This document shows positions 1 to 64,000 of a stretch of DNA of 64,000 bases, piece by piece. Numbering within the stretch: position 1 is the stretch's first letter; the number at the start of each line of letters is the position of its first letter. The notes below the pieces were generated by a model. The model searched no databases. It was not told where the DNA came from and saw nothing but the letters and a program-made list of their open reading frames with translations. Location of the stretch: contig CAYZNF010000006.1 of the NCBI GenBank assembly GCA_964479725.1, positions 5,518-69,517 of the forward strand, in the 5' to 3' direction. This DNA is from an uncultured Candidatus Saccharibacteria bacterium. GTDB taxonomy: Bacteria; Patescibacteriota; Minisyncoccia; Minisyncoccales; UBA10102. A program made the position numbers and the translations under genes.

Positions 1-14
1 CGGATGATATTTTT

Positions 15-965
15 GTGGCTTCGGGGAGCGTGCTTTTATTCAGCCCCGCAAATTATTCCTTTCCCGATACTGTAACCACCCAAACCTCTTTTCCTACGAG
101 AAGTTTTACCACTACCCACAGCGAGACCAGCGGGTTGGGTGCGGTAAATGGCACCATTGTTACGACAGGTACTTCTTTTCGGTGTATTGGAAATTGTGAG
201 TATACTCTTCGTCCCGGAGAAAGCAAGACCGTAGAAATTGAGTTTCATCCTGTGGCGACAGGAGATTTTACCGGAACAATCAAGTCCAACAACGCTAGCC
301 ATACGGGGGGTGCGAGCTTGAACGGAAAAGGAGTGCAGGAGGTCAGTGTGCTTTCCTTTAAACCCGCATCTATTGATTTTGGTGAAGTCAATCCGGGAGA
401 GACAGAAAAAAGGGTGTTAATAATTAATAATCTGTCCGGAAGTCGGGTGGAAGGTATAATTTCTGTAAGCGGTTCTGATTCTTTTTCTTGTACAAACAAC
501 TGCAACTATGCTCTCGATCCGGGAGATACACAGTCAGTTGGTATTCAATTTATTGCTCCTACCGATCCTTCAGGAACTACATACGGTGCAGTGATTTCTG
601 GCACCCAGCCTGGAACAGCGACGATATCGGCAAAAATTGCTGGCGGAGGCGGGGGTGATAACAACGGCGGAGGGAATGGGGAAAGCAAAGACTCGACTAC
701 TATTCGTTTCAAAAACCCCCTAGGGGAAGGCACCACATTTACCGGGCTAATTACCAAAATTGTCGAGTTTCTTATTACCCTCGCCCTTATTATTCTGCCC
801 ATTATCATCGTGTGGGGCGGGCTGATGTTCCTTACTGCCGCGGGAGAACCCGCCAAGATCCAGAAGGCAAAGCAAATTCTAACCTATTCGGTGATTGGCT
901 TTGTCATAATGTTGCTGTCTCGAGCAGTTATAGAGTTTGTGCAAAATCTTCTTGGTGTAAAATAA
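15..965 (+). CDS. Surface/secreted protein with two beta-sandwich-like repeats and a C-terminal TrbC/VirB2-type (T4SS-pilin-like) two-helix hairpin; probably 5'-truncated by the window edge
   Basis: The listed start is GTG and the frame stays open to base 3. Two internal repeats are visible (FRCIGNCEYTLRPGESKTVEIEF and FSCTNNCNYALDPGDTQSVGIQF), followed by a Gly-rich linker. The C-terminus IIIVWGGLMFLTAAGEPAKIQKAKQILTYSVIGFVIMLL matches the hairpin of ORFs 4092..4481 and 4515..5195. Confidence 0.6.
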   Translation: MASGSVLLFSPANYSFPDTVTTQTSFPTRSFTTTHSETSGLGAVNGTIVTTGTSFRCIGNCEYTLRPGESKTVEIEFHPVATGDFTGTIKSNNASHTGGASLNGKGVQEVSVLSFKPASIDFGEVNPGETEKRVLIINNLSGSRVEGIISVSGSDSFSCTNNCNYALDPGDTQSVGIQFIAPTDPSGTTYGAVISGTQPGTATISAKIAGGGGGDNNGGGNGESKDSTTIRFKNPLGEGTTFTGLITKIVEFLITLALIILPIIIVWGGLMFLTAAGEPAKIQKAKQILTYSVIGFVIMLLSRAVIEFVQNLLGVK

Positions 966-970
966 GCAGG

Positions 971-2356
971 CTATCTCCACGAAGAAAGCCACATGCGGTT
1001 TTGGAGTGCGTTATCATCCAGGGGAAAGCCGTATGTAAGGGGAATAAAATAGGCAAAAGCTACGAGTGAGGCTAAGCCCAGCACAAGCAAAATAGGCAGG
1101 GCGTATTTTGCTTTGCCGATAATATATGAGAATATCAGTATCGCAAAAACAAGGGGAATGAAATAGTGGTACAGGAACATCACGCGGGAAATGAGCATGA
1201 AAGGCAAAAAACTCACAAAATATCCTGCGAGAAGAAAATAAAGAGTCTCGTCTTTCCGCAGCGAACGGGATAGGAGCAGGCCCAAAAGCGCCAGCCCTAT
1301 GCCCATGGTTGATCCCCACCAAACAACAGGATTTCCCAGGAGATAAATATATCTATTGTCTTCCGTCCAGTAAAAAACCGTCCTTGCCATTAAGGGCCAG
1401 GAATGCCACTCGCTTCCATAAGGATGTGTTGCCGTAAAGTCCTTGTTGGTAAGGTATTTTACTGCGTTCAATTCCAGGAATTTTTCTACGGTATTCAATT
1501 CGCCTTGGCGGAATTTTTCTGACATAAAAGCGTCTCCTGGACCTGCTTTTGGCAAAAGGGCAAAATGCACAGTAAATACGGCAAAGTAAAGCAAAAAGGG
1601 TATTACGGAAAGAAGAAAAATAAATTTAGGGAACAAAAAAATTTTTCTTTCTTCTCTCGGAACAAAAAAATTCACAATCATATCTTTAGCAAAGATAAGT
1701 GCGGCCAACGCAGGAAAAGCAAGACCTGTCCATTTTACCGAAAAACTAAAGGCAAAAAATGCACCTGCAAGAAAAAGAAAGGGTAAGTAATAGTTTTTGC
1801 GGCGCGAGCTAAAGAAAAATGTGAGTCCTAAAACTCCAAACAAAAGTAAAAAAGCGTCGGGCAGAGCCAGACGGGTGTGAGCAAGGAGTCCGTTTTCGAG
1901 GAGGATAAACAGGCCGGCAAAAAAAGAAACAAGCCGGCGAACACCCAGAGAACGCATTAAAAAGTACACGGCAAGAGGCAAAAAGCTTCCAGCCAGGGCA
2001 GGCAATACGCGCAGGGCATGGATATTCGAGAGTTCTTTGCCTATGTGCTCAAAAGAGAAAGAAGCGTCTTGGTAGCCAAAAAGCCATCCGCTCAAGGTTA
2101 TGAGGAGGGAGCCAAGTGGCGGGTGAATATCGAAAAAATATTTGCCGGAAAGGTATCCGTTTGAGAATGTCCCATAATGGACTTCGTCAAATACTACCTG
2201 GTCGGGGTAGGAAATAAAAAGGAAATGCAGTAAAAAACTTGCCAAAAGCAAAAAAGCAATGCCAAAGATGGGTAATTTGCTAGATAGCGTAGAGGGCATA
2301 GTCGGTATTTTCATAAATAAGCTTAAAATTACTGTCGAATAACTGTTTTTGCACAC
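971..2356 (-). CDS. GT-C family dolichyl/polyprenyl-phosphate-mannose protein mannosyltransferase-like glycosyltransferase (PMT/GT39-like)
   Basis: The first-loop motif FDEVHYGTFSNGYLSGKYFFDIHPPLG is typical of PMT/GT39 enzymes, and the protein has many hydrophobic helices. It overlaps the upstream gene by 77 nt, so an internal Met (MKIPTM) may be the true start. Confidence 0.7.
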   Translation of the reverse strand: MCKNSYSTVILSLFMKIPTMPSTLSSKLPIFGIAFLLLASFLLHFLFISYPDQVVFDEVHYGTFSNGYLSGKYFFDIHPPLGSLLITLSGWLFGYQDASFSFEHIGKELSNIHALRVLPALAGSFLPLAVYFLMRSLGVRRLVSFFAGLFILLENGLLAHTRLALPDAFLLLFGVLGLTFFFSSRRKNYYLPFLFLAGAFFAFSFSVKWTGLAFPALAALIFAKDMIVNFFVPREERKIFLFPKFIFLLSVIPFLLYFAVFTVHFALLPKAGPGDAFMSEKFRQGELNTVEKFLELNAVKYLTNKDFTATHPYGSEWHSWPLMARTVFYWTEDNRYIYLLGNPVVWWGSTMGIGLALLGLLLSRSLRKDETLYFLLAGYFVSFLPFMLISRVMFLYHYFIPLVFAILIFSYIIGKAKYALPILLVLGLASLVAFAYFIPLTYGFPLDDNALQNRMWLSSWR

Positions 2357-4037
2357 CCCAGTCGTACTTAACTAAGGGATCGAGCAAAATATATGAAATG
2401 TTGTATTTTTCCAGAACGTCTTTTCGCTGGTAGGGGTTTTGATAAAAAGCTCTTGTATCATCCAGTCTTTTCTGATAAGGAATTCCCCGTGTCCAGAGCC
2501 ACCCTGGATATCCAACGAGTACGGGTTTTCCAGCAAGCGAAGCAACAGGATTAATATGCGAGGGTCCGGTGAGGATAACTGCTTTATCTGGAACGTTTTG
2601 TTTTATGAATTTCGCGGCTTCCCAAGCGTTGGCGGTAAAAAGCACGGGGGGATTATTCCGAATCTGAATTATACGGGGAATAAGGTCTAAAACGGCGCCG
2701 TGCGTGGAGAGGATAAGAAACACGATCAAGAGTCCCCATCCCAATGCTTTCCATGTTGAGGCTATTCGGCCAAAAAGGAAAATAATAGGTATTACCGCGA
2801 AAAATTGAAAGTATACGAGGATTTTGTTGTTATCATAATCCCATGGCTGGAATTGAATGGTTTGCACAAGGAAAAACAGGGCAAAAGCCGCGGCGGCAAA
2901 TGTAAGTATGGGTAATGACTGTTTACCCCTTTTAAACAGATATATTGAAAAAATAAAAAAGGCGGGCAGGATGACGCCGAAGTTCATCCAGGTATAATTA
3001 AGGTAGGCAATCAACTTGGAGAATGCTGTGGGCAGGGGCGGATAAACAACAGATCCGTAGGCTGGATCTGTCATCCATCCCAGGCGAAAGCGCAAGAAAG
3101 ACTGCACGGAGGATTCAAATGCTCCATTGAAGAAGTGGGCGAGATAGGCAAGCTGTGGCAGGGCGGTTGCTCCTCCTATAAGCAAAACAGCAGCGTAATT
3201 TTTAAAGCGGGTAAAATCTTTTTTTAGCAAAGCGCTCACGGCAAAAAATACAAGCATAGTTCCTATGGCAATGAATGAATGAATATGCGAGAGGGGAGCT
3301 ATGCCAAAAAGGATGCCCAAAAGCGCGATATGCCGCTTTTTTAATAAGCCTTCGGTTTTGAGGAGAATAAGCAGAATAACTAAAAATAGAAATAATCCAA
3401 GCAGGAAAGGGTGCTGATGGAGGAATACAAGGCCAAAGGGCGATCCCCAGGCAATATTTTGCTCTGGGTATTGGTTTGCCAATTGGGTAATGAAAGACAC
3501 ATGGTTGACAGCCATGTAGGAAAAAAACTGGGGAATATCCATCCCTTCTTGGAGGAACTTGTCTTTGAGAGTTCCATATGCGCCAAATCCCGATCCAAAA
3601 AGAAAAATCAATACTCCAAAAAGAGCCAGTACCTTGCCTTTGAATATTTTTTGGTATACCAAAAATAGCAGAGCGATATTTGCCAGCGCCAATATTAAAA
3701 TAGGCGCTTGGAAAGCGAACATCCACGAATTGGTAAGGCGCAAGAGTATTCCGCTAAAAAAATTGAGTAAAAAGTGGTAGGTTAGGGGCTCCCCAATGAA
3801 GATAGGTTCTTCCAGGTTAAAGATATTGCCAAAGGCAAACTTGCTTATTTGGGTCATCCTTAAAGCAACGTCCCCATTGCCAGCAAAGGTAGTGAGAATA
3901 TTGCCTTTTTCGTCAATCCAAAACGACGAAACAAGGAAAAATATATGGACAAGGGCAATCGCGGCGAGTACCGACCCTATGCCAATATTGAGCAAGTTAT
4001 TTTTGATCCAGTTTTTTGGGGCAAAAAAAATATTCAT
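2280..4037 (-). CDS. Polytopic membrane protein, candidate second GT-C-type glycosyltransferase with a C-terminal soluble domain
   Basis: 585 aa with more than 10 hydrophobic segments and an acidic first loop (WIDEKGN..GDVAL). The soluble tail begins around NPPVLFTANAWEAAKFIK. It is co-oriented and overlapping with the PMT-like gene. The function is inferred from architecture only. Confidence 0.45.
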   Translation of the reverse strand: MNIFFAPKNWIKNNLLNIGIGSVLAAIALVHIFFLVSSFWIDEKGNILTTFAGNGDVALRMTQISKFAFGNIFNLEEPIFIGEPLTYHFLLNFFSGILLRLTNSWMFAFQAPILILALANIALLFLVYQKIFKGKVLALFGVLIFLFGSGFGAYGTLKDKFLQEGMDIPQFFSYMAVNHVSFITQLANQYPEQNIAWGSPFGLVFLHQHPFLLGLFLFLVILLILLKTEGLLKKRHIALLGILFGIAPLSHIHSFIAIGTMLVFFAVSALLKKDFTRFKNYAAVLLIGGATALPQLAYLAHFFNGAFESSVQSFLRFRLGWMTDPAYGSVVYPPLPTAFSKLIAYLNYTWMNFGVILPAFFIFSIYLFKRGKQSLPILTFAAAAFALFFLVQTIQFQPWDYDNNKILVYFQFFAVIPIIFLFGRIASTWKALGWGLLIVFLILSTHGAVLDLIPRIIQIRNNPPVLFTANAWEAAKFIKQNVPDKAVILTGPSHINPVASLAGKPVLVGYPGWLWTRGIPYQKRLDDTRAFYQNPYQRKDVLEKYNISYILLDPLVKYDWGVQKQLFDSNFKLIYENTDYALYAI

Positions 4038-4091
4038 ACCTCAAATACCACAGTATAATCATAGCATAATTTTACCGGATCAAATCTGGGC

Positions 4092-4481
4092 TTGGAGGAA
4101 AATTTAAGGATGTGTTATAATACAAAAATGCGAAAAACACTTTTTTTTCATGCGGGCTGGGTTTCGGCTTTGAGTTTGTTTCCCCGCATGAGTTATGCCC
4201 AAGAAGGGGAACGCGCTCCGGAAATTCCTTACGAAAATCTGCCCGGCATGGAAGCCATATTGCAGTTGGGCGGAGTGATATTCCACTGGTTGCTTATTAT
4301 AGGGCTTGTCATAGCTCCGATTGTCGTTCTGTACGCCGGATTTTTGTTTTTGACGGGAGGAACAAATCCCGAAAATATTTCCAAAGCTAAGCAAGTTCTG
4401 CTGTATGCTATTATAGGGTTGGTAGTAATTATCCTGTCGGGAGCAGTGGTCAACATTGTACGGGATTTGCTGGGAGTATGA
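4092..4481 (+). CDS. Small TrbC/VirB2-type (T4SS-pilin-like) membrane hairpin protein
   Basis: The likely start is MRKTLFF at 4128, with a signal-like N-terminus ending SYAQ. The C-terminus VVLYAGFLFLTGGTNPENISKAKQVLLYAIIGLVVIILSGAVVNIVRDLLGV is paralogous to the tails of 15..965 and 4515..5195. Confidence 0.65.
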   Translation: MEENLRMCYNTKMRKTLFFHAGWVSALSLFPRMSYAQEGERAPEIPYENLPGMEAILQLGGVIFHWLLIIGLVIAPIVVLYAGFLFLTGGTNPENISKAKQVLLYAIIGLVVIILSGAVVNIVRDLLGV

Positions 4482-4514
4482 TGTTGTTGCGTAAGAGGAA
4501 ATTAGCCAGTATCA

Positions 4515-5195
4515 TTGAATAATGCAAAAGGTCGCAAAGAAAGAAGTTTTATGCTGAAAAATATGTTTGTGAAAAAAGTTTTGGCAACAATGGTTTTGTC
4601 CGCGGTTGTCGCGTTGGTGGGCGTTACCGCCGTACTAGCTCAAGCCGCTCCGACATTGAGCGCGACTCGAGGGAACGGCTATGTTGATCTTTCGTGGGGC
4701 GGGAACACGAATGCGACTGTGTATCGCGTAAATGGCAGTTGTCCTGGGAGTAATCTTACGAATGTAATTCAAAGCAGTGTTACTGCGCCATATCGCGATT
4801 CTGGCTTAACGAATGGACAAACCTACTGCTATCAAATAGCTGTTTCTTCTAGCTTTTCCAATCAGGTAGCAGCAACGCCAGGCGTAGGCTTTAGCCCAGC
4901 AACCCCAGATCCAACATTTGGCGCAACTCCCGACCAAAACAAGTTGCCTCAAAGTGTCAACGATATATTAAGATTCTTTTCGGGACTGGCAACCTGGTTC
5001 TTCGTGGGATTGATGCTGATAGTAACATTCCTCGTGCTGTACGGAGCGTTCCTGTTCCTTACTTCACAGGGAAATCCAGAAAAGACACAGCAGGCAAGAG
5101 GTTTGCTTTTATGGGTGGCAATTGGCATAATCGTTGCCGCTTTGGCGTGGGTATTTCCGCGAATTGTGCAAAATTTCGTCGGAGTTGGGCAGTAG
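4515..5195 (+). CDS. FN3-like domain protein with a C-terminal TrbC/VirB2-type hairpin
   Basis: The listed start is TTG, with an alternative ATG (MLKNMFVKK) at 4551. It has a signal peptide ending LAQA and an FN3-like segment (YVDLSWGGNTNATVYRV...GLTNGQTYCYQIAV). The tail is LVLYGAFLFLTSQGNPEKTQQARGLLLWVAIGIIVAAL. Confidence 0.65.
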   Translation: MNNAKGRKERSFMLKNMFVKKVLATMVLSAVVALVGVTAVLAQAAPTLSATRGNGYVDLSWGGNTNATVYRVNGSCPGSNLTNVIQSSVTAPYRDSGLTNGQTYCYQIAVSSSFSNQVAATPGVGFSPATPDPTFGATPDQNKLPQSVNDILRFFSGLATWFFVGLMLIVTFLVLYGAFLFLTSQGNPEKTQQARGLLLWVAIGIIVAALAWVFPRIVQNFVGVGQ

Positions 5196-5216
5196 AATAA
5201 ATGTTCGCAAGTTCGA

Positions 5217-5253
5217 AAACAGCCCTGAGCGTAGTCTAAGGGCTGTTTTGTTT
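5217..5253 (+). terminator. Rho-independent terminator after the pilin-hairpin gene
   Basis: aaaacagccc-[14 nt loop]-gggctgtttt followed by gttt, about 22 nt after the stop at 5195. Confidence 0.6.
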
Positions 5254-5303
5254 GGCGTTGAAATTATGGGGAAAACGGAGTATAAAAAGAGGGAGTAAAG
5301 CAA

Positions 5304-5441
5304 CATCAGGATGGAAGGGAACGTACTACAGCTTCTTATCGTCCATTTACACTTCTTTTAGTTGAAGAGTATGAAATTCGAAAAGATGCAAGAGTACGAG
5401 AAAAGTACTTGAAGTCTGGAGTAGGCAGAGAGTGGATTAAA
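5304..5441 (+). pseudogene. Remnant (C-terminal two-thirds) of a small GIY-YIG family ORF, abutting tRNA-Leu
   Basis: The translation HQDGRERTTASYRPFTLLLVEEYEIRKDARVREKYLKSGVGREWIK aligns with the intact 31330..31569 protein (RHNSGHVPATENRRPVKL...FEFEKYLKSGSGRAFLNK). The N-terminal GIY-YIG half is missing, stops lie upstream, and the frame runs into the tRNA. Confidence 0.55.
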
Positions 5442-5445
5442 ATAT

Positions 5446-5527
5446 GCCGCGGTGGCGGAATTGGCAGACGCGCCAGCCTTAGGAGCTGGTGGGGCAACCC
5501 GTGAGAGTTCGACTCTCTCCCGCGGCA
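5446..5527 (+). tRNA. tRNA-Leu (anticodon UAG)
   Basis: Acceptor GCCGCGG/CCGCGGC, anticodon stem-loop CCAGC-CTTAGGA-GCTGG, long variable arm, T-loop GTTCGACTC. No CCA is encoded. Confidence 0.85.
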
Positions 5528-5533
5528 CTATAT

Positions 5534-6724
5534 ATGGCAGGCAAAAATTTTTGCGAAGAATGCGGACAGCCGAATTTATACCACTTCAACACGTGGCTGG
5601 AAGAATTGGGCAGTCACCTTCTCCCTCCATTAAAATTGGCTCCCAAAATCGAATCACTATTCGATGTTTTTCTTGAAAAGCTTTTTATCTTCCTAAAACT
5701 TGCGCAATTGCGGCCGGATTTTAAAAGCTCCGACATCCAGCTTCGGTCGTCTTGTTTTATTGATGAAATGAAAAAACGGGGAGCGGTTTTTTATGCCTTG
5801 CAGTCAATTTTTGGATTTACCAGCCACTTTAAAATGGAGATTAGCGGAAAAATTTTCCGATTTGAAACCCTGCCTGCGGCGGATTTTGAAAGCAAATACA
5901 CATCCAAAATTGTTGATGACAAGGAACTAGCCAAACGCCACTGCGAAAAAGGCGGATTTCCGGTTGCCCGAGGCCGGTCGTTTTGGTTTTGGCAAAAAAA
6001 TAAAGCGATTCAATTCGGGCGGAAAATTGGTTTTCCTCTTGTCGTGAAACCAAGAGGGGGGTCGGTGAGCCGGCATGTTACGACAGACATACAAAGCGAA
6101 GAGCATCTTGAGAAAGCGATCCGCCGCGCGATTGTTTATTCCCCGGCATTTATTGTTGAAAAATTTATTACCGATGGTTTTGTGTATCGAGCCACAGTCA
6201 TTGATTTCGATTTTACAGTATGCGTTACGCAGGTTCCTGCAAACATTACGGGTGATGGAGTTTCAACAATACGTAAGCTTATCGATGAAAAGAACAGCAG
6301 ACCCGACAGGGGAGAGTCTCATCAAAAACAGTTTACGCTCTACAAAATCGCGGAAAACGAAACTACACGGGCATTGCTTGCTGAAAGGGGATACGGTTAT
6401 GAAACAATTCCAAAGAATAGAGAAATTATATACCTGCAAAAAGATCCGTTTCTAAAATTGGGAGGCGATCTTGTTGAAGTAACGCCAAGTATTCATAGAG
6501 ACAATTTGAAGCTCTTTCGCGACTTGGCGCGTTTTTTTGATATACGGATAACCGGCATCGATTTTTTGGCGCATGATATCGGCATGTCCTGGAAAAACCA
6601 GCCTTGCGCTGTTTTGGAGTTAAATAGCATGCCATGTATTGAGTTGCACCATTTCCCGTCTTCCGGAGCGCCAACAAATCCCGCCAAAGCGCTGGCAGAT
6701 ATGTTTTTCAAGTACTATCTATGA
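5534..6724 (+). CDS. ATP-grasp family ligase (resembles the N-terminal plus ATP-grasp part of cyanophycin synthetase; no Mur-ligase-like domain)
   Basis: ATP-grasp-like core: FPLVVKPRGGSVSRHVT...FIVEKFITDGFVYRATVI...ITGIDFLAHDI...AVLELNSMPCIELHHFP. The ORF-track start at 5489 overlaps tRNA-Leu, so Met at 5534 (MAGKNFCEECG) was chosen. Confidence 0.55.
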   Translation: MAGKNFCEECGQPNLYHFNTWLEELGSHLLPPLKLAPKIESLFDVFLEKLFIFLKLAQLRPDFKSSDIQLRSSCFIDEMKKRGAVFYALQSIFGFTSHFKMEISGKIFRFETLPAADFESKYTSKIVDDKELAKRHCEKGGFPVARGRSFWFWQKNKAIQFGRKIGFPLVVKPRGGSVSRHVTTDIQSEEHLEKAIRRAIVYSPAFIVEKFITDGFVYRATVIDFDFTVCVTQVPANITGDGVSTIRKLIDEKNSRPDRGESHQKQFTLYKIAENETTRALLAERGYGYETIPKNREIIYLQKDPFLKLGGDLVEVTPSIHRDNLKLFRDLARFFDIRITGIDFLAHDIGMSWKNQPCAVLELNSMPCIELHHFPSSGAPTNPAKALADMFFKYYL

Positions 6725-7290
6725 GCGTTCTAATTCTCAATGCCGCAATATTTTTGGCTGATTTTGGGTTGTTTGGCTTTCTTTTATTGTTTTTAATTTT
6801 GGCGGCTGATGCTGTTTGGCGTGGACACTACCTGCCCACCAGTAATAGAGCGAGAAGAAACATAGCGAAAATCGTATCGGAGCATAAATCTGCCAGTAAA
6901 TTTTACGATTTAGGTTGCGGGCATGGCGGCCTCGCGCTCTATATAAAAAGCAGGTTTCCCTCTCTTTGTGTGCGTGCCATAGATAACAGTTTGGTCAGGA
7001 TTTTATTTGCCAAAATGACAGCGCTGTTTTTGTTGCGCCGTGTCCAATTTATTCAAAAAAACATTTTTGACGCGGATATAAGCGATGCCGACATTGTATA
7101 CGCCTACCTATGGTATGATTTGCTTCCGCCCCTGGAGAAAAAACTCCGAAAAGAGCTGAAACAAGGTGCGATTGTTATTACCAATACGTCACATTTTCCA
7201 AATTGGGAGCCAATAAAAAAAATAGTTACCCACACAAAAATCACGGGAATCCCAGATTTCGAAACTTTGTTTGTGTATCGAAAAGATTAA
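6721..7290 (+). CDS. Class I SAM-dependent methyltransferase with an N-terminal membrane anchor
   Basis: Motif I FYDLGCGHGGLALYI, preceded by a hydrophobic N-terminus. ATGA start/stop overlap with the ATP-grasp gene. Confidence 0.6.
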   Translation: MSVLILNAAIFLADFGLFGFLLLFLILAADAVWRGHYLPTSNRARRNIAKIVSEHKSASKFYDLGCGHGGLALYIKSRFPSLCVRAIDNSLVRILFAKMTALFLLRRVQFIQKNIFDADISDADIVYAYLWYDLLPPLEKKLRKELKQGAIVITNTSHFPNWEPIKKIVTHTKITGIPDFETLFVYRKD

Positions 7291-7294
7291 AACC

Positions 7295-7924
7295 CTAACT
7301 TTTTATCTTGATTTTCTTCATCTTTACCCTCTCGTCTACCTTGGGTAGGCGCAAGGTTAGGATTCCGTTTTTCATTGTGGCTTCAGCCCTTTCTATGTCT
7401 ACTGGCTGGGGGAGGATGATTTGCCTTGAAAAAGGACCCCAATAGCATTCCTGGTAAAAATATTTCTTTTCTTCCGCTTCGTGGGGATTCTTTCTTTCCC
7501 CGAAAATGGTTACAATATCTTCTTCTATGCTTATTTCCAGCTCTTCGGGACGCACTCCTGCGATTGTCGATTGGATGACAATTTCCCCGTCGGTCTGGTA
7601 TACATCTGCGGCAAGCTCTCCTTCCGCGACAAACCATTCCTGCCCTTCCTGGTCTTCTTCCGATTTTGCCGGGCTGGTTTCTTCTTCGGATTCGGTGTCT
7701 CTTACTTCAACCTTTTTCTTTTTCTTGCCTTTTGACGCTTGAACCGCGGGAGTTTTTTCTTCGGGATCTGGCGTCACCGCTTTTAAGGCCGAACTTTTCT
7801 TTGGTTTTTGTTCTTCTGCTGTATCTATTCCATTTGTCTGGCTTGCCGGTTCTTCTGTTTTTTCGTATTCTTCCAGATGCTCGATACCTACTCCTTTCTT
7901 AAGTTTTTCAAAAAATGAAGGCAT
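7295..7924 (-). CDS. Hsp20/alpha-crystallin small heat-shock protein with a long charged N-terminal extension
   Basis: ACD-like region LAADVYQTDGEIVIQSTIAGVRPEELEISIEEDIVTIFGERK...ATMKNGILTLRLPK. Confidence 0.8.
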   Translation of the reverse strand: MPSFFEKLKKGVGIEHLEEYEKTEEPASQTNGIDTAEEQKPKKSSALKAVTPDPEEKTPAVQASKGKKKKKVEVRDTESEEETSPAKSEEDQEGQEWFVAEGELAADVYQTDGEIVIQSTIAGVRPEELEISIEEDIVTIFGERKNPHEAEEKKYFYQECYWGPFSRQIILPQPVDIERAEATMKNGILTLRLPKVDERVKMKKIKIKS

Positions 7925-8683
7925 TTATGTTTTGCAGACGCTTTTCGTATTCCTTAGCTTCGTGAAAGCCAAAGAAACGAAAAAGGCCAGAATTACTAAT
8001 ATAAGTGTGGGTATAAGCAGGTATGAAGTGCTTTTGTCCCCTAATGTATATATATAAAAATTGAACACTCCATGCAACCCCGTTGCTATTGCAAGTCCCG
8101 TAATGGTGTAGAAAAAATGATACTTTTTGCGTAGGAAAGACAAGGCAATAAAGTAGCCGAATAGTCCGGAAGCCAGCGCGTGAAGGAATATGGCCCCCAC
8201 AGAGCGGAATACGTTTACCCACAGGATTTGATCGAAAGTATTAGCTTGGGCAACATCAATAAGGCGCCACATATACAGCATATTTTCCATTGCGGCGAAG
8301 CCCAGGGCGGCAACCACCATATAAACCATGACATCCACAGGCTCGTCGAGGTTTTTATTGGAAAAGGCGCCAAATCGGGCTCCCAGGTATTTAAATGTTT
8401 CCTCGACCAGAGCAACGATCGCAAAAAAATATACGAAGGAATAGATCGTACTTGTTTCTGCTAGGGAAGTAAGTCCCAAGAGATGTTGGGCATACCTTTC
8501 TATAACCAGCACCGGCAAAGTAGCAAACATGCCCAAGACAAAGACCCAAAGTATCATTTTTTTTGGTTCGGGGTGCCTGTCTTTTTTGAGGTAGTAGCCT
8601 AACCAAAGAATGCTCGGCATAAATCCGATCAGGAGGTAAAATAAGGTGCGATAATTCGCGTGCTGGTTCAAGAATTCATCCAT
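7925..8683 (-). CDS. PrsW-family intramembrane protease-like protein
   Basis: Multi-TM protein with LVEETFKYLG and FLHALASGLFGY motifs, as in PrsW proteases. No gap to hsp20. Confidence 0.6.
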   Translation of the reverse strand: MDEFLNQHANYRTLFYLLIGFMPSILWLGYYLKKDRHPEPKKMILWVFVLGMFATLPVLVIERYAQHLLGLTSLAETSTIYSFVYFFAIVALVEETFKYLGARFGAFSNKNLDEPVDVMVYMVVAALGFAAMENMLYMWRLIDVAQANTFDQILWVNVFRSVGAIFLHALASGLFGYFIALSFLRKKYHFFYTITGLAIATGLHGVFNFYIYTLGDKSTSYLLIPTLILVILAFFVSLAFTKLRNTKSVCKT

Positions 8684-10827
8684 TCTTCGATCATTAGCGT
8701 CTTCTTTTTATTTTTCAGGGGAAACTGCTGGTATATTTCTTCAGAAATAAATGGGGCAAAGGGATGAAGCATTTTTAGGGAATCAGCGAGAATGGAAATA
8801 AGAATATATTGCCGCGATTTTCTTGTTTTTGCGTTCTGGAGCACTGGTTTTGATTCTTCAATGACTTTATCTGCGAAAGTATGCCACAAATAGTGGTACA
8901 AAGTTTCTGCCGCCAAAGAAAAGCGGAAAGAATCCATGTTTTTTGTTATCTGTTTTACCGCGGCATTAAATTGTTTTAGAATTTTTTGGTCATTTTTTGT
9001 AAGTTTGGGCGTGGTTCTTGGAGGAACGTAATCCTCGGTGTTTATTAATATGAATCGGGAAATATTCCATATTTTGTTCATGAAGTTTCTGTATCCGCGT
9101 ATTTTGTCCTCTGAAACAACGAGATCCTGGCCTGGCATATTACCTACTACCAGGGCATATCGCAAAGCATCCGTGCCATATTGTTCGGCAACTCCCAAGG
9201 GATCGATAACATTTCCCTTGGATTTGGACATTTTTTGGCGATCTTTGTCTCGTACCAAGCCGTGCAGATATACGTATTCAAAGGGTATTTCTCCTGTCCG
9301 GTATATGCCAAGCATGATCATCCTGGCCACCCAAAAGAAAAGAATGTCATACCCTGTTTCCATGACGGCAGTGGGGTAAAAGGTTTTAAAATCTTTATGG
9401 ATTGGGAAGCGCAATGTTGCGAATGGCCATTGTCCCGAAGAAAACCAGGTGTCAAATACATCCGCGTCCCTTTGCAAATTAGTTCCTTTGCATTTCGGGC
9501 ATCTCGCAGGAGTTTTTCCGTCGGTAATAAGCCACTCCTCGTGTTCGAGGGACGAGCAATCGCCGCATTTCCACGCAGGTATGGCAATGCCCCACCAGTT
9601 TTGCCTGGAAATATTCCAATCTTTAATATTGCGCATCCAATGGAGATAGATTTTTCCTTGGTTGGCTGGCAGGATTCTGATTTTTTTAGCGGTTACTGCC
9701 TTGATTGCTTCTTTGGCAAGTGGCTGGATGTTGATAAACCATTGCTTCATGAGCATTGGCTCAATAACGTTTGAGCATTTGTAGCACACTGCTACCGTGT
9801 GGGTGTAATCAGGGTCGATTTTTTCCATGAGTCCTGCTTCTTGCATGTCTGCGGCTACTTTTTGCCTTGCTTCCTGAACTTTCAGCCCGGCATATGGTCC
9901 TGTTTTTTCGTTGAGCTTTCCGTCCAATCCTATAACCTGCAGGGGACCCGGAATTTCTTCCTTATGGCGCAGCCACATTTCATAGTCGTTTGGGTCATGG
10001 GCAGGCGTTACTTTTACGGCTCCTGTTCCAAACGAAGGGTCTACATACTCGTCTGCGATAATCTTAATTGTACGTTTGCCCAAAAGCGTATCTACCTCCA
10101 CTTCCTTGCCAATATACTGTTGATAGCGCGGATCTTTTGGATTTACTGCAATGGCTGTATCGCCAAATTTTGTTTCGGGGCGGACGGTAGCTAAAATAAT
10201 TGGGCCATATTTTATATAGTACAGGGGATCAATACGTTCCTCGTGCTTTATTTCCAGTTCAGAGAATGCAGTTCGGTGTTTGGTGCAATAATTAACCAAG
10301 CGTTCACCTCGATAAATCAATCCTTCATCTGCCATTTTTTTGAATGTGGCGTAAACAGTTTTGACGATTTGGGGATCTAAGGTAAAGGTTTCCCGCGACC
10401 AATCGCAGGAGGCCCCAAGTTTTTTCAGCTGATTTCGCACAATATCGCGGTTTGCCTGGGTATAGTTCCACACTTCTTGGTAGAATTGTTCTCGTGTCAT
10501 TTCGAGCCGCGAGCGGCCTTGTTTTTCCAGCTTTTTTTCGTATACCACCTGGGTTTCAAAACCCGCGTGATCCATGCCTGGCAGCCACAACGCTTTTTTG
10601 CCCTTCATTCGGTTATATCTGATCATTATATCCTGCAAGGTAACAAAAACCGCGTGTCCTATGTGCAAAGGATCGTTGGCATTCGGGGGAGGCATTATAA
10701 TAGTAAAGGGCCTTTTGTGCCGGATGGGTAATTTGTCTGGATTAAAAAAGCCGCTCTTTTCCCAGAGCTTGTATATCCTGTCCTCTGCTTGTTTCGGCTC
10801 GTACCCCTTAGACAGTTCGGGTTTCAT
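8668..10827 (-). CDS. valS: Valine--tRNA ligase (short form, 719 aa)
   Basis: HIGH-type PLHIGHA, KMSKSKGN, editing-domain motif TGAVKVTPAHDPNDYE, and a ValRS-like N-terminus YEPKQAEDRIYKLWEKSGFF. Confidence 0.9.
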   Translation of the reverse strand: MKPELSKGYEPKQAEDRIYKLWEKSGFFNPDKLPIRHKRPFTIIMPPPNANDPLHIGHAVFVTLQDIMIRYNRMKGKKALWLPGMDHAGFETQVVYEKKLEKQGRSRLEMTREQFYQEVWNYTQANRDIVRNQLKKLGASCDWSRETFTLDPQIVKTVYATFKKMADEGLIYRGERLVNYCTKHRTAFSELEIKHEERIDPLYYIKYGPIILATVRPETKFGDTAIAVNPKDPRYQQYIGKEVEVDTLLGKRTIKIIADEYVDPSFGTGAVKVTPAHDPNDYEMWLRHKEEIPGPLQVIGLDGKLNEKTGPYAGLKVQEARQKVAADMQEAGLMEKIDPDYTHTVAVCYKCSNVIEPMLMKQWFINIQPLAKEAIKAVTAKKIRILPANQGKIYLHWMRNIKDWNISRQNWWGIAIPAWKCGDCSSLEHEEWLITDGKTPARCPKCKGTNLQRDADVFDTWFSSGQWPFATLRFPIHKDFKTFYPTAVMETGYDILFFWVARMIMLGIYRTGEIPFEYVYLHGLVRDKDRQKMSKSKGNVIDPLGVAEQYGTDALRYALVVGNMPGQDLVVSEDKIRGYRNFMNKIWNISRFILINTEDYVPPRTTPKLTKNDQKILKQFNAAVKQITKNMDSFRFSLAAETLYHYLWHTFADKVIEESKPVLQNAKTRKSRQYILISILADSLKMLHPFAPFISEEIYQQFPLKNKKKTLMIEEWMNS

Positions 10828-10834
10828 GTCTTTA

Positions 10835-11923
10835 TCATTGTAGCCTTAAATTGGGCTTTGCTTCAATAGGCGTTGACGGATCTATGTATTCGCCGTTCCT
10901 GAATTTTACAAGTCCGGTTATTGCTATCATTGCTCCGTTGTCCGTGCTCAAGGTCGGAGAGGGAGCAAGAAATGCAATTGTTGATTGCCAACTGCTGATT
11001 GCTAATTGAAGCTGGCGGCGCAACTCGTCGTTTGCCGCCACTCCTCCGCCGATGATTATGCTTTTTGCCCGGAATTGTTTTGCCGCCCGCATAGTCTTTG
11101 CGACCAAAACTTCTACAATAGCGGCCTGGATTTCATGGGCCATTTCCTGGATATAATCTTTTGATTTTCTTTCCCTGGCAGATCGGGATTGGTAGTCGTA
11201 TAAAACCGCCGTCTTTAAACCGGAAAAACTAAAGTCATAGTCTTTCGTACGTATCATCGGGCGCGGCAATTTAATTTCGAATTTTGAATTTCGAATTTCG
11301 AATTTTGTCGCCTCGGTGGCAATAGCTGGTCCTCCAGGATATTCCAGCCCTAAAATACGCGCGGTTTTGTCAAACGCTTCTCCGGCTGCATCGTCCCGAG
11401 TTTCTCCTATAATTTCGTACTTTCCGATATTTCGCACAACTATTAACTGGGTATGTCCTCCGGAAACAATCAAGGCAACGGATGGAAATAAACTCGAATT
11501 TGTTTGGAAATTGGAAATTAGAAATTTGGAATTCTCATTGCTCAGTAGAGCAATGAGCAGGTGTGCTTCAATATGGTCCACGGGAATCAAGGGAACTTTC
11601 CATTGTTCAGCTAGATTTTGGGCAAAAACGATGCCGGTCCAAAGGCAAGGAGAAAGACCTGGTCCATAGGTTATGGCAATTGCGTCCAGTTTGGGGTTAT
11701 TTTTATCTAAACCCGTTTCTTTGAGGGCACGAGACAAGGTTATTGGCAGGTTTTTTTCATGCTCTCGCTTGGCGAGGGTGGGGTAAACTCCTCCATATTC
11801 TTTATGCAGGCTGATCTGCGAGGCAATCACATTGGAAAGAATAACAAAATCCAGCTCTTCCGAGCTTTCAAGGATGGCAATGCCCGTGTCGTCGCATGAG
11901 GTTTCAATGCCCAGTATTCGCAT
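10835..11923 (-). CDS. tsaD: tRNA N6-adenosine threonylcarbamoyltransferase TsaD
   Basis: MRILGIETSCDDTGIAIL, LIVSGGHTQL, DDAAGEAFDKTARILGL and DFSFSGLKTAV motifs. The start is reset to the conserved Met at 11923; the ORF track extends to 12208. Confidence 0.88.
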   Translation of the reverse strand: MRILGIETSCDDTGIAILESSEELDFVILSNVIASQISLHKEYGGVYPTLAKREHEKNLPITLSRALKETGLDKNNPKLDAIAITYGPGLSPCLWTGIVFAQNLAEQWKVPLIPVDHIEAHLLIALLSNENSKFLISNFQTNSSLFPSVALIVSGGHTQLIVVRNIGKYEIIGETRDDAAGEAFDKTARILGLEYPGGPAIATEATKFEIRNSKFEIKLPRPMIRTKDYDFSFSGLKTAVLYDYQSRSARERKSKDYIQEMAHEIQAAIVEVLVAKTMRAAKQFRAKSIIIGGGVAANDELRRQLQLAISSWQSTIAFLAPSPTLSTDNGAMIAITGLVKFRNGEYIDPSTPIEAKPNLRLQ

Positions 11924-12036
11924 ATCTACGTTGTACTTTGTTTGACTCCTTTTTGCAATTCTCAAGATTTTGTTGAGTTCGTTTTTTTTTGGTATAATTG
12001 CATGAAGTGCTTTGATGAATTGCTGTATGTTTTCCC

Positions 12037-15000
12037 ATGGAACAAAAGAGGAGAAAACGCAGAAAAAAATCTGCTGTAGATATTTGCCCAAGGGAGCCGA
12101 AGATTTCTGTTGAAAAGATTTGTTTTTACAGTAAACCCAAGCGACAAAGAAACTCTGCCGTGAGGATTTTGGGTTTGGCAAGAAATAAACATCTGGCGAG
12201 AAAAACAATCGCTCTCGCTATGGCAAGTTCTCTTGTCGTAGGGGCGTTTCTTTTTTACGCTCCCGTGACTCAAGGAGCTATGTATACCTATTTTCAAACA
12301 AGCTGGGCTGGAAATGCCGACACTAATGCGCCCTTTCCTGTCCATGGGACGAACCAGACTGGGTGGACAAAATATTATTCAAAGGACGCAGGCGTAACCG
12401 CCGGCACGGAATTGACTCTTACTGCTACAGCAAATTCAGCAACGCAAACATCAAGCACAGATTTTAACGCTGGAACTCTTTCTTCTACAAGCGTAAGCGG
12501 AACCGGAGACAGCGCAGATGTCGTGTTGGAGCTGGCAGATGGCGACGGTTCATTAGTTACCGCTTTTGATTCAGATGGTGTGGTGGTAAGCGATCCCTCG
12601 AGCGGAAATGATTTTATCGACGCAATGGCTATTGATAGTAGTTATGTGTATCTCGTTGGACGACAAAATTCAGGGGTGTGGCGTATCGAAAAGCGGAATA
12701 TCACAACCGGCGCTCTTGAAACTGCTTTCGATACCGATGGCATCGTGACAAGCGACCCTACGGGGTCGAATGATAAAGCGGCTGCCGTAGCCGTAGACGC
12801 TTCTTATATCTATGTTGCGGGGTATCAGGCTACGGGGGGAGATTGTTCCACCGGAAGCGATTGCTGGCGTATCGAAAAGCGGAATATCACAACCGGCGCT
12901 CTTGAAACTGCTTTCGATACCGATGGTATCGTGACAAGCGACCCTACAAACGGTTCAGACGCCATAACTGCAATCGTTGTGGACAGCGATTATATTTACT
13001 TGGTAGGGTATCAAGCCACGGGAGGGGGATGTTCTGCTGGGGGTAGTTGCTGGCGTATCGAAAAGCGGAATATCACAACCGGCGCTCTTGAAACTGCTTT
13101 CGATACCGATGGTATCGTGACAAGCGACCCTACAAACGGTTCAGACGCCATAACTGCAATCGTTGTGGACAGCGATTATATTTACTTGGTAGGGTATCAA
13201 GCCACGGGAGGGGGATGTTCTGCTGGGGGTAGTTGCTGGCGTATCGAAAAGCGGAATATCACAACCGGCGCTCTTGAAACTGCTTTCGATACCGATGGCA
13301 TCGTGACAAGCGACCCTACTAGCGGATCTGATGTTATAACCTCTATTGCGATCGACTCTAGCTATATCTATTTGGGAGGGCATAATACTTCGACAAGATG
13401 GCGTATTGAAAAGCGGAATATCACAACCGGCGCTCTTGAAACTGCTTTCGATACCGATGGAATATTGGATTACGAGCCCTCTGGCTTTACGGCAAGACTT
13501 TACGATATTGCCATCGATTCTTCTTTTATATATCTGGGTGGTTATCAATACGACGAAGGAGGGTGCTCCTCAAATGACTGCTGGCGCATAGAAAAACGGA
13601 ATATCGCTACAGGAGCTCTCGTCACTGCGTTTGACACAGACGGAATTATTAAAAACAATCCGAGCACCGACTCTGATTATGTAACTCAACTTTCTGTGGA
13701 TGCTGATTATCTCTATGCCGCAGGAGTTCAAGGAGCAAGTTGTGCGATTTCGATGAGTTGCTGGAGAATCGAGAAGCGCAATATTACGACCGGAGCTCTT
13801 GTCACGTCGTTTGATACTGATGGTGTGGCGACAAGCGATCCTTCAGACTGGACAGATCAATTATGGGCAATGGCCTTGGATTCTTCTTTTGTGTATGTAG
13901 GGGGTCATAAAGCAAATTCGTGTTCCAGCGGAGGGTTTTGCTGGTATGTGGAGAAACGTACCAATTCAGTATATGCCGCAACAGGAACCATTACATCATC
14001 AGCAATAGACACTACCGCGAATATTGAATTTACCACAATATCATGGACAGAAACCTTGCCCGCAAACACGGATATTACGATACAATTGGCCCATTCTACA
14101 GACAACTCGACATGGTCGGATTATTTGGGGCCAGATGGAACTACGGGTACATCATTTACGACATCTAGCGGAGAAAATATAGCTTCTGCATTTGATGGCA
14201 AGCGCTATATAAAATATAAAGCAACTTTTACTACTTCGGACACTTCCGCGACTTCTACGCTTTCAGATATTACTATTGCTTATACAGCATATTCATCCTC
14301 TGCAACACTCACGAGTTCCCCATACGATTCCTCAAGCTCTGGGAATGTGCTTTCGAGTATTGCTTGGACGGAAACAATTTCAGCAGGAACTACGGATGTT
14401 AAGTTTCAATTAAGGACCTCTGCTGATAATACTACGTGGAGCTCGTGGGCGGGGCCGAACGGAACGGACTCGGATTATTTCACCAACCCTGCGGGAGGAG
14501 AGGCTATGCCTTCCGCATTTACCAGCGGCTCAAACGATCGATGGCTGCAGTACAAGGTGTGGCTAACGACCACGGATGGAGACACGACTCCCACTCTTTC
14601 TGATATAACAATTACGTATGTGGTCAATGCGACTCCCGATTTTGACGCCACCTACGGAAACAGCGGAGTATCTGCTTCGCAGGGATCCGATGGAACGGTA
14701 ACTATCAACTTTAAGGTGAGAGATACCGACTCTACGAGTGGTACGGTTACTCCTACATTCAAGTATTCTACCGATGGAGGAAGCTCATTTAACACAATTA
14801 CTTCCGGCTTATCTTCTGGAGCCACAGACGCAAAGGCAGTCGAAACAAGCGCCTATACTTTGCATACTGTTACTTGGACTCCTTCAAGCCAAGGGGCTAT
14901 TGGAACATCTACCTATGAAGAAGACTTTCAAGTGCAGGTGGTAGTGAACGACGGAGAGCTGGCAAATGCTGAAGCAAGTCAAGCCTCCGCCAATTTTACG

Positions 15001-18000
15001 ATGGACACCACTCCTCCTGCATCCGGAGCGGTAGACATTGATTCTACAACCAACCAACTCACTATTTCAGTTACAGACAGTAGCGCTGTAGCAATGAAAA
15101 TTTCGAATGATTCTGATTTATCAAGTGATGGATCGAATGATGATTCGGGGAGCTGGATAGCGTATGGAACGGATGCCAACTCGGATGGATTTGGAGATAC
15201 ACCCTTGGCGGCTAGTGTTACAAAAAGCTGGACTCTTACTGGCAGTGATCCTGAAACAGTGTATATTCAGTTTAAGGATGCCAAAGGCAACACTACAAGC
15301 GCTATTTCATCCACCACTCCTCGAAAACCGTCAAATATTATTTATCAGGATATTTCAAACACCGGAACCTCTGAATGGAAAATATTTATTGCGTGGGGAA
15401 TAATTACAGCGCCTACGCCCGGGTTCGCCAACTACAAGGTATATATTTCAACCGATGGCAGTACCTATTCTTTGGAATCAACAATTACAGAGCGCAATAC
15501 CAATTACTATATTGATACCGAGCTTTCCACCGGTACCACTTATTACTATAAGGTGAGATCGGAGGATTCGAACGGCAACATATCAGAGTGGTCAAGCGTG
15601 GTGTCAGATAATCCCGATGGGCAAGGAGGGAGCGATTTAACTTCACCTGCCGTTACGGCCGTAACCGTGTACGACACGCAAACAACATCGGCTACCATTA
15701 CCTGGACAACAGATGAGCTTTCTAATTCTACTGTTGGCTATTCAACCGACAGTTCTTATTCTACCGAAACAGGAGTTTCTTCAATGGTAACATCCCATTC
15801 GGTGACAATTACTGGTCTTTCTGCTAATACTGCATATAACTTCCGGGTAAAATCCACCGATCCCTCGGGCAATATATCGAGCTGGGCTACTTCTTCCCCC
15901 TTTACCACGGATGCCGGTCCCGCAATTTCAAATGTTTCCTCAACTTCTGTGACGAATATCACAGCCACTATTGCTTGGGTAACGGATATTGCTTCAGACT
16001 CCACCGTTATATACTCTACCAACTCCAATCTCTCGAGCTCCCAGCAGACTAACAGTAGTTCTTTGGTAGCCAGTCATTCGGTTTCTTTGTCTGGTCTTAC
16101 GCAGGGAACCGTATATTACTATTCTGTGCGTTCTACAGACGCCAGCAGCAACATAGCCAACGACACAAATGGCGGCTCTTACTACACGTTTACTACAACG
16201 ACAGACTCTACCGGCCCTACGATTTCAGGCATAAGCGCCACTGCAGCTACTAACAGTGTGACTATCATTTGGACAACAAATGAGCTGGCAACTTCCCAGG
16301 TAGAGTATGGTGCGACAAGCGCTTATGGAACCACGACCACTCAAGATAGTTCTCTTACCATACAGCATGCCGTTGTCATAAGCAGTCTTTTCGAAGGAAC
16401 GACCTATAATTTTAGGGTAATTTCGCAGGACGCGAACAGCAACTCTACGACAGGATCGAACAATACATTTACGACAAGCGAATCTGCGGAACTAGATCCG
16501 ACTCCAGCCACTGCTCCGGTTATTTCAAGTGTTACCGCGGCGGTAGTGAGTGAAACATCGGCTACCATTACCTGGACAACCAATGAAAATTCAACGTCGC
16601 AGGTATTTTACGGCAGGACAACCGCTTACGGCAGTCAAACCACTCAAGACAGCACTCTTACCGTCCAGCATTCCGTAACGCTTACCGGGCTTACTCGCGC
16701 AGATATGTATTATTTTAAAGTGCGTTCTTTGGATTCGTCGAACAATGCGGCGGAAAACGATAATTCCGGGCAAAGCTATAGTTTTACGACTTTGCAGGAA
16801 CGTAGCGGGGGAGGAGCGGGAGGAGGAAGTAATACGGTGATTACTGTCGAAAAAATAATCGAAAGGGTTGTAGAAAAGAAACCTGCTCTTGAGGAAATGG
16901 TCAAAATAGTTCAGCAAGACGCAACCGATAAGGCGCAGGAAATCAGAGAATTATCAACGACGGAATTTTTTGACAGTCTTGTGAAACGCACCCAAGAAAA
17001 TGACAAAGGAGACGTGTTCAGGCATCTTACCGCCGCGCTTAACGAAATATCAAAAGAGGTTTCTCCGCCGGAGATTTTTAGCGTGGACGCAAGTCCGCGT
17101 CCCACTGTTTCCACGATTATCTGGAAAACGGATGTTCCCGCGAATTCCTTGGTTTCATACGGGAAGCTTGCCGAAATTCAGCGCACTCCCGAACCTGTTT
17201 ACTTGATGACCGTGGGACAGCCGGAAGAAGAGGTTCTTGATCATAAGGTGGTTTTGTATGATTTGGACCCCTCGTCAGAGTACGGGTTTCAAGTGTATTC
17301 AAAGCCCAAAATAGGCCGGCACGGGGAATCGCAGCATTTTGAGTTTAAAACGCGGGCGCAATTAGCAAGCATTGATAGCCGCCAAATAAAGAATGTTTCA
17401 GAACGTTCCGCTACATTTGTTTGGGATTCTACGGATGCCACAACTTCGGAGGTGGTGTATACTCCATACCGGCAAGGGCGTCTTTCGGTGCAAGAATCGA
17501 AAACAAAGGTGCAAGAGGACCGTACCCTGCGGCACGAGATTGCCGTAAACGATCTGGAACCAGGCACAACCTATTCCATTGAATTGCGCGGCAAGAACAA
17601 GAGCGGGGAAATTATTTCAGATTCTATTCCGCAATTCAGCACCACCGAAGACGTAACCCCTCCTCAAATTACCCAGGTGAGGACAAATTCCGCTATGGCT
17701 TCGAACGGGGAGCAAATCCAAACAATTATTTCTTGGGCTACAAATGAGCCGACAACGCGCCGGGTATTTTATCAGGAGGGGGTGGGGCAGAGCGGGGCTG
17801 CGCCCCTTAGCACCGCGCTTGAGCCGAGCTTTTCGACATCTCACACCGTTGTTATCACTTCACTCAAACCTGCCACGGTATATAAATTTTGGGTGGAAGC
17901 CGCGGATTCAAAGGGGAATAAATCGGTTTCAAATAATTATACATTGTTTACACCCCAGAAAAAGCAATCAGTCGTACAATTGATTTTCCAAAATCTGGAG

Positions 18001-18036
18001 CAGAATTTCCAATGGACGGAGCGTCTTAAGTTTTAG
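12037..18036 (+). CDS. Giant secreted surface protein: N-terminal beta-propeller-like repeat array (about 8-9 blades of about 60 aa) followed by multiple FN3/PAP-N-like beta-sandwich domains
   Basis: Signal-like segment ARKTIALAMASSLVVGAFLFYAPVTQG; the true start is probably GTG at 12160 or ATG at 12220. The motif WRIEKRNITTGAL(E/V)TAFDTDGI occurs 8 times. At least 8 domains of the type TSATITWTTDE.S.S.V.YG....Y.......S..H.V.++GL...T.Y.FRV.S.D..GN are present. Confidence 0.8.
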   Translation: MEQKRRKRRKKSAVDICPREPKISVEKICFYSKPKRQRNSAVRILGLARNKHLARKTIALAMASSLVVGAFLFYAPVTQGAMYTYFQTSWAGNADTNAPFPVHGTNQTGWTKYYSKDAGVTAGTELTLTATANSATQTSSTDFNAGTLSSTSVSGTGDSADVVLELADGDGSLVTAFDSDGVVVSDPSSGNDFIDAMAIDSSYVYLVGRQNSGVWRIEKRNITTGALETAFDTDGIVTSDPTGSNDKAAAVAVDASYIYVAGYQATGGDCSTGSDCWRIEKRNITTGALETAFDTDGIVTSDPTNGSDAITAIVVDSDYIYLVGYQATGGGCSAGGSCWRIEKRNITTGALETAFDTDGIVTSDPTNGSDAITAIVVDSDYIYLVGYQATGGGCSAGGSCWRIEKRNITTGALETAFDTDGIVTSDPTSGSDVITSIAIDSSYIYLGGHNTSTRWRIEKRNITTGALETAFDTDGILDYEPSGFTARLYDIAIDSSFIYLGGYQYDEGGCSSNDCWRIEKRNIATGALVTAFDTDGIIKNNPSTDSDYVTQLSVDADYLYAAGVQGASCAISMSCWRIEKRNITTGALVTSFDTDGVATSDPSDWTDQLWAMALDSSFVYVGGHKANSCSSGGFCWYVEKRTNSVYAATGTITSSAIDTTANIEFTTISWTETLPANTDITIQLAHSTDNSTWSDYLGPDGTTGTSFTTSSGENIASAFDGKRYIKYKATFTTSDTSATSTLSDITIAYTAYSSSATLTSSPYDSSSSGNVLSSIAWTETISAGTTDVKFQLRTSADNTTWSSWAGPNGTDSDYFTNPAGGEAMPSAFTSGSNDRWLQYKVWLTTTDGDTTPTLSDITITYVVNATPDFDATYGNSGVSASQGSDGTVTINFKVRDTDSTSGTVTPTFKYSTDGGSSFNTITSGLSSGATDAKAVETSAYTLHTVTWTPSSQGAIGTSTYEEDFQVQVVVNDGELANAEASQASANFTMDTTPPASGAVDIDSTTNQLTISVTDSSAVAMKISNDSDLSSDGSNDDSGSWIAYGTDANSDGFGDTPLAASVTKSWTLTGSDPETVYIQFKDAKGNTTSAISSTTPRKPSNIIYQDISNTGTSEWKIFIAWGIITAPTPGFANYKVYISTDGSTYSLESTITERNTNYYIDTELSTGTTYYYKVRSEDSNGNISEWSSVVSDNPDGQGGSDLTSPAVTAVTVYDTQTTSATITWTTDELSNSTVGYSTDSSYSTETGVSSMVTSHSVTITGLSANTAYNFRVKSTDPSGNISSWATSSPFTTDAGPAISNVSSTSVTNITATIAWVTDIASDSTVIYSTNSNLSSSQQTNSSSLVASHSVSLSGLTQGTVYYYSVRSTDASSNIANDTNGGSYYTFTTTTDSTGPTISGISATAATNSVTIIWTTNELATSQVEYGATSAYGTTTTQDSSLTIQHAVVISSLFEGTTYNFRVISQDANSNSTTGSNNTFTTSESAELDPTPATAPVISSVTAAVVSETSATITWTTNENSTSQVFYGRTTAYGSQTTQDSTLTVQHSVTLTGLTRADMYYFKVRSLDSSNNAAENDNSGQSYSFTTLQERSGGGAGGGSNTVITVEKIIERVVEKKPALEEMVKIVQQDATDKAQEIRELSTTEFFDSLVKRTQENDKGDVFRHLTAALNEISKEVSPPEIFSVDASPRPTVSTIIWKTDVPANSLVSYGKLAEIQRTPEPVYLMTVGQPEEEVLDHKVVLYDLDPSSEYGFQVYSKPKIGRHGESQHFEFKTRAQLASIDSRQIKNVSERSATFVWDSTDATTSEVVYTPYRQGRLSVQESKTKVQEDRTLRHEIAVNDLEPGTTYSIELRGKNKSGEIISDSIPQFSTTEDVTPPQITQVRTNSAMASNGEQIQTIISWATNEPTTRRVFYQEGVGQSGAAPLSTALEPSFSTSHTVVITSLKPATVYKFWVEAADSKGNKSVSNNYTLFTPQKKQSVVQLIFQNLEQNFQWTERLKF
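12679..13460 (+). repeat. In-frame tandem repeats (186-bp period) inside the giant gene; units 12865..13050 and 13051..13236 are nucleotide-identical
   Basis: Direct comparison shows the two 186-nt units are identical base for base. The first ~60 nt (tggcgtatcgaaaagcggaatatcacaaccggcgctcttgaaactgctttcgataccgatgg) recurs at 12679, 12865, 13051 and 13237, and with one change at 13399. Confidence 0.95.
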
Positions 18037-18039
18037 TGC

Positions 18040-19338
18040 ATGACCGAGCAACCCGTTATACAACTGAAAAACATTTCTTTAGTACACAATCTTGGCAAGG
18101 CCAATGAAATGGCGGCTTTAACGAACATCAATTTAGAGATCTATTCGGGAGAGTACCTTATTATATTTGGCCCTTCCGGCTGCGGGAAATCGACCCTTCT
18201 TTATTCCATGAGCGGAATGGAAACTCCAACCGCGGGAACAGTTACGGTTGCCCGCCAGGATTTCATTAACATGACCCCCAACCAGTTTGTGAGTATTCGG
18301 AGGTCTTGGATGGGGACAATTTTTCAAGCGTACAACCTTATCCCAAGCCTGAATGTTTTAGACAATGTTATGTTGCCCCAAACATTTGCCGGAGCTTTGC
18401 ATGATATAAAACGAAGAAAAGCGCTTGAACTGCTGGAAAATATGAAAATTGGGCATCTTGCAAAACGTTTCCCCACCCAATTATCGGGAGGGCAGCAGCA
18501 GCGTGTGGCTATCGCGAGGGCCTTAATATTTAATCCGCCAATCCTTCTTGCCGATGAACCCGTGGGCAATCTTGATTCGGAATCCGCGGCGACCGTTATG
18601 AAACTTTTGGCGGATTTGAACGAGCAGGGCAAAAAAACTATCGTCCTTGTTACCCACGAACCCTATCATCTTCATTATGCCCATCGGGTAGTATATATGA
18701 AAGACGGAAAAATCGTGCGTCAAGCCGCGAATCCCCAGAGAAAGCCCATTGCCCCAATAACGGGCAGGGGCGGAGAAACTTCTTCCGGCGCTTTCTTGCC
18801 TTCGCTTCCTCATCTTTCGGCGGAACAGCTCCAAATAAAAGCATTGGTTCAGCATCTTTTGCATCAATTTACTCTTGAGGAAGTTGAAAGAATTGAAGAA
18901 GGTGTGGGAAAAAGAGTGGAGGGACAGCTCGATGCCGCGGCTTTGTTGGTATACCTAGACAAGCCCTTTGAAGAAGGGGGCGCGGGTCTTTACAAACAGC
19001 GCGCAAGAGAATTTTCAGAAAAAATTGAGCGTATTCTTTCCAGGTCGAAGTTGCTGAAGAATGTTTCGAGCAATACCGCAGAAGAAAGCGATGTTGATAA
19101 AAAAGCTAGGGAAATCAGGAGGCATCTTCTGGAAGATTATTCAGGGGTTATGGGCAGCAGCGATCAAGTGCAGCGTCTTGATCGCTTTGTGCGTCTTCGG
19201 TTGGAGGGGAAAATCAACAAAGAGCATTTCGAAAAGTATCTTGATGCGCCCCTAAAGTCCGGGGGCGCTGGATTGGATAAGAGAACCGTCCGCAAATTCT
19301 CAAAAACAATGGAATTCCTTTTGGCTAAATATTCCTAA
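18040..19338 (+). CDS. ABC transporter ATP-binding protein (MacB/LolD-type) with a ~200-aa C-terminal extension made of two related modules
   Basis: Walker A GPSGCGKSTLL, signature LSGGQQQRVAIARAL, Walker B LLADEPVGNLD. The extension carries YLDKPFEEGGAGLYKQRAREFSEKIERIL and YLDAPLKSGGAGLDKRTVRKFSKTMEFLL. Confidence 0.85.
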   Translation: MTEQPVIQLKNISLVHNLGKANEMAALTNINLEIYSGEYLIIFGPSGCGKSTLLYSMSGMETPTAGTVTVARQDFINMTPNQFVSIRRSWMGTIFQAYNLIPSLNVLDNVMLPQTFAGALHDIKRRKALELLENMKIGHLAKRFPTQLSGGQQQRVAIARALIFNPPILLADEPVGNLDSESAATVMKLLADLNEQGKKTIVLVTHEPYHLHYAHRVVYMKDGKIVRQAANPQRKPIAPITGRGGETSSGAFLPSLPHLSAEQLQIKALVQHLLHQFTLEEVERIEEGVGKRVEGQLDAAALLVYLDKPFEEGGAGLYKQRAREFSEKIERILSRSKLLKNVSSNTAEESDVDKKAREIRRHLLEDYSGVMGSSDQVQRLDRFVRLRLEGKINKEHFEKYLDAPLKSGGAGLDKRTVRKFSKTMEFLLAKYS

Positions 19339-19342
19339 AACA

Positions 19343-20542
19343 ATGAAAGCTATCGATCTTTTAAAGCTCTCAACGAGAATGTTCCGGACGCGTTTTCTGC
19401 GCACCTTTTTGACGATTTTTGGAGTGGGAGTGGGTATAGGAGCCATTTTATTTTTAGTTTCTCTCGGGTATGGGCTGCAGCGCCTCATACTTCAGCAGAT
19501 TACTACAGCAGACTCCTTGCTTTCTCTCGACGTTATGCCCGCAAATGAAGAGTTGATCCCTCTTGATAAGGAAAGTCTTGAAAGCATCTCTTCCATACCC
19601 AATGTGCAGGAAATACATCCTTTGGCCGCTTTTTCGGGCCAAATTACCTTGAACGCTCTTACATCGGACATTGTTTTATATGGTGTTGATTCCGCCTATT
19701 TCCGTTTTGGGAGGGTAGAAACCCAGCAAGGCAGGCTCTTTGATAATTCTGCTGTCCGAGAGGTGGTAATTTCGTCGGCATTGGTGAAGTCTTTTGGATT
19801 GGATCTGGCGCAAGTCGAAAATCAGGAGGCGAATTTTACCCTTTTTATCAAAGAGGCAGATCCCGACGCTAACGTAAAGATCGAAGAGTTTTCGGAGAGC
19901 TATAAAGTGATGGGAGTTATCGAGGATGACTTTTCGGGCTTTGCATACATTCCTCTTCGAGCAATAGAGGGCGAAGGGGTACTTATACAAAAATATAGCC
20001 AGGCCAAGGTAAAGGTTTCAGAGACAAAGTATATGGAGGAAATCAGGGGGCGCATCATCGAAATGGGTTTTATGGTTTCGGCTTTAGCCGAAACCGTGGA
20101 TGAGGCAAATAAGGTGTTCACGGTGATCCGTATTATACTGGCGGTCTTTGGGTTGATTGCCCTCTTTATTTCGGCGATAGGTATGGCCAACACCATGACC
20201 GTTACTTTGCTTGAACGCACCAATGAAATAGGTATCATGAAATCTATTGGGGCTTCCAATAAAGACATTGGCCTCATGTTCTTAATGGAATCTTTGGTAA
20301 TGGGATTTCTGGGGGGCGTGGGGGGGATAGGCATTGGGTTTGTTGGAACAGAAATTTTTAACGGAATCTTGAATCTTGTGGCTCGCGGTTTCGGGGGGCA
20401 GTCTATAGATCTTTTTTATACTCCTCCCTGGTTTCTTGCTTTCGTGATGGTGTTTTCAACATTTGTGGGCTTTGCCACGGGGATTTTCCCTGCGCGGCGG
20501 GCGGCTAAAATGAATCCTTTGCAGGCCTTGCGGTATAAGTAG
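19343..20542 (+). CDS. ABC transporter permease, FtsX/MacB family
   Basis: N-terminal TM, large extracytoplasmic domain, and three C-terminal TMs with an FtsX-like segment (ANTMTVTLLERTNEIGIMKSIGAS). Ends with PLQALRYK. Confidence 0.8.
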   Translation: MKAIDLLKLSTRMFRTRFLRTFLTIFGVGVGIGAILFLVSLGYGLQRLILQQITTADSLLSLDVMPANEELIPLDKESLESISSIPNVQEIHPLAAFSGQITLNALTSDIVLYGVDSAYFRFGRVETQQGRLFDNSAVREVVISSALVKSFGLDLAQVENQEANFTLFIKEADPDANVKIEEFSESYKVMGVIEDDFSGFAYIPLRAIEGEGVLIQKYSQAKVKVSETKYMEEIRGRIIEMGFMVSALAETVDEANKVFTVIRIILAVFGLIALFISAIGMANTMTVTLLERTNEIGIMKSIGASNKDIGLMFLMESLVMGFLGGVGGIGIGFVGTEIFNGILNLVARGFGGQSIDLFYTPPWFLAFVMVFSTFVGFATGIFPARRAAKMNPLQALRYK

Positions 20543-20600
20543 GGCAGTATTGATTTTTCCGTATTTCTCATTTATAATTCTAACGTAACGAATGCCCTAT

Positions 20601-20655
20601 ACATAAATTTCCGAAGGAAATTTATGTCGGGCTTAACGCAAATCAAATTTGCGTT
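20601..20655 (+). other. Two perfect AT-rich hairpins immediately upstream of tRNA-Glu
   Basis: acataaatttcc-gaa-ggaaatttatgt (12-bp stem, 20601..20627) and aacgcaaat-caa-atttgcgtt (9-bp stem, 20635..20655). Confidence 0.7.
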
Positions 20656-20659
20656 TAGA

Positions 20660-20734
<75 letters not shown>

Positions 20735-20793
20735 CATAAAGTTTTCGCTAAGCTTCGTGTGGACTTTGTCCGTTTACTCCAAACAGGAATATA

Positions 20794-22389
20794 ATGATAG
20801 ATATGGCAAATTCCCAGGAAAAATACTATCTCCATATAGGGAGGTGGAGCGACCTAAAAGACCCAAAGGAGCGCACCCTGTATCGCCTTTTTGAAATTTT
20901 GCCTGGAGCTTTTACCTTTGGAGTATTTGCCTTGGCTGTCTTGCTTTCCTGGCTGACGCCAGCCTGGGTATCGCTTTTTATTTTGATTTTTATATTATAT
21001 TGGTTCGCCCGTTTGGTGTATTTTGGTTTCCATTTGAAGGCGTCGTACAGCCAAATGCGCTCCAACGAAAAAACAGACTGGCTAGAAAAGCTCAATGAGC
21101 TTTCTCCTTCCCAGTATCAAGCTCCTGTTTCCAGCTGGCACGATCTTTATCATTTAGTCATTGTCCCCACCTATCAAGAGCCTTTGGAAATTTTGCGTGC
21201 CACTTTATCATCCCTCCGGTATTCTGACTATTCGAAAGAAAGGATGATTGTCGTGTTGGGTATGGAGGAACGTGCGGGAAAAGAAGGCCGGCAAACAGCA
21301 GAGCTTTTGGAGAAAGAGTTCAAAGATATGTTTTTTAAATTTCTGGTCACCGCGCATCCCGATAATCTGCCAAACGAAACTGCAGGAAAGGCTTCAAACG
21401 AAACCTGGGCCACAAAAAAGGCAAAAGAAGAAATAATTGATCTCCTTGGTATCCCTTATTCCCGCGTAATCTTGACCTCGCTTGATTCAGACAGCGTGGT
21501 GTTCCCTAAATACTTCAGCTGTCTCGCGTATTATTTCCTTACTACCCCAAAACCCTTGCGCACTTCTTTTCAGCCAATCCCATTGTTCTTCAATAACTTA
21601 ATGGAAGCTCCGGCAATTTCCCGGGTATTTTCCTTTAACTCTACGTTCTGGCACATGATGAACCAATCCCGGCCCGAAAAATTGATCACGTTTTCCACGC
21701 ACTCAATGAGCTTTCAAGCTGTGGTGGACGTGGGGTTCAAGCAGACAAATGTCGTATCCGATGATTCCCGCATTTTCTGGCAGTGCTATTTGAAATATGA
21801 CGGCGATTATAAAACCCAGCCTGTTTATTATCCTATTTCCATGGATGCAAACGCTGCCCTAAGTTTTTGGCAAACCCTAAAGAATATCTACAAACAGCAA
21901 AGAAGATGGGCGTATGGGGTGGCGGATGTGCCATATTTCCTTTTCGGATTTTTAAAGAATAAAAAAATTCCTTTTTGGAAGAAAGTTTCGCCAGCTTGGG
22001 AAGTATTTTTTGGATTTTGGTCGTGGGCGTCGGTTTCCATAATGATTTTTCTTCTAAGCTGGCTTCCTTTGTGGCTGGGAGGGGAAAGCTTTTCACAGAG
22101 CCTTATTTCTTACAACCTGCCTCGCCTGACAAGCGGTATGCTGCGCGTAGGAATGCTGGGCTTGTTGGGTTCTATATACCTAATGTTCCTGTTGTTTCCT
22201 ATCAATTTCTCCGTCCATGGAAGAAGGAAAATAATTTTCTTTGTGCTCCAGTGGGCTCTACTGCCCGTAGTAATGGTTTTTTCTTCGATTCCCGCTCTTG
22301 AGGCCCAAATAAGGCTGATGGCCCAAAGATACTTAGGCTTTTGGGTTACGCCCAAGTTTCGTCAAAAATCGCAAAACACGAAACAGTAG
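20794..22389 (+). CDS. Membrane-embedded processive family-2 glycosyltransferase (cellulose/chitin-synthase-like)
   Basis: VIVPTYQEPLEIL, TSLDSDSVV (DxD-like) and the QQRRWAYG (QxxRW) motif. TM helices occur at both ends. Confidence 0.7.
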   Translation: MIDMANSQEKYYLHIGRWSDLKDPKERTLYRLFEILPGAFTFGVFALAVLLSWLTPAWVSLFILIFILYWFARLVYFGFHLKASYSQMRSNEKTDWLEKLNELSPSQYQAPVSSWHDLYHLVIVPTYQEPLEILRATLSSLRYSDYSKERMIVVLGMEERAGKEGRQTAELLEKEFKDMFFKFLVTAHPDNLPNETAGKASNETWATKKAKEEIIDLLGIPYSRVILTSLDSDSVVFPKYFSCLAYYFLTTPKPLRTSFQPIPLFFNNLMEAPAISRVFSFNSTFWHMMNQSRPEKLITFSTHSMSFQAVVDVGFKQTNVVSDDSRIFWQCYLKYDGDYKTQPVYYPISMDANAALSFWQTLKNIYKQQRRWAYGVADVPYFLFGFLKNKKIPFWKKVSPAWEVFFGFWSWASVSIMIFLLSWLPLWLGGESFSQSLISYNLPRLTSGMLRVGMLGLLGSIYLMFLLFPINFSVHGRRKIIFFVLQWALLPVVMVFSSIPALEAQIRLMAQRYLGFWVTPKFRQKSQNTKQ

Positions 22390-22396
22390 TTCGTAT

Positions 22397-24496
22397 TTAT
22401 TCCAAATGAAGTTTTTCTCGCATCTCATGCACCCTTTGTTTTAAGAGGGGATATCGGGAAAGGGAAATGTTTTCTTCCAAAATTTGCTTTGCCGCTTCTC
22501 TTGCTTCTTCTACGAGCCGCAGGTTTGTGAGCTGTTCCATGGCAAAATCGGGCAAGCCCCATTGCTTTGTGCCCGTAAAGTCGCCAGGGCCGCGTATTGC
22601 AAGATCGTGTTCCGCAAGCTCAAATCCGCTTGCGGCTTTTTGTATTGCCTCAAGCCTTTGTTTTGTTTTTGGAGAATAGGATTCGGTAAACAAAAAGCAG
22701 TATGATTGATGCTCACCCCGTCCTACGCGTCCGCGGAATTGATGGAGCTGGGCCAATCCAAAGCGCTCCGCTCCTTCTATCATCATGACTGCGGCGTTGG
22801 GTATGTCCACACCAACTTCAATAACCGATGTTGATACCAGAATATCGATTTTGCCGAATTTGTATTTTCTCATGACCTCCTCTTTTTCCTTTTGGGGCAT
22901 TTTGCCGTGGAGCATGGCCACTTCCAAATCCGGGAATACCTCTTCTGAAAGTTTTTTGTATTCTTGTTTTACATTTTTTATTTCCCCCTTTGCTTTTTCG
23001 TCTTGCTCTTCGTTTTCTTCGATTCTTGGACAAATGACGAATACCTGCCTGCCCTGGTTTACTTGCTCTTGGATGAATTCGTATGCCTTGTTGCGTCCTT
23101 TGGGAGGAATGATTTTGGTAATAATTTGTTTTCTTCCTTTTGGAAGTTCGGTTATAAGGGATAAGTCAAGATCCCCATAAATCGTCATGGCAAGGGTGCG
23201 GGGTATGGGAGTGGCGGTCATAGACAGAAGATGGGGGATAAGGGTGCTTCCATGGAGAAGCTTTGCCCTTTGTTTTATGCCAAAACGGTGCTGTTCGTCA
23301 ACGATGAGCAAGCCCAAATTGCCGAATTTAACTTTGTCTTGGATTAAAGAATGGGTTCCTATCAGTACCTGTACCTCCCCCCTTTTTATTTTTTCCAGCA
23401 GTTTTGTTCTTGATATTTCAATATAGTCGTTAGGAAGTTTCGGCGAGGTATATCTATCTGTTTTCCCTGTGAGCAGGCCGATGGTAACTCGCAGGGGAGC
23501 CAAAACCTGGCTTATGGTTTTAAAATGCTGCTGGACAAGTATTTCGGTGGGAGCCATAAAAGCGGCTTGATACCCTGCCCTGACCGCGGAATAGGCCGCC
23601 ATTGTTGCTACTACTGTTTTTCCAGAACCGACATCCCCCTGAAGAAGACGGTTCATGGGGCGCGGCTTTTCCATGTCTTTTAAAATATGCCACGCGGCTT
23701 TCTTTTGGCCGTCGGTAAGCTGAAAAGGCAATCTCGAAACAAGATTTTGCATCTGCTCGGAAGAAAAAGAAATAGAAGGAGCTTTGACCGAAGCAAGCTT
23801 TTTCCTTTCCGACAATATGAAAAGCATGATATGGAAAAGTTCTTCAAAAGCAAATCGTTTTTTCGCGATTTGTATTTTTTCTTCCGAGTCGGGGAAATGG
23901 GCTTGAGCCAGTGTTTCTTTTATGGGAGGGAACTGGCGGTTCTTGAGGATGTGTTCGGGCAGGGTTTCGGGAATATCCTCTAATTGAGCCAGTGTTTGTT
24001 TTATAATCGATCGAAGCCATCTTGAACTTACCCCTGCTGTTTCAGGATACACAGGCACAATCCTGCCAAGATGGGTAAGAGGAAGGCCTTGCCTTTCTTT
24101 TTCGTAAGAAGGGTTTGATAGGTAAATTCCTTTCTTGTCTCGTATGATTTTGCCCGCCAAGTAAACAACTTCCCCTTGTTTTAAGGTATCTATTAAATAC
24201 GGCTGGTTAAACCAAAGAACCCGCACAGCTCCTGTTTCATCCTGGAGTATTGCCTGTACAATGGAAAAACGCTTTTTAAATGTCCTTTCTGAAGTTATTT
24301 CCAATAGGGCGCCTTTTAGGCAATACACCTGGTCTTCTTTTATTTGGCTTATTGGAGTTATGATCGAAAAATCCTCGTGGGTTCTGGGAAAACGAAAAAG
24401 AAGATCACGTACCGTGGTGATCCCCATACTCTTCAATCGTTTTTGATATTCCGGCCCCACGCGGGGAACTTTTGAGACTGGGGTAGATAAAGTCAT
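22397..24496 (-). CDS. recG: ATP-dependent DNA helicase RecG
   Basis: Wedge/OB N-terminus, helicase motifs GDVGSGKT, DEQHRFG, SMTATPIPRTL, QLHQFRGRVGRG, and TRG-like GPGDFTGTKQWG. Confidence 0.9.
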   Translation of the reverse strand: MTLSTPVSKVPRVGPEYQKRLKSMGITTVRDLLFRFPRTHEDFSIITPISQIKEDQVYCLKGALLEITSERTFKKRFSIVQAILQDETGAVRVLWFNQPYLIDTLKQGEVVYLAGKIIRDKKGIYLSNPSYEKERQGLPLTHLGRIVPVYPETAGVSSRWLRSIIKQTLAQLEDIPETLPEHILKNRQFPPIKETLAQAHFPDSEEKIQIAKKRFAFEELFHIMLFILSERKKLASVKAPSISFSSEQMQNLVSRLPFQLTDGQKKAAWHILKDMEKPRPMNRLLQGDVGSGKTVVATMAAYSAVRAGYQAAFMAPTEILVQQHFKTISQVLAPLRVTIGLLTGKTDRYTSPKLPNDYIEISRTKLLEKIKRGEVQVLIGTHSLIQDKVKFGNLGLLIVDEQHRFGIKQRAKLLHGSTLIPHLLSMTATPIPRTLAMTIYGDLDLSLITELPKGRKQIITKIIPPKGRNKAYEFIQEQVNQGRQVFVICPRIEENEEQDEKAKGEIKNVKQEYKKLSEEVFPDLEVAMLHGKMPQKEKEEVMRKYKFGKIDILVSTSVIEVGVDIPNAAVMMIEGAERFGLAQLHQFRGRVGRGEHQSYCFLFTESYSPKTKQRLEAIQKAASGFELAEHDLAIRGPGDFTGTKQWGLPDFAMEQLTNLRLVEEAREAAKQILEENISLSRYPLLKQRVHEMREKLHLE

Positions 24497-24503
24497 TGCC
24501 TAG

Positions 24504-25064
24504 TTATTCTACCAGGATTTTAACCTTAGGCCATCTTGTTTTCCAGCGTTTTGTCTTGAGTCTCTGCCGGTAATCTTCTAAATGAGAATATTTGGGGTTT
24601 GGCCGTATTACCATGTCGACTAAATCGTTAATTCCAAAAGGCGCTATGAGCTTAAGGCGATTCGTATCTGAAATAGTAACAGCAACGCATGTGGCGGTTT
24701 CGACCCAGTGGGCGAGAGCATCTTCGGAAGAAGCATACGGGGGGTCATTATTTTTCAAATGCATCCTAGCCTGGTTTTTTATAGACCATGCCGTTTCCGG
24801 TATTTCTCTTCGCAGTTTTTCTTCGTAAGCCTCGTCTGTTTCGGGGTGCAGGGTAGAAGGGTCAAAATATATAAGATCAATGTTGCCCGAGGGAGTGGGT
24901 CTTGAATAGCCATGCAGGACATCCCATACTCTGTTTCGCACAAACCCAGCTCCAATCATCCAATCTGAAAGCTTCAGCCCTTGCGCCGCCTTTAGGATAT
25001 TCATCATCCAGGTGTCATTCCTTATAAGGGTCAAAATCGTTTCTTTGTCCATGTTGCGGTTCAC
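24504..25064 (-). CDS. Nucleotidyltransferase-family protein (DUF925/NTP_transf_6-like)
   Basis: WMIGAGFVRNRVWDVLHGY...DIDLIYFD pattern, typical of small nucleotidyltransferase-fold proteins. Confidence 0.5.
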   Translation of the reverse strand: MNRNMDKETILTLIRNDTWMMNILKAAQGLKLSDWMIGAGFVRNRVWDVLHGYSRPTPSGNIDLIYFDPSTLHPETDEAYEEKLRREIPETAWSIKNQARMHLKNNDPPYASSEDALAHWVETATCVAVTISDTNRLKLIAPFGINDLVDMVIRPNPKYSHLEDYRQRLKTKRWKTRWPKVKILVE

Positions 25065-25103
25065 TGTAGTTCAGGGTCTAGTTTGATTGTAGCAGATTGT
25101 ACC

Positions 25104-25125
25104 AAAAACGCCCTTGCGGGGCGCG
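25104..25125 (-). terminator. Orphan rho-independent terminator (minus strand) at the left edge of the GC-rich island
   Basis: The minus strand reads gcgccccgcaagggcgttttt. No convincing minus-strand gene ends just upstream of it. Confidence 0.5.
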
Positions 25126-25288
25126 AATAGGGTTAATGCGGAGTATTTTCTATACCCCTAGCCAGGGATAGAGCCAAAAGAGCCGATGCATGTTCGTGTT
25201 GTTTTCGTGTGTCATGCTTGAGGCAGTTGGTCAATAGCTCGTGCGTTGACAGACTCAAGAATGTTGAGCTATTATTATAGCCAAAGCC

Positions 25289-25513
25289 ATGAGAATCACT
25301 TACAGTCGATCTGTAGATGCAGCCTATATCTATCTGGTGCCGAGTATTCATGCTGGAGAAGTTGCACATACCTATCCATGCGACCCTGCAACCATTGGTT
25401 ATATGATTAACCTTGACTTCGATGTATCTTGGCGGCTCCTGGGAATTGAAGTGCTCGATGCCAGCAAGCATCTTCCGCAAGACATACTAAAGGGCGCGGA
25501 ACCGATGGAATAG
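25289..25513 (+). CDS. DUF2283-family small protein
   Basis: MRITYSRSVDAAYIYL...INLDFDVSWRLLGIEVLDASKHLP matches the characteristic DUF2283 pattern (MKITYD..DALYI.L ... GIEIL.AS). Confidence 0.65.
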   Translation: MRITYSRSVDAAYIYLVPSIHAGEVAHTYPCDPATIGYMINLDFDVSWRLLGIEVLDASKHLPQDILKGAEPME

Positions 25514-25518
25514 ATGCG

Positions 25519-26064
25519 GTGTTGCAACAACCGACAGGGGCTCAAGCAGTATTAATGATTATGAGCAAACAAATCCGGTTCTACATGACCGAAGGTGACG
25601 AGACTGCTTTCATGGATTTCGCCAGGACAACTGGCGAGGTCTATGTAATACCTGATAATTGGGCCACAGCCGAGATCCCCCTCTTGTCATCCTTGCCTGA
25701 ACCAGAAACCGACATTTTTTGGTGGAGCGTTTCACTATACAACGCGGCGATCTCGAAGAACCTTGTCAGCGTCTATGTTCCTCAACAACACTACTATGTC
25801 CTCGATTCTATGCAGTCTTCGGTGGTTGAATTTGCTCGTTCCATCCAACAAGAAGATATGCTCATAGCCGGGCGCCTATACCTCAATATGGAGAAGCTTG
25901 AACAAGGGCATCTGGTTAAAAAGGAACCCGAACTAGACCGCTGGTACAATGGCTTGGTGCGTTGGCTCCGGCGATACGCCACTCACAGAGAAGGGGTCTG
26001 GGTTGCCCCTGGTGCTGCGCGATGGGCCTCCATGGGAGGTCGTCTCGTCAAGATGCATTTATGA
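25519..26064 (+). CDS. Hypothetical protein (island)
   Basis: GC-rich ORF with a likely start at MSKQIRFYM. No recognised motif. Confidence 0.4.
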   Translation: MLQQPTGAQAVLMIMSKQIRFYMTEGDETAFMDFARTTGEVYVIPDNWATAEIPLLSSLPEPETDIFWWSVSLYNAAISKNLVSVYVPQQHYYVLDSMQSSVVEFARSIQQEDMLIAGRLYLNMEKLEQGHLVKKEPELDRWYNGLVRWLRRYATHREGVWVAPGAARWASMGGRLVKMHL

Positions 26065-26169
26065 GACGAGCGTTGGGCTTATGACACATCGAGACATTAC
26101 AATGATCCAGAAGAGGCTGTGCGTTTCACTGTACAAGTTAAACAAGCCAGATTTTCCAGCGAGTGCACC

Positions 26170-26817
26170 ATGAATACCAAGCACTATCGACTCAGCAACA
26201 ACTCGTTTCATACGCGCGGTTTTGCGTGGGCAACAAGCATGGTTCCCAAGTCCGATGTTTACTATCGCAAGTGTCCTTGCGGTGCGATAGAAACGTATCC
26301 AGTTGGAGCATTCGGTGTCGTCATTGATAGCGGGATGAAGTATCCAGATATCCTTGGGTGCGGAGCCTATCCGATGCTGATCGTAGCGGAACGCGTTGTG
26401 GACATTTGGAGGAGTACAACGCGAGGGGGCTTCCTCATCTATCCAGTGGACATCGCAGAAGTGCGCTCAAAGAGCCTCAAGGCTGTGACGCCACCTCGCT
26501 ACTATCGGGTCGAGGTCGAAGGGCGCTGCGAGATCGATTTGGGGGCGAGTGGTGGCGTACTACTCCATCAATGCGAGTGTCACCACCTGATAACGGAACC
26601 ACCGATGCTCGATCGCTTCATCATGCAACCAGGTTCTTGGGACGGAAGCGACCTATTCCGAGATCATGATCTCTACCCGAGAGTCACGTTCTGCACAGAG
26701 AAAGTGATGGAAATAGCGTCGGAGCACCGGCTCACCAATTTCCGCTTCGAGCCGATGCAGGGCCCCTTCGACTACGCCTCGAAGGGGATTGACTACCTAC
26801 ATGGCAAGAGATCATGA
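26170..26817 (+). CDS. Putative polymorphic-toxin immunity protein (Imm11/DUF1629-like; tentative)
   Basis: ATG at 26170 (MNTKHYRL). C-terminal pattern GSWDGSDLFRDHD...VTFCTEKVMEIASEHRLTNFRFEPM resembles Imm11-type proteins. The context is other immunity genes. Confidence 0.35.
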   Translation: MNTKHYRLSNNSFHTRGFAWATSMVPKSDVYYRKCPCGAIETYPVGAFGVVIDSGMKYPDILGCGAYPMLIVAERVVDIWRSTTRGGFLIYPVDIAEVRSKSLKAVTPPRYYRVEVEGRCEIDLGASGGVLLHQCECHHLITEPPMLDRFIMQPGSWDGSDLFRDHDLYPRVTFCTEKVMEIASEHRLTNFRFEPMQGPFDYASKGIDYLHGKRS

Positions 26818-27072
26818 ACGTGGATGTGCACGAGGTACCCCGTCAACAATGTGAGTCCCACATGCGAAGAGGCAGGCAACGTGTCTGCTGACTGCAATTC
26901 GCCTGCAGCAGTCCAGTGCCAAGGTCTACTTCGACAGGCTCAAGTAGTAACAATGATATGGAAATCATCAACACGACAATCAGAGGAGTCACTGTGTATC
27001 TCACGCTTGACGAGTTGCTTGTCTTGAACAACGCGCTGTAGTATTGGGGGAGAGGAAAAACTATTTTATACC

Positions 27073-27453
27073 ATGTCATTTACATATTCAAACGAATCCA
27101 ATACATTTTCGGGTCCGAGTACGCTAACCGTCCATATCCGGGAGGGGATGGTACGCAAGGCGGAGCTTCTAGAAGAGCTAGCTGCGCAGCTAAGGTTTCC
27201 TTGGTACTTCGGCCAGAACTGGGATGCGCTCGACGAATGTCTCCAAGATTTCCACTGGATGGATTATGACCGAATAGTGCTAGTTCATCATGATTTGCCT
27301 TTGCAAGACCAGGCCACAGAAATGAGGACATATCTAGAGATTCTCCGAGATGCGTGTGATTTCTGGGCTGCGCGCTCCAGACCCGTTTTTGTCGTTGTAT
27401 TTCCCCCTTCATGGAAGCATCTGATCGAGGCTACTTTGAATACGATTGGCTAG
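27073..27453 (+). CDS. Barstar-family ribonuclease inhibitor (orphan immunity protein)
   Basis: ELLEELAAQLRFPWYFGQNWDALDECLQDFHW matches the barstar core (L..FP.YyG.N.DAL.DCL). No barnase-like gene is adjacent. Confidence 0.7.
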   Translation: MSFTYSNESNTFSGPSTLTVHIREGMVRKAELLEELAAQLRFPWYFGQNWDALDECLQDFHWMDYDRIVLVHHDLPLQDQATEMRTYLEILRDACDFWAARSRPVFVVVFPPSWKHLIEATLNTIG

Positions 27454-27753
27454 AACGAAATTAAATGCTAAATAGTTCGTCGCAAAGAAACTTACGTCCT
27501 GGTCAATAATTGACAAGGGTAGTATAAGTATCTACATACATGAGTATAGTCAATGTCATACTCCAAGACGAGTCGGGAAGGACCATTGAACAAATTGGGA
27601 AAAACCCATTGCCTCTCGATGCACTCCTTTCTTACTTATGGGTCAACGTGAATCTGGTGTCAAGCACAAACTGTAAGTTGCTTCAGTCGATCAAGCATCG
27701 TCACTCCAAACGTCAAGAGCGGCCCGCCGCGAAGGTGAACCGCTCTGTTCAGA

Positions 27754-27942
27754 TTAGCCAATCATGTTTCGAAACACGAAACCGAGGCCGAATACGCCCA
27801 GAAAGATGAAAGCCCACCCTATACGAATGAGTAGTCCGCCAACCTCTTGGCGCTCAGATCGTAGCCTTTGGCATTCCGCAATGAGTTCCTCGCGAGTCAT
27901 CGAGTGCAGGTCCTTTAGTCCTTCATTGTTTTGGATATCCAT
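27754..27942 (-). CDS. Small C-terminally membrane-anchored protein, REELIAECQ paralogue 1
   Basis: MDIQNNEGLKDLHSMTREELIAECQRLRSERQEVGGLLIRIGWAFIFLGVFGLGFVF shares the REELIAECQ motif plus TM architecture with 29480..29647. Confidence 0.45.
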   Translation of the reverse strand: MDIQNNEGLKDLHSMTREELIAECQRLRSERQEVGGLLIRIGWAFIFLGVFGLGFVFRNMIG

Positions 27943-28198
27943 CGTACACCTCGGTGGCATCTGGCATTCAGGGTTCTACTTCCCCCATACCATATGTCCG
28001 AGGTGCGGGCAATATATGTCCTGGGGATACATCAGGGACTGTCCAGTCAGGGGTATTTCTCGAATTGCATTGTTCAGATTGCGGCGATCTGGTGGCGCCA
28101 AGAGGCGGTCGAGTAGCGGCTCAAGTATAGAGCGCCTGCCGTTTGCGGTTCAATACCAAGAGGCCACCTCAAGATGCGAGGTGGCCTCTTGCTTTGCA

Positions 28199-28375
28199 GA
28201 TGGTGCGAAGCTTGTGGATAGAAGTAGGGACGGGGGCGGACCGGTCGCGCAGACGTTCACCTACGACGTCCTCAACCGGCTCACGGAGGTCCAGATCCCC
28301 GATGGCACGGCGGGCGCCGGGGTCTTGACCGGCTACGTCTTTGCTGGTACAGAGAGAGTAGTAACGGATGAATAA
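28199..28375 (+). pseudogene. Rhs/YD-repeat fragment
   Basis: QTFTYDVLNRLTEVQIPDGTAG fits the YD-repeat consensus (xxYDxxNRLTxV). The upstream part of the ORF (27764..) has no protein-like character. Confidence 0.4.
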
Positions 28376-28384
28376 TTGACTCCT

Positions 28385-28771
28385 ATGATACCTAAATCAG
28401 TCGCGCTACGTCTCGTATTGTCCGTGTTGGCCCTCGTCGGCGTGTACATTTTAGGATCTGTTGCGTTTCATCATCTACAGGTTCGGAAACTAACAGCACA
28501 TCACGCCACTGAGTTCGCAATATCCATTCAAACTGACATCGAAAAGGGATGCTTGCTCGACCTACCCAGCGTGTTGCGTGTCTTGGAGTACAGCAAGGAT
28601 AAGGCGGTCGTGTTCGGGAGGGCACCAGATGGATCTTCATTCATCATGAGATTCAGTAGACAAAGGCAAGGAGGGTGGTCAATGATAAATAGCGGTGTAT
28701 GCCACTACGAAGTGCTGAAGTCTAATTCTGGCGGTTCCGCAGATAGCCTTATCTTTCCCTGGTTCTACTGA
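28385..28771 (+). CDS. Hypothetical N-terminally anchored protein, positioned like an immunity gene after the Rhs fragment
   Basis: ATG at 28385, TM segment VALRLVLSVLALVGVYILGSV. It starts within 10 nt of the Rhs-fragment stop. Confidence 0.4.
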   Translation: MIPKSVALRLVLSVLALVGVYILGSVAFHHLQVRKLTAHHATEFAISIQTDIEKGCLLDLPSVLRVLEYSKDKAVVFGRAPDGSSFIMRFSRQRQGGWSMINSGVCHYEVLKSNSGGSADSLIFPWFY

Positions 28772-28833
28772 GAATGTCCCGGCGACGTGGGCAAGCATCT
28801 TCGCACTTCACTCTGGATCACTGCGCTCTATAG

Positions 28834-29028
28834 TCGCTCATCCTTGATCAGACGGGTCAGTTGCGAGCGGATGGGGATGAACAAGCACGGGCCATCGAGG
28901 AGACTCTGATCGTAAACAACCCAGGTTTCAAAAACAAAAGGCATAGCATTAGCCCAAAGAAGGCGATCTACGAAGAGGCTGTTCAGTGGGGAAGACAGTA
29001 TCTCAAGAAGCACGGCTACCTGCGGTAA
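28834..29028 (+). pseudogene. C-terminal fragment of a GIY-YIG/URI-type nuclease toxin domain
   Basis: A start-less frame after the TAG at 28831 reads ...EQARAIEETLIVNNPGFKNKRHSISPKKAIYEEAVQWGRQYLKKHGYLR. The E..LI....P...N pattern matches the distal half of GIY-YIG/UvrC-N-type nucleases. Confidence 0.35.
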
Positions 29029-29052
29029 GACCAGCCAAGGAACTTATCTCTT

Positions 29053-29277
29053 ATGAATCTGCGCATCCTCAAGAAGTCAAGGAAAGTCCCGCGTATGGGC
29101 GACATCTTTGCACTCCAAGCAAGGGACAACCAGTATCTATTTGGCCGGGTGATCCGAACTGATGCCCGGTACGGCTCTCTTGATGAGTTGATTCTCATAT
29201 ACATATACCGCACATTCTCACCTGAGAAACACCATCATAGGTTGCGGGAGTTGGAAACTAGGGGTGTTGAGGGCTGA
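29053..29277 (+). pseudogene. Truncated immunity-protein-like ORF (Imm26-like N-terminus)
   Basis: KKSRKVPRMGDIFALQARDNQYLFGRVIRTD resembles the N-terminal GD(v/i)Fa.pl.dg.y.fGrV pattern of immunity proteins. At 74 aa it is probably truncated. It lies 25 nt after the toxin fragment. Confidence 0.35.
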
Positions 29278-29479
29278 TCCCTCCACTTGTGAAGAGGGAC
29301 CGGGATCTTCGGGGGTCATTCCGCAGCGCTGCGGCGTCGGAGCAGGGTGCTTGACAGCGATTGCGGAATACCCCAGAAAGAGGGTAGAACAAACGGTGGG
29401 TCACAAGCCCGGGCTGCGGCGCGGGCTCTGGCCCTAGTCTGCGCCCCGGCTGGTGACCTTCCGATGAGGGAGGTCATAC

Positions 29480-29647
29480 ATGGAATCTCAGAGAAGGCGA
29501 CCCCTGGAGGAGCTCAGCCGAGAGGAATTGATCGCGGAATGCCAGGCCTCGCGCAAACGCACAGCCAAGGCTTGGGTGTACAGCTTGTCTGCGGGAGCAT
29601 GGATTGCAGGCATGACCGGTATCATTCTCACCCTCGTCCTCTGTTAG
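29480..29647 (+). CDS. Small C-terminally membrane-anchored protein, REELIAECQ paralogue 2 (55 aa, below the ORF-track cutoff)
   Basis: Manual translation gives MESQRRRPLEELSREELIAECQASRKRTAKAWVYSLSAGAWIAGMTGIILTLVLC*. Confidence 0.45.
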   Translation: MESQRRRPLEELSREELIAECQASRKRTAKAWVYSLSAGAWIAGMTGIILTLVLC

Positions 29648-29745
29648 ACACCCAAGTATTGCTGGCAAGGAAGGATCTCCAGAGGTAAACTACCACCCTT
29701 AGTTCTACTGAGGGTGGTTTTTCCTAATGAGCAGTTCCTTGGATT

Positions 29746-30124
29746 TTGAGAGGGGCGTCGCAAGCGTTCGTAGCGAGAGTTCTATTCGTGGTCGGCAGTG
29801 CGAGGAGGCTCATAGGTGTTGCAAAGGAGGAGTTCCAGGAGCGCAAGGCCGAACTCGAGCACGAGATCGCGGCGGCGCGCATCTCCCTGAACGAGTGCCG
29901 GATCGACGAGCTCGACGTGGCGGGGCTGCTGGCGTACGCCGCGGCGTTCATGCGGGACCTCCCCCGGCAGTGGTTTGACCTACCCCCCGAGCGGCGGACG
30001 AGGTTCCAACGCCTCGTGTTTCCCGAGGGAATCCCGTACGACCGGGAGGGCGGATTTGGAACCTGCCGTTTGGGGCTTCTGTACGAGCTGAACCGCCGGT
30101 TTGCGGCCGGCGGATCACGCGGGG
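29746..30124 (+). pseudogene. C-terminal remnant of a large serine recombinase-type integrase, ending at tRNA-Arg
   Basis: Coiled-coil-like EEFQERKAELEHEIAAARISLNE, then DLPPERRTRFQRLVFPEGIPYDREGGFGTCRLGLLYELN, reminiscent of recombinase C-terminal tails. There is no catalytic N-terminal domain, and the ORF runs into the tRNA. Confidence 0.4.
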
Positions 30125-30197
30125 TGTGCCCGAGAGGATTTGAACCTCTGGCCTCTTCCTTCGCAGGGAAGCGCTCTATCCACTGAGCTACGGGCAC
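30125..30197 (-). tRNA. tRNA-Arg (anticodon GCG)
   Basis: Reverse complement GTGCCCGTAGCTCAGTGGATAGAGCGCTTCCCTGCGAAGGAAGAGGCCAGAGGTTCAAATCCTCTCGGGCACA; anticodon arm CTTCC-CTGCGAA-GGAAG. Confidence 0.85.
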
Positions 30198-30310
30198 AAT
30201 TAGCCAAAGCAAAAGCTTGGCGTACGCATTGTAGCTTATTTCCTCTAAAAAATAAAGGTTGATTTTTAGGAGATTTAGGGTACAATGAGGCTGGTTTGAC
30301 ATTAGCCCCT

Positions 30311-30397
30311 GGAGAGGTGGCTGAGCGGCTGAAAGCAGCACACTGCTAATGTGTTAAGGGAGCAATCCCTTCGAGGGTTCGAATCCCTCCCTCTCCG
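30311..30397 (+). tRNA. tRNA-Ser (anticodon GCU)
   Basis: Acceptor GGAGAGG/CCTCTCC, anticodon loop CTGCTAA, long variable arm AAGGGAGCAATCCCTT, T-arm GAGGG-TTCGAAT-CCCTC. Confidence 0.85.
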
Positions 30398-30463
30398 CCT
30401 TCGGTCGATGAAGCGACCTTCGGCGGACACAGTCCGCCAGAAGGTTGCGAAGGCGACCTTCGC
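30397..30463 (+). repeat. GC-rich triple-hairpin element, copy 1 (directly after tRNA-Ser GCU)
   Basis: gccttcggtcgatgaagcgaccttcggcggacacagtccgccagaaggttgcgaaggcgaccttcgc. Three stems are visible (cgaag/cttcg, ggcggac/gtccgcc, cgaag/cttcg). It matches 31259..31325 at 61 of 67 positions by direct count. Confidence 0.85.
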
Positions 30464-30509
30464 CCGCAATGTGCTATAAATAACTAAATAACAACTTAAT
30501 TTTTATTCG

Positions 30510-30902
30510 ATGAGCGAAGAAGCTGGGCAACGACCAAGAACGCTTACCAAAACCTATCATATTATTTTCGACGCGATCGGAGTAGATCAATCTTTACTGC
30601 AAAGTGAAGAATTTATCTTTAGTCTTTTGCTTGAAATCCCAAAAAAGATTGATATGAAGATTCTTTCAGGCCCTCATCTTGTTCGAGATTATGATACGGG
30701 GCACGAGGGGCTAAGCGGATTTGCCATTATTGATTTTTCTCATGTCTCAATCCATACCTTTGCTGATAGCCAAGAAGCATACATAGATATTTTTTCCTGC
30801 AGGCCTTTCGACGAAAAAGCCATTCGGAATTATCTTTTCGAGAAGCTAGGCGTTGCGCCAGAACAAGTGCAAACTCATGAAGTAAATTATAGGTGGGGAT
30901 AG
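30510..30902 (+). CDS. S-adenosylmethionine decarboxylase-family (pyruvoyl, SpeH/SpeD class 1-like) proenzyme
   Basis: FAIIDFSHVSIHTFADSQEAYIDIFSCRPFD corresponds to the (E)SH(I/L)SIHTWPE...D(I/V)F(T/S)C core of small bacterial/archaeal AdoMetDC. The residue before the processing Ser is Phe rather than Glu. Confidence 0.65.
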   Translation: MSEEAGQRPRTLTKTYHIIFDAIGVDQSLLQSEEFIFSLLLEIPKKIDMKILSGPHLVRDYDTGHEGLSGFAIIDFSHVSIHTFADSQEAYIDIFSCRPFDEKAIRNYLFEKLGVAPEQVQTHEVNYRWG

Positions 30903-30936
30903 GAAGAGGGGAGCGAAAAAAACAGGTTAGTAAAAC

Positions 30937-30972
30937 GGAGGGGTGTCCGAGCGGTTTAAGGAGACAGTCTTG
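30937..30972 (+). pseudogene. 5' half of a tRNA-Ser-like gene (with duplicated leader), no contiguous 3' half
   Basis: GGAGGGGTGTCCGAGCGGTTTAAGGAGACAGTCTTG parallels the first 36 nt of the intact tRNA-Ser at 31060. About 27 nt of the upstream leader are also similar (30910.. vs 31033..). Similarity ends inside the anticodon loop. Confidence 0.6.
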
Positions 30973-31059
30973 CTCCCTGTTTGTCCAAGAGCAGAGCGAT
31001 TGGCAACAAACAGCAGTCCGCCGCAATGGAGTGGAGGCGGAAAAACTGGTTAGTAAGGC

Positions 31060-31146
31060 GGAGAGGTGGCCGAGTGGTTGAAGGCGACAGTCTTGAAAAC
31101 TGTTATATCCGAAAGGATATCGTGGGTTCGAATCCCACCCTCTCCG
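31060..31146 (+). tRNA. tRNA-Ser (anticodon UGA)
   Basis: Acceptor GGAGAGG/CCTCTCC, anticodon arm ACAGT-CTTGAAA-ACTGT, long variable arm TATATCCGAAAGGATAT, T-arm GTGGG-TTCGAAT-CCCAC. Confidence 0.85.
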
Positions 31147-31230
31147 CCTTGCTAGTGAGTTCTCCGCCTTCTCCCTCGACTTCGCTCTGGATTCGGCGGA
31201 TTGCTCTCGGTTACAAAATCAAAGATTTTG

Positions 31231-31258
31231 ACCGAGAGGGAAGAATCCCACCCCCTCT
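31231..31258 (+). pseudogene. Degenerate tRNA 3'-end fragment (T-arm/acceptor-like)
   Basis: gagagggaagaatcccaccccctctg resembles ..GGGTTCGAATCCC(A/T)CCCTCTCCG. Its CCCCTCT could pair with the GGAGGGG of the 5' fragment at 30937 (G-U at 1:72). Confidence 0.45.
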
Positions 31259-31325
31259 GCCTTCGGTCGCCGAAGCGACCTTCGGCGGACGAAGTCCGCT
31301 AGAGGGTTGCGAAGGCGACCTTCGC
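31259..31325 (+). repeat. GC-rich triple-hairpin element, copy 2
   Basis: gccttcggtcgccgaagcgaccttcggcggacgaagtccgctagagggttgcgaaggcgaccttcgc; see copy 1. Confidence 0.85.
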
Positions 31326-31329
31326 ATAT

Positions 31330-31569
31330 ATGAGTTACACTGTTTACATTCTAAAATGTGCAGACGGAAAACCGTATACTGGCTGCACAGATAATCTGGA
31401 AGAAAGATTATATAGACACAACAGTGGTCATGTTCCGGCAACTGAAAATCGCCGACCCGTTAAACTTATCACGCATGTAGTTTTTATTGATAAATACAAA
31501 GCTTTTGAATTTGAGAAATACTTAAAGTCTGGTTCCGGTCGAGCCTTCTTGAATAAGCATTTAATCTAA
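31330..31569 (+). CDS. Small GIY-YIG nuclease-superfamily protein (UPF0213-like, 79 aa)
   Basis: YTVYILKCADGKPYTGCTDNLEERLYRHNSG...FEKYLKSGSGRAFL, i.e. GIY/YIG-type N-terminus, conserved R..H and E motifs. Confidence 0.75.
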   Translation: MSYTVYILKCADGKPYTGCTDNLEERLYRHNSGHVPATENRRPVKLITHVVFIDKYKAFEFEKYLKSGSGRAFLNKHLI

Positions 31570-31573
31570 AATT

Positions 31574-32125
31574 ATGTTTGACCTTTTTAAGAAAAAACAG
31601 CCAACACGATCTGAAGATGAATTGCGCCTAAAAGCCGCCGGAGTTAATTTTGCTATCTTTACAATTTCAAACGAAATCAATAAGTCCTTGCAAAAGGAAG
31701 TCAAGGAATTAAATAAATTAAAACAAGAAGAAATAAATCATATATTTTTTGTGGTGTCTTATGTAGCATTATTTCAAGCTCAAAAATTTTTCTGGGAGAA
31801 TTTTATTCGTGATGAGGAAAACGCAAGAATCTTTGAATCTCATTTATTTCGTATGTTTGAAAAAACATCGGGCGTTGATCCAAAATCACACATACAAGAT
31901 TTAGTTGAGTATGTCCAAAAGGGGGAGCCCTCGAGAGAAGTTCAATATATTGGCAGTAAAATATGCAAAATACTGGGAAAGGAAGATGCATTTTTGATGC
32001 TGGAAATCTCAAAAGTATTTGCCTCATTTCTGAAACATGGTTTTTTCGAATCAATGAAGCGAGCTTGGGAATTGCCTAACGAAACATTGAAAGAGATGGC
32101 TGATAAATTGGAAAATTCGGATTAG
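31574..32125 (+). CDS. Hypothetical, predicted all-helical protein
   Basis: Clean 183-aa ORF, 4 nt after the GIY-YIG stop. No recognised motif. Confidence 0.45.
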   Translation: MFDLFKKKQPTRSEDELRLKAAGVNFAIFTISNEINKSLQKEVKELNKLKQEEINHIFFVVSYVALFQAQKFFWENFIRDEENARIFESHLFRMFEKTSGVDPKSHIQDLVEYVQKGEPSREVQYIGSKICKILGKEDAFLMLEISKVFASFLKHGFFESMKRAWELPNETLKEMADKLENSD

Positions 32126-32256
32126 AAAGAATTTGCCGTCAAACCGAACGAAACTCGGAGTTCCGCTGAAAGCGGAACGAAAAACTTGAAATCGTCCAAT
32201 CCAAAGGGGTCGTTTCCGCAGACGGGCGGAAGGGGATTTTTTTGGGGGGAATTCCG

Positions 32257-32338
32257 CCCGCCGACCTGCCCGCCGAAGTTAGAACGCAGGCGGGGCCCAG
32301 CCAGTTCCGTTCGGATATTTTCAGACAGACACCGCCAA
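32257..32338 (+). repeat. 82-bp perfect direct repeat, left copy
   Basis: cccgccgacctgcccgccgaagttagaacgcaggcggggcccagccagttccgttcggatattttcagacagacaccgccaa is identical to 33658..33739 by direct comparison. Confidence 0.95.
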
Positions 32339-32422
32339 CCGCCGCTTAATCGAGTTGATGGAAGGGAAAATCAGCCAAGTTTTAAGCGAGGTATAGTTGT
32401 GTATAACTTCTTTACATTGCTA

Positions 32423-32451
32423 TTGACAAGAAATTCTACATCGCTTACAAT
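32423..32451 (+). promoter_or_regulatory. Consensus sigma70-type promoter upstream of the toxin-antitoxin pair
   Basis: TTGACA-17 nt-TACAAT (ttgacaagaaattctacatcgcttacaat), about 78 nt upstream of ATG 32529. Confidence 0.6.
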
Positions 32452-32528
32452 GGAGGTGTGAGTATTATTAATTCAGAAAATATCCTTATGTCTGAAGATA
32501 AACATAACGCAATATTTTCAAAATAACT

Positions 32529-33311
32529 ATGCTTGCTAAATTTATTCAAGAACAACGCAAAAAGCGCAACCTAACGCAAGAATTTTTGGCGTCCGCGCTT
32601 AAAATTTCTCGCCCGACTTATATGCAAATTGAGCAGGGTGAGCGAGATTTAACTATTACCGAAGCCAAGAAATTGGCGGAAGTTTTTGATATTCCATTTG
32701 AAAATTTTTTGGAGGGAAAAGAAGACATGAAAATCGTTGTAAAGATTGAGGGTAAAAAGAAACAAAAACAAGAAGCCGAGGGCGAAATTCGCATCAGTAT
32801 CCCGCAAGAGAAAGCGGAAAAGTTTGAGCAGACGCTTTTGTATATCCTCGCAAAAATCGGCGGCAAGCCGAACATCGGGCAAACCGTGCTCTATAAGTTA
32901 TTGTATTTTATTGATTTTGATTATTACGAAAAATTTGAGGAACAACTGATTGGCGCAAAATACATTAAAAATCATTATGGCCCCACCCCAGTGATGTTTG
33001 CCAAGTTTATTGAACGTCTGGAAAAAAAGGGTAGGGTTGAGAAGATAAAAAGTAAGTTTTACAAGCACGAGCAGACCAAGTACCTCGTCAATCCGAACGA
33101 GGCGCTTAACTTATCTGCGCTTTCGGCGCAGGAGCTTGCTCATATTGATTGGGAAATTGACCGTCTTGGCGATTTAACCGCCACGCAGATTTCCGCGTTA
33201 TCTCATCTTGATACGCCATGGATTATAGCAAAAGACAGAGAGCCGCTGGAATACGAGCATGTATTCTATCGACCAGAAGAAACCTCTGTAAGAGAATATG
33301 AACCGCTTTGA
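32529..33311 (+). CDS. Antitoxin: XRE-family HTH fused to a Panacea (DUF4065/SocA-like) domain
   Basis: HTH: IQEQRKKRNLTQEFLASALKISRPTYMQIEQGERDLTITEAKKLAEVF. Panacea-like: GGKPNIGQTVLYKLLYFIDFDYYEKFEEQLIGAKYIKNHYGPTP. Confidence 0.75.
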   Translation: MLAKFIQEQRKKRNLTQEFLASALKISRPTYMQIEQGERDLTITEAKKLAEVFDIPFENFLEGKEDMKIVVKIEGKKKQKQEAEGEIRISIPQEKAEKFEQTLLYILAKIGGKPNIGQTVLYKLLYFIDFDYYEKFEEQLIGAKYIKNHYGPTPVMFAKFIERLEKKGRVEKIKSKFYKHEQTKYLVNPNEALNLSALSAQELAHIDWEIDRLGDLTATQISALSHLDTPWIIAKDREPLEYEHVFYRPEETSVREYEPL

Positions 33312-33654
33312 TGCTCTCGCAGAATTTGAAAAAGAATTCAAGCGACTTTCTAAAAAATATAAAACACTAGATGATGACTTTGAAAAGTTTAAGAAACTTT
33401 TACTTGTCGCCCCAACTGGCGTTGGGAAAAATTTTGTCATCATCCATTCAACTGAAACTATCAATATAGTGAAAGCGCGTATGGCGTGTCGCGCTCTCCG
33501 TGATCGTTCTTTGCGGATTATTTACGCATACCACGTCGCCGCTTCAAAAGTTGAATTTATTGAGATATACTTCAAAGGCGAAAAAGAGAACGAAGATCGA
33601 GAGCGAATCAAGGAGTATTTGAAAAATCAAAACCCCGCCCGCCACCCAATTTGA
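33298..33654 (+). CDS. Toxin candidate, RelE/ParE-superfamily-like
   Basis: 14-nt overlap with the antitoxin. KARMACRALRDRSLRIIYAYHVAASKVEFIEIYFKGEKENEDRERI fits the RelE/ParE-like ...R(I/V)IY......i.f+.iy.K... pattern. Confidence 0.55.
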   Translation: MNRFDALAEFEKEFKRLSKKYKTLDDDFEKFKKLLLVAPTGVGKNFVIIHSTETINIVKARMACRALRDRSLRIIYAYHVAASKVEFIEIYFKGEKENEDRERIKEYLKNQNPARHPI

Positions 33655-33657
33655 GGT

Positions 33658-33739
33658 CCCGCCGACCTGCCCGCCGAAGTTAGAACGCAGGCGGGGCCCA
33701 GCCAGTTCCGTTCGGATATTTTCAGACAGACACCGCCAA
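33658..33739 (+). repeat. 82-bp perfect direct repeat, right copy
   Basis: Identical to 32257..32338. It starts 4 nt after the toxin stop codon. Confidence 0.95.
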
Positions 33740-33765
33740 GTTTTACATTCTGCAATTTTGACTTA

Positions 33766-33794
33766 TTGACATCTTGGGACGGGAGAATTACAAT
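33766..33794 (+). promoter_or_regulatory. Consensus sigma70-type promoter upstream of the hydrogenase-like operon
   Basis: TTGACA-17 nt-TACAAT (ttgacatcttgggacgggagaattacaat), 52 nt upstream of ATG 33846. Confidence 0.6.
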
Positions 33795-33845
33795 AGTGGC
33801 GGATAATGTGCGGTTTGTGTAAGGAAATTTGCGCCATAGGCGCGT

Positions 33846-34400
33846 ATGTTTCAACTTTTAAAGAAAATAGCCACTACCCCAAAAACTGTAATTCCAAGAA
33901 GTTCTTTTGCTGTTTCCCCTAATGGCGAGCTCGATAAGCTTGGGGGACAGCTTCAAACGGCCGTAAACAAATGGTTTAAGGGTTCCCTGGCAATTAGGGA
34001 AGTGGACGCGGGGTCTACCAACGCCTGTGAGCAGGAATTGGTGGCCCTATCAAACTCTTTTTATGATATAGAGCGGTTTGGCATACACTTTGTGGCTTCT
34101 CCCAGGCACGCTGATATATTGTTTGTTACTGGGCCTGTTTCGCGCAATATGGCATATGCCCTGCGCAGCGCTTACGAAGCGACTCCCACTCCGAAAATAG
34201 TGGTGGCGGTAGGGGATGATGCCATTTCCGGAGGAATTTTTAAAGGTTCTTATGCCGTTTTAGACGGTGTTGCAAGCGTGATTCCTGTTGATTTTGAAAT
34301 TTCGGGAGATCCTCCATCGCCCGCAGATGTTCTGCGCGCGCTTGTTTCTATAGTTGAAAAAATCGGCGAAGAAAAGAGTCGTGTCAAAAAACACTCTTGA
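33846..34400 (+). CDS. NuoB/HycG/MbhJ-like small subunit with 3 of 4 Fe-S cysteine ligands substituted (Ehr-type)
   Basis: IREVDAGSTNACEQEL...ERFGIHFVASPRHADILFVTGPVSRNM...VAVGDDAISGGIF...VIPVDFEISGDPPSP aligns with the recalled HycG sequence VDCGGCNGCEIE...GACGNSGG...IPGCPPTP. Ligand positions read T, C, D, D. Confidence 0.8.
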   Translation: MFQLLKKIATTPKTVIPRSSFAVSPNGELDKLGGQLQTAVNKWFKGSLAIREVDAGSTNACEQELVALSNSFYDIERFGIHFVASPRHADILFVTGPVSRNMAYALRSAYEATPTPKIVVAVGDDAISGGIFKGSYAVLDGVASVIPVDFEISGDPPSPADVLRALVSIVEKIGEEKSRVKKHS

Positions 34401-34406
34401 TTATAT

Positions 34407-36464
34407 ATGATAGAGTCTGCCATATTGCAGTACGGTTTTTATCTTGCCATAAGTCTTTTTGCCCTAGGCGCTTTGGGAGCGCTTATTTTTGGGCGTTTTG
34501 GAGAGGGGAAAATAGCAAATTGGGTTACTCACGGACTGGCGGCGGCGGGAGCTTCTATAGGCCTGATATTCGGAGTCGTGGTCCTTCTTTCCCGTGAAAC
34601 GCTTTCTATCACTCTGCCGGTGTCTTTGTCATTCTTGTCGTCATTCATTAATCTGCGCGTGGATGCTTTATCGGCCTTCTTTATTATTACGATTTCTTTG
34701 ATTTCTTTGGTTGCTTCTTTGTATGGTTTGGGGTATCAACGCCAATTCTACGGCAAATATAACCTGGGGATTTTCGGATTCTTTTACGGTTTGTTTTTAG
34801 CGAGCCTTTTGTGCGTGGTTACTTTCAATAACGGTTTCTACTTTATGATTGCGTGGGAAGTGATGGCTCTGGCGTCCTATTGCCTGGTTATTTTTGAGCA
34901 TCGGCAAGAAAAAAACGTCCGAGCCGGTTTCCTGTATTTTGTAATGTCGCAAGCCGGAACAGCGTTTATTTTGATTGCTTTTTTGCTTTTGTATCGCTGG
35001 ACAGGTTCTTTTAGTTTTGATGTTTGGCGCCAGGAATTCGCAAGTTTATCTGTATTGTCGCAAAACATTGTGTTGTCTGTGGCCCTTGTGGGTTTTGGCA
35101 TGAAAGCAGGTATTATTCCTCTGCATGTTTGGCTTCCCGAAGCACATCCCGCGGCTCCCTCGCATGTTTCCGCATTAATGTCGGGGGTCATGATCAAAAC
35201 AGCTATTTTTATGCTTATCCGTTTCTTTTTTGATTTTTCGGGAAATGTTTCGGTGTCATGGGGCCTTATAATCCTTGTGTTAGGATCAATTTCCGCGCTT
35301 TTGGGCGTTTTGTACGCCCTAGCCGAGCATGACTTAAAGCGGTTGCTGGCGTACCATAGCGTAGAAAATATTGGCATTATTTTACTTGGGTTGGGCAGCG
35401 CGATCGTGTTCGCGGGAATGGGCTTTATGTCGCTTGCTTTTTTGGGTATGGCCGCCGCGTTATACCATACGTTAAACCACGCCGTGTTTAAGGCCCTGCT
35501 GTTTCTTGGAGCCGGGTCTGTCATTTCTCAAACTCACACCCATTCTATTGAAGAATACGGAGGTTTGTTGCGGCGCATGCCATACACCGGATTCTTCTTT
35601 CTTGTGGGGGCTGTTGCCATATCCGCTTTGCCGCCTTTGAATGGGTTTGCCAGCGAATGGATGACTTTTCAAGCGCTTTTTGCGGGCCTTGGGGAGGGTG
35701 AACTGATGATAAAGAGCGCTTTCATTTTTGCTATTGTATCGCTTGCGTTGGCGGGCGGTTTGGCGGCTGCTTGCTTTGTGAAGGCATTTGGAGCTACATT
35801 TCTGGCTAAGCCTCGCAGCGAGGCGAGCGGCAAAGCAAAAGAATCTTCAGCTCCGCTTTTGATTGCTATGGGTATTCTAGCCGCCGTGTCATTGGTTTTA
35901 GGTCTTGGCGCGGGCATGGTAGTTCCTTTACTGACTCAAGTGGCGCAAAGCATTAAGCTGGGTTCGGTATCTATGCATGCTCCCGCAGTTTTGGCTAGCG
36001 ACGTACAGGTTGGAGAGGGTTTTGCCGCGCTTTCTATGCCGGCGGTCGCTGTTGGCATTGTTGCCTTGGCTGGCGCGGTATTTTTGGCAATAAAGTTATT
36101 CACAAGCAAGCGCAAGGAGGAAGTGCGCCAGACCTGGGATTGCGGAGCTGTCCGCACGCCTCGCATGGAAATCACCGCCACAAGTTTTTCTCGATCGCTT
36201 ATCGCAATTTTTCGCGGCATTTTAAAGCCCACGAAACAGACGGATATTCATTATCAGGATGCCGCGAGCAGGTATTTTACAAAGTCAAAAAAGGTGATTA
36301 TCGAACTGCCCAACGTATACGGCAAATATATGTATGATCCCATAGGTGATGTTTTGGTAAGAATTTCTGAATGGACAAAAAAAGTGCAGGGAGGCAATGT
36401 TAACATCTATTTGCTTTATATTTTTGTAACATTGATAGGATTGCTTATATTCGCTACATTCTAG
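34407..36464 (+). CDS. NuoL/HyfB/MbhH-like antiporter-type membrane subunit
   Basis: 685 aa, polytopic. Proton-antiporter-family motifs WEVMALASYCLV, GIIPLHVWLPEAHPAAPSHVSALMSGVMIK, LAYHSVENIG. Confidence 0.8.
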   Translation: MIESAILQYGFYLAISLFALGALGALIFGRFGEGKIANWVTHGLAAAGASIGLIFGVVVLLSRETLSITLPVSLSFLSSFINLRVDALSAFFIITISLISLVASLYGLGYQRQFYGKYNLGIFGFFYGLFLASLLCVVTFNNGFYFMIAWEVMALASYCLVIFEHRQEKNVRAGFLYFVMSQAGTAFILIAFLLLYRWTGSFSFDVWRQEFASLSVLSQNIVLSVALVGFGMKAGIIPLHVWLPEAHPAAPSHVSALMSGVMIKTAIFMLIRFFFDFSGNVSVSWGLIILVLGSISALLGVLYALAEHDLKRLLAYHSVENIGIILLGLGSAIVFAGMGFMSLAFLGMAAALYHTLNHAVFKALLFLGAGSVISQTHTHSIEEYGGLLRRMPYTGFFFLVGAVAISALPPLNGFASEWMTFQALFAGLGEGELMIKSAFIFAIVSLALAGGLAAACFVKAFGATFLAKPRSEASGKAKESSAPLLIAMGILAAVSLVLGLGAGMVVPLLTQVAQSIKLGSVSMHAPAVLASDVQVGEGFAALSMPAVAVGIVALAGAVFLAIKLFTSKRKEEVRQTWDCGAVRTPRMEITATSFSRSLIAIFRGILKPTKQTDIHYQDAASRYFTKSKKVIIELPNVYGKYMYDPIGDVLVRISEWTKKVQGGNVNIYLLYIFVTLIGLLIFATF

Positions 36465-36475
36465 GTGCATTCACT

Positions 36476-37408
36476 ATGACTGCTATAACTTTTTCCATTA
36501 TCCAGGCGTTGCTTCTTTCGGCGCTTTCTCCGTTGCTGATTGGAGTCATACGCAAAATCAAGGCAAGAATGCAAAATAGGGTGGGAGCCAGCGTGTTTCA
36601 GCCGTATCGCGATATCATTAAGCTGCTGCACAAAGACGAAATAATTTCGGAGGAAGCTTCGTGGATTTTTCGTTTTGCCCCTTATTTGATTTTTACCAGT
36701 ACCTTGCTTGTTAGCATGGGAATTCCCATTTTGACGACCTTAACCGTTTTTGCTCCTGCCGCGGATTTTCTGGTGTTCATATATGTCATAGCTTTGGGGA
36801 CTTTTTTCCTTGCACTTGCCGGCATGGACACAGGAAGCTCTTTTGGCGGGTTTGGCTCAAGCCGTGAAATGACCGTAGCGGCTTTGGCGGAAGCCGGATT
36901 ATTGTTTTCCTTGCTTTCGGTTGCTTTGATCGCGCATTCGACTAATTTTGGCCAAATAGTCGCGAATATTCAGTTGCTGCCTCTGGTCAGTCTGGTACCC
37001 GTTTTTATAGCTTTCGTAGCATTCTTGATTGCTCTGGTTGCCGAGACCAGCAGAATGCCCATAGATAATCCGTCCACGCATTTGGAGCTTACGATGATCC
37101 ACGAAGCAATGATATTGGAGTATTCGGGCAAGCGCCTGGCGCTCATAGAATGGGCAGCTTCGAACAAACTCTTGATTTTTGTCGCGCTTGCCGCCAATCT
37201 GTTTTTCCCATGGGGGATAGCGCAGGATTTCTCTCTTCAGGCCCTTATGCTGGCTTTTGCTATTTTCGCGGTTAAAGTTTTCCTGATCGGAGGCGGAATA
37301 GCCTTTGTCGAGTCGGTCATTGCCAAACTTCGTTTCTTTCGTATTCCGGACTTGCTGCTGACTTCCCTGGTCCTGGGAATCATTGCCATAGGAATAATCA
37401 TGATGTAA
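36476..37408 (+). CDS. NuoH/HyfC/HycD-like membrane subunit
   Basis: 310 aa. RKIKARMQNRVGASVFQPYRDIIKLL N-terminus and ETSRMPIDNPSTHLELTMIHEAMILEYSG are typical of NuoH/HycD. Confidence 0.8.
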   Translation: MTAITFSIIQALLLSALSPLLIGVIRKIKARMQNRVGASVFQPYRDIIKLLHKDEIISEEASWIFRFAPYLIFTSTLLVSMGIPILTTLTVFAPAADFLVFIYVIALGTFFLALAGMDTGSSFGGFGSSREMTVAALAEAGLLFSLLSVALIAHSTNFGQIVANIQLLPLVSLVPVFIAFVAFLIALVAETSRMPIDNPSTHLELTMIHEAMILEYSGKRLALIEWAASNKLLIFVALAANLFFPWGIAQDFSLQALMLAFAIFAVKVFLIGGGIAFVESVIAKLRFFRIPDLLLTSLVLGIIAIGIIMM

Positions 37409-37411
37409 ATT

Positions 37412-38074
37412 ATGTCTATTTTTTTGTCGCCAATCTTTTTGAGCATTCCGATCATCGCGTTTCTTTCGGTAATTTTTATGAATTTAGCGCGCAGAAACGA
37501 AGTGCTGATCAATCTTTATATTCTGCAGTCTTTAGCCGTATTTTTGGGCTTGCTAAAAATGGCATTCCAGCACGCGGAAATAAGCCTTATCCTTGTTGCG
37601 GCTTTGACTATTGTCGTGAAAGGAGTTGCCGCGCCTATGTTTTTTTATCATCTTGTGAAGAAACAGAAAGTGCAAAGCAGCGCTACCGCGTATTTGAGCA
37701 CGCCCCTTACGCTTTTGGTGCTTATGGGCTTGACCGTCTTTGCGTATTCAAAACAGTTTGATTCCGTTGCTTTTCTGGCGGGGAACGGTTTAGGAGCTTA
37801 TCTGCCTCTTGTTTTCAGCAGTATTCTGATTTCATTGGTGCTGATTATCAACCGAAAAGGGGCATTTTCGCAGATTATCGGCATACTTTCATTGGAAAAC
37901 AGCATAGTTCTGCTAGCCTCTTTTATAGGGCTGCAGTACCCAATTTCTTTGGAGCTCGGCATTCTGTTCGATATAGCCGTGTGGGTCGTTGTTGCCACGG
38001 TGTTTATCGCGCTTTTGCATAAGCATTTTGGGTCGCTTAATGTTACCGACATGAAACGGCTTAAGGAAGAGTAA
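37412..38074 (+). CDS. HyfE/NuoK-like small membrane subunit
   Basis: 220 aa, about 7 hydrophobic helices, positioned as in hyf operons. GILSLENSIVLLA resembles HyfE. Confidence 0.6.
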   Translation: MSIFLSPIFLSIPIIAFLSVIFMNLARRNEVLINLYILQSLAVFLGLLKMAFQHAEISLILVAALTIVVKGVAAPMFFYHLVKKQKVQSSATAYLSTPLTLLVLMGLTVFAYSKQFDSVAFLAGNGLGAYLPLVFSSILISLVLIINRKGAFSQIIGILSLENSIVLLASFIGLQYPISLELGILFDIAVWVVVATVFIALLHKHFGSLNVTDMKRLKEE

Positions 38075-38078
38075 TAGT

Positions 38079-39530
38079 ATGCTTATTCTTCTTATTTTTT
38101 TTATTCCATTAGCTGCCGCTTTTCTGTCGCTTTTAGCGCCGCGCGGCAAGAAGAATTGGCTGGAGATAGGCTCTTTGCTCGCTTCTTTGGGAGAGATGGG
38201 AGTAGTGTTTATTATAGCCAAAGAGGTTTTGATATCGGGCAATTATCCTGTTTTTTCCATTTTTGAGATAGACGCTTTAAGTTTGCTTTTTATCGCGCTG
38301 ATCAGTTTGGTAGGATTTGTGGCGGTGATGTATTCTATAGGGTATTTGAGGGAAGAGGTGAAAAAAGAAATTATCGGATTTCGCAGGGTAAGGCAGTATT
38401 TTGTCCTGCTGCATCTTTTTATTTTCGCGATGCTTGTTGCCGTATGCGCGCACCATCCTATCGTCATGTGGCTTGCCATTGAAGCTACCACCCTTTCAAC
38501 GGCATTCTTGATAAGTTTTTACGGCAAGCCTTCTACCATTGAAGCCGCGTGGAAATATTTAATCTTGAATTCCGTGGGTTTGCTGCTTGGTTTTCTCGGC
38601 ACGCTTATTTTTTTGGTTTCCGCTAATGAAGCGGGAGGCGAACATGTATTTTTAGACTGGCAGGCATTGCGCGACGCGGCTCCTTTTATTTCTTCTCTTG
38701 CGGCAAAGGTGGGTTTTGTGTTCGTATTGATTGGATACGGCACAAAAGTCGGACTAGCCCCAATGCATACCTGGAAGCCCGACGCATACGACAAAGCTCC
38801 CGTTCCAATTGCGGCGCTCTTGTCGGGAGTATTGCTGAACGTGGCATTTCTCTCGATTCTGCGCTTTAAAGCAGTGGTGGACGATGTTTTGGGATCCTCA
38901 TTTTCCAGCCTTCTCCTTATCTTTTTTGGCATTGTCTCAATTTGCGTGGCGATGCTGCTTATTTTTGGGCAGAAGAATTATAAGCGTCTTCTGGCATATT
39001 CCAGTATTGAGCATGCGGGAATCATGGCTATAGGATTCGGAATTGGCGGGGCGGCGGCATTTTTTGCTCTTTTGCACATGTTATATCACGCGCTTTCAAA
39101 GTCATTGCTATTTTTTGCCGCAGGCAATATATTCCTTAAATACAGTTCGGCGAATATTGCCAAGATCAAAGGAGCCCATAGCGTTTTGCCCATTACGAGT
39201 CTGGTGTTTATAGGAGGAGCCTTGGGGCTTCTTGGCCTGCCTCCTTTTGGAATATTTTTGACAAAATTTGGAATATTGGCAAGCGCTATTGAAGAGTATC
39301 CCATAGTTGCTGTTTTTCTGGTTTTCGCGCTTGCCTTGATATTTATCGGATTTTTGCGGCATATTTCAGAGATGTTTTTCGGTGTATCGCCAGAAGGCAC
39401 GCAAAAAGGGGAAGCGAATCTTTGGACGCTTGTGCCTTTGCTGTGTTTGGCGGCGTTATTTATTCTGTTAAGTTTATTCATGCCTTCAATGCTCAAAACA
39501 ATGCTACTTGACGGAGCCGTCTTGATTTAA
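38079..39530 (+). CDS. NuoN/NuoM/HyfF-like antiporter-type membrane subunit
   Basis: 483 aa. WLAIEATTLSTAFLI, GLAPMHTWKPDAYDKAPVPIAALLSGVLLN and LLAYSSIEHAG motifs. Confidence 0.8.
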   Translation: MLILLIFFIPLAAAFLSLLAPRGKKNWLEIGSLLASLGEMGVVFIIAKEVLISGNYPVFSIFEIDALSLLFIALISLVGFVAVMYSIGYLREEVKKEIIGFRRVRQYFVLLHLFIFAMLVAVCAHHPIVMWLAIEATTLSTAFLISFYGKPSTIEAAWKYLILNSVGLLLGFLGTLIFLVSANEAGGEHVFLDWQALRDAAPFISSLAAKVGFVFVLIGYGTKVGLAPMHTWKPDAYDKAPVPIAALLSGVLLNVAFLSILRFKAVVDDVLGSSFSSLLLIFFGIVSICVAMLLIFGQKNYKRLLAYSSIEHAGIMAIGFGIGGAAAFFALLHMLYHALSKSLLFFAAGNIFLKYSSANIAKIKGAHSVLPITSLVFIGGALGLLGLPPFGIFLTKFGILASAIEEYPIVAVFLVFALALIFIGFLRHISEMFFGVSPEGTQKGEANLWTLVPLLCLAALFILLSLFMPSMLKTMLLDGAVLI

Positions 39531-39549
39531 TAAATCTTATATCATATCT

Positions 39550-41118
39550 ATGAATATCGAAGAAATCATTTCGGCATATATTCCTTCAAAAACAGCCATC
39601 CAAAAAGAGGGAAATATGATTTTGTTCCCTATTTTACCCAAGGATATCGAACGAGTATGCCTGTCTTTTTACAATCAATATCACTTGCCGCTAAAGACCG
39701 CAGCGGCAACAGACGACAGAAAGAAAGATGGTTTTTTTCGAGTTTTCTATGTATTTGGCGTGCCGGGAAGCCAGTTGTTTGTAGCTCCTTTTATTGCCCT
39801 GAAGGAAGGGGAGTCTTTTCCTTCTCTTGCGACCAAAATCCATCAGCTTTCCTGGTATGAAAGGGAGATAAAGACATTTTTTGGCATAAACCCGGAAGGG
39901 CATCCCGATCCCAGGCCGATTATTTTGCACGAAAATTGGCCCGGCAATGTTTACCCTTTGCGTAAGGATTTTGATTGGCAGTATCGTCCGCCCAAGGCGC
40001 GCGCTTCTTATCCGTTTCAACGGGTGGAAGGTGAGGGTGTGTATGAAATTCCGGTGGGGCCGGTGCACGCCGGTATTATAGAGCCTGGCCATTTTCGTTT
40101 TAGCGTGGTGGGAGAAGAAATCGTTTCTCTCGAAGCTCGTTTGGGCTATACGCATAAGGGCATAGAAAAACTTTTTGAAGTATTGCCCTTTGAAAAGAAA
40201 GTAATGCTTTCGGAAAGGGTTTCGGGCGACAGTTCTTTCTCCCATTCCTTGGCGTATTGCCAGGCAGTGGAAAAGCTCGGCGATGCGGAGGTTCCCAAAA
40301 AAGCTCTTTATTTGAGGGTTATATATGCTGAACTTGAAAGAATCGCCAATCACTTAGGCGATATCGGAGCTATTATGATGGATACTGCTTTTGCGTTTGG
40401 CGGAAGCAACGGGGCCAGATTGCGGGAAATAGTCATGCAATGGAACGAAAAGCTTACCGGAAGCCGTTTTTTGCGCGGAGTGAATACGGTGGGCGGAGTA
40501 ACGAAAGATATTCCGTCTGAAATCAAGCAGGATTTCAAAGCCAGCCTAGCCGCCCTGGAAAAAGATTTTAAAGAAGTTATTGAAATAGCTGAAGGCACCG
40601 CTACCTTGATGAACAGGTTGCATGGAACCGGTTCCATAGATCGCACCGTTGCTTTGGATCATGGGATATTGGGGGTAGCTGGAAAAGCAGTGGGTATAGC
40701 GCAGGATACTCGCATAGACTTTCCTTACGCCGCCTATAAAGAAATGCCCCTTCGCATGGCTTTAGAGTCAAGCGGGGATGTGTATGCCCGTTTTAAGGTT
40801 CGAATAAGCGAAGTTTTGAATTCTATCGAAATCATACGGCATGCTTTGCGCACCATGCCAAACGGGGATATTTGCACGCTTTCGTTGCCTCGGCTAAAAA
40901 AGCAAAGCTTTGCTTTCAGCCTTGTAGAGGGATGGAGGGGGGATATTGCGTACTTTGTAGCCACGGATGAACAGGGAACGATAACGCGATGTAAGGTGCG
41001 CGATACGTCATTTTTGAATTGGGCTATTATGGGATACGCCGTAACTAATGATGTGGTTCCCGATTTTCCTTTGATCAACAAAAGTTTCAACCTGTCGTAT
41101 TCCGGAAACGATTTATAG
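39550..41118 (+). CDS. NuoC+NuoD / HycE/HyfG-like large subunit lacking all four NiFe cysteine ligands (Ehr-type)
   Basis: NuoC-like N-terminus (SWYEREIKTFFGINPEGHPDPRPIILHENWP..YPLRKDF). GPVHAGIIEPGHFRFSVVGEEIVSLEARLGYTHKGIEKLFE is present. The L1 position reads SERVSGDSSFSHS (expected RxCGxCxxxH). The C-terminus reads FNLSYSGNDL* (expected DPCxxCxxR). Confidence 0.85.
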   Translation: MNIEEIISAYIPSKTAIQKEGNMILFPILPKDIERVCLSFYNQYHLPLKTAAATDDRKKDGFFRVFYVFGVPGSQLFVAPFIALKEGESFPSLATKIHQLSWYEREIKTFFGINPEGHPDPRPIILHENWPGNVYPLRKDFDWQYRPPKARASYPFQRVEGEGVYEIPVGPVHAGIIEPGHFRFSVVGEEIVSLEARLGYTHKGIEKLFEVLPFEKKVMLSERVSGDSSFSHSLAYCQAVEKLGDAEVPKKALYLRVIYAELERIANHLGDIGAIMMDTAFAFGGSNGARLREIVMQWNEKLTGSRFLRGVNTVGGVTKDIPSEIKQDFKASLAALEKDFKEVIEIAEGTATLMNRLHGTGSIDRTVALDHGILGVAGKAVGIAQDTRIDFPYAAYKEMPLRMALESSGDVYARFKVRISEVLNSIEIIRHALRTMPNGDICTLSLPRLKKQSFAFSLVEGWRGDIAYFVATDEQGTITRCKVRDTSFLNWAIMGYAVTNDVVPDFPLINKSFNLSYSGNDL

Positions 41119-41129
41119 GCCGATTTACC

Positions 41130-41882
41130 CTAGCCTCGCGCCGCGACAATTCCAAAAATCCTAAAAGCTCCAGCCTTCTTGAGAACTTTTGCGCATTCGC
41201 GGAGCGTACTGCCGGTTGTATATACATCATCCACAAGCAGGATGTTTTTGTTTTTTACCGAAGAGGGAGAAATTACCCGGAAAGCATCTTTTACATTTGT
41301 CTTGCGTTCTTTTTCCGATAGTTCAGCTTGAGCGAGAGTTGCTTTTGTTTTTACGAGCAGATTTGCCGCAAGGGGTATGGCAAGGCCCAAAGAAAGCTCT
41401 TTTGCCAAGAGTTCCGCGTGGTTAAATCCGCGCCAGCGCAATCTTTTTTTGTGCAATGGGACCGGAACGAGGAGATATTCTGATGTTTTGATTGTATTTG
41501 TTTTTGCGGCAGAGAATATCGGCAGTATTGGTTTGTCCGCAAGCATGAGATGGGATATAATAAGAAAAGCCAAAGAAGAAGAAAGATCTTTGATGAAGGG
41601 TTCGTACTTGTATTTCTTGATTGTCCGCTGTATTAGGGACTCTGTGTAAGAAGCGGCGTAAAATAATCCCGACAGATCGTGATTGCTGCCGAAAAATTGG
41701 GGAATTCGATTGATGGGAATAAGAGCCAAACAGTCGTTGCAGAAAAATGTCGATTCTTTTTGGCATGAAATGCAATGTTTCGGGAAAAAGAGATCGGCAA
41801 GAGCTGTTAATACTGTAAATTTCATTAAGCCATTGTAATCCCTTTGTGGTATAATAGACAATGATTTTTCAGTCGTTTCCAT
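41130..41882 (-). CDS. comFC: ComF-family protein (ComFC, phosphoribosyltransferase-like competence protein)
   Basis: N-terminal Zn-finger-like CISCQKESTFFCNDC and PRTase motif ILLVDDVYTTGSTLRECAKVL. The start is probably the internal Met at 41825, since the longer model overlaps pilM. Confidence 0.75.
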   Translation of the reverse strand: METTEKSLSIIPQRDYNGLMKFTVLTALADLFFPKHCISCQKESTFFCNDCLALIPINRIPQFFGSNHDLSGLFYAASYTESLIQRTIKKYKYEPFIKDLSSSLAFLIISHLMLADKPILPIFSAAKTNTIKTSEYLLVPVPLHKKRLRWRGFNHAELLAKELSLGLAIPLAANLLVKTKATLAQAELSEKERKTNVKDAFRVISPSSVKNKNILLVDDVYTTGSTLRECAKVLKKAGAFRIFGIVAARG

Positions 41883-42922
41883 TGTTTCCGAAGAGTTATC
41901 TTGGTATTGATATTGGCACCTCTGCGATTAAGCTGGTGGAGCTTTCCGGCTGGACAGAGCGCCGCACCCTTAAAAATTATGGAGAGATAAAAAGCGAAAG
42001 CCTGTATCAAGAGCCTTTTCGCACGTTTGAAAAAAACACTTTATCCCTTTCCAGCGAAGAAATCGCCAAAGCCATTAGGGCAGTCATGGAAGAATCAAAG
42101 ATACATGTCAAGAAAGCCATTTTTTCGATTCCCGACTTTTCCACATTTTTTACTAATTTTGAAATGCCTCCCATGGACAGCAGGGAGCTGGCGGAGGCGG
42201 TGCGTTTTGAGGCAAGGAGGCATGTCCCTGTACCTCTTTCTGAAGTGTCGTATGGCTGGCAAATCATAGAAGGACCCCAAAAAAAGCTTGATCCGTTTAA
42301 GATTCTCATGGTTGCAGTACCCAACGAGTCCATTAACCAATATCAGGAAATCGCGAAGATGGCGGGGGTGGAATTGGCCGGTCTTGAGGCGGAAGTGTTT
42401 GGGATTATCCGTTCATGTTTGCAGAAAGGGGACAGGGGAGTAACTATGCTCTTGGATATTGGCGCGCAAACGACTACAATTAGTGTAGTGGAAAAGGGCA
42501 TGCTCCGTTCTTCAAACAGTGTGGATATAGCGGGCAAGCAGTTTTCGGAGCGTATTGCCTCATCGGGGCGCGTTGATTTTAAGACAGCAGAGGACATGAA
42601 AATAAAGGATGGGCTTTTATTGAAGGTGGGAACTTCCGAAGTTTTGCTTCCCCAAATGGACGCGCTTTTGCAGGAGATGCATAGAATAGCGCAGTCGCAC
42701 AAGACAGACAGCGGCAAAGACGTTGAAAAAGTTGTTGTAGCGGGGGGATCGGCACTGCTTAAGGGAATTAAGGAGTTTTTTGAAAAAGACTTTGTGAAAA
42801 ATGTTTCAATAGCCAGTCCATTCCAGCATGTGTTTTATCCGCCGCTTTTGGAGGAAACCTTAAAAAAATCAGGCCCTGCGTACGCGGTGGCAGTCGGCAT
42901 GGCTCTTCGGGGATTTGAATAA
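41861..42922 (+). CDS. pilM: Type IV pilus assembly protein PilM (actin-like ATPase fold)
   Basis: YLGIDIGTSAIKLVEL, LLDIGAQTTTISVV and VVVAGGSALLKGI are actin/FtsA-like phosphate motifs. It is first in the pil cluster. Confidence 0.8.
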   Translation: MIFQSFPLFPKSYLGIDIGTSAIKLVELSGWTERRTLKNYGEIKSESLYQEPFRTFEKNTLSLSSEEIAKAIRAVMEESKIHVKKAIFSIPDFSTFFTNFEMPPMDSRELAEAVRFEARRHVPVPLSEVSYGWQIIEGPQKKLDPFKILMVAVPNESINQYQEIAKMAGVELAGLEAEVFGIIRSCLQKGDRGVTMLLDIGAQTTTISVVEKGMLRSSNSVDIAGKQFSERIASSGRVDFKTAEDMKIKDGLLLKVGTSEVLLPQMDALLQEMHRIAQSHKTDSGKDVEKVVVAGGSALLKGIKEFFEKDFVKNVSIASPFQHVFYPPLLEETLKKSGPAYAVAVGMALRGFE

Positions 42923-42927
42923 TTACT

Positions 42928-43470
42928 ATGCCAATACAAATTCTTCCAAAAAACACCCAAAAGGGGGTTGAAGCATACCATAGAACGGAAAATATTATCG
43001 TGGCAATAGCTTTAATTGCCCTGCTTTCTGTGGCCGGCGCTTATTCTCTTTTGAGATTCGTTTTCGAAAATGAGCAGGAGAAAAAAAATGCTGACTGGCG
43101 CCAAGAGTTTGCGGAGGCCGGAGGAGCTGAACAGCGCCAAATGGAAGAAACCCTGGTGCAATACCAGGGCAAAATAAATGCGGTGCAGGCTCTTTTGGCG
43201 GGACAAAAAACCCCCATTCCCATGTTCGAATTCCTTGAGAAATATACCTTGCGGGGGGTTGCTTTTTCTTCAGCCAACATTTCGGTCGCAGAGGGGAAGA
43301 TGGATTTGGTTGGCACTGCCCCGAATTTCGCGATTTTACATCAGCAAATCCTTGTCATGCAGGGCAAAAGCGAGCTACGGGGAGCGGTATTTTCCGGGTT
43401 CAAAAAAGACGAAGACGGGAGGGCGGCATTTAGTTTATCGTTGCAATTTATACCCACACCAATAAAATGA
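42928..43470 (+). CDS. PilN-like bitopic pilus alignment protein
   Basis: Single N-terminal TM (IIVAIALIALLSVAGAYSLL). Size and position after pilM fit PilN. No strong motif. Confidence 0.45.
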   Translation: MPIQILPKNTQKGVEAYHRTENIIVAIALIALLSVAGAYSLLRFVFENEQEKKNADWRQEFAEAGGAEQRQMEETLVQYQGKINAVQALLAGQKTPIPMFEFLEKYTLRGVAFSSANISVAEGKMDLVGTAPNFAILHQQILVMQGKSELRGAVFSGFKKDEDGRAAFSLSLQFIPTPIK

Positions 43471-44027
43471 GCCTTCGCATTATCATTGCCACAATTTTAT
43501 TAGGATTTTCCATGCTTGGGATTGTTTTCTTGGTAATGCCAGAGTACCGGGAATATATTTCTTTGCGCACCGTGGGGAAGGGATTGCGGGAAAACATCGC
43601 CAATAAACAGGAATATTTTAAAGATTTACAGGCGGCAAACGAAGAACTCCAAAGATACCAGAGGCAGCTTTCGTTGATTGACTACGCTGTCCCGAGCAAT
43701 TCCCAGATACCTTTTACCTATCATATGTTCTCGAATATGGCGGATGCAAGGGGCGTAAGGGTTGACGATGTTGCCATTGGCGGCGGAGAAGCAGGAAAAG
43801 ACATAGCTTTTGCCACTGATTCTGCCAGCCAAACGCGTCCGACCGGCGTAACTCTTCAAATCAGGGGGTCGTACGAGAACATAAAAGACTACTTGGAATT
43901 TTTGAATAAGGTTGCCAGGATTATCCATATAGAGTCGGTCAACCTGGAGCCAGATGCCATTCCTGACGCTGAAGAACCCCCAGGAATTTATAGGGCGTCA
44001 ATAAACCTCAAAGTATTTTCTTATTGA
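43467..44027 (+). CDS. PilO-like bitopic pilus alignment protein
   Basis: N-terminal TM, coiled-coil segment (KQEYFKDLQAANEELQRYQRQL) and C-terminal alpha/beta region. 4-nt overlap with the upstream gene. Confidence 0.5.
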   Translation: MSLRIIIATILLGFSMLGIVFLVMPEYREYISLRTVGKGLRENIANKQEYFKDLQAANEELQRYQRQLSLIDYAVPSNSQIPFTYHMFSNMADARGVRVDDVAIGGGEAGKDIAFATDSASQTRPTGVTLQIRGSYENIKDYLEFLNKVARIIHIESVNLEPDAIPDAEEPPGIYRASINLKVFSY

Positions 44028-44034
44028 TATTGAT

Positions 44035-44301
44035 ATGGCAAATATAGAAGCACAGCGGAAAAAAATCCAGCAGTACCTGCCCGCAGTATTCATCCTGCTT
44101 GTTTTCGTAGCTATTGCTTTCCTGCTTTCCAGCAAAGAAAAGCAAGCGGAATTGCAGGTTATCTTGCCTTCTTTCTCATTTCCCAAGGTTGTGATCGATT
44201 TTAAAACGCTCGAAGCGATGAATGGCTTTGTTATTCCAGCCGATCCTATTGCCGCTCCCCAGCCAGGGGAGTATGGCAAGGACAATCCTTTTGCTCCGTA
44301 A
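44035..44301 (+). CDS. Small bitopic protein in the PilP position
   Basis: 88 aa, one TM (LPAVFILLVFVAIAFLL), ends GEYGKDNPFAP. Confidence 0.35.
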   Translation: MANIEAQRKKIQQYLPAVFILLVFVAIAFLLSSKEKQAELQVILPSFSFPKVVIDFKTLEAMNGFVIPADPIAAPQPGEYGKDNPFAP

Positions 44302-44307
44302 ATTTTC

Positions 44308-46032
44308 ATGGGAATTTTAGATTTTTTAGTTCAAAAAAATATCATAGGGGTCCAAGATGCGAAAACAATACGGGCCGAGGCCGAAACTTCTGGGAAAAAA
44401 CCAGAAGATATTTTGCTTGAGAAGGGTATGCTTAAAGAAGAAAGCTTGTTCCAATTGGAAAGCGAATTATTCGGCCTGCCTTTGCGCAGGGTAGATGCCG
44501 AGGATGTTCCCCTTAAAGCCCTCGAGCTTATTTCCGAGGAATCCGCGCGATATTACAAAATGGTTCCCATTGCCGCGGAGGGCAACCTGCTGGAGGTTGG
44601 CATGGTGTATCCAAAAGACACAAAAGCCCAGGGAGCTTTGCAATTCCTTTCAAGGCAGGGAAATTTTTCGTACAAAATATCCTTTATTGCTCCAAGCACA
44701 TTCGAGGCTTTAATGAAGCAGTACCGCAGCTTGAAGGGAGAGGTAAGGCGCGCCCTGGAAGAGCTGGAGCAGGAAGTAAAAACGCAAAAGAAGCCTGGAG
44801 AGGGAAAGCGTCAGGATAATTCGAGGATTGTGGAAGAGGCGCCCGTAACCAAAATGGTGGCGGTAATTGTGCGCAATGCCGTGGAGGGAGGGGCTTCTGA
44901 TATTCACATTGAGCCGACAAGGGAAAATTTGCGCGTGCGTTTCCGATTTTTGGGTGAATTGCATTCTTCGCTGTTTCTTCCGATAAAAGTCCATCCTGCG
45001 GTAATTGCCAGGATCAAGATTCTTTCGAATCTTAAGATTGACGAGACAAGAATTCCCCAGGACGGAAGGTTTTCCATGATAGTGGACAACAGGAATATTG
45101 ATTTTCGTGTGGCAATATTCCCGACAGCTTTGGGCGAGAAGGTTGCCCTGCGTATTTTGGATCCTGAAAGCGGCGCTAAAAATTTCCAGGATTTGGGCAT
45201 TGAAGGAACAAACCTGAATAAGATCCAGGAAGCAATGAAACGTCCGTTTGGGCTTATTTTGGTTACTGGTCCCACGGGTTCCGGGAAAACTACTACGCTA
45301 TATACCATGCTCCGTGAGCTGAACAATGAAACTGTCAATATTGTAAGTCTGGAAGATCCTGTTGAGTATTTGCTCCCGGGCATGAACCAGTCGCAGGTGC
45401 GTCCTGAAGTCAACTATGACTTTGCCCAGGGTCTGCGCCAGATATTGCGCCAAGACCCCGATATAATAATGGTTGGAGAGGTAAGAGACAGTGAAACCGC
45501 TACGCTTGTCATTCACGCTGCGCTGACCGGCCATCTTGTGCTATCAACGTTACACACCAACAACGCCTTTGGCGTCATTCCGCGTTTGGTGGATATGGGC
45601 GTTGAAAAATATTTGATTCCCGTAACATTGGCAGTGGCAGTTGCCCAGCGTTTGGTAAGGAAGTTATGCATTAATTGCAGGGAAGCCGTGAAAGCAAAAA
45701 AGGGCATGAAGGAGCTTATCATGAAAGAAACGGCAAATGCTTCTCCTGATTTTCAAAAGAAAGTCGAACCATATCTAAAAGACTTAAAGCTGTATCAGCC
45801 GAAAGGCTGCAAAAAATGCGGTTCTTCCGGATACTCGGGAAGATTGGGAGTATACGAAGCTCTTTCGATGACAGACGCGCTGGCCGGTATTATTTTAGAA
45901 GATCCTTCAGAGACCAAGGTGGCAGAAGAAGCAAAGCGGCAGGGCATGGTTACGATGTTTCAGGATGGCATCTTAAAGGCGCTTGACGGCATGACGACAA
46001 TAGAAGAGGTGTTGCGAGTGGCGGAAGACTAA
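44308..46032 (+). CDS. pilB: Type IV pilus assembly ATPase PilB (GspE family)
   Basis: T2SSE N-terminal domain, Walker A GPTGSGKTTTL, Asp/His boxes, and a tetracysteine motif CINC...CKKCGSSGYSGR. Confidence 0.9.
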   Translation: MGILDFLVQKNIIGVQDAKTIRAEAETSGKKPEDILLEKGMLKEESLFQLESELFGLPLRRVDAEDVPLKALELISEESARYYKMVPIAAEGNLLEVGMVYPKDTKAQGALQFLSRQGNFSYKISFIAPSTFEALMKQYRSLKGEVRRALEELEQEVKTQKKPGEGKRQDNSRIVEEAPVTKMVAVIVRNAVEGGASDIHIEPTRENLRVRFRFLGELHSSLFLPIKVHPAVIARIKILSNLKIDETRIPQDGRFSMIVDNRNIDFRVAIFPTALGEKVALRILDPESGAKNFQDLGIEGTNLNKIQEAMKRPFGLILVTGPTGSGKTTTLYTMLRELNNETVNIVSLEDPVEYLLPGMNQSQVRPEVNYDFAQGLRQILRQDPDIIMVGEVRDSETATLVIHAALTGHLVLSTLHTNNAFGVIPRLVDMGVEKYLIPVTLAVAVAQRLVRKLCINCREAVKAKKGMKELIMKETANASPDFQKKVEPYLKDLKLYQPKGCKKCGSSGYSGRLGVYEALSMTDALAGIILEDPSETKVAEEAKRQGMVTMFQDGILKALDGMTTIEEVLRVAED

Positions 46033-46039
46033 TAAACAC

Positions 46040-46408
46040 ATGTATATGGCAAAAATTTTACTTGTTGAAGACGACGCGATGTTGATTGATATTTATACCA
46101 CCAAACTTCGGGAGGCGAACTTTGAAGTGGAAGTGGCGCAAGACGGACAGGAAGCCTTGCGCGTGGTGGCGGAAAAAAATCCCGATATCATGCTGCTCGA
46201 CATTGTCCTGCCGCACATGGACGGGTGGGAGGTTTTGGAACAGCTAAAGACAAATCGTCCGGCAAACCTCAAGATTTTCGTGTTTTCAAACCTTAGCCAG
46301 AAAGATGAGATTGAAAGGGGAGCAGGCCTTGGTGTTGATAAATACTTGATCAAGGCGCATTATACGCCAAGCCAGGTCATTGAAGAAATCAAAAAAACAA
46401 TTGGATAA
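46040..46408 (+). CDS. Stand-alone response-regulator receiver (CheY-like) domain
   Basis: ILLVEDD, phospho-acceptor context IMLLDIVLPHMDGWE, and conserved FSNL..K (T/S and K positions). Confidence 0.8.
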   Translation: MYMAKILLVEDDAMLIDIYTTKLREANFEVEVAQDGQEALRVVAEKNPDIMLLDIVLPHMDGWEVLEQLKTNRPANLKIFVFSNLSQKDEIERGAGLGVDKYLIKAHYTPSQVIEEIKKTIG

Positions 46409-46415
46409 AATTCCT

Positions 46416-47495
46416 ATGCCCCAAAATGCCCAGCAAAAACTTAAATCAGTCCTCGATCTTACCATAGACCAAAACGCTTCAGACCTGCACTTGTCGGAAG
46501 GCATGCCTCCCGTGTTGAGAATTTCAAGACAGCTTGTGCACATGACTCGTGAAAAAGCGCTGTCGAAAGAGGATGTTGCCGAATTAAGCCAGGCGTTATT
46601 GACGCCTGTACAGCAGGGAAAACTCGAAAAAGACAGGGACGTTGACTTTTCCTACAAACATGAAGAGCGGGCGCGATTCAGGGTTAACATCTTCTACCAG
46701 CAAGACTCTTTGAGTATTGTATTGCGATTGATACCAACCCAAATCCGTACTTTGGAGGAATTGGGTCTGCCGCCTATTCTGCATCGGTTTGCTGAAATTA
46801 CCCAGGGATTTGTGCTGGTTACCGGCCCCTCCAGCCATGGAAAATCAACAACTCTCGCCGCGTTAATTGACGAAATCAACCATACCAGGGCAAGCCATAT
46901 CATAACCATAGAAGATCCCATAGAATATGTGTTTAAGCAGGATAAATCAATAATAGACCAGCGCGAGGTTTTCCAGGATGCTACTTCTTTTGAACGCGCT
47001 TTGCGGGCGACCTTCAGGCAGGATCCCGATGTAATTATGGTGGGTGAAATGCGAGATCCCGAAACTATCGCCACGGCAATCAGCGCGGCTGAAACCGGGC
47101 ATTTGGTGTTTGCCACTCTGCACACCAATTCTGCCAGCCAAAGCATGCACCGTATCCTGGATTCTTTTCCTCCGGAACAGCAGGCCCAGGTAAGAGCCCA
47201 GCTTGCTTCTTCTTTGTCTGGCATTGTTTCCCAGCGTTTGGTTCCTGGCATGAAAGGAGAGCTTGTACCGGCAGTTGAAGTGCTTTTTTCCACTCCCGCT
47301 GTAGCCAACCTGATACGAGAAAACAAAGCGCACGAAATTCCATTTGTTATCGAAACTTCCGCCGCCGAAGGTATGATTTCTTTGAACCGTTCTTTGGCGG
47401 CCTTGGTAAGAGCGGGTAAAATAACTATTGAAAACGCGATGGCGTATTCTTTGGATTCAAATGAATTGCGAAAACTCGTAAAAACCCGATGGTAA
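46416..47495 (+). CDS. pilT: Type IV pilus retraction ATPase PilT
   Basis: ASDLHL, Walker A GPSSHGKSTTL, GEMRDPETI, TGHLVFATLHTN, AHEIP motif. The start is moved to Met 46416 to avoid overlap with the receiver gene (ORF track 46380). Confidence 0.88.
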   Translation: MPQNAQQKLKSVLDLTIDQNASDLHLSEGMPPVLRISRQLVHMTREKALSKEDVAELSQALLTPVQQGKLEKDRDVDFSYKHEERARFRVNIFYQQDSLSIVLRLIPTQIRTLEELGLPPILHRFAEITQGFVLVTGPSSHGKSTTLAALIDEINHTRASHIITIEDPIEYVFKQDKSIIDQREVFQDATSFERALRATFRQDPDVIMVGEMRDPETIATAISAAETGHLVFATLHTNSASQSMHRILDSFPPEQQAQVRAQLASSLSGIVSQRLVPGMKGELVPAVEVLFSTPAVANLIRENKAHEIPFVIETSAAEGMISLNRSLAALVRAGKITIENAMAYSLDSNELRKLVKTRW

Positions 47496-47499
47496 ACCC

Positions 47500-48714
47500 A
47501 TGAAGTTTAACTATCAGGCCAGAAACGGCAGGGGAGAGCTTAAAGACGGAGTTGTCGAAGCGGCCTCCGAGGACGGCGCTTTGGACGTATTAAGCCAGAG
47601 CGGCTGGTTTATCACAAAGCTTTCGCCAGCAGACGACAAGCCTATATATCAAAAAGATATACAGGTGTTTAACTCTGTTTCGGTAAAAGATGTCATGATC
47701 TTTTCCCGCCAGCTTTCTATTCTTGTGGTATCGCAGGTGTCTTTGATAGACGCTCTTTTCGCCCTGGCAAAACAGGTTGACAAAAAGCAATTCAGGGAAA
47801 TAATCAGGCATATTCAAGAGGAGGTAGAGGCTGGAACAGCATTGTCAAAGGCTTGCTCCAAGTACCCCAAGGTTTTCTCGCCTTTTTATGTAAGTATGTT
47901 GAGAAGCGGCGAAGCTTCGGGAAAGCTTTCTGAAGTATTGCAGTTTTTAGCCGAGCACTTGGAAAGGGAAAACGAGCTCACCAGCAAGGTAAAAGGAGCC
48001 ATGATTTACCCAGCGTTCATATTGCTTGTGGTGGTAGCTGTTATTTTGTTGATGACATTTTTTGTCATTCCCAATGTTTCCAGTCTTTTGGAGGGCACCA
48101 CAGGCGAAAAACAGCTACCTTTTATCACAAGAGCAATACTTGGTTTTACCGATTTTGTCATTGCCTGGTGGTGGCTTTTGCTGGGGGGCTTGGTTGTGGC
48201 TGGAATATTTTTCATGCAGTTTCGGGTTACCCCCCAAGGCAAGCGCGCAATAAGCAGGATAATTCTTGCTGTGCCGATTTTATCTCGCATATTAAAGCTT
48301 ACTTATCTTGCCCGTTTTGCCGAAAACGTCTCCACCTTGATAGTCGGAGGCATTTCAATTGTGCAGGCTTTGGAAATCACCGGGCAGGTGGTAGATAACG
48401 TCATTTACCAGGATATCTTAAAGGAAACAACCGATGCCGTGAGGAATGGAGAGCCAATGAGTTCTGTTTTAAGGCGTTATCCCGAAGAATTTCCTCCCGT
48501 GTTTACCCAAATGGTGTATGTTGGAGAGCAGTCAGGATCTTTGGACACAACGCTTGCCGGAGTTGTCGGTTTTTACCGCAGGGAAGTGAACCGTTTGGTT
48601 GATAATATGCTGGGGTTAATGGAGCCTTTTTTGATTGTTGTTCTTGGAGTTGTTGTCGGAGGAATTATGGTTGCCATTATGCTGCCGATTTATCAAGGGA
48701 TTACTTCGATATAA
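47500..48714 (+). CDS. pilC: Type IV pilus platform protein PilC (GspF family)
   Basis: Two GspF-type repeats (FSRQLSILVVSQVSLIDAL..., LARFAENVSTLIVGGISIVQAL...), 3 TM segments, 404 aa. Confidence 0.88.
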   Translation: MKFNYQARNGRGELKDGVVEAASEDGALDVLSQSGWFITKLSPADDKPIYQKDIQVFNSVSVKDVMIFSRQLSILVVSQVSLIDALFALAKQVDKKQFREIIRHIQEEVEAGTALSKACSKYPKVFSPFYVSMLRSGEASGKLSEVLQFLAEHLERENELTSKVKGAMIYPAFILLVVVAVILLMTFFVIPNVSSLLEGTTGEKQLPFITRAILGFTDFVIAWWWLLLGGLVVAGIFFMQFRVTPQGKRAISRIILAVPILSRILKLTYLARFAENVSTLIVGGISIVQALEITGQVVDNVIYQDILKETTDAVRNGEPMSSVLRRYPEEFPPVFTQMVYVGEQSGSLDTTLAGVVGFYRREVNRLVDNMLGLMEPFLIVVLGVVVGGIMVAIMLPIYQGITSI

Positions 48715-48849
48715 TGGGAAAAAAGTTTTCCACATTGTGAAGTTTGCGCTTTGCATTTATAATAAGTTGCAATGGCTGCTCAACAATGAGCGGCATTAAC
48801 CATAAAGGTCAACTATTAGTAAAAGGTCAAAAAAATTATAGCAATAAAT

Positions 48850-49395
48850 TTGTTTTATATGTTTGATAGACTGAAAAAGCACGCAAAAGGTTTTACGCTT
48901 ATTGAGTTGCTGGTTGTTATCGCTATTATCGGTATCTTGGCGGGTATTGTGCTGGTGTCGTTTGGCGGTGTTCAGGGACGAGCGCGAGACGCCCAGCGGG
49001 TTTCTGACATTAGGCAAGCTATAACAATTCTTCAGGCAGAGGGGTTTGAAAGCACATCCGCCTTAGCGGGATGTGTTCTTGCTACTGGTGCAAATGAATT
49101 GAAGGCGTGTACGGGGCCTGGAGATATAAACTTGTTTTCTACTACGCCCCTAGAAGATCCTCAAAGTTCTGCTGCACTCCCATGCAATGCTACGAACGGA
49201 ATTACGAACTGTGACTATAGCATTAGTGCCTCTGCCGCTGTCACAGCCCCTACGCTTGCAAACTGGGAAATATGCTTCTATCTCGAAAATGGAACAGGAG
49301 GATTATCGTCAGGAAGCGTGAGTGCGACAAACGACGGCAGTTCTGGAGAAGTTGATTTTCAGCTTGTGAATGAAGATTGCGAAATTCCAGCATAG
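48850..49395 (+). CDS. Type IV (major) pilin
   Basis: Class III signal HAKG/FTLIELLVVIAIIGILAGIV with Glu+5. The C-terminal region contains Cys pairs. Confidence 0.85.
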   Translation: MFYMFDRLKKHAKGFTLIELLVVIAIIGILAGIVLVSFGGVQGRARDAQRVSDIRQAITILQAEGFESTSALAGCVLATGANELKACTGPGDINLFSTTPLEDPQSSAALPCNATNGITNCDYSISASAAVTAPTLANWEICFYLENGTGGLSSGSVSATNDGSSGEVDFQLVNEDCEIPA

Positions 49396-49463
49396 TGCAG
49401 GAAACGATATAATGCAGAAAAGAAGCGCGAAAGCGCTTCTTTTCTTTTAAAAGGTATGGTTTT

Positions 49464-50438
49464 TTGTATAATAATAGTATGTCTATTTTTACAATTGATG
49501 GTTTATCTAATGAATTTATTAAAAAATCTCATGTTTGGATATTCGCCGTGCTTTTGGCGTTTGTCGGAATCGGGGGGGCTGTTTTAAGTTTGCTTATAGC
49601 GTGGGGAGGGTTGGCTGTTTTGCAGGATATTTTATCCATTCTGCCCAAAAAAATACTTGTCGTGTTTATCGCAACTCTTTTGGCAAGCGTTTTTTCTTCT
49701 GTTTTAATGCTCAAGTTTGCAGTATTTTATATTGCCAAAAAAACAGCCATCGCCGAAAGCGAGGTAAAATACTATGCTATAGCCTTGAGCGCCATAGGCA
49801 TAATCGCTTTTCTAATCAGTTTTCTTTTTATCGGGGATCTTTGGTCTGGCATGGGTTCCCAGCGCTTTTTGTTCAGTGGAGGAGCTGCGCTGGGTTTGGG
49901 CGCAGTTTTGTTCGTGACTGGTATTATTTGGCTCGACCCTTTGTGTAAAGCCGTACTTCCCACAACTAGCAGGCAGTTTGCTTCCCCGCGGGATATCGCA
50001 CTTTTTCTTATTGTTCTGGCTCTTGTCGGGGCAATGTTTTTTGCCGCGGCAAACAGAAGTTACTTGGTCCAAAATCAGAGGGATAGAGATACCGCCAGAA
50101 TGAGCGGCTTCCCTGTTTTAGTTGCCGCTATTGAGACGTATTTTAGGGATAAGGGTGATTATCCTAAGGATTTAAAGGAACTTTCTGCCCTGCCTCAAGA
50201 TAACAAGTCCGGTTATCTGTATCATTATTGCCAGGAGCAGGGATATTATCATCTTGGAGTGCTTCTCGAGTCTAAAAAATCTTTGGCTTTAGGTATGGAT
50301 CGCGATTATAAGGCCTGTGATGAAGACGATTTTTCAGGCCAAGATCCCATGCTCGACGTCATCGGCCACGCAGACGTTAGCCAAGCAGAAAAAAAACTAA
50401 TCCTCGATCATTGCATAAAGGGCATAAAGGCAACCTAG
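49464..50438 (+). CDS. Polytopic membrane protein with a C-terminal pilin/GspG-head-like soluble domain (no prepilin signal)
   Basis: About 6 hydrophobic helices, then RDRDTARMSGFPVLVAAIETYFRDKGDYPKDLKEL, which resembles the alpha1C/head region of T2SS/T4P pilins (A..AIE.Y..D.G.YP..L..L). Confidence 0.4.
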   Translation: MYNNSMSIFTIDGLSNEFIKKSHVWIFAVLLAFVGIGGAVLSLLIAWGGLAVLQDILSILPKKILVVFIATLLASVFSSVLMLKFAVFYIAKKTAIAESEVKYYAIALSAIGIIAFLISFLFIGDLWSGMGSQRFLFSGGAALGLGAVLFVTGIIWLDPLCKAVLPTTSRQFASPRDIALFLIVLALVGAMFFAAANRSYLVQNQRDRDTARMSGFPVLVAAIETYFRDKGDYPKDLKELSALPQDNKSGYLYHYCQEQGYYHLGVLLESKKSLALGMDRDYKACDEDDFSGQDPMLDVIGHADVSQAEKKLILDHCIKGIKAT

Positions 50439-50505
50439 CCAAAAACCTCTTCCTAATTTATACGTACGGATAAATAAGAAAGAGGTTTAAACGGATAAAG
50501 GGTGG

Positions 50506-51078
50506 CTAAACGAGCTGAAAGTGTTCTTTTATGGATGCATCGAATCCAATTTTTTCTGCTGTGATAAGGCGTACTTCTTCTTCAAGTCCGAAAAAATCAC
50601 GCAGAATTTGAATTTCCGGCTTGCAAGGAAAGGGATGTACCCACACACTCTTCTGAAGAGGAATAAATCCAAGTTCTCGCAGTTTAGCTCTGAAAGCGTT
50701 GCGATGAAGCACTTTAAGATTTGCAATATCAAACAGAATAATGCGCCATTTTCCATCCCATTTTTTAGGTTTGGAAATGCAAAGATCGTCAATTTGCATG
50801 TATCCGGCCAATTCTTTGCCCTTTTGAGTAAGGGAAATGCGGAAGTCATGCCCGTTTCGTTCCATATGGATAAGTCCTTTTCTGCGCAGGCGTGTGAAGG
50901 TGTCTGTAACTTCCCGCCTTTTGTATGCTTTCCTGTTTTTAAATGCCTTATAAAATATAGAGCCAGCGTATGGCGATGTTGTGGCAATGGAAAGAATGCC
51001 AGCCATAGCAAGCGTTTTAACGATATCTTTGGCAATGGCAGAACGTGGTTTCTTAAAATAGTATTTGTATTTTCTCAT
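50506..51078 (-). CDS. Putative winged-helix regulator (PaaX-like; tentative)
   Basis: FRAKLRELGFIPLQKSVWVHPFP and a C-terminal region resembling PaaX-type proteins. It is the only minus-strand gene inside the pil cluster. Confidence 0.4.
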   Translation of the reverse strand: MRKYKYYFKKPRSAIAKDIVKTLAMAGILSIATTSPYAGSIFYKAFKNRKAYKRREVTDTFTRLRRKGLIHMERNGHDFRISLTQKGKELAGYMQIDDLCISKPKKWDGKWRIILFDIANLKVLHRNAFRAKLRELGFIPLQKSVWVHPFPCKPEIQILRDFFGLEEEVRLITAEKIGFDASIKEHFQLV

Positions 51079-51191
51079 AGTAACTTGTTACATGAGTTAT
51101 TTGATAAGCTTAAAAGCACTTCCTTAATTATACGTACGTATAATTAAGGAAGTAAATTGTAGATAAAAAGGGGAGGGGGTATAATAAGCAA

Positions 51192-52094
51192 ATGATTGTG
51201 GGTGTTGTGGCAATAGTTTTTGTGTTGGGGTTGATTGTTGGCAGTTTTTTGAATGTCGTCATTTGGCGCTTGCAAACGGGGGAGAGCGTGGCTAAAGGGC
51301 GTTCGTATTGTCCCCGGTGCCGTCATCAATTGGCCTGGTATGATTTAATGCCTGTTTTGAGCTTTGCAATGCTCCGGGGCAGGTGCAGGTACTGCAAAAA
51401 GCCTATTTCCATTCAGTACCCTCTAGTAGAGCTGGGAACGGCAATGGTTTTCTTTCTAATAGCTAATTACCAATTCCCCCTCCTTCGCCAAGGCTTCGGC
51501 GGGCAAGTAATTTCCAATGAAATAGCAGTTGGTCCAGCGCAATTTGCGTCTTTGCTGTATCTTTTTGCTATTGCCAGTTTGCTTATCGTCATTTTCGTTT
51601 ATGATTTAAAGCACTTTTTGATTCCAGACAAAATTCTTTTTCCCGCAATCGGTTTAGCTTTTGCATGGAAAGTTTTTGAGCATGTACAGTTTTCCCAGGT
51701 ATCTGAAAGGGGATTAGTCCTTTTGGATCCCATAAATATGTTTTTCGGTTTTGGCATCGTGAATCCGCTCATGAACGCTCTGTTTGCCGCTCTCATCGGT
51801 TTTGGATTTTTCCTGGCTGTTTTTGCTGTTTCCCGGGGCCGGTGGATGGGCTTTGGAGATGTTAAACTGGCATTGTTTATGGGATTGTTCCTTGGCTGGC
51901 CCAATCTTCTTGTTGCGCTATTTGTTGCGTTTGTTGTTGGTGCTATAATAGGCATAGTACTGATTAGTTTGAAAAGGAAGGGGTTGAAAAGCGAAGTGCC
52001 TTTCGGACCGTTTTTGATTTTCGGGACGCTCGCGGCATTTTTGTGGGGCGATTTTCTCTTGCAAAAATATTTTGAAATAATAATGTTCGCGTGA
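51192..52094 (+). CDS. pilD: Prepilin peptidase (A24 family, PilD)
   Basis: CPRCRHQLAWYDLMPVLSFAMLRGRCRYCKKPISIQYPLVEL Zn-finger region. Catalytic Asp contexts FVYDLKHFLIPD and GFGDVKL. Confidence 0.88.
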   Translation: MIVGVVAIVFVLGLIVGSFLNVVIWRLQTGESVAKGRSYCPRCRHQLAWYDLMPVLSFAMLRGRCRYCKKPISIQYPLVELGTAMVFFLIANYQFPLLRQGFGGQVISNEIAVGPAQFASLLYLFAIASLLIVIFVYDLKHFLIPDKILFPAIGLAFAWKVFEHVQFSQVSERGLVLLDPINMFFGFGIVNPLMNALFAALIGFGFFLAVFAVSRGRWMGFGDVKLALFMGLFLGWPNLLVALFVAFVVGAIIGIVLISLKRKGLKSEVPFGPFLIFGTLAAFLWGDFLLQKYFEIIMFA

Positions 52095-52402
52095 TGGATC
52101 AGCAATTTGATCAAAAGAATACGTTGAATTCCAATCTCTTGCTTGGGATTGGATTAATTGTTATTTTGATACTTTTGACCGTATCCAGCTTATTTTTGTA
52201 CTTCAATATACAAAGAGTGGAAAAAAAGATTAACATCTTTATCGAGCAAACCACGAAAGCCGCCCAATCCCAGGCGTCCGGTTCGTATACGCCAAACGAG
52301 ACGAGCGTTTTTCCTTCTGGTTCTGGCACTCAATCAAATCCTACTCCTCGTTCTTCTGGTCGCAGTCAACCACCTCCACCCGCTCCCGCCGATTCATTTT
52401 AG
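52091..52402 (+). CDS. Small bitopic protein with a Ser/Thr/Pro-rich tail
   Basis: TM LLLGIGLIVILILLTVSSLFLYF and tail SGSGTQSNPTPRSSGRSQPPPPAP. Overlaps the pilD stop. Confidence 0.4.
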   Translation: MMDQQFDQKNTLNSNLLLGIGLIVILILLTVSSLFLYFNIQRVEKKINIFIEQTTKAAQSQASGSYTPNETSVFPSGSGTQSNPTPRSSGRSQPPPPAPADSF

Positions 52403-52424
52403 TAAATATTTTAGCATTATTGCG

Positions 52425-55139
52425 TTGATTTCAATGCTCACACTTAGAAAAATGGTATATCACATAGGCAGTATTGCTTTTTTGATTTTGTTTTTAGGAT
52501 TTTTCCAGGCGTATGGCGCCTGGACTCCTCCGAATTCAGCTCCTCCCGGAGGGAATATTGCTCCTCCCATTAATACGGGTTCTGGCGAGCAAACGAAATC
52601 GGGCAACTTGATTATCGAGGGGGATTTAAGAGGGGGGCGCAAGATCACTAATTATGGGGAGAGTTTGGATATTTATGGTCTTCCATTCGGAGGATTTCCT
52701 GGAATTATATTTTATACATACAATACCGCAGGGGATACATTTATTCCTCGGGCTCGCTTTCTATCGAATAGTCCGCCTTCAGCGTTTGACTTATTAGAAG
52801 GCACTGTTTTGCGTATATATGATACCGATGACAACGAGCGTATTCTTATGACCGGGAATGAGCTGGGGATAAAATATTTCGATAGCGCAGGAGTTTTGGA
52901 CGGAAGAGTCCGTTTAAACGCTTCGGGAAGTCAATCTTCTTTTATTAGCCCCAGCACAGCAGTCAATCCTGTCCGTTTTGGTATCGGCAATACTAACCCC
53001 GCTACAGAGCTTGACGTAACGGGCCAGATTCATGCTACGGGGGATATTTGTACGGACGCGGGAAGCGGTATTTGTCTAAGTACTGCGGGAGGCGGCGAGC
53101 AATGGATTTTGTCTGGAACAAACATATACAATGCAAACTCCGGGAATGTGGGTATTGGCACTATAAATCCCACCGCAAAACTGGAAGTTGTCGGACGAAT
53201 CCAAGCCGTGGGAGATGTTTGCACAAATTTAGGAGGAGGCGGTACGGGTACATGCTTAAGCACTGTTTCCGGGGGCGGAGTGGCAAACGGAACTTTAGCT
53301 GGCCAAACTTTGAGATGGGACGGTTCAATCTGGCTTGCCAACGGTTTGCTGTTTAATAATGGGACAAATATTGGTATTGGTGTTTCCTCTCCTCAAACCA
53401 AATTGGATATAGCGGGAGAGTTAAGAGCGAACGGGGCATTTCGAATGGGTAATGGCGTGGCAACATCGGGTGTGCCATTCGTTCCTTCTCCAAATTTTTG
53501 GATTCAGAGCGCTTTTTGGAATGGCACTTCTTCTCAATCTAGGGTTTGGAGTTTGCGGGCCGAAACGTCTTCTCTGACTAACTCGACTGTATATCTAAGC
53601 AATCCAGCGTTTGCGGATGTAATGACTATTGGGCAAAACGGTAATCTTACTGTAACTGGCGATGTTTGCACGTCTACAGTATGTCTTAATTCTGTTGGCG
53701 GCGGCGGATGGACAAGCGATGCGAGCGGTATACATAATACTACGGGAGGAGTGGGAATAGGCGGAAACTCGTGGACTGGCATACCATTGAGGCTCCACAC
53801 GAATACTGCATCAAGTAATCTTATGAGTTTTGAGAGATCAGGGGTGACAGCTCAATACAACTTTTTGATGGATGACGCGGCTACTGGCGGGAATTTGAGT
53901 ATTTCGGCGTACAACGGAATATGGATAAGAGCGTTGGCTATCACGCCAGCAGGGAGAGTGGGCATAGGAGGATTTTCTCCAATAGGGTCTGCGCTACAGA
54001 TTTTTGGGACCTCTGATGAAATTTTGCATTTAGAGCGGTCTAGCGGGGAGAGATACAGGTTTGATCTTGGCACGGACAAGGCTTTGGCCATAAAAAATCG
54101 AGTGGGTGATGTTCGTTTGAAGATTGATGAATTTGGGAACGTGTATATTCCAACCCTTGGCGCCGGAATAGGCTGTAGCGGCACAAGCGCGCTTGCAACC
54201 AACACTTCGGGGCAAATAATTTGTGATACAGACGATAATAGCGGTGTAGGCGGAGGAGGAACCGCAAACGCTTTTGCGAGAGTTGAGGATTACTTGGATG
54301 CTGTGCAATTTTCGGCAGGACCAGGGGAAGACGCTATTGAATTTACCTCTGGGCTAGGATTGATTACGACGTTCGAGCCCCTTCGAAAGCGCGTTAATTA
54401 TTCTCCTGACACATTATATCTCCAACGCCGTGTTACGCCAGGATGCGGGGCTGGCGAAGCGATTCAATCAGTTGCTCAAAGTGGAACTCCGACTTGCATC
54501 GCGGTTGGGGGCGGTGGCGGGGGAGGAGGGACTGTAACCAGCGTGGGGGCTGGAACCGGCTTAGCCGCATCTCCCGTAAATCCATTTACCGTATCGGGCA
54601 CTCTTGCCATCGATCAAACATGGCTTAATTCCTGGGGCGATGGAAGGTATCTTACCCCTGTCGCTGGCAATGCCGCTTTTGTAAATGTAGGCGGCGATAC
54701 TATGACAGGCGCGCTCACGATTAGCGCGGGCGGATTGAATGTTACCGGAAGCGCCAGTATCTCTTCTAATCTGACTCTCGGAGGAGGTTTGACCGCGAAT
54801 AGCGTGAATGTGGGAGGAGCTAGCGCCGGAAATGAACTTCATGTGCAGGGGGATGCGAAAATTACGGGCAACGCAAGTATTGCTGGAATAGCGGGTATAG
54901 GATATGAAATAGTTCAGGCTACGTGTCCTGCCGGTACTAATACTTGCACTGCGGTTTGTCCTACAATTCCAATCCAAAAACGGGTTGTAGGCGGGGGTTG
55001 TTTATTTCAGGATGGGGATGCGGAGATAAATAAGGATCACCCGTCGCTTGATGGCAGTCGCTGGATATGTACGGCTGATAACGAGCCTACGGGAGCAGAT
55101 ATTCAGGCTTACGCGATTTGTGCTAACGTAGGACCTTAG
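52425..55139 (+). CDS. Large secreted fibre/adhesin-like protein (904 aa) with Gly runs and a Cys-rich C-terminal domain
   Basis: Signal/anchor ending QAYG-AWTPPNSAPPGGNIAPPINTGSGEQTKSGNL. Repeated I/VGT.NPTAKL(E/D)V.G...A.GD(I/V)CT units. C-terminus ATCPAGTNTCTAVCP...GGGC...WICTADNE...AYAICANVGP. Confidence 0.6.
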   Translation: MISMLTLRKMVYHIGSIAFLILFLGFFQAYGAWTPPNSAPPGGNIAPPINTGSGEQTKSGNLIIEGDLRGGRKITNYGESLDIYGLPFGGFPGIIFYTYNTAGDTFIPRARFLSNSPPSAFDLLEGTVLRIYDTDDNERILMTGNELGIKYFDSAGVLDGRVRLNASGSQSSFISPSTAVNPVRFGIGNTNPATELDVTGQIHATGDICTDAGSGICLSTAGGGEQWILSGTNIYNANSGNVGIGTINPTAKLEVVGRIQAVGDVCTNLGGGGTGTCLSTVSGGGVANGTLAGQTLRWDGSIWLANGLLFNNGTNIGIGVSSPQTKLDIAGELRANGAFRMGNGVATSGVPFVPSPNFWIQSAFWNGTSSQSRVWSLRAETSSLTNSTVYLSNPAFADVMTIGQNGNLTVTGDVCTSTVCLNSVGGGGWTSDASGIHNTTGGVGIGGNSWTGIPLRLHTNTASSNLMSFERSGVTAQYNFLMDDAATGGNLSISAYNGIWIRALAITPAGRVGIGGFSPIGSALQIFGTSDEILHLERSSGERYRFDLGTDKALAIKNRVGDVRLKIDEFGNVYIPTLGAGIGCSGTSALATNTSGQIICDTDDNSGVGGGGTANAFARVEDYLDAVQFSAGPGEDAIEFTSGLGLITTFEPLRKRVNYSPDTLYLQRRVTPGCGAGEAIQSVAQSGTPTCIAVGGGGGGGGTVTSVGAGTGLAASPVNPFTVSGTLAIDQTWLNSWGDGRYLTPVAGNAAFVNVGGDTMTGALTISAGGLNVTGSASISSNLTLGGGLTANSVNVGGASAGNELHVQGDAKITGNASIAGIAGIGYEIVQATCPAGTNTCTAVCPTIPIQKRVVGGGCLFQDGDAEINKDHPSLDGSRWICTADNEPTGADIQAYAICANVGP

Positions 55140-55149
55140 CAGGACACGC

Positions 55150-57315
55150 ATGAGGTTTCCAAAAATCAAACTATTCAGAACCCTTGGCGAGGCTTTGATG
55201 ATAAGCTGGGTGTTTTTGCTTGTATTGCACCAAATCGCCGGAGGAAACGCGGCAGATAACACTACAGGATGGGCATGGTCTGATACAGTCGGATGGGTTT
55301 CGATGAATTCGACGAATGACTTTGGCTTTCGCATACAGGCGAGTTCTGATGACGCATATGATGCTCCGGAAAGCGGGTGGCCATTCAGTGATTTTACCGA
55401 TTCAGAGATCCATGCTGGCAGAACGCAAGGACAAACTATGTATGGGGGGTGGAGATGGACAGGAATTAATATTCCCAATGGGGCTACTATTCAAGAAGCT
55501 TATGTTCGGTTATACAATGCTGGATGGGGAAAGCCGGTTACTACTAATCTTGCGTTTGAAAAAAATAAGACTCCGTTAACCTTTTCAGTAACCGATACCC
55601 CTTATACTAGATGGGGAAGTGGCCAAATTACTGCACCTATCCAATGGGATTGGACAATGCACAAAGAAGATGGCGGTGTTCTTGGCGTAGAATGCGGAGT
55701 TTGCTGGGTCAAAACCCCTCCCCTAACTACGCAACTGGCAGAAATAGTAGCGTTGTTAAATCCAGGAGAGACATTGCAGGAGGTCGTATTATTGGAAGAC
55801 GGGAGTCCAACAGCGTTGCCTCCTCCGCCAGAGCCGGCTCCTAGCCATTCATGGATTGCGTTTGATTTGGGTCCTACTCATCCAAGGTATACGGAGTATC
55901 CAGACAATATGGCAAGGTTGTATGTGAGCTGGACTCACCCTACTTTAGGATCGTACTCTAATATTCCGAATGATCCGCAAAATCCAGAGTATGGCGTCCA
56001 TGTCGATCCGGCAACCGGAGATTTTTCGGGATATGCCTGGTCTGAAAATATTGGCTGGATTAAATTTGATCCTACCACAACACCTCCGGGGGAAATTGGA
56101 GCCACGCCCGCTGTTTTGGATTTGATTACTAATCAAGTGTCTGGATGGATAAGAGCATGTGCGGCTGTTGCGGATAAGGTTACTTGTGAGGGGCCGGCGG
56201 ACTCTAATGCCGGAGGATGGGATGGCTGGATAAAAATGAGAGATGCTTCCTGGGCGGAGGGAGTGCGATGGAACCCAGTTACAAAAGAACTTGAAGGATG
56301 GGCATGGGGCGGGGGTACTACCATGGGGTGGGTAAGCTTTAACTGCGAGAATGATCACGATGCTGCAAACGCTGGAGTGCAGCCGTGCACAAGCGTTGGG
56401 GGAAGAGATTATTTCGTAAAGGTGAGCATGAATGTTCCGCCGACTGCGATAAACTTAACGGTAACTTCAGGTAATTACTGTACGCCTCAACCCGATCGTT
56501 TTGATACACCGCCTTTTGCGATTTCAGATCCCCCAGTTTTTTTGAACTGGACATTTAGCGATGCCAACGCTCTGGATGCCCAATCAAAATGGAGAGTGGA
56601 AGTTACACCATATTGGGAAGACTCCCCTCCTGGACCAAATTTTACAGGTAACACATATCCTCAAGATGATTGGTATTGGAATGCTGTGTCGGGAGACTAT
56701 AATTGGACCTCTCCTGATCCCATAGGAGAAGCGAATAATGCGGGCAGTTCTTACCCGCCGATTGGGCTGTCTTATCTTAGGAATAGTATTAATCCGAGGC
56801 CATACGCGTGGAGACTCAAAGTATGGGACAGTGAGGGCGCAGAATCTGCCTGGATAAGAGGGCCTTTAATTTTAACCGCTTCAAACGCATATCCGCAAGT
56901 ATCTTTCAAGCCAATTCCTGCGAATCCCGTTGTAGGCGAAGAGGTTGTTTTCACTGATTATTCAGAATGCTATAGAAGCCAGGGATGGATTGGCAGTGAA
57001 AATCAGCTTTATCCTTGCCGAGATGTGAACGATCCGAACGGGCCTGGAGGGGATCCCCACCGCTACATTTGGGATTTTGGAGACGGCGCTGTATGCGACA
57101 GCGCTCTTGATGCGGCATGCCATCCTTTAACCAACGGAGGGTTTGTAACCCACGCATATGCAATTCCTACTGACGACCTGGATGTTTCTTTGAGAATTGA
57201 GACTGGTGTAGCTGATGGCGCTGGGGGGATTGCGAACTGCACTAATAATTTTATAAATCTTTACGACGTAACCTATCCTTTGCCAGATTGGAAAGAGACA
57301 CATCCCAACCCATAA
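55150..57315 (+). CDS. Large secreted protein (721 aa) with G(W/Y)AWS..(I/V)GW(I/V)(S/K)(F/M) repeats and a C-terminal PKD-like domain
   Basis: The repeat motif occurs as TGWAWSDTVGWVSMN, SGYAWSENIGWIKFD, (S)GWIRAC and EGWAWGGGTTMGWVSFN. PKD-like segment: VVGEEVVFTDYS...HRYIWDFGDGA. Confidence 0.6.
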   Translation: MRFPKIKLFRTLGEALMISWVFLLVLHQIAGGNAADNTTGWAWSDTVGWVSMNSTNDFGFRIQASSDDAYDAPESGWPFSDFTDSEIHAGRTQGQTMYGGWRWTGINIPNGATIQEAYVRLYNAGWGKPVTTNLAFEKNKTPLTFSVTDTPYTRWGSGQITAPIQWDWTMHKEDGGVLGVECGVCWVKTPPLTTQLAEIVALLNPGETLQEVVLLEDGSPTALPPPPEPAPSHSWIAFDLGPTHPRYTEYPDNMARLYVSWTHPTLGSYSNIPNDPQNPEYGVHVDPATGDFSGYAWSENIGWIKFDPTTTPPGEIGATPAVLDLITNQVSGWIRACAAVADKVTCEGPADSNAGGWDGWIKMRDASWAEGVRWNPVTKELEGWAWGGGTTMGWVSFNCENDHDAANAGVQPCTSVGGRDYFVKVSMNVPPTAINLTVTSGNYCTPQPDRFDTPPFAISDPPVFLNWTFSDANALDAQSKWRVEVTPYWEDSPPGPNFTGNTYPQDDWYWNAVSGDYNWTSPDPIGEANNAGSSYPPIGLSYLRNSINPRPYAWRLKVWDSEGAESAWIRGPLILTASNAYPQVSFKPIPANPVVGEEVVFTDYSECYRSQGWIGSENQLYPCRDVNDPNGPGGDPHRYIWDFGDGAVCDSALDAACHPLTNGGFVTHAYAIPTDDLDVSLRIETGVADGAGGIANCTNNFINLYDVTYPLPDWKETHPNP

Positions 57316-57338
57316 AGATGTTTTTGAAATGAAATTAG

Positions 57339-57911
57339 ATGCGAACAAGGATCAAAAAAGCATTTCGGAGCGAAAAGGGGTTTACGCTAATAGAGCTGGT
57401 CGTTGTTATTGGCATTATCGGCCTTTTGGCGGGAATTGCTGTAATTAACGCGCAGAAAAGCGACAACTCTTTTGTGCTGGCGGGGGAGGCGCAAAATCTT
57501 GCCCAGGAAATACGGCGCGTGCAGGAAATGGCAATATCAAGCAGAGAGCACGGGCCTAGCGCAATTGTGCCAAAAGGCGGGTACGGGGTTTTTATAGCGT
57601 CGACAGGAATAACACTGTTTGCAGATTGCGATGACAATGGCCTTGTGGGAACGACAACAGAATGCGGAACGTATTCTGAAATAGTAAAGGAATTTACTCT
57701 GGATCCAAAAGTAACATCGCTTGCAATCTCGGTAGATGGAGTGTCGAAATCATCCGTGACCGTACTGTATAAGCCTCCCTTGCCTGTCGTGAAAATCTTT
57801 GGAGACTCTGTTCCGACCAATGGCAATGAATCTACTATCAATCTATTGGATGCCGCCGGAAGGACAAAAACAATTACTGTAAATAGAAGCGGGTTAGTGA
57901 GTGTTAAATAG
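57339..57911 (+). CDS. Minor pilin / pseudopilin 1
   Basis: Prepilin signal SEKG/FTLIELVVVIGIIGLLAGIAV. Confidence 0.75.
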   Translation: MRTRIKKAFRSEKGFTLIELVVVIGIIGLLAGIAVINAQKSDNSFVLAGEAQNLAQEIRRVQEMAISSREHGPSAIVPKGGYGVFIASTGITLFADCDDNGLVGTTTECGTYSEIVKEFTLDPKVTSLAISVDGVSKSSVTVLYKPPLPVVKIFGDSVPTNGNESTINLLDAAGRTKTITVNRSGLVSVK

Positions 57912-57912
57912 A

Positions 57913-58434
57913 ATGCAAAAAGGATATACCTTAATTGAAGTGCTTGTTGCCCTTGTTGTAGCTTCGGTCGGGATTATGGCGGCATTTGCCTTGATACAGG
58001 GTTCCGTGGGGCCGCTTGGAACAGCCTCTTCCAGGTTTGTGGCGGCATATCTGGCGCAGGAAGGAATTGAAATTGCCACGAATATAAGAGACAGCAATTT
58101 TTTGAGAATTAGAAATGGAGATGGTATAGTTTGGAACGCTGAATTAAGCGCTTGTGCTTCCAGTACTCCCTGCAAGGGAACTTATGACAATGGCAGTGGC
58201 ACAGGACCTGTTTTGTCCACCTTTACTCCGGATGAAAAACTTCTTATAGATGGAAACGGATTTTATACTTATGATGACTATGGAGCCGGCACTTCTACAA
58301 AATTCTCCAGAATTATTACCGTTAGCGATGTGTCGGCCGATCAAATAAATGTTGTCGTTGAGGTAAAATGGGAGGAGAGAGGACAACAAAGGGCTCTCCA
58401 GGTGCAAAAAGACCTGTATAAATGGCTCCAATGA
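57913..58434 (+). CDS. Minor pilin / pseudopilin 2
   Basis: MQKG/YTLIEVLVALVVASVGIMAAF. ATG at 57913 is preferred to the GTG at 57901. Confidence 0.7.
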   Translation: MQKGYTLIEVLVALVVASVGIMAAFALIQGSVGPLGTASSRFVAAYLAQEGIEIATNIRDSNFLRIRNGDGIVWNAELSACASSTPCKGTYDNGSGTGPVLSTFTPDEKLLIDGNGFYTYDDYGAGTSTKFSRIITVSDVSADQINVVVEVKWEERGQQRALQVQKDLYKWLQ

Positions 58435-58994
58435 AAAATATTTTTAGGCGAAAGGAAAAAGGTTTTACCATAGTGGAAATAGTTGTGGCTGTTTCCGTGT
58501 TTTCTATTCTTGTCATGATTGTGTTCGGTTTGATTGTTGCCGCGATAAGAGAGCAGAGAAGGCATTACGCTTCGCAGGACGCTTTCGGTCAGTTGGGGTA
58601 TGCTTTGGAATATATGAGCAGGACACTGCGCATGGGACAGAAAGATTTGACTGGGGTGTGTATAGGGGCAAAGGAGAATTATGAATTGACCCACGTGGAT
58701 AAGGGAGTAAAATTCATTAATTTTGAAGGGGAATGCCATGAATTTTTTTGGGATACCGCCAGTGGCCGTTTAAAAGAAGTAAGAGCCGGAGAAGTGGGCT
58801 TTATAACTTCTGACACTATTGATGTCCTTAATTTTACGGTAAAACTTCAAAACCAATCGCAGTCTGCGGATTCGAAACAGCCGTTTGTAACATTACTGGT
58901 AAAAGTAAAAGGCAAGGGAGGAGAAGTGGAAGAGAGATTCGAGGCAACGATACAAACATCCCTCTCGCAAAGGAATTTGGATATTAGGAAGTAA
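58422..58994 (+). CDS. Minor pilin / pseudopilin 3
   Basis: KEKG/FTIVEIVVAVSVFSILVMIVF. Confidence 0.7.
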   Translation: MAPMKNIFRRKEKGFTIVEIVVAVSVFSILVMIVFGLIVAAIREQRRHYASQDAFGQLGYALEYMSRTLRMGQKDLTGVCIGAKENYELTHVDKGVKFINFEGECHEFFWDTASGRLKEVRAGEVGFITSDTIDVLNFTVKLQNQSQSADSKQPFVTLLVKVKGKGGEVEERFEATIQTSLSQRNLDIRK

Positions 58995-58996
58995 CC

Positions 58997-59365
58997 ATGA
59001 CAAAAGAATTTTCTGAAAAAGGAGTTTCTCTTATATTAGTGCTTATGGTGCTGGCTGTTTTGATTGCCATTGGGGCCGGCATTAGCAGGGTGCTCATTGG
59101 CCGCCTGCAGATACAGCAAGAGGTTGAAAAATCGGTTGTTGCTTTGTATGCTGCAGATACCGGGGTGGAGGCGGTATTGGTAAATAGAAATAACCCTGTC
59201 AATATCTTGGAAACTCTTTTGAGCAATGGCGCGTCATACACCGTAACAGTAACGGAAGGAGATTTATTGGGCGGCGGGGATCTGAACTGTGTCGGCAAGT
59301 ATTATTGCATCACTTCTCTGGGAAAATACAAAGGAGTGCAGAGAGCTATTGAAATCCGGTATTAA
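58997..59365 (+). CDS. Minor pilin-like protein 4 (GspK/PilX-like N-terminus lacking Glu+5)
   Basis: SEKG/VSLILVLMVLAVLIAIGAG. Last of four contiguous pilin-like genes. Confidence 0.55.
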   Translation: MTKEFSEKGVSLILVLMVLAVLIAIGAGISRVLIGRLQIQQEVEKSVVALYAADTGVEAVLVNRNNPVNILETLLSNGASYTVTVTEGDLLGGGDLNCVGKYYCITSLGKYKGVQRAIEIRY

Positions 59366-59367
59366 TT

Positions 59368-61410
59368 ATGACAAAAGAAGAAGCCAGGAAAAGAATTGAA
59401 AAGCTAAAAGGGCTTATCAACAAACATCGCTATACCTATCACGTTTTGGATGCCCCGGATATTTCAGACGAAGCGTTCGATGGTCTAAAGCACGAGTTGT
59501 GGCAGTTGGAGCAAAAATACCCGGATTTGATGACTCCCGATTCTCCAACCCAACGGGTGGGAGGGGAGGCTTTGGAGAAATTCTCAAAAGTTCAGCATTC
59601 AAAAAAAATGCTTTCCATTGAGGATGTCTTCGCCAAAGAAGAATTGGCTGACTGGGAGGAATACCTTGTGCGTTTGCTGGGGCGTTCTCCTGCAGAATAT
59701 TTCGCGGAATTGAAGGTAGACGGCCTGGCGGTTGCCTTGCGGTATGAAAACGGAACACTGAAAGTTGCCGCTACGCGCGGCAATGGCGAGGTGGGAGAGG
59801 ATATTACCCAGAATATTAAGACAATTGAAAGTATCCCCTTGAAACTGGAAGCGTATGGGAAATTGCCTGCAAAAAACATTGAACATGAAATATCGCGTGT
59901 GCTACAGCAAGGCATGCTTGAGGTTAGAGGGGAGGTATACATCGATAAAAAGGATTTTGAGAAGATAAATAAACAAAGAGAGAAGGCAGGAGAAGCGGTC
60001 TTTGCGAATCCCCGGAATCTTGGCGCTGGCTCAATACGCCAGCTGGATCCAAAGCTCGCCGCTTCCCGACCGCTGAAGTTTATTGCCTACGATGTTGTGA
60101 CTGACCATGGGCAGACTCTTCATTCAGAAGAGCACGCCATACTTAAATCTCTAGGTTTTAAGACAGATGCTACCGCGCGTATTTGTTCTTCGATTGAGGA
60201 AATAGCGGCATACTGGCAAGAGATCGGGAAAAAAAGGGAAAATTTGCCTTTCCATATTGATGGGGTGGTGGCGCTTGTTAACGACAATAAAACTTTTGAG
60301 TCTTTAGGTGTGGCGGGAAAAAGCCCGAGAGGAATCCGGGCGTTAAAGTTTTCCGGCAAGCAAGCCACGACAAAAATTTCGGATATTCGGGTGCAAATAG
60401 GAAGGACCGGTGCTGTTACTCCGGTAGCGGCATTGGAGCCTGTGCAGGTGGCTGGGGTGAAAGTCTCAAGAGCTACGCTTCACAATGAAGACGAAATCAA
60501 GAGGCTGGGGGTAAAAATCGGGGATACGGTTATTATCGAAAGGGCGGGGGATGTGATACCGGCGGTTGTGCAGGTAATCAAAGATTTGCGGACCGGAGAG
60601 GAAAAAGATTTTTCAATGCCAAAGCATTGTCCTATATGCGGCACAAAGCTTTTGCGTCCTGTCGGAGAAGTGGTGTGGCGCTGTCCCAATGCAGAATGCA
60701 GAGCGAGGAAAAGGGAATTTTTGTATCACTTTGTCTCCAGAAAAGCGTTTGATATTGAAGGACTAGGCCCCAAGATTTTGGATAAACTTATGGACGAGCA
60801 TTTGATAACCGGTCCTTCGGATATTTTTGAGTTGAAAGAGGGGGATTTGGTTCCCCTTGAACGTTTTGCCGAAAAATCCGCGCAGAATCTAGTTGCCTCA
60901 ATCCAAGGGAGCAAAAAAGTTCCTTTGCACCGGTTTATTTATTCCCTTGGCATACGTCATGTTGGTGAGGAGACTGCCCTTGATCTTGCAAAGCATTTTC
61001 GTTCGATTGAGAGACTTGCCAAAGCTTCCAAGGAAGAGATTGAACAAATTAGGGATGTGGGGGGAATAATGGCAGAAAGTGTTCAGGAATGGTTTTCGTC
61101 CAAAGAAAACAGGACAATGATGGAAGATTTATTGGGAGTCGGAGTGACCATTAAAACTCCTGCCGCAATGCAAAAAAGCCAAAAACTTAGTGGAATGACC
61201 TTTGTACTTACGGGCAGCCTTGAGAAAATGACCAGAGAAGAGGCTAAGGAAAAAATAGAAGAACTTGGGGGGGGTGTGTCGGAATCCGTGTCGAAAAATA
61301 CTGCATACGTAGTAGCTGGAAAAGAACCCGGGTCAAAATTTGAAAAGGCGCAAAAACTGGGAATAAAAATTCTATCAGAAAAAGACTTGCTAAGTTTATT
61401 GAACCCTTAA
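59368..61410 (+). CDS. ligA: NAD-dependent DNA ligase LigA
   Basis: Adenylation KVDGLA, OB fold, Zn finger CPICGTKLLRPVGEVVWRCPNAEC, HhH region, C-terminal BRCT (GMTFVLTGSL...). Confidence 0.92.
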   Translation: MTKEEARKRIEKLKGLINKHRYTYHVLDAPDISDEAFDGLKHELWQLEQKYPDLMTPDSPTQRVGGEALEKFSKVQHSKKMLSIEDVFAKEELADWEEYLVRLLGRSPAEYFAELKVDGLAVALRYENGTLKVAATRGNGEVGEDITQNIKTIESIPLKLEAYGKLPAKNIEHEISRVLQQGMLEVRGEVYIDKKDFEKINKQREKAGEAVFANPRNLGAGSIRQLDPKLAASRPLKFIAYDVVTDHGQTLHSEEHAILKSLGFKTDATARICSSIEEIAAYWQEIGKKRENLPFHIDGVVALVNDNKTFESLGVAGKSPRGIRALKFSGKQATTKISDIRVQIGRTGAVTPVAALEPVQVAGVKVSRATLHNEDEIKRLGVKIGDTVIIERAGDVIPAVVQVIKDLRTGEEKDFSMPKHCPICGTKLLRPVGEVVWRCPNAECRARKREFLYHFVSRKAFDIEGLGPKILDKLMDEHLITGPSDIFELKEGDLVPLERFAEKSAQNLVASIQGSKKVPLHRFIYSLGIRHVGEETALDLAKHFRSIERLAKASKEEIEQIRDVGGIMAESVQEWFSSKENRTMMEDLLGVGVTIKTPAAMQKSQKLSGMTFVLTGSLEKMTREEAKEKIEELGGGVSESVSKNTAYVVAGKEPGSKFEKAQKLGIKILSEKDLLSLLNP

Positions 61411-61458
61411 AACAATGCGTGTAACCAGGTTACACACATTTGGCGAAGATATTAAAAT

Positions 61459-62550
61459 ATGAAGGCTGTTTTGCATCATTTTAAAAACTACGATTGGATG
61501 CTTCTTGGATCGGCTATGCTGCTCGTGGCTTTTGGTTTGCTTTCTCTTTACAGCTTTTCTATGGGACGGGGAGACTTTTCCATTTTTTTCAAACAGCTTG
61601 TGTTTTTTGGGATAAGTTTTTTTGCGATGGTTTTGGTGTCTTTCCTTGATTGGCGGCTGATACGCAATAATCCGTATTTGATTTTGGTTTTGTATGGCAT
61701 AGGCATAGCCGCGCTTATTGGGCTGCTTCTTTTTGTTGAACCCGTACGCGGCATTCGCGGCTGGTACCAAATCGCTGGAATTTCCCTTAACCCTATCGAA
61801 TACGTAAAAATTATCCTGGTTATATTAATGGCAAAATATTTTTCAACGCGTCATATTGAAGCATACAGATTGAGACACATTATACTTTCCGGTCTTTATT
61901 TTGCCCTGCCGGTAATCCTTATTTTTCAGCAGCCCGACTTTGGGTCCGCGGCCATATTGGCCGTGCTATGGCTGGTTACACTTCTCGTCGCCGGCATTCC
62001 TTTTAAATATTTTCTAACGGTGATTGCGCTTGGCGCTATTGTGCTGGTTTTGGGATGGTCCTTTGCACTCCAGGAATACCAGAAAGACAGAATCCGCGGA
62101 TTTTTGGATCCGAGCGCCGATCCCCAGGGGATTGGGTGGAGTCCCATGCAATCCAAGATCGCTATAGGCAACGGAGGAATTTGGGGGCAGGGGCTTGGCG
62201 AGGGGACGCAAACCCAATACGGTTTTCTTTCAGAACCGCATACCGATTTTATCTTTGCCGCAATCGGCGAAGAATTCGGGTTAGCCGGCATTTTAATTTT
62301 ATTCGTTTTATTCATATTGTTTTTAGGGCGCGTTTTAAAAATTGGGTCAGAAGCAGCAAGCAACTTTCCAAGACTGTTTGCTGTTGGTTTTGCAATTCTT
62401 TTAATGTTCCAAATTATTGTCAATGTTGGCATGAATTTGGGGCTTTTGCCGATAGTCGGTCTTCCTTTGCCGTTTTTGAGCTATGGAGGGTCTTCTCTCC
62501 TCATGCTGTTTTTGGGTATCGGCATTTTGCAAAGCGTCAAAACGCATTAA
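61459..62550 (+). CDS. SEDS-family peptidoglycan polymerase (FtsW/RodA)
   Basis: QPDFGSA, IGNGGIWGQGLGEGTQ, LSEPHTDFIFAAIGEEFG and GLPLPFLSYGGSS motifs. Confidence 0.88.
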   Translation: MKAVLHHFKNYDWMLLGSAMLLVAFGLLSLYSFSMGRGDFSIFFKQLVFFGISFFAMVLVSFLDWRLIRNNPYLILVLYGIGIAALIGLLLFVEPVRGIRGWYQIAGISLNPIEYVKIILVILMAKYFSTRHIEAYRLRHIILSGLYFALPVILIFQQPDFGSAAILAVLWLVTLLVAGIPFKYFLTVIALGAIVLVLGWSFALQEYQKDRIRGFLDPSADPQGIGWSPMQSKIAIGNGGIWGQGLGEGTQTQYGFLSEPHTDFIFAAIGEEFGLAGILILFVLFILFLGRVLKIGSEAASNFPRLFAVGFAILLMFQIIVNVGMNLGLLPIVGLPLPFLSYGGSSLLMLFLGIGILQSVKTH

Positions 62551-62672
62551 CTTTACTTATCCACAGATTTTTTCTTGCATATTGCTCTTCAATTGAAGAT
62601 AATATAGAAAGCAACGATATATATCGGTAACGTTAATATGTAAGAAAGGCTACTCATCGTATTGCATGATAC

Positions 62673-64000
62673 ATGAAGGAACTTGACCCTTCGTACATTT
62701 CTCTTTTCGATGCATCTAAATCCTGCCCATATTCGCAGGAATATTTGAGTTTACGGGCAAGGCAGGGAAAATTGAAAGCGGTAAAGTCGGGGAGAAACTG
62801 GTTTACGACAGAAAAATGGCTTGAAGAGTATATCGCCAAAACCGTAGAGTATCAGCAGCGATTGCAGGCCAAGCAAGAATTAATCATAAGCCAACTTGCC
62901 GGAAAACAAATCCCGCCGCCAATTAACTTGCCTCTGGCTGAAGAAGCTTTCGTGGAGCAGTCTGTATTGCCAGAAAAATCAATTGAATTGGCAAAAGCAG
63001 AATTTCTGCCGGAAACAAAAAATAATCTAAAAACGGTTTTCTACAAGCGGGAGCCTTTTAAAAGTTTTGCCGTAGGAGTGGGGATTGGACTTGCCACTCC
63101 GGCTTTGCTGTTTTTAGTTTTTAATCTTTTGGTGAATCTTGGGGTTGTTGACAAAAGAAATATGCAGGCGGCTTTGCCAATAGAGCAAGTGAAGGGTTGG
63201 CGGGAGTTTGCGGAGAATGCTTTTGCCAAAGGAACAAATCTTGCGCAGGGAGTGGCGGAGAACATCGAAGAAGTAATGGAAGAAAATGCCATCAAAGCGG
63301 CAGAAAATTTAAATGGCAGGAAAAATACGATAGGGACAATGCATGAAAACAACAAAGCGTTTTTCGGAAGTGTCGCAGACGGCGCTGGCAATTTCCAAAA
63401 TAAAATACTTCAGAATATATCTTCTATCAAGGAGACTATAGCGAAAGAAGCGAAGAAAGGATACAAAAACACAAGAAATATTTTTGGCGCGAATATATCT
63501 GGAAATGGCACGCAAACTATTTTGCTTCCGGCAAGCAGCCAACAGAGGCAAGGGGTTGCTGCGGTCGTGCGGCAAGAAACATCTTTGGCTCAAGCCCCTG
63601 TAAAAATTTCTCCGACACCTGAAGTAAAAAATATTTCCGGAGGAGAAGCGGTGGATTCTGTTTTTGCTGCAATTGAAAAGCGTCTTGCCGCTGTGCAAAC
63701 GGGTTTGGAGAATATACGGGTGATTCCTGGACCCCAAGGACCAGCAGGACCCCCGGGACCTTCGGGGTTGGCGGGAGCTCCGGGGCCTCAAGGGCCGCGA
63801 GGGGAGCAAGGGCTCTCTGGAGGCGCGACAAGTTTTGGGATGCAATTTATAAATGCTTCTCCAAATAAGGTTTCCTTTTCCGGCAATTACGACACACTGA
63901 ATATCGGCAGGGGCAAGTTGAGCGTTGATAGCGCGGGCAACCTCACTACGACAGGCAGCGCTACTCTTGCGGGCGCGACTATCACGAACTTAACACTTTC
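62673..64000 (+). CDS. HTH-like N-terminal domain, TM, and collagen-like (G-x-y) repeat protein; 3'-truncated by the window edge
   Basis: Manual translation from ATG 62673: MKELDPSYISLFDASKSCPYSQEYLSLRARQGKLKAVKSGRNWFTTEKWLEEY... This is followed by the TM segment FAVGVGIGLATPALLFLVFNLL and then GPQGPAGPPGPSGLAGAPGPQGPRGEQG. There is no stop before base 64000, and the ORF is absent from the ORF track. Confidence 0.6.
   Translation, partial: MKELDPSYISLFDASKSCPYSQEYLSLRARQGKLKAVKSGRNWFTTEKWLEEYIAKTVEYQQRLQAKQELIISQLAGKQIPPPINLPLAEEAFVEQSVLPEKSIELAKAEFLPETKNNLKTVFYKREPFKSFAVGVGIGLATPALLFLVFNLLVNLGVVDKRNMQAALPIEQVKGWREFAENAFAKGTNLAQGVAENIEEVMEENAIKAAENLNGRKNTIGTMHENNKAFFGSVADGAGNFQNKILQNISSIKETIAKEAKKGYKNTRNIFGANISGNGTQTILLPASSQQRQGVAAVVRQETSLAQAPVKISPTPEVKNISGGEAVDSVFAAIEKRLAAVQTGLENIRVIPGPQGPAGPPGPSGLAGAPGPQGPRGEQGLSGGATSFGMQFINASPNKVSFSGNYDTLNIGRGKLSVDSAGNLTTTGSATLAGATITNLTL

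Follow-up and report, generated by a model that had tools for sequence, protein, structure and literature searches.

Loss of the NiFe cysteines in CPR bacteria has already been reported (Jaffe 2020, PMC7304191), and recent literature describes the function of the energy-converting-hydrogenase-related (Ehr) family as unknown (PMC12342949). The NiFe cysteines were missing from all 88 of the Ehr large subunits that we examined (88/88), and their loss, as judged by alignment, is family-wide in Ehr and not special to the locus described here.

A six-gene Ehr operon of a derived subclade

Six + strand open reading frames between positions 33846 and 41118 of the window (the whole 64-kb stretch of DNA analysed), with intergenic gaps of 6, 11, 3, 4 and 19 nt, encode in order HycG/NuoB-, HyfB-, HyfC/NuoH-, HyfE-, HyfF- and NuoC+HyfG-like subunits:

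33766..33794, + strand: promoter-like site TTGACA-17-TACAAT, 52 nt before the first gene (sigma-70-type consensus match only)
33846..34400, + strand: EhrS-like small subunit, NuoB/HycG family, 184 aa (PF01058, 6e-25)
34407..36464, + strand: EhrA, antiporter-like subunit 1, HyfB/NuoL-like, 685 aa (PF00361; NCBIfam 'hydrogenase 4 subunit B', 681 bits, above cutoff)
36476..37408, + strand: EhrB, NuoH/HyfC/HycD-like, 310 aa (PF00146; HycD 7z0s_D at 4e-48)
37412..38074, + strand: EhrC, HyfE-like small membrane subunit, 220 aa (NCBIfam HyfE, 5e-12)
38079..39530, + strand: EhrD, antiporter-like subunit 2, HyfF/NuoN-like, 483 aa (PF00361; NCBIfam HyfF, 6e-122)
39550..41118, + strand: EhrL, fused NuoC and HyfG/HycE-like large subunit, 522 aa (PF00329+PF00346; HycE 7z0s_E at 6e-76)

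The gene order, common direction and 3–19-nt gaps claimed in a preliminary description are borne out by the ORF coordinates and the Pfam and NCBIfam matches, of which that to HyfE is weak. A sigma-70-type scan of 33300–41500 ranked the promoter-like site first (11 of 12 positions) and found no comparable site between the six genes. The small subunit matches a Candidatus Wildermuthbacteria protein at NCBI with 100% identity; among solved structures, HycG (7z0s_G) and MbhJ (6cfw_J) are its best relatives. Together the six proteins contain 12 cysteines in 2404 aa, and none carries an Fe–S motif.

Membership of the operon in the known Ehr family is well supported. Phylogenetic analysis placed the locus in a monophyletic group nested within classical Ehr (bootstrap 100, 100 and 95), which appears to be a new, derived subclade whose small-subunit gene has shifted to first place in the operon (S-first). 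The subclade is not exclusive to CPR bacteria, as it includes Scalindua and metagenome-assembled genomes labelled Fibrobacteria and Deltaproteobacteria; one of its contigs also carries Wood-Ljungdahl-pathway genes.

Loss of the NiFe and cluster ligands

Each of the eight canonical ligand columns was compared with E. coli HycE, HyfG, HycG, HyfI, NuoB and NuoCD. Alignment to HycE located the two former NiFe motifs of the large subunit:

40216..40245, + strand: former NiFe motif L1, RVSGDSSFSH, residues 223–232
41089..41112, + strand: former NiFe motif L2, NLSYSGND, residues 514–521

RVSGDSSFSHS of EhrL lies opposite RVCGICGFAHS of HycE, and NLSYSGND opposite DPCYSCTD, with S225, S228, S516 and G519 in the columns of HycE C241, C244, C531 and C534 and of HyfG C243, C246, C517 and C520. 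EhrL ends one residue past L2 and has no C-terminal extension of the kind cleaved by HycI; the quinone ligands of complex I are also missing (NuoCD Y273 is G226 and H224 is I177). In all 120 of the closest large subunits the ligand pattern is STSG, SSSG or SASG; S516, Y517, G519 and D521 are invariant among these homologues, and 32% of EhrL positions reach 95% conservation or more. In the group comparison of Ehr large subunits, S516, Y517 and G519 are likewise invariant (85/85), with D521 in 84. Two further Ehr-specific invariants are D227, within L1, and K511, shortly before L2; C237 is an Ehr-specific and nearly invariant cysteine.

The small subunit retains three recognizable former cluster motifs:

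34011..34031, + strand: motif 1, GSTNACE, residues 56–62 (T58/C61 on NuoB C63/C64)
34209..34235, + strand: motif 2, VGDDAISGG, residues 122–130 (D125 on NuoB C129)
34302..34316, + strand: motif 3, SGDPP, residues 153–157 (D155 on NuoB C158)

The same four residues stand opposite HycG C48, C51, C115 and C145, and C61 is the only cysteine in the protein. Replacement of all four Ni–Fe cysteines (S, S, S, G) and of three of the four small-subunit cysteines (T, D, D), first read from the motifs by eye, holds on alignment to HycE/HyfG and HycG/NuoB, which leaves C61 as the sole cysteine in any ligand column.

Among the 120 closest small subunits, position 58 is T in 68, D in 30 and S in 21, and position 61 is C in 87, E in 26, A in 4 and V in 3. 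E62 is invariant, D124 is present in 119, D125 in 100 and D155 in 116 (N in the other four). Each relative has at most one ligand-column cysteine (0–1 in 120/120); 33 have none, and in 28 the whole protein is cysteine-free. Every relative nevertheless carries two or three carboxylates at the four former ligand columns, and C61E and D125G tend to occur together (Fisher p = 2e-12, phylogeny ignored), glycine at 125 being found mainly where position 61 is E. Replacing Cys with Asp takes two nucleotide changes. In the S-first subclade, a conserved carboxylate pocket (xCDD) appears to have taken the place of the [4Fe–4S] ligands, an apparently new arrangement. Classical Ehr small subunits keep all four cysteines (CCCC, 73 proteins), and on these alignments the loss of cluster ligands, confined to the derived S-first subclade, is what sets this locus apart. 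In a second Scalindua operon the same D,C,D,N pattern arose independently; its Geobacteraceae orthologues keep CCCC.

JACPIB010000052, an independent assembly at NCBI, carries the same sequence at every motif position; its one difference is a 55-nt deletion within the NuoC-like domain. Since this assembly agrees and the substitutions recur in 120/120 closest small and 120/120 closest large subunits, they are not artefacts. It is well supported that the S-first subclade encodes a six-subunit complex with no recognizable redox cofactor, in which the NiFe site and the single [4Fe–4S] cluster have both been eliminated. Selection on the operon is not relaxed: within the subclade, mean pairwise identity is 46–66% depending on the subunit and highest (66%) for the small subunit, and the former L2 region shows no variation. 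EhrC is the least conserved of the six subunits.

The membrane arm keeps its proton-relay residues

EhrA, which matches HycC (7z0s_C) at 1e-74, has E151 and K233 at NuoL E144 and K229, K264 at NuoM K265, H354, H358 and K362 at NuoL H334, H338 and K342, and E417 at NuoM E407; all seven are kept in both Ehr groups, S-first and classical. In EhrD, E135, K223, H337, K341 and K396 correspond to NuoL E144, K229, H338, K342 and K399, and the TM8 position is N254, matching N263 of E. coli HyfF. EhrB retains the equivalents of NuoH E157, D213, E220, E228, Y229, K274 and R293, with H202 in place of NuoH E218, and its coupling loop (E190..R193.P.D197NP.TH202LE204LTMIH209E210...E215Y216SG) is invariant in S-first and classical Ehr alike. 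EhrC, for which sequence comparison found no solved relative, has a weak PF00420 (NuoK) match at residues 131–218 and keeps K70, R148 and E162 in both groups. The pumping residues of the antiporter-like subunits and E-channel are retained, and conserved in both Ehr groups.

Genomic neighbourhood

As the preliminary description had stated, no HycF/NuoI, formate dehydrogenase or hyp/hycI gene lies nearby: none of these, nor a ferredoxin gene, was found among approximately 40 Pfam-annotated neighbouring genes, and no ORF of at least 40 aa in the window contains the ferredoxin motif CxxCxxCxxxC. No electron-input gene accompanies the operon, and across 15 loci the only recurrent flanking gene is the F1Fo ATP synthase; both observations appear to be new. 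It adjoins the operon in 3/15 loci, in three different arrangements (chance probability approximately 0.0004–0.009), and its c-subunits there are H+-type; it is not adjacent in the window itself or in the other 12 loci.

Possible functions of a cofactor-free complex

Family assignment, phylogeny and conserved pumping residues support the earlier proposal that this CPR genome encodes an Ehr-like module, inactive as a hydrogenase, that translocates ions and has two antiporter-like subunits. We tentatively favour a redox-independent ion translocator acting on a proton gradient made by the ATPase. Retention of the full Glu/Lys/His relay in the NuoH-like E-channel, the HyfE-like subunit and the two antiporter-like subunits suggests that the membrane arm still moves protons and perhaps also a counter-cation. 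An H+-type F1Fo ATPase would make the gradient in fermentative CPR cells that have no respiratory chain, and the Ehr complex would use or reshape it, by Mrp-like cation/H+ exchange or interconversion of ΔpH and Δψ, in the service of pH and ion homeostasis. The NuoB/NuoCD-like cap at the periphery would not be vestigial. Its former cluster cavity, a putative conserved pocket of 4–6 carboxylates, and its former NiFe cavity, probably lined by invariant D227 and K511 and Ser/Thr hydroxyls, would most likely make up a cytoplasmic site that binds cations or protons and gates the E-channel, replacing the charge change that electrons drive in complex I and hydrogenases. We infer this mechanism, including which ion is moved and in which direction, what the acidic pockets do and that the complex cooperates with the ATPase.

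Alternatively, though this is unlikely, the peripheral arm may bind a substrate or divalent metal in its carboxylate pocket, with ion translocation coupled to that binding or to a reaction that is not redox. CupA/NDH-1MS and DabAB would offer a parallel in principle, as they link antiporter subunits of the complex-I type to CO2 hydration. Conservation within the complex is highest in the peripheral subunits; conserved polar or charged residues line both former cofactor pockets (D227, K511, S225, S516 and Y517 in the large subunit, D124, D125, D155 and E62 in the small one), Cys-to-Asp replacement is convergent and compensatory changes hold the carboxylate count constant. However, Pfam and NCBIfam searches found no known catalytic motif or extra domain, the 15 loci share no conserved accessory gene, carboxylate-only pockets are unlike carbonic-anhydrase-type sites, and we know of no precedent for such substrate- or metal-coupled chemistry in NuoB or NuoD folds.

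Still less probable is a non-transporting regulator, either a sensor of pH or proton-motive force or an accessory or assembly factor of the ATP synthase, whose scaffold would read membrane potential or cytoplasmic pH with no net ion flux. The three arrangements beside ATP synthase genes, the titratable acidic pockets in place of cofactors and the two-component or sigma-54 regulators that adjoin the operon in L082 and L090 are consistent with this role, but many operons have neither ATPase nor regulators nearby, and a full proton-relay set kept across distant phyla in two antiporter-like subunits and an E-channel is hard to explain without transport.

We consider it very improbable that the complex is still a redox enzyme, whether because its small subunit houses a non-canonical metal centre ligated by Asp and Cys or because a ferredoxin or dehydrogenase encoded elsewhere feeds electrons to a new site. 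Asp can ligate Fe–S clusters in some proteins, C61 persists in most relatives, C237 is nearly invariant, and one locus neighbours a genuine group 3b NiFe hydrogenase with Fe–S and NAD-binding subunits. Yet none of the 120 small subunits offers more than one thiolate, the quinone-binding Tyr and His are gone, the window holds no NuoI/HycF-type relay subunit or ferredoxin motif, and Fe–S genes lie within 4 kb in only 2/15 loci. The relatives without a ligand-column cysteine, or without any, also make the non-canonical Asp-ligated cluster allowed for in the preliminary description unlikely. A decaying relic or an assembly artefact, suggested by the frameshift that the 55-nt deletion causes in the large-subunit gene of one public assembly of the same organism, is effectively refuted by an intact, tightly spaced operon with a strong promoter-like site, an EhrL collinear with its homologues from residue 1 to 522, and substitutions recurring in more than 100 homologues of many lineages with invariant motifs.

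Against the ion translocator that we favour stands the absence from the complex of the MrpB/C/E/F/G-type subunits linked to the Na+ path in Mrp and Mbh, which leaves cation/H+ exchange with no recognizable cation site. The peripheral arm is also better conserved than the membrane arm, and more so than a simple secondary transporter would obviously need, which points away from this reading towards a further ligand, partner or reaction. The loci that lack adjacent ATP synthase genes, the window among them, and the one that adjoins a NiFe hydrogenase likewise speak against it. Although every known metal-cofactor ligand is gone from this relative of respiratory complex I and the membrane hydrogenases, it is strongly conserved.

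A six-gene operon of the Ehr family

Assignment of the six ORFs by Pfam and NCBIfam upheld the gene order, subunit families and 3–19-nt spacing given in the preliminary description. Together they encode the subunit set of the Ehr (energy-converting-hydrogenase-related) family of complexes, with two antiporter-like subunits (A and D), one NuoH-like (B), one HyfE-like (C), one large (L) and one small (S), which is the composition of 73 classical Ehr loci. Four subunits have their best solved relatives in the Escherichia coli formate hydrogenlyase chains HycE, HycG, HycC and HycD (7Z0S); for the HyfE-like subunit, sequence search detected no solved relative. A strong promoter-like site ahead of gene 1 fits a single transcription unit. 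The six proteins contain 12 cysteines among 2404 residues.

Features of the operon
33766-33794, sigma-70-like site TTGACA-17-TACAAT, 52 nt 5′ of the first ATG, the strongest in the region
33846-41118, + strand, six operon ORFs with spacings of 6, 11, 3, 4 and 19 nt
Gene 1, + strand, NuoB/HycG family (PF01058)
Gene 2, + strand, HyfB/NuoL family (PF00361; NCBIfam 'hydrogenase 4 subunit B', score above the curated cutoff)
Gene 3, + strand, NuoH/HyfC family (PF00146)
Gene 4, + strand, HyfE family (weak but specific match)
Gene 5, + strand, HyfF/NuoN family (PF00361)
Gene 6, + strand, fused NuoC+NuoD/HyfG family (PF00329+PF00346)

Loss of the NiFe site in the large subunit

Ligand columns were read from an alignment of the window proteins with about 80 relatives and the annotated E. 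coli hyf, hyc and nuo operons. The ligand numbers recovered match the textbook ones, and the motif registration used in the preliminary description is therefore correct. S225, S228, S516 and G519 of the large subunit align with HycE C241, C244, C531 and C534 and with HyfG C243, C246, C517 and C520, confirming that all four Ni–Fe cysteines are replaced (S, S, S, G) and that the group 4 motifs L1 (RxCGxCxxxH) and L2 (DPCxxCxxR/H) are absent. The protein stops one residue past the former L2 motif and has no cleavable C-terminal tail; the HycE tail, the part cut off by HycI, comprises 32 residues. The complex I quinone ligands are missing as well, with G226 and I177 aligned to NuoCD Y273 and H224.

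No cysteine occurs at any NiFe column in the large subunits of classical Ehr loci (gene order A-B-C-D-L-S) or of the window's own subclade, which has the small-subunit gene first (S-A-B-C-D-L, hereafter S-first). A signature of the type S/A-x-S-G is common to all 88 Ehr large subunits examined, in the patterns SSSG, SESG, AESG, SNSG, STSG and ATSG with S516 and G519 invariant, and all 120 of the closest large subunits read STSG, SSSG or SASG. Among these 120, S225, G226, D227, H232, E178, K511, S516, Y517, G519 and D521 are invariant, H181 (119/120) and C237 (118/120) are nearly so, and in the C-terminal string PDFPLINKSFNLSYSG.D conservation reaches at least 95% at every position. D227, K511 and C237 are specific to Ehr relative to HycE, HyfG and NuoCD.

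Carboxylates at the former cluster site of the small subunit

In the small subunit, T58, C61, D125 and D155 align with HycG C48, C51, C115 and C145 and with NuoB C63, C64, C129 and C158. The proximal [4Fe-4S] ligand set is thus reduced to one cysteine (TCDD), bearing out the reported T, D and D replacements. All 73 classical small subunits read CCCC at these columns; S-first small subunits read TCDD, DCDD or SETD. Each of the 120 closest small subunits has none or one of the four ligand cysteines, the patterns being TCDD (63), DCDD (19), SEGD (13), SEDD (5) and others; 33 have no cysteine at any ligand column and 28 have none in the whole protein.

Acidic residues are retained at this site. 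E62 is present in 120/120 sequences, D124 in 119/120, D155 in 116/120 (Asn in the remainder) and D125 in 100/120, so that each protein carries two or three carboxylates at the four former ligand columns and four to six over seven pocket columns. Small subunits with C61E tend to carry D125G, an association computed ignoring phylogeny, and this pairing suggests that charge is maintained in the pocket. A Cys-to-Asp replacement takes two nucleotide changes. At position 46, Gly is found only in the S-first subclade; HycG, HyfI, NuoB and classical Ehr all have Arg there.

A MAG of Candidatus Scalindua sp. P6-7 (locus L070, 12457-19759) carries a second, more divergent Ehr-type operon in the order A-B-C-D-L-S with an ATSG large subunit. 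Its small subunit (258 aa) has D, C, D and N in the cluster columns, apparently an independent, convergent replacement of Cys by Asp/Asn. Orthologous second operons in Geobacteraceae (loci L043, L057 and L076) keep CCCC.

Phylogeny, gene order and conservation

A scan of 185,579 species-representative genomes returned 509 relatives, and 80 loci were kept. The classical order is found in Geobacteraceae, Thaumarchaeota, Methanoperedens, Acidobacteria, Nitrospirota, Omnitrophota, Margulisbacteria and others. The S-first order is shared by the window, by 11 related loci whose contig reaches gene 1, and by L081, in which the window's organism was assembled a second time. Three more loci of the subclade, namely L003, L005 and L083 (which duplicates L082), are truncated or redundant for gene order. 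The Geobacter order ehrA-B-C-D-L-S is absent from the window and is mostly found among the 73 other loci where the contig is complete. Mycobacterium tuberculosis Rv0082–Rv0087 may have the small subunit first as well.

Trees were built by neighbour joining only, bootstrapped, and rooted on HycE, HyfG and NuoCD. All Ehr large subunits are monophyletic with respect to these outgroups (100/100 bootstraps), and the window protein falls inside that clade, as its earlier classification as Ehr-like had it. The S-first group is itself monophyletic for the large (100/100), small (100/100) and NuoH-like (95/100) subunits and is nested within classical Ehr, which is paraphyletic. This topology indicates that the cluster-less state of the group is derived and arose once.

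Because the available loci are about 50–66% identical at the protein level and synonymous sites are saturated, we compared conservation between subunits. Mean pairwise identity within the subclade is highest for the small subunit (0.66), followed by the NuoH-like (0.61), large (0.59), antiporter-like (0.55 and 0.51) and HyfE-like (0.46) subunits. Fixed differences from classical Ehr number three in the small subunit (R46G, C125D and C155D), one in 522 positions of the large subunit (W to F, 469) and two or three per membrane subunit. The operon is under strong purifying selection, above all in its peripheral arm.

The window copy is intact. Its large subunit is collinear with homologues over residues 1–522, and its small subunit is 100% identical to a Candidatus Wildermuthbacteria MAG protein. 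L081 (NCBI JACPIB010000052.1), an independent contig, is identical across the operon apart from a 55-nt deletion in the NuoC-like domain (window 39826-39880), which removes the concern that the substitutions are artefacts. The deletion frameshifts the L081 large-subunit gene, giving a public call of 468 aa, and for this reason an exact-sequence look-up of the window large subunit returned no match; the difference is due either to heterogeneity between strains or to misassembly of the public contig. Homologous proteins (P0001, P0121, P0027 and others) are publicly named 'NADH-quinone oxidoreductase subunit B/C' or 'Ni,Fe-hydrogenase III small/large subunit'. The ligand columns exclude the activities that either name suggests, and both labels are misleading for metabolic reconstructions.

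Coupling residues of the membrane arm

Alignment with NuoL and NuoM located the conserved Lys/Glu chain anticipated for the antiporter subunits. Residues of the HyfB-like subunit correspond to NuoL E144, K229, H334, H338 and K342 as well as to NuoM K265 and E407; among them is the TM7 Lys that is missing from E. coli HycC. The HyfF-like subunit has the Glu, Lys, His, Lys set, and its TM8 residue is Asn, matching E. coli HyfF. In the NuoH-like subunit, the residues equivalent to NuoH E157, D213, E220, E228, Y229, K274 and R293 are all retained; NuoH E218 is replaced by His, inside a loop invariant across Ehr. With these relay residues kept in both kinds of subunit, the ion-translocation machinery of the operon appears intact.

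Genomic neighbourhood and ATP synthase linkage

As the preliminary description had stated, no ferredoxin-type subunit or maturation gene accompanies the operon. The CxxCxxCxxxC ferredoxin motif is absent from every ORF of at least 40 aa in the 64-kb window, the surrounding genes in that stretch include no redox partner, Hyp maturation or endopeptidase gene, and the window has no nuo genes beyond the operon. Ferredoxin-motif genes lie within 4 kb of 2/15 S-first and 2/62 classical loci; considered as a contrast between the two groups, they show no difference. Since such genes are rare near both, the absence of a dedicated electron-input module is a family trait.

Across the 15 S-first loci with usable flanks, ATP synthase is the only recurrent flanking family, and all-against-all comparison of the flanking ORFs found no hidden seventh subunit. 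An atp operon lies directly upstream on the same strand at 63 nt in one locus (L084 2368-9937) and directly downstream on the same strand at 119 nt in another, on an 868-kb Patescibacteria contig (L088 11676-19020); in a third, ATP synthase is convergent with the Ehr operon with one gene between (L086 18370-20540). Adjacency in at least 3/15 loci has a chance probability of 0.0004–0.009 under a simple model of 1–3% per locus. The adjacent c-subunits read AFAEA[IV]AIY and lack the helix-1 Gln; where a Na+ signature was sought they look H+-type, a result neutral as to Na+/H+ exchange. Save for this occasional ATP synthase neighbour, the operon has no conserved partner.

Individual S-first loci have other neighbours. 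On a Paceibacterota contig (L087 4715-9288), a group 3b NiFe hydrogenase cluster, complete with Fe-S, NAD-binding, small and large subunits and HypA, is divergently adjacent to the operon, and the flanks carry the glycolysis genes TIM, FBA, GAPDH and PGK. One S-first locus is on a contig carrying Wood–Ljungdahl-pathway genes. A second antiporter-like and NuoH-like gene set follows the S-first operon within a few kb at L085 18402-20522, where a PTS_EIIA/HTH regulator lies in between, and at L005 10505-15709; both loci appear non-CPR (L005 is labelled Fibrobacteria; L085 is unlabelled with a Fibrobacter-type protein domain).

In the window, the operon is surrounded by housekeeping genes, a type IV pilus cluster, an HTH/SocA-type antitoxin module and comFC. 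Directly 5′ of the operon (32529-33654), an antitoxin-like gene with HTH_3 and SocA/Panacea domains overlaps by 14 nt a 118-aa ORF without a Pfam match that is probably its cognate toxin. Directly after the operon (41861-59365) comes a large pilus cluster with PilM-like protein, PilB and PilT ATPases, PilC, prepilin peptidase and N-methyl pilins, a typical CPR surface apparatus; T4SS_pilin domains occur in two proteins near the window start (15-965 and 4515-5195). The stretch at 26000-31600 has a G+C of 0.50–0.55, compared with about 0.45 elsewhere, and several ORFs without Pfam match, and may be the remnant of an integrated element; an Rfam search of 27–32.6 kb found tRNAs only. The region 12037-20542 encodes a 1999-aa protein of repeated fibronectin-III and purple-acid-phosphatase-N-type domains, then a MacB-type ABC pair.

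Other features in the window
18040-19338, ATPase of the MacB-type ABC transporter pair
19343-20542, FtsX/MacB permease of the same pair
27073-27453, Barstar homologue
30122-31148, cluster of tRNA-Arg and two tRNA-Ser
30510-30902, AdoMet decarboxylase gene
31330-31569, small GIY-YIG ORF

Possible modes of action

How complex I and its hydrogenase relatives turn peripheral-arm chemistry into long-range proton pumping is still debated. We know of no respiratory chains in CPR bacteria (Patescibacteria). The complex described here has no canonical ligand set for NiFe, for a proximal/N2 cluster or for quinone, and we consider it possible, if somewhat short of probable, that it moves ions independently of redox chemistry. 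Such a complex would, in a CPR cell living by fermentation, act on the gradient generated by the H+-ATPase, by cation/H+ exchange or by interconverting ΔpH and Δψ. Its two former cofactor cavities would have been rebuilt into charged, titratable or cation-binding sites that would gate the E-channel, taking the place of the electron-driven charge change.

The main weakness of redox-independent translocation is that a plain secondary transporter should need no such conserved cap, and we therefore keep two serious rivals. That the complex is driven by chemistry or by a ligand seems unlikely to us, and that it is a sensor or regulator less likely again. A non-canonical, Asp-ligated Fe-S centre, which the preliminary description had allowed for, is improbable given the many Cys-free small subunits (28/120). 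Decay or artefact is excluded, to a negligible residue, by conservation.

Redox-independent ion translocation could extend to the whole Ehr family, classical cluster-bearing members included, which would then form a cofactor-independent class of complex-I-like ion machines. We hold this extension to be doubtful. The argument for it is that the cluster was removed with hardly any change to the large subunit, the E-channel loop or the antiporter relays, which suggests that the core task of Ehr is not electron transfer. The subclade would then be a natural knock-out of the last redox centre in a complex-I-type machine, its peripheral arm would be a cation- or proton-operated gate, and in CPR bacteria Ehr and F1Fo ATPase would make up a minimal chemiosmotic circuit of two components.

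A widespread, strongly conserved relative that has no redox centres and retains the peripheral arm and the coupling and pumping residues can be read in two ways. The architecture may be driven or gated by non-electron events, for example by ions or protons bound in the pockets that once held cofactors, or the peripheral arm may be structural or gating, independent of catalysis. Under either reading, the complex, with its six subunits, offers a simplified system in which to study the coupling mechanism experimentally, and the ATPase-linked Ehr module is a concrete, testable candidate for a contribution to CPR membrane potential and ion balance.

Comparison with known systems

The name Ehr (ehrABCDLS, Geobacter sulfurreducens GSU0739-45) reportedly goes back to Coppi, and Marreiros et al. 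reportedly surveyed these complexes in 2013. Published accounts describe Ehr complexes as lacking NiFe ligands and give their function as unknown (PMC6349859, PMC10284858, PMC12342949). Jaffe et al. 2020 (BMC Biol 18:69, PMC7304191), who for Ehr examined only the large subunit, reported monophyletic CPR large subunits without NiFe-binding cysteines that 'likely cannot interact with H2'; theirs is most likely the same clade as the window's. The Ehr family and the missing NiFe ligands of its CPR clade are therefore already known. Beyond that study, the present analysis adds the lost small-subunit cluster ligands, their carboxylate replacement, the change in gene order, the non-CPR members and the ATP synthase linkage. 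In the literature searched, the founding Ehr paper aside, we did not find the S-first monophyletic subclade with lost [4Fe-4S] ligands, the conserved, convergent switch to carboxylates, the scarcity of correlated changes in the rest of the complex or the Ehr–ATP synthase linkage.

With classical Ehr, the operon shares the six subunit families, the absence of NiFe cysteines, the S/A-x-S-G signature, invariant D227, K511 and C237, the NuoH-loop signature DNP.THLELTMIHE and the lack of NuoI/HycF. It differs in having the small-subunit gene first rather than last, xCDD rather than CCCC, and Gly in place of Arg46.

Every subunit has its closest solved or characterised homologue in E. coli hydrogenase 4 / formate hydrogenlyase-2 (hyfABCDEFGHI) or FHL-1 (hyc; 7Z0S), with matches to HycE (6e-76), HycG (2e-27), HycC (1e-74) and HycD (4e-48) and to the HyfB, HyfE and HyfF families. 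The GP.H....EPGHFR motif of hydrogenase type and the proton-relay Glu (HycE E193 = E178) are kept. Unlike these systems, the operon lacks NiFe ligands, the proximal cluster, HyfD, the ferredoxin-like subunits HyfA/HyfH/HycB/HycF, formate dehydrogenase, hyp and hycI genes, and a maturation-cleaved C-terminal tail.

Both antiporter-like subunits match MrpA or MrpD chains of the multisubunit, redox-free Mrp cation/H+ antiporters (6Z16, 7D3U, 7QRU; 1e-23 to 1e-41) and share their TM5 Glu, TM7 Lys, TM8 Lys and TM12 Lys/Glu relay. Homologues of MrpB, C, E, F and G are absent from the operon, however, and NuoH-, NuoB- and NuoCD-like subunits are foreign to Mrp. The operon thus lies outside the Mrp family, and the resemblance may serve as a functional analogy for gradient-driven ion exchange.

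Relative to complex I (NDH-1), the operon has six genes instead of 11–14 subunits, lacks the N2 cluster, the quinone Tyr/His and NuoEFG, and has no NuoI, NuoA, NuoJ, NuoK or NuoM as separate subunits. What the two have in common are homologous NuoB, NuoCD, NuoH, NuoL and NuoN modules with conserved E-channel and antiporter residues, which imply an L-shaped architecture like that of complex I.
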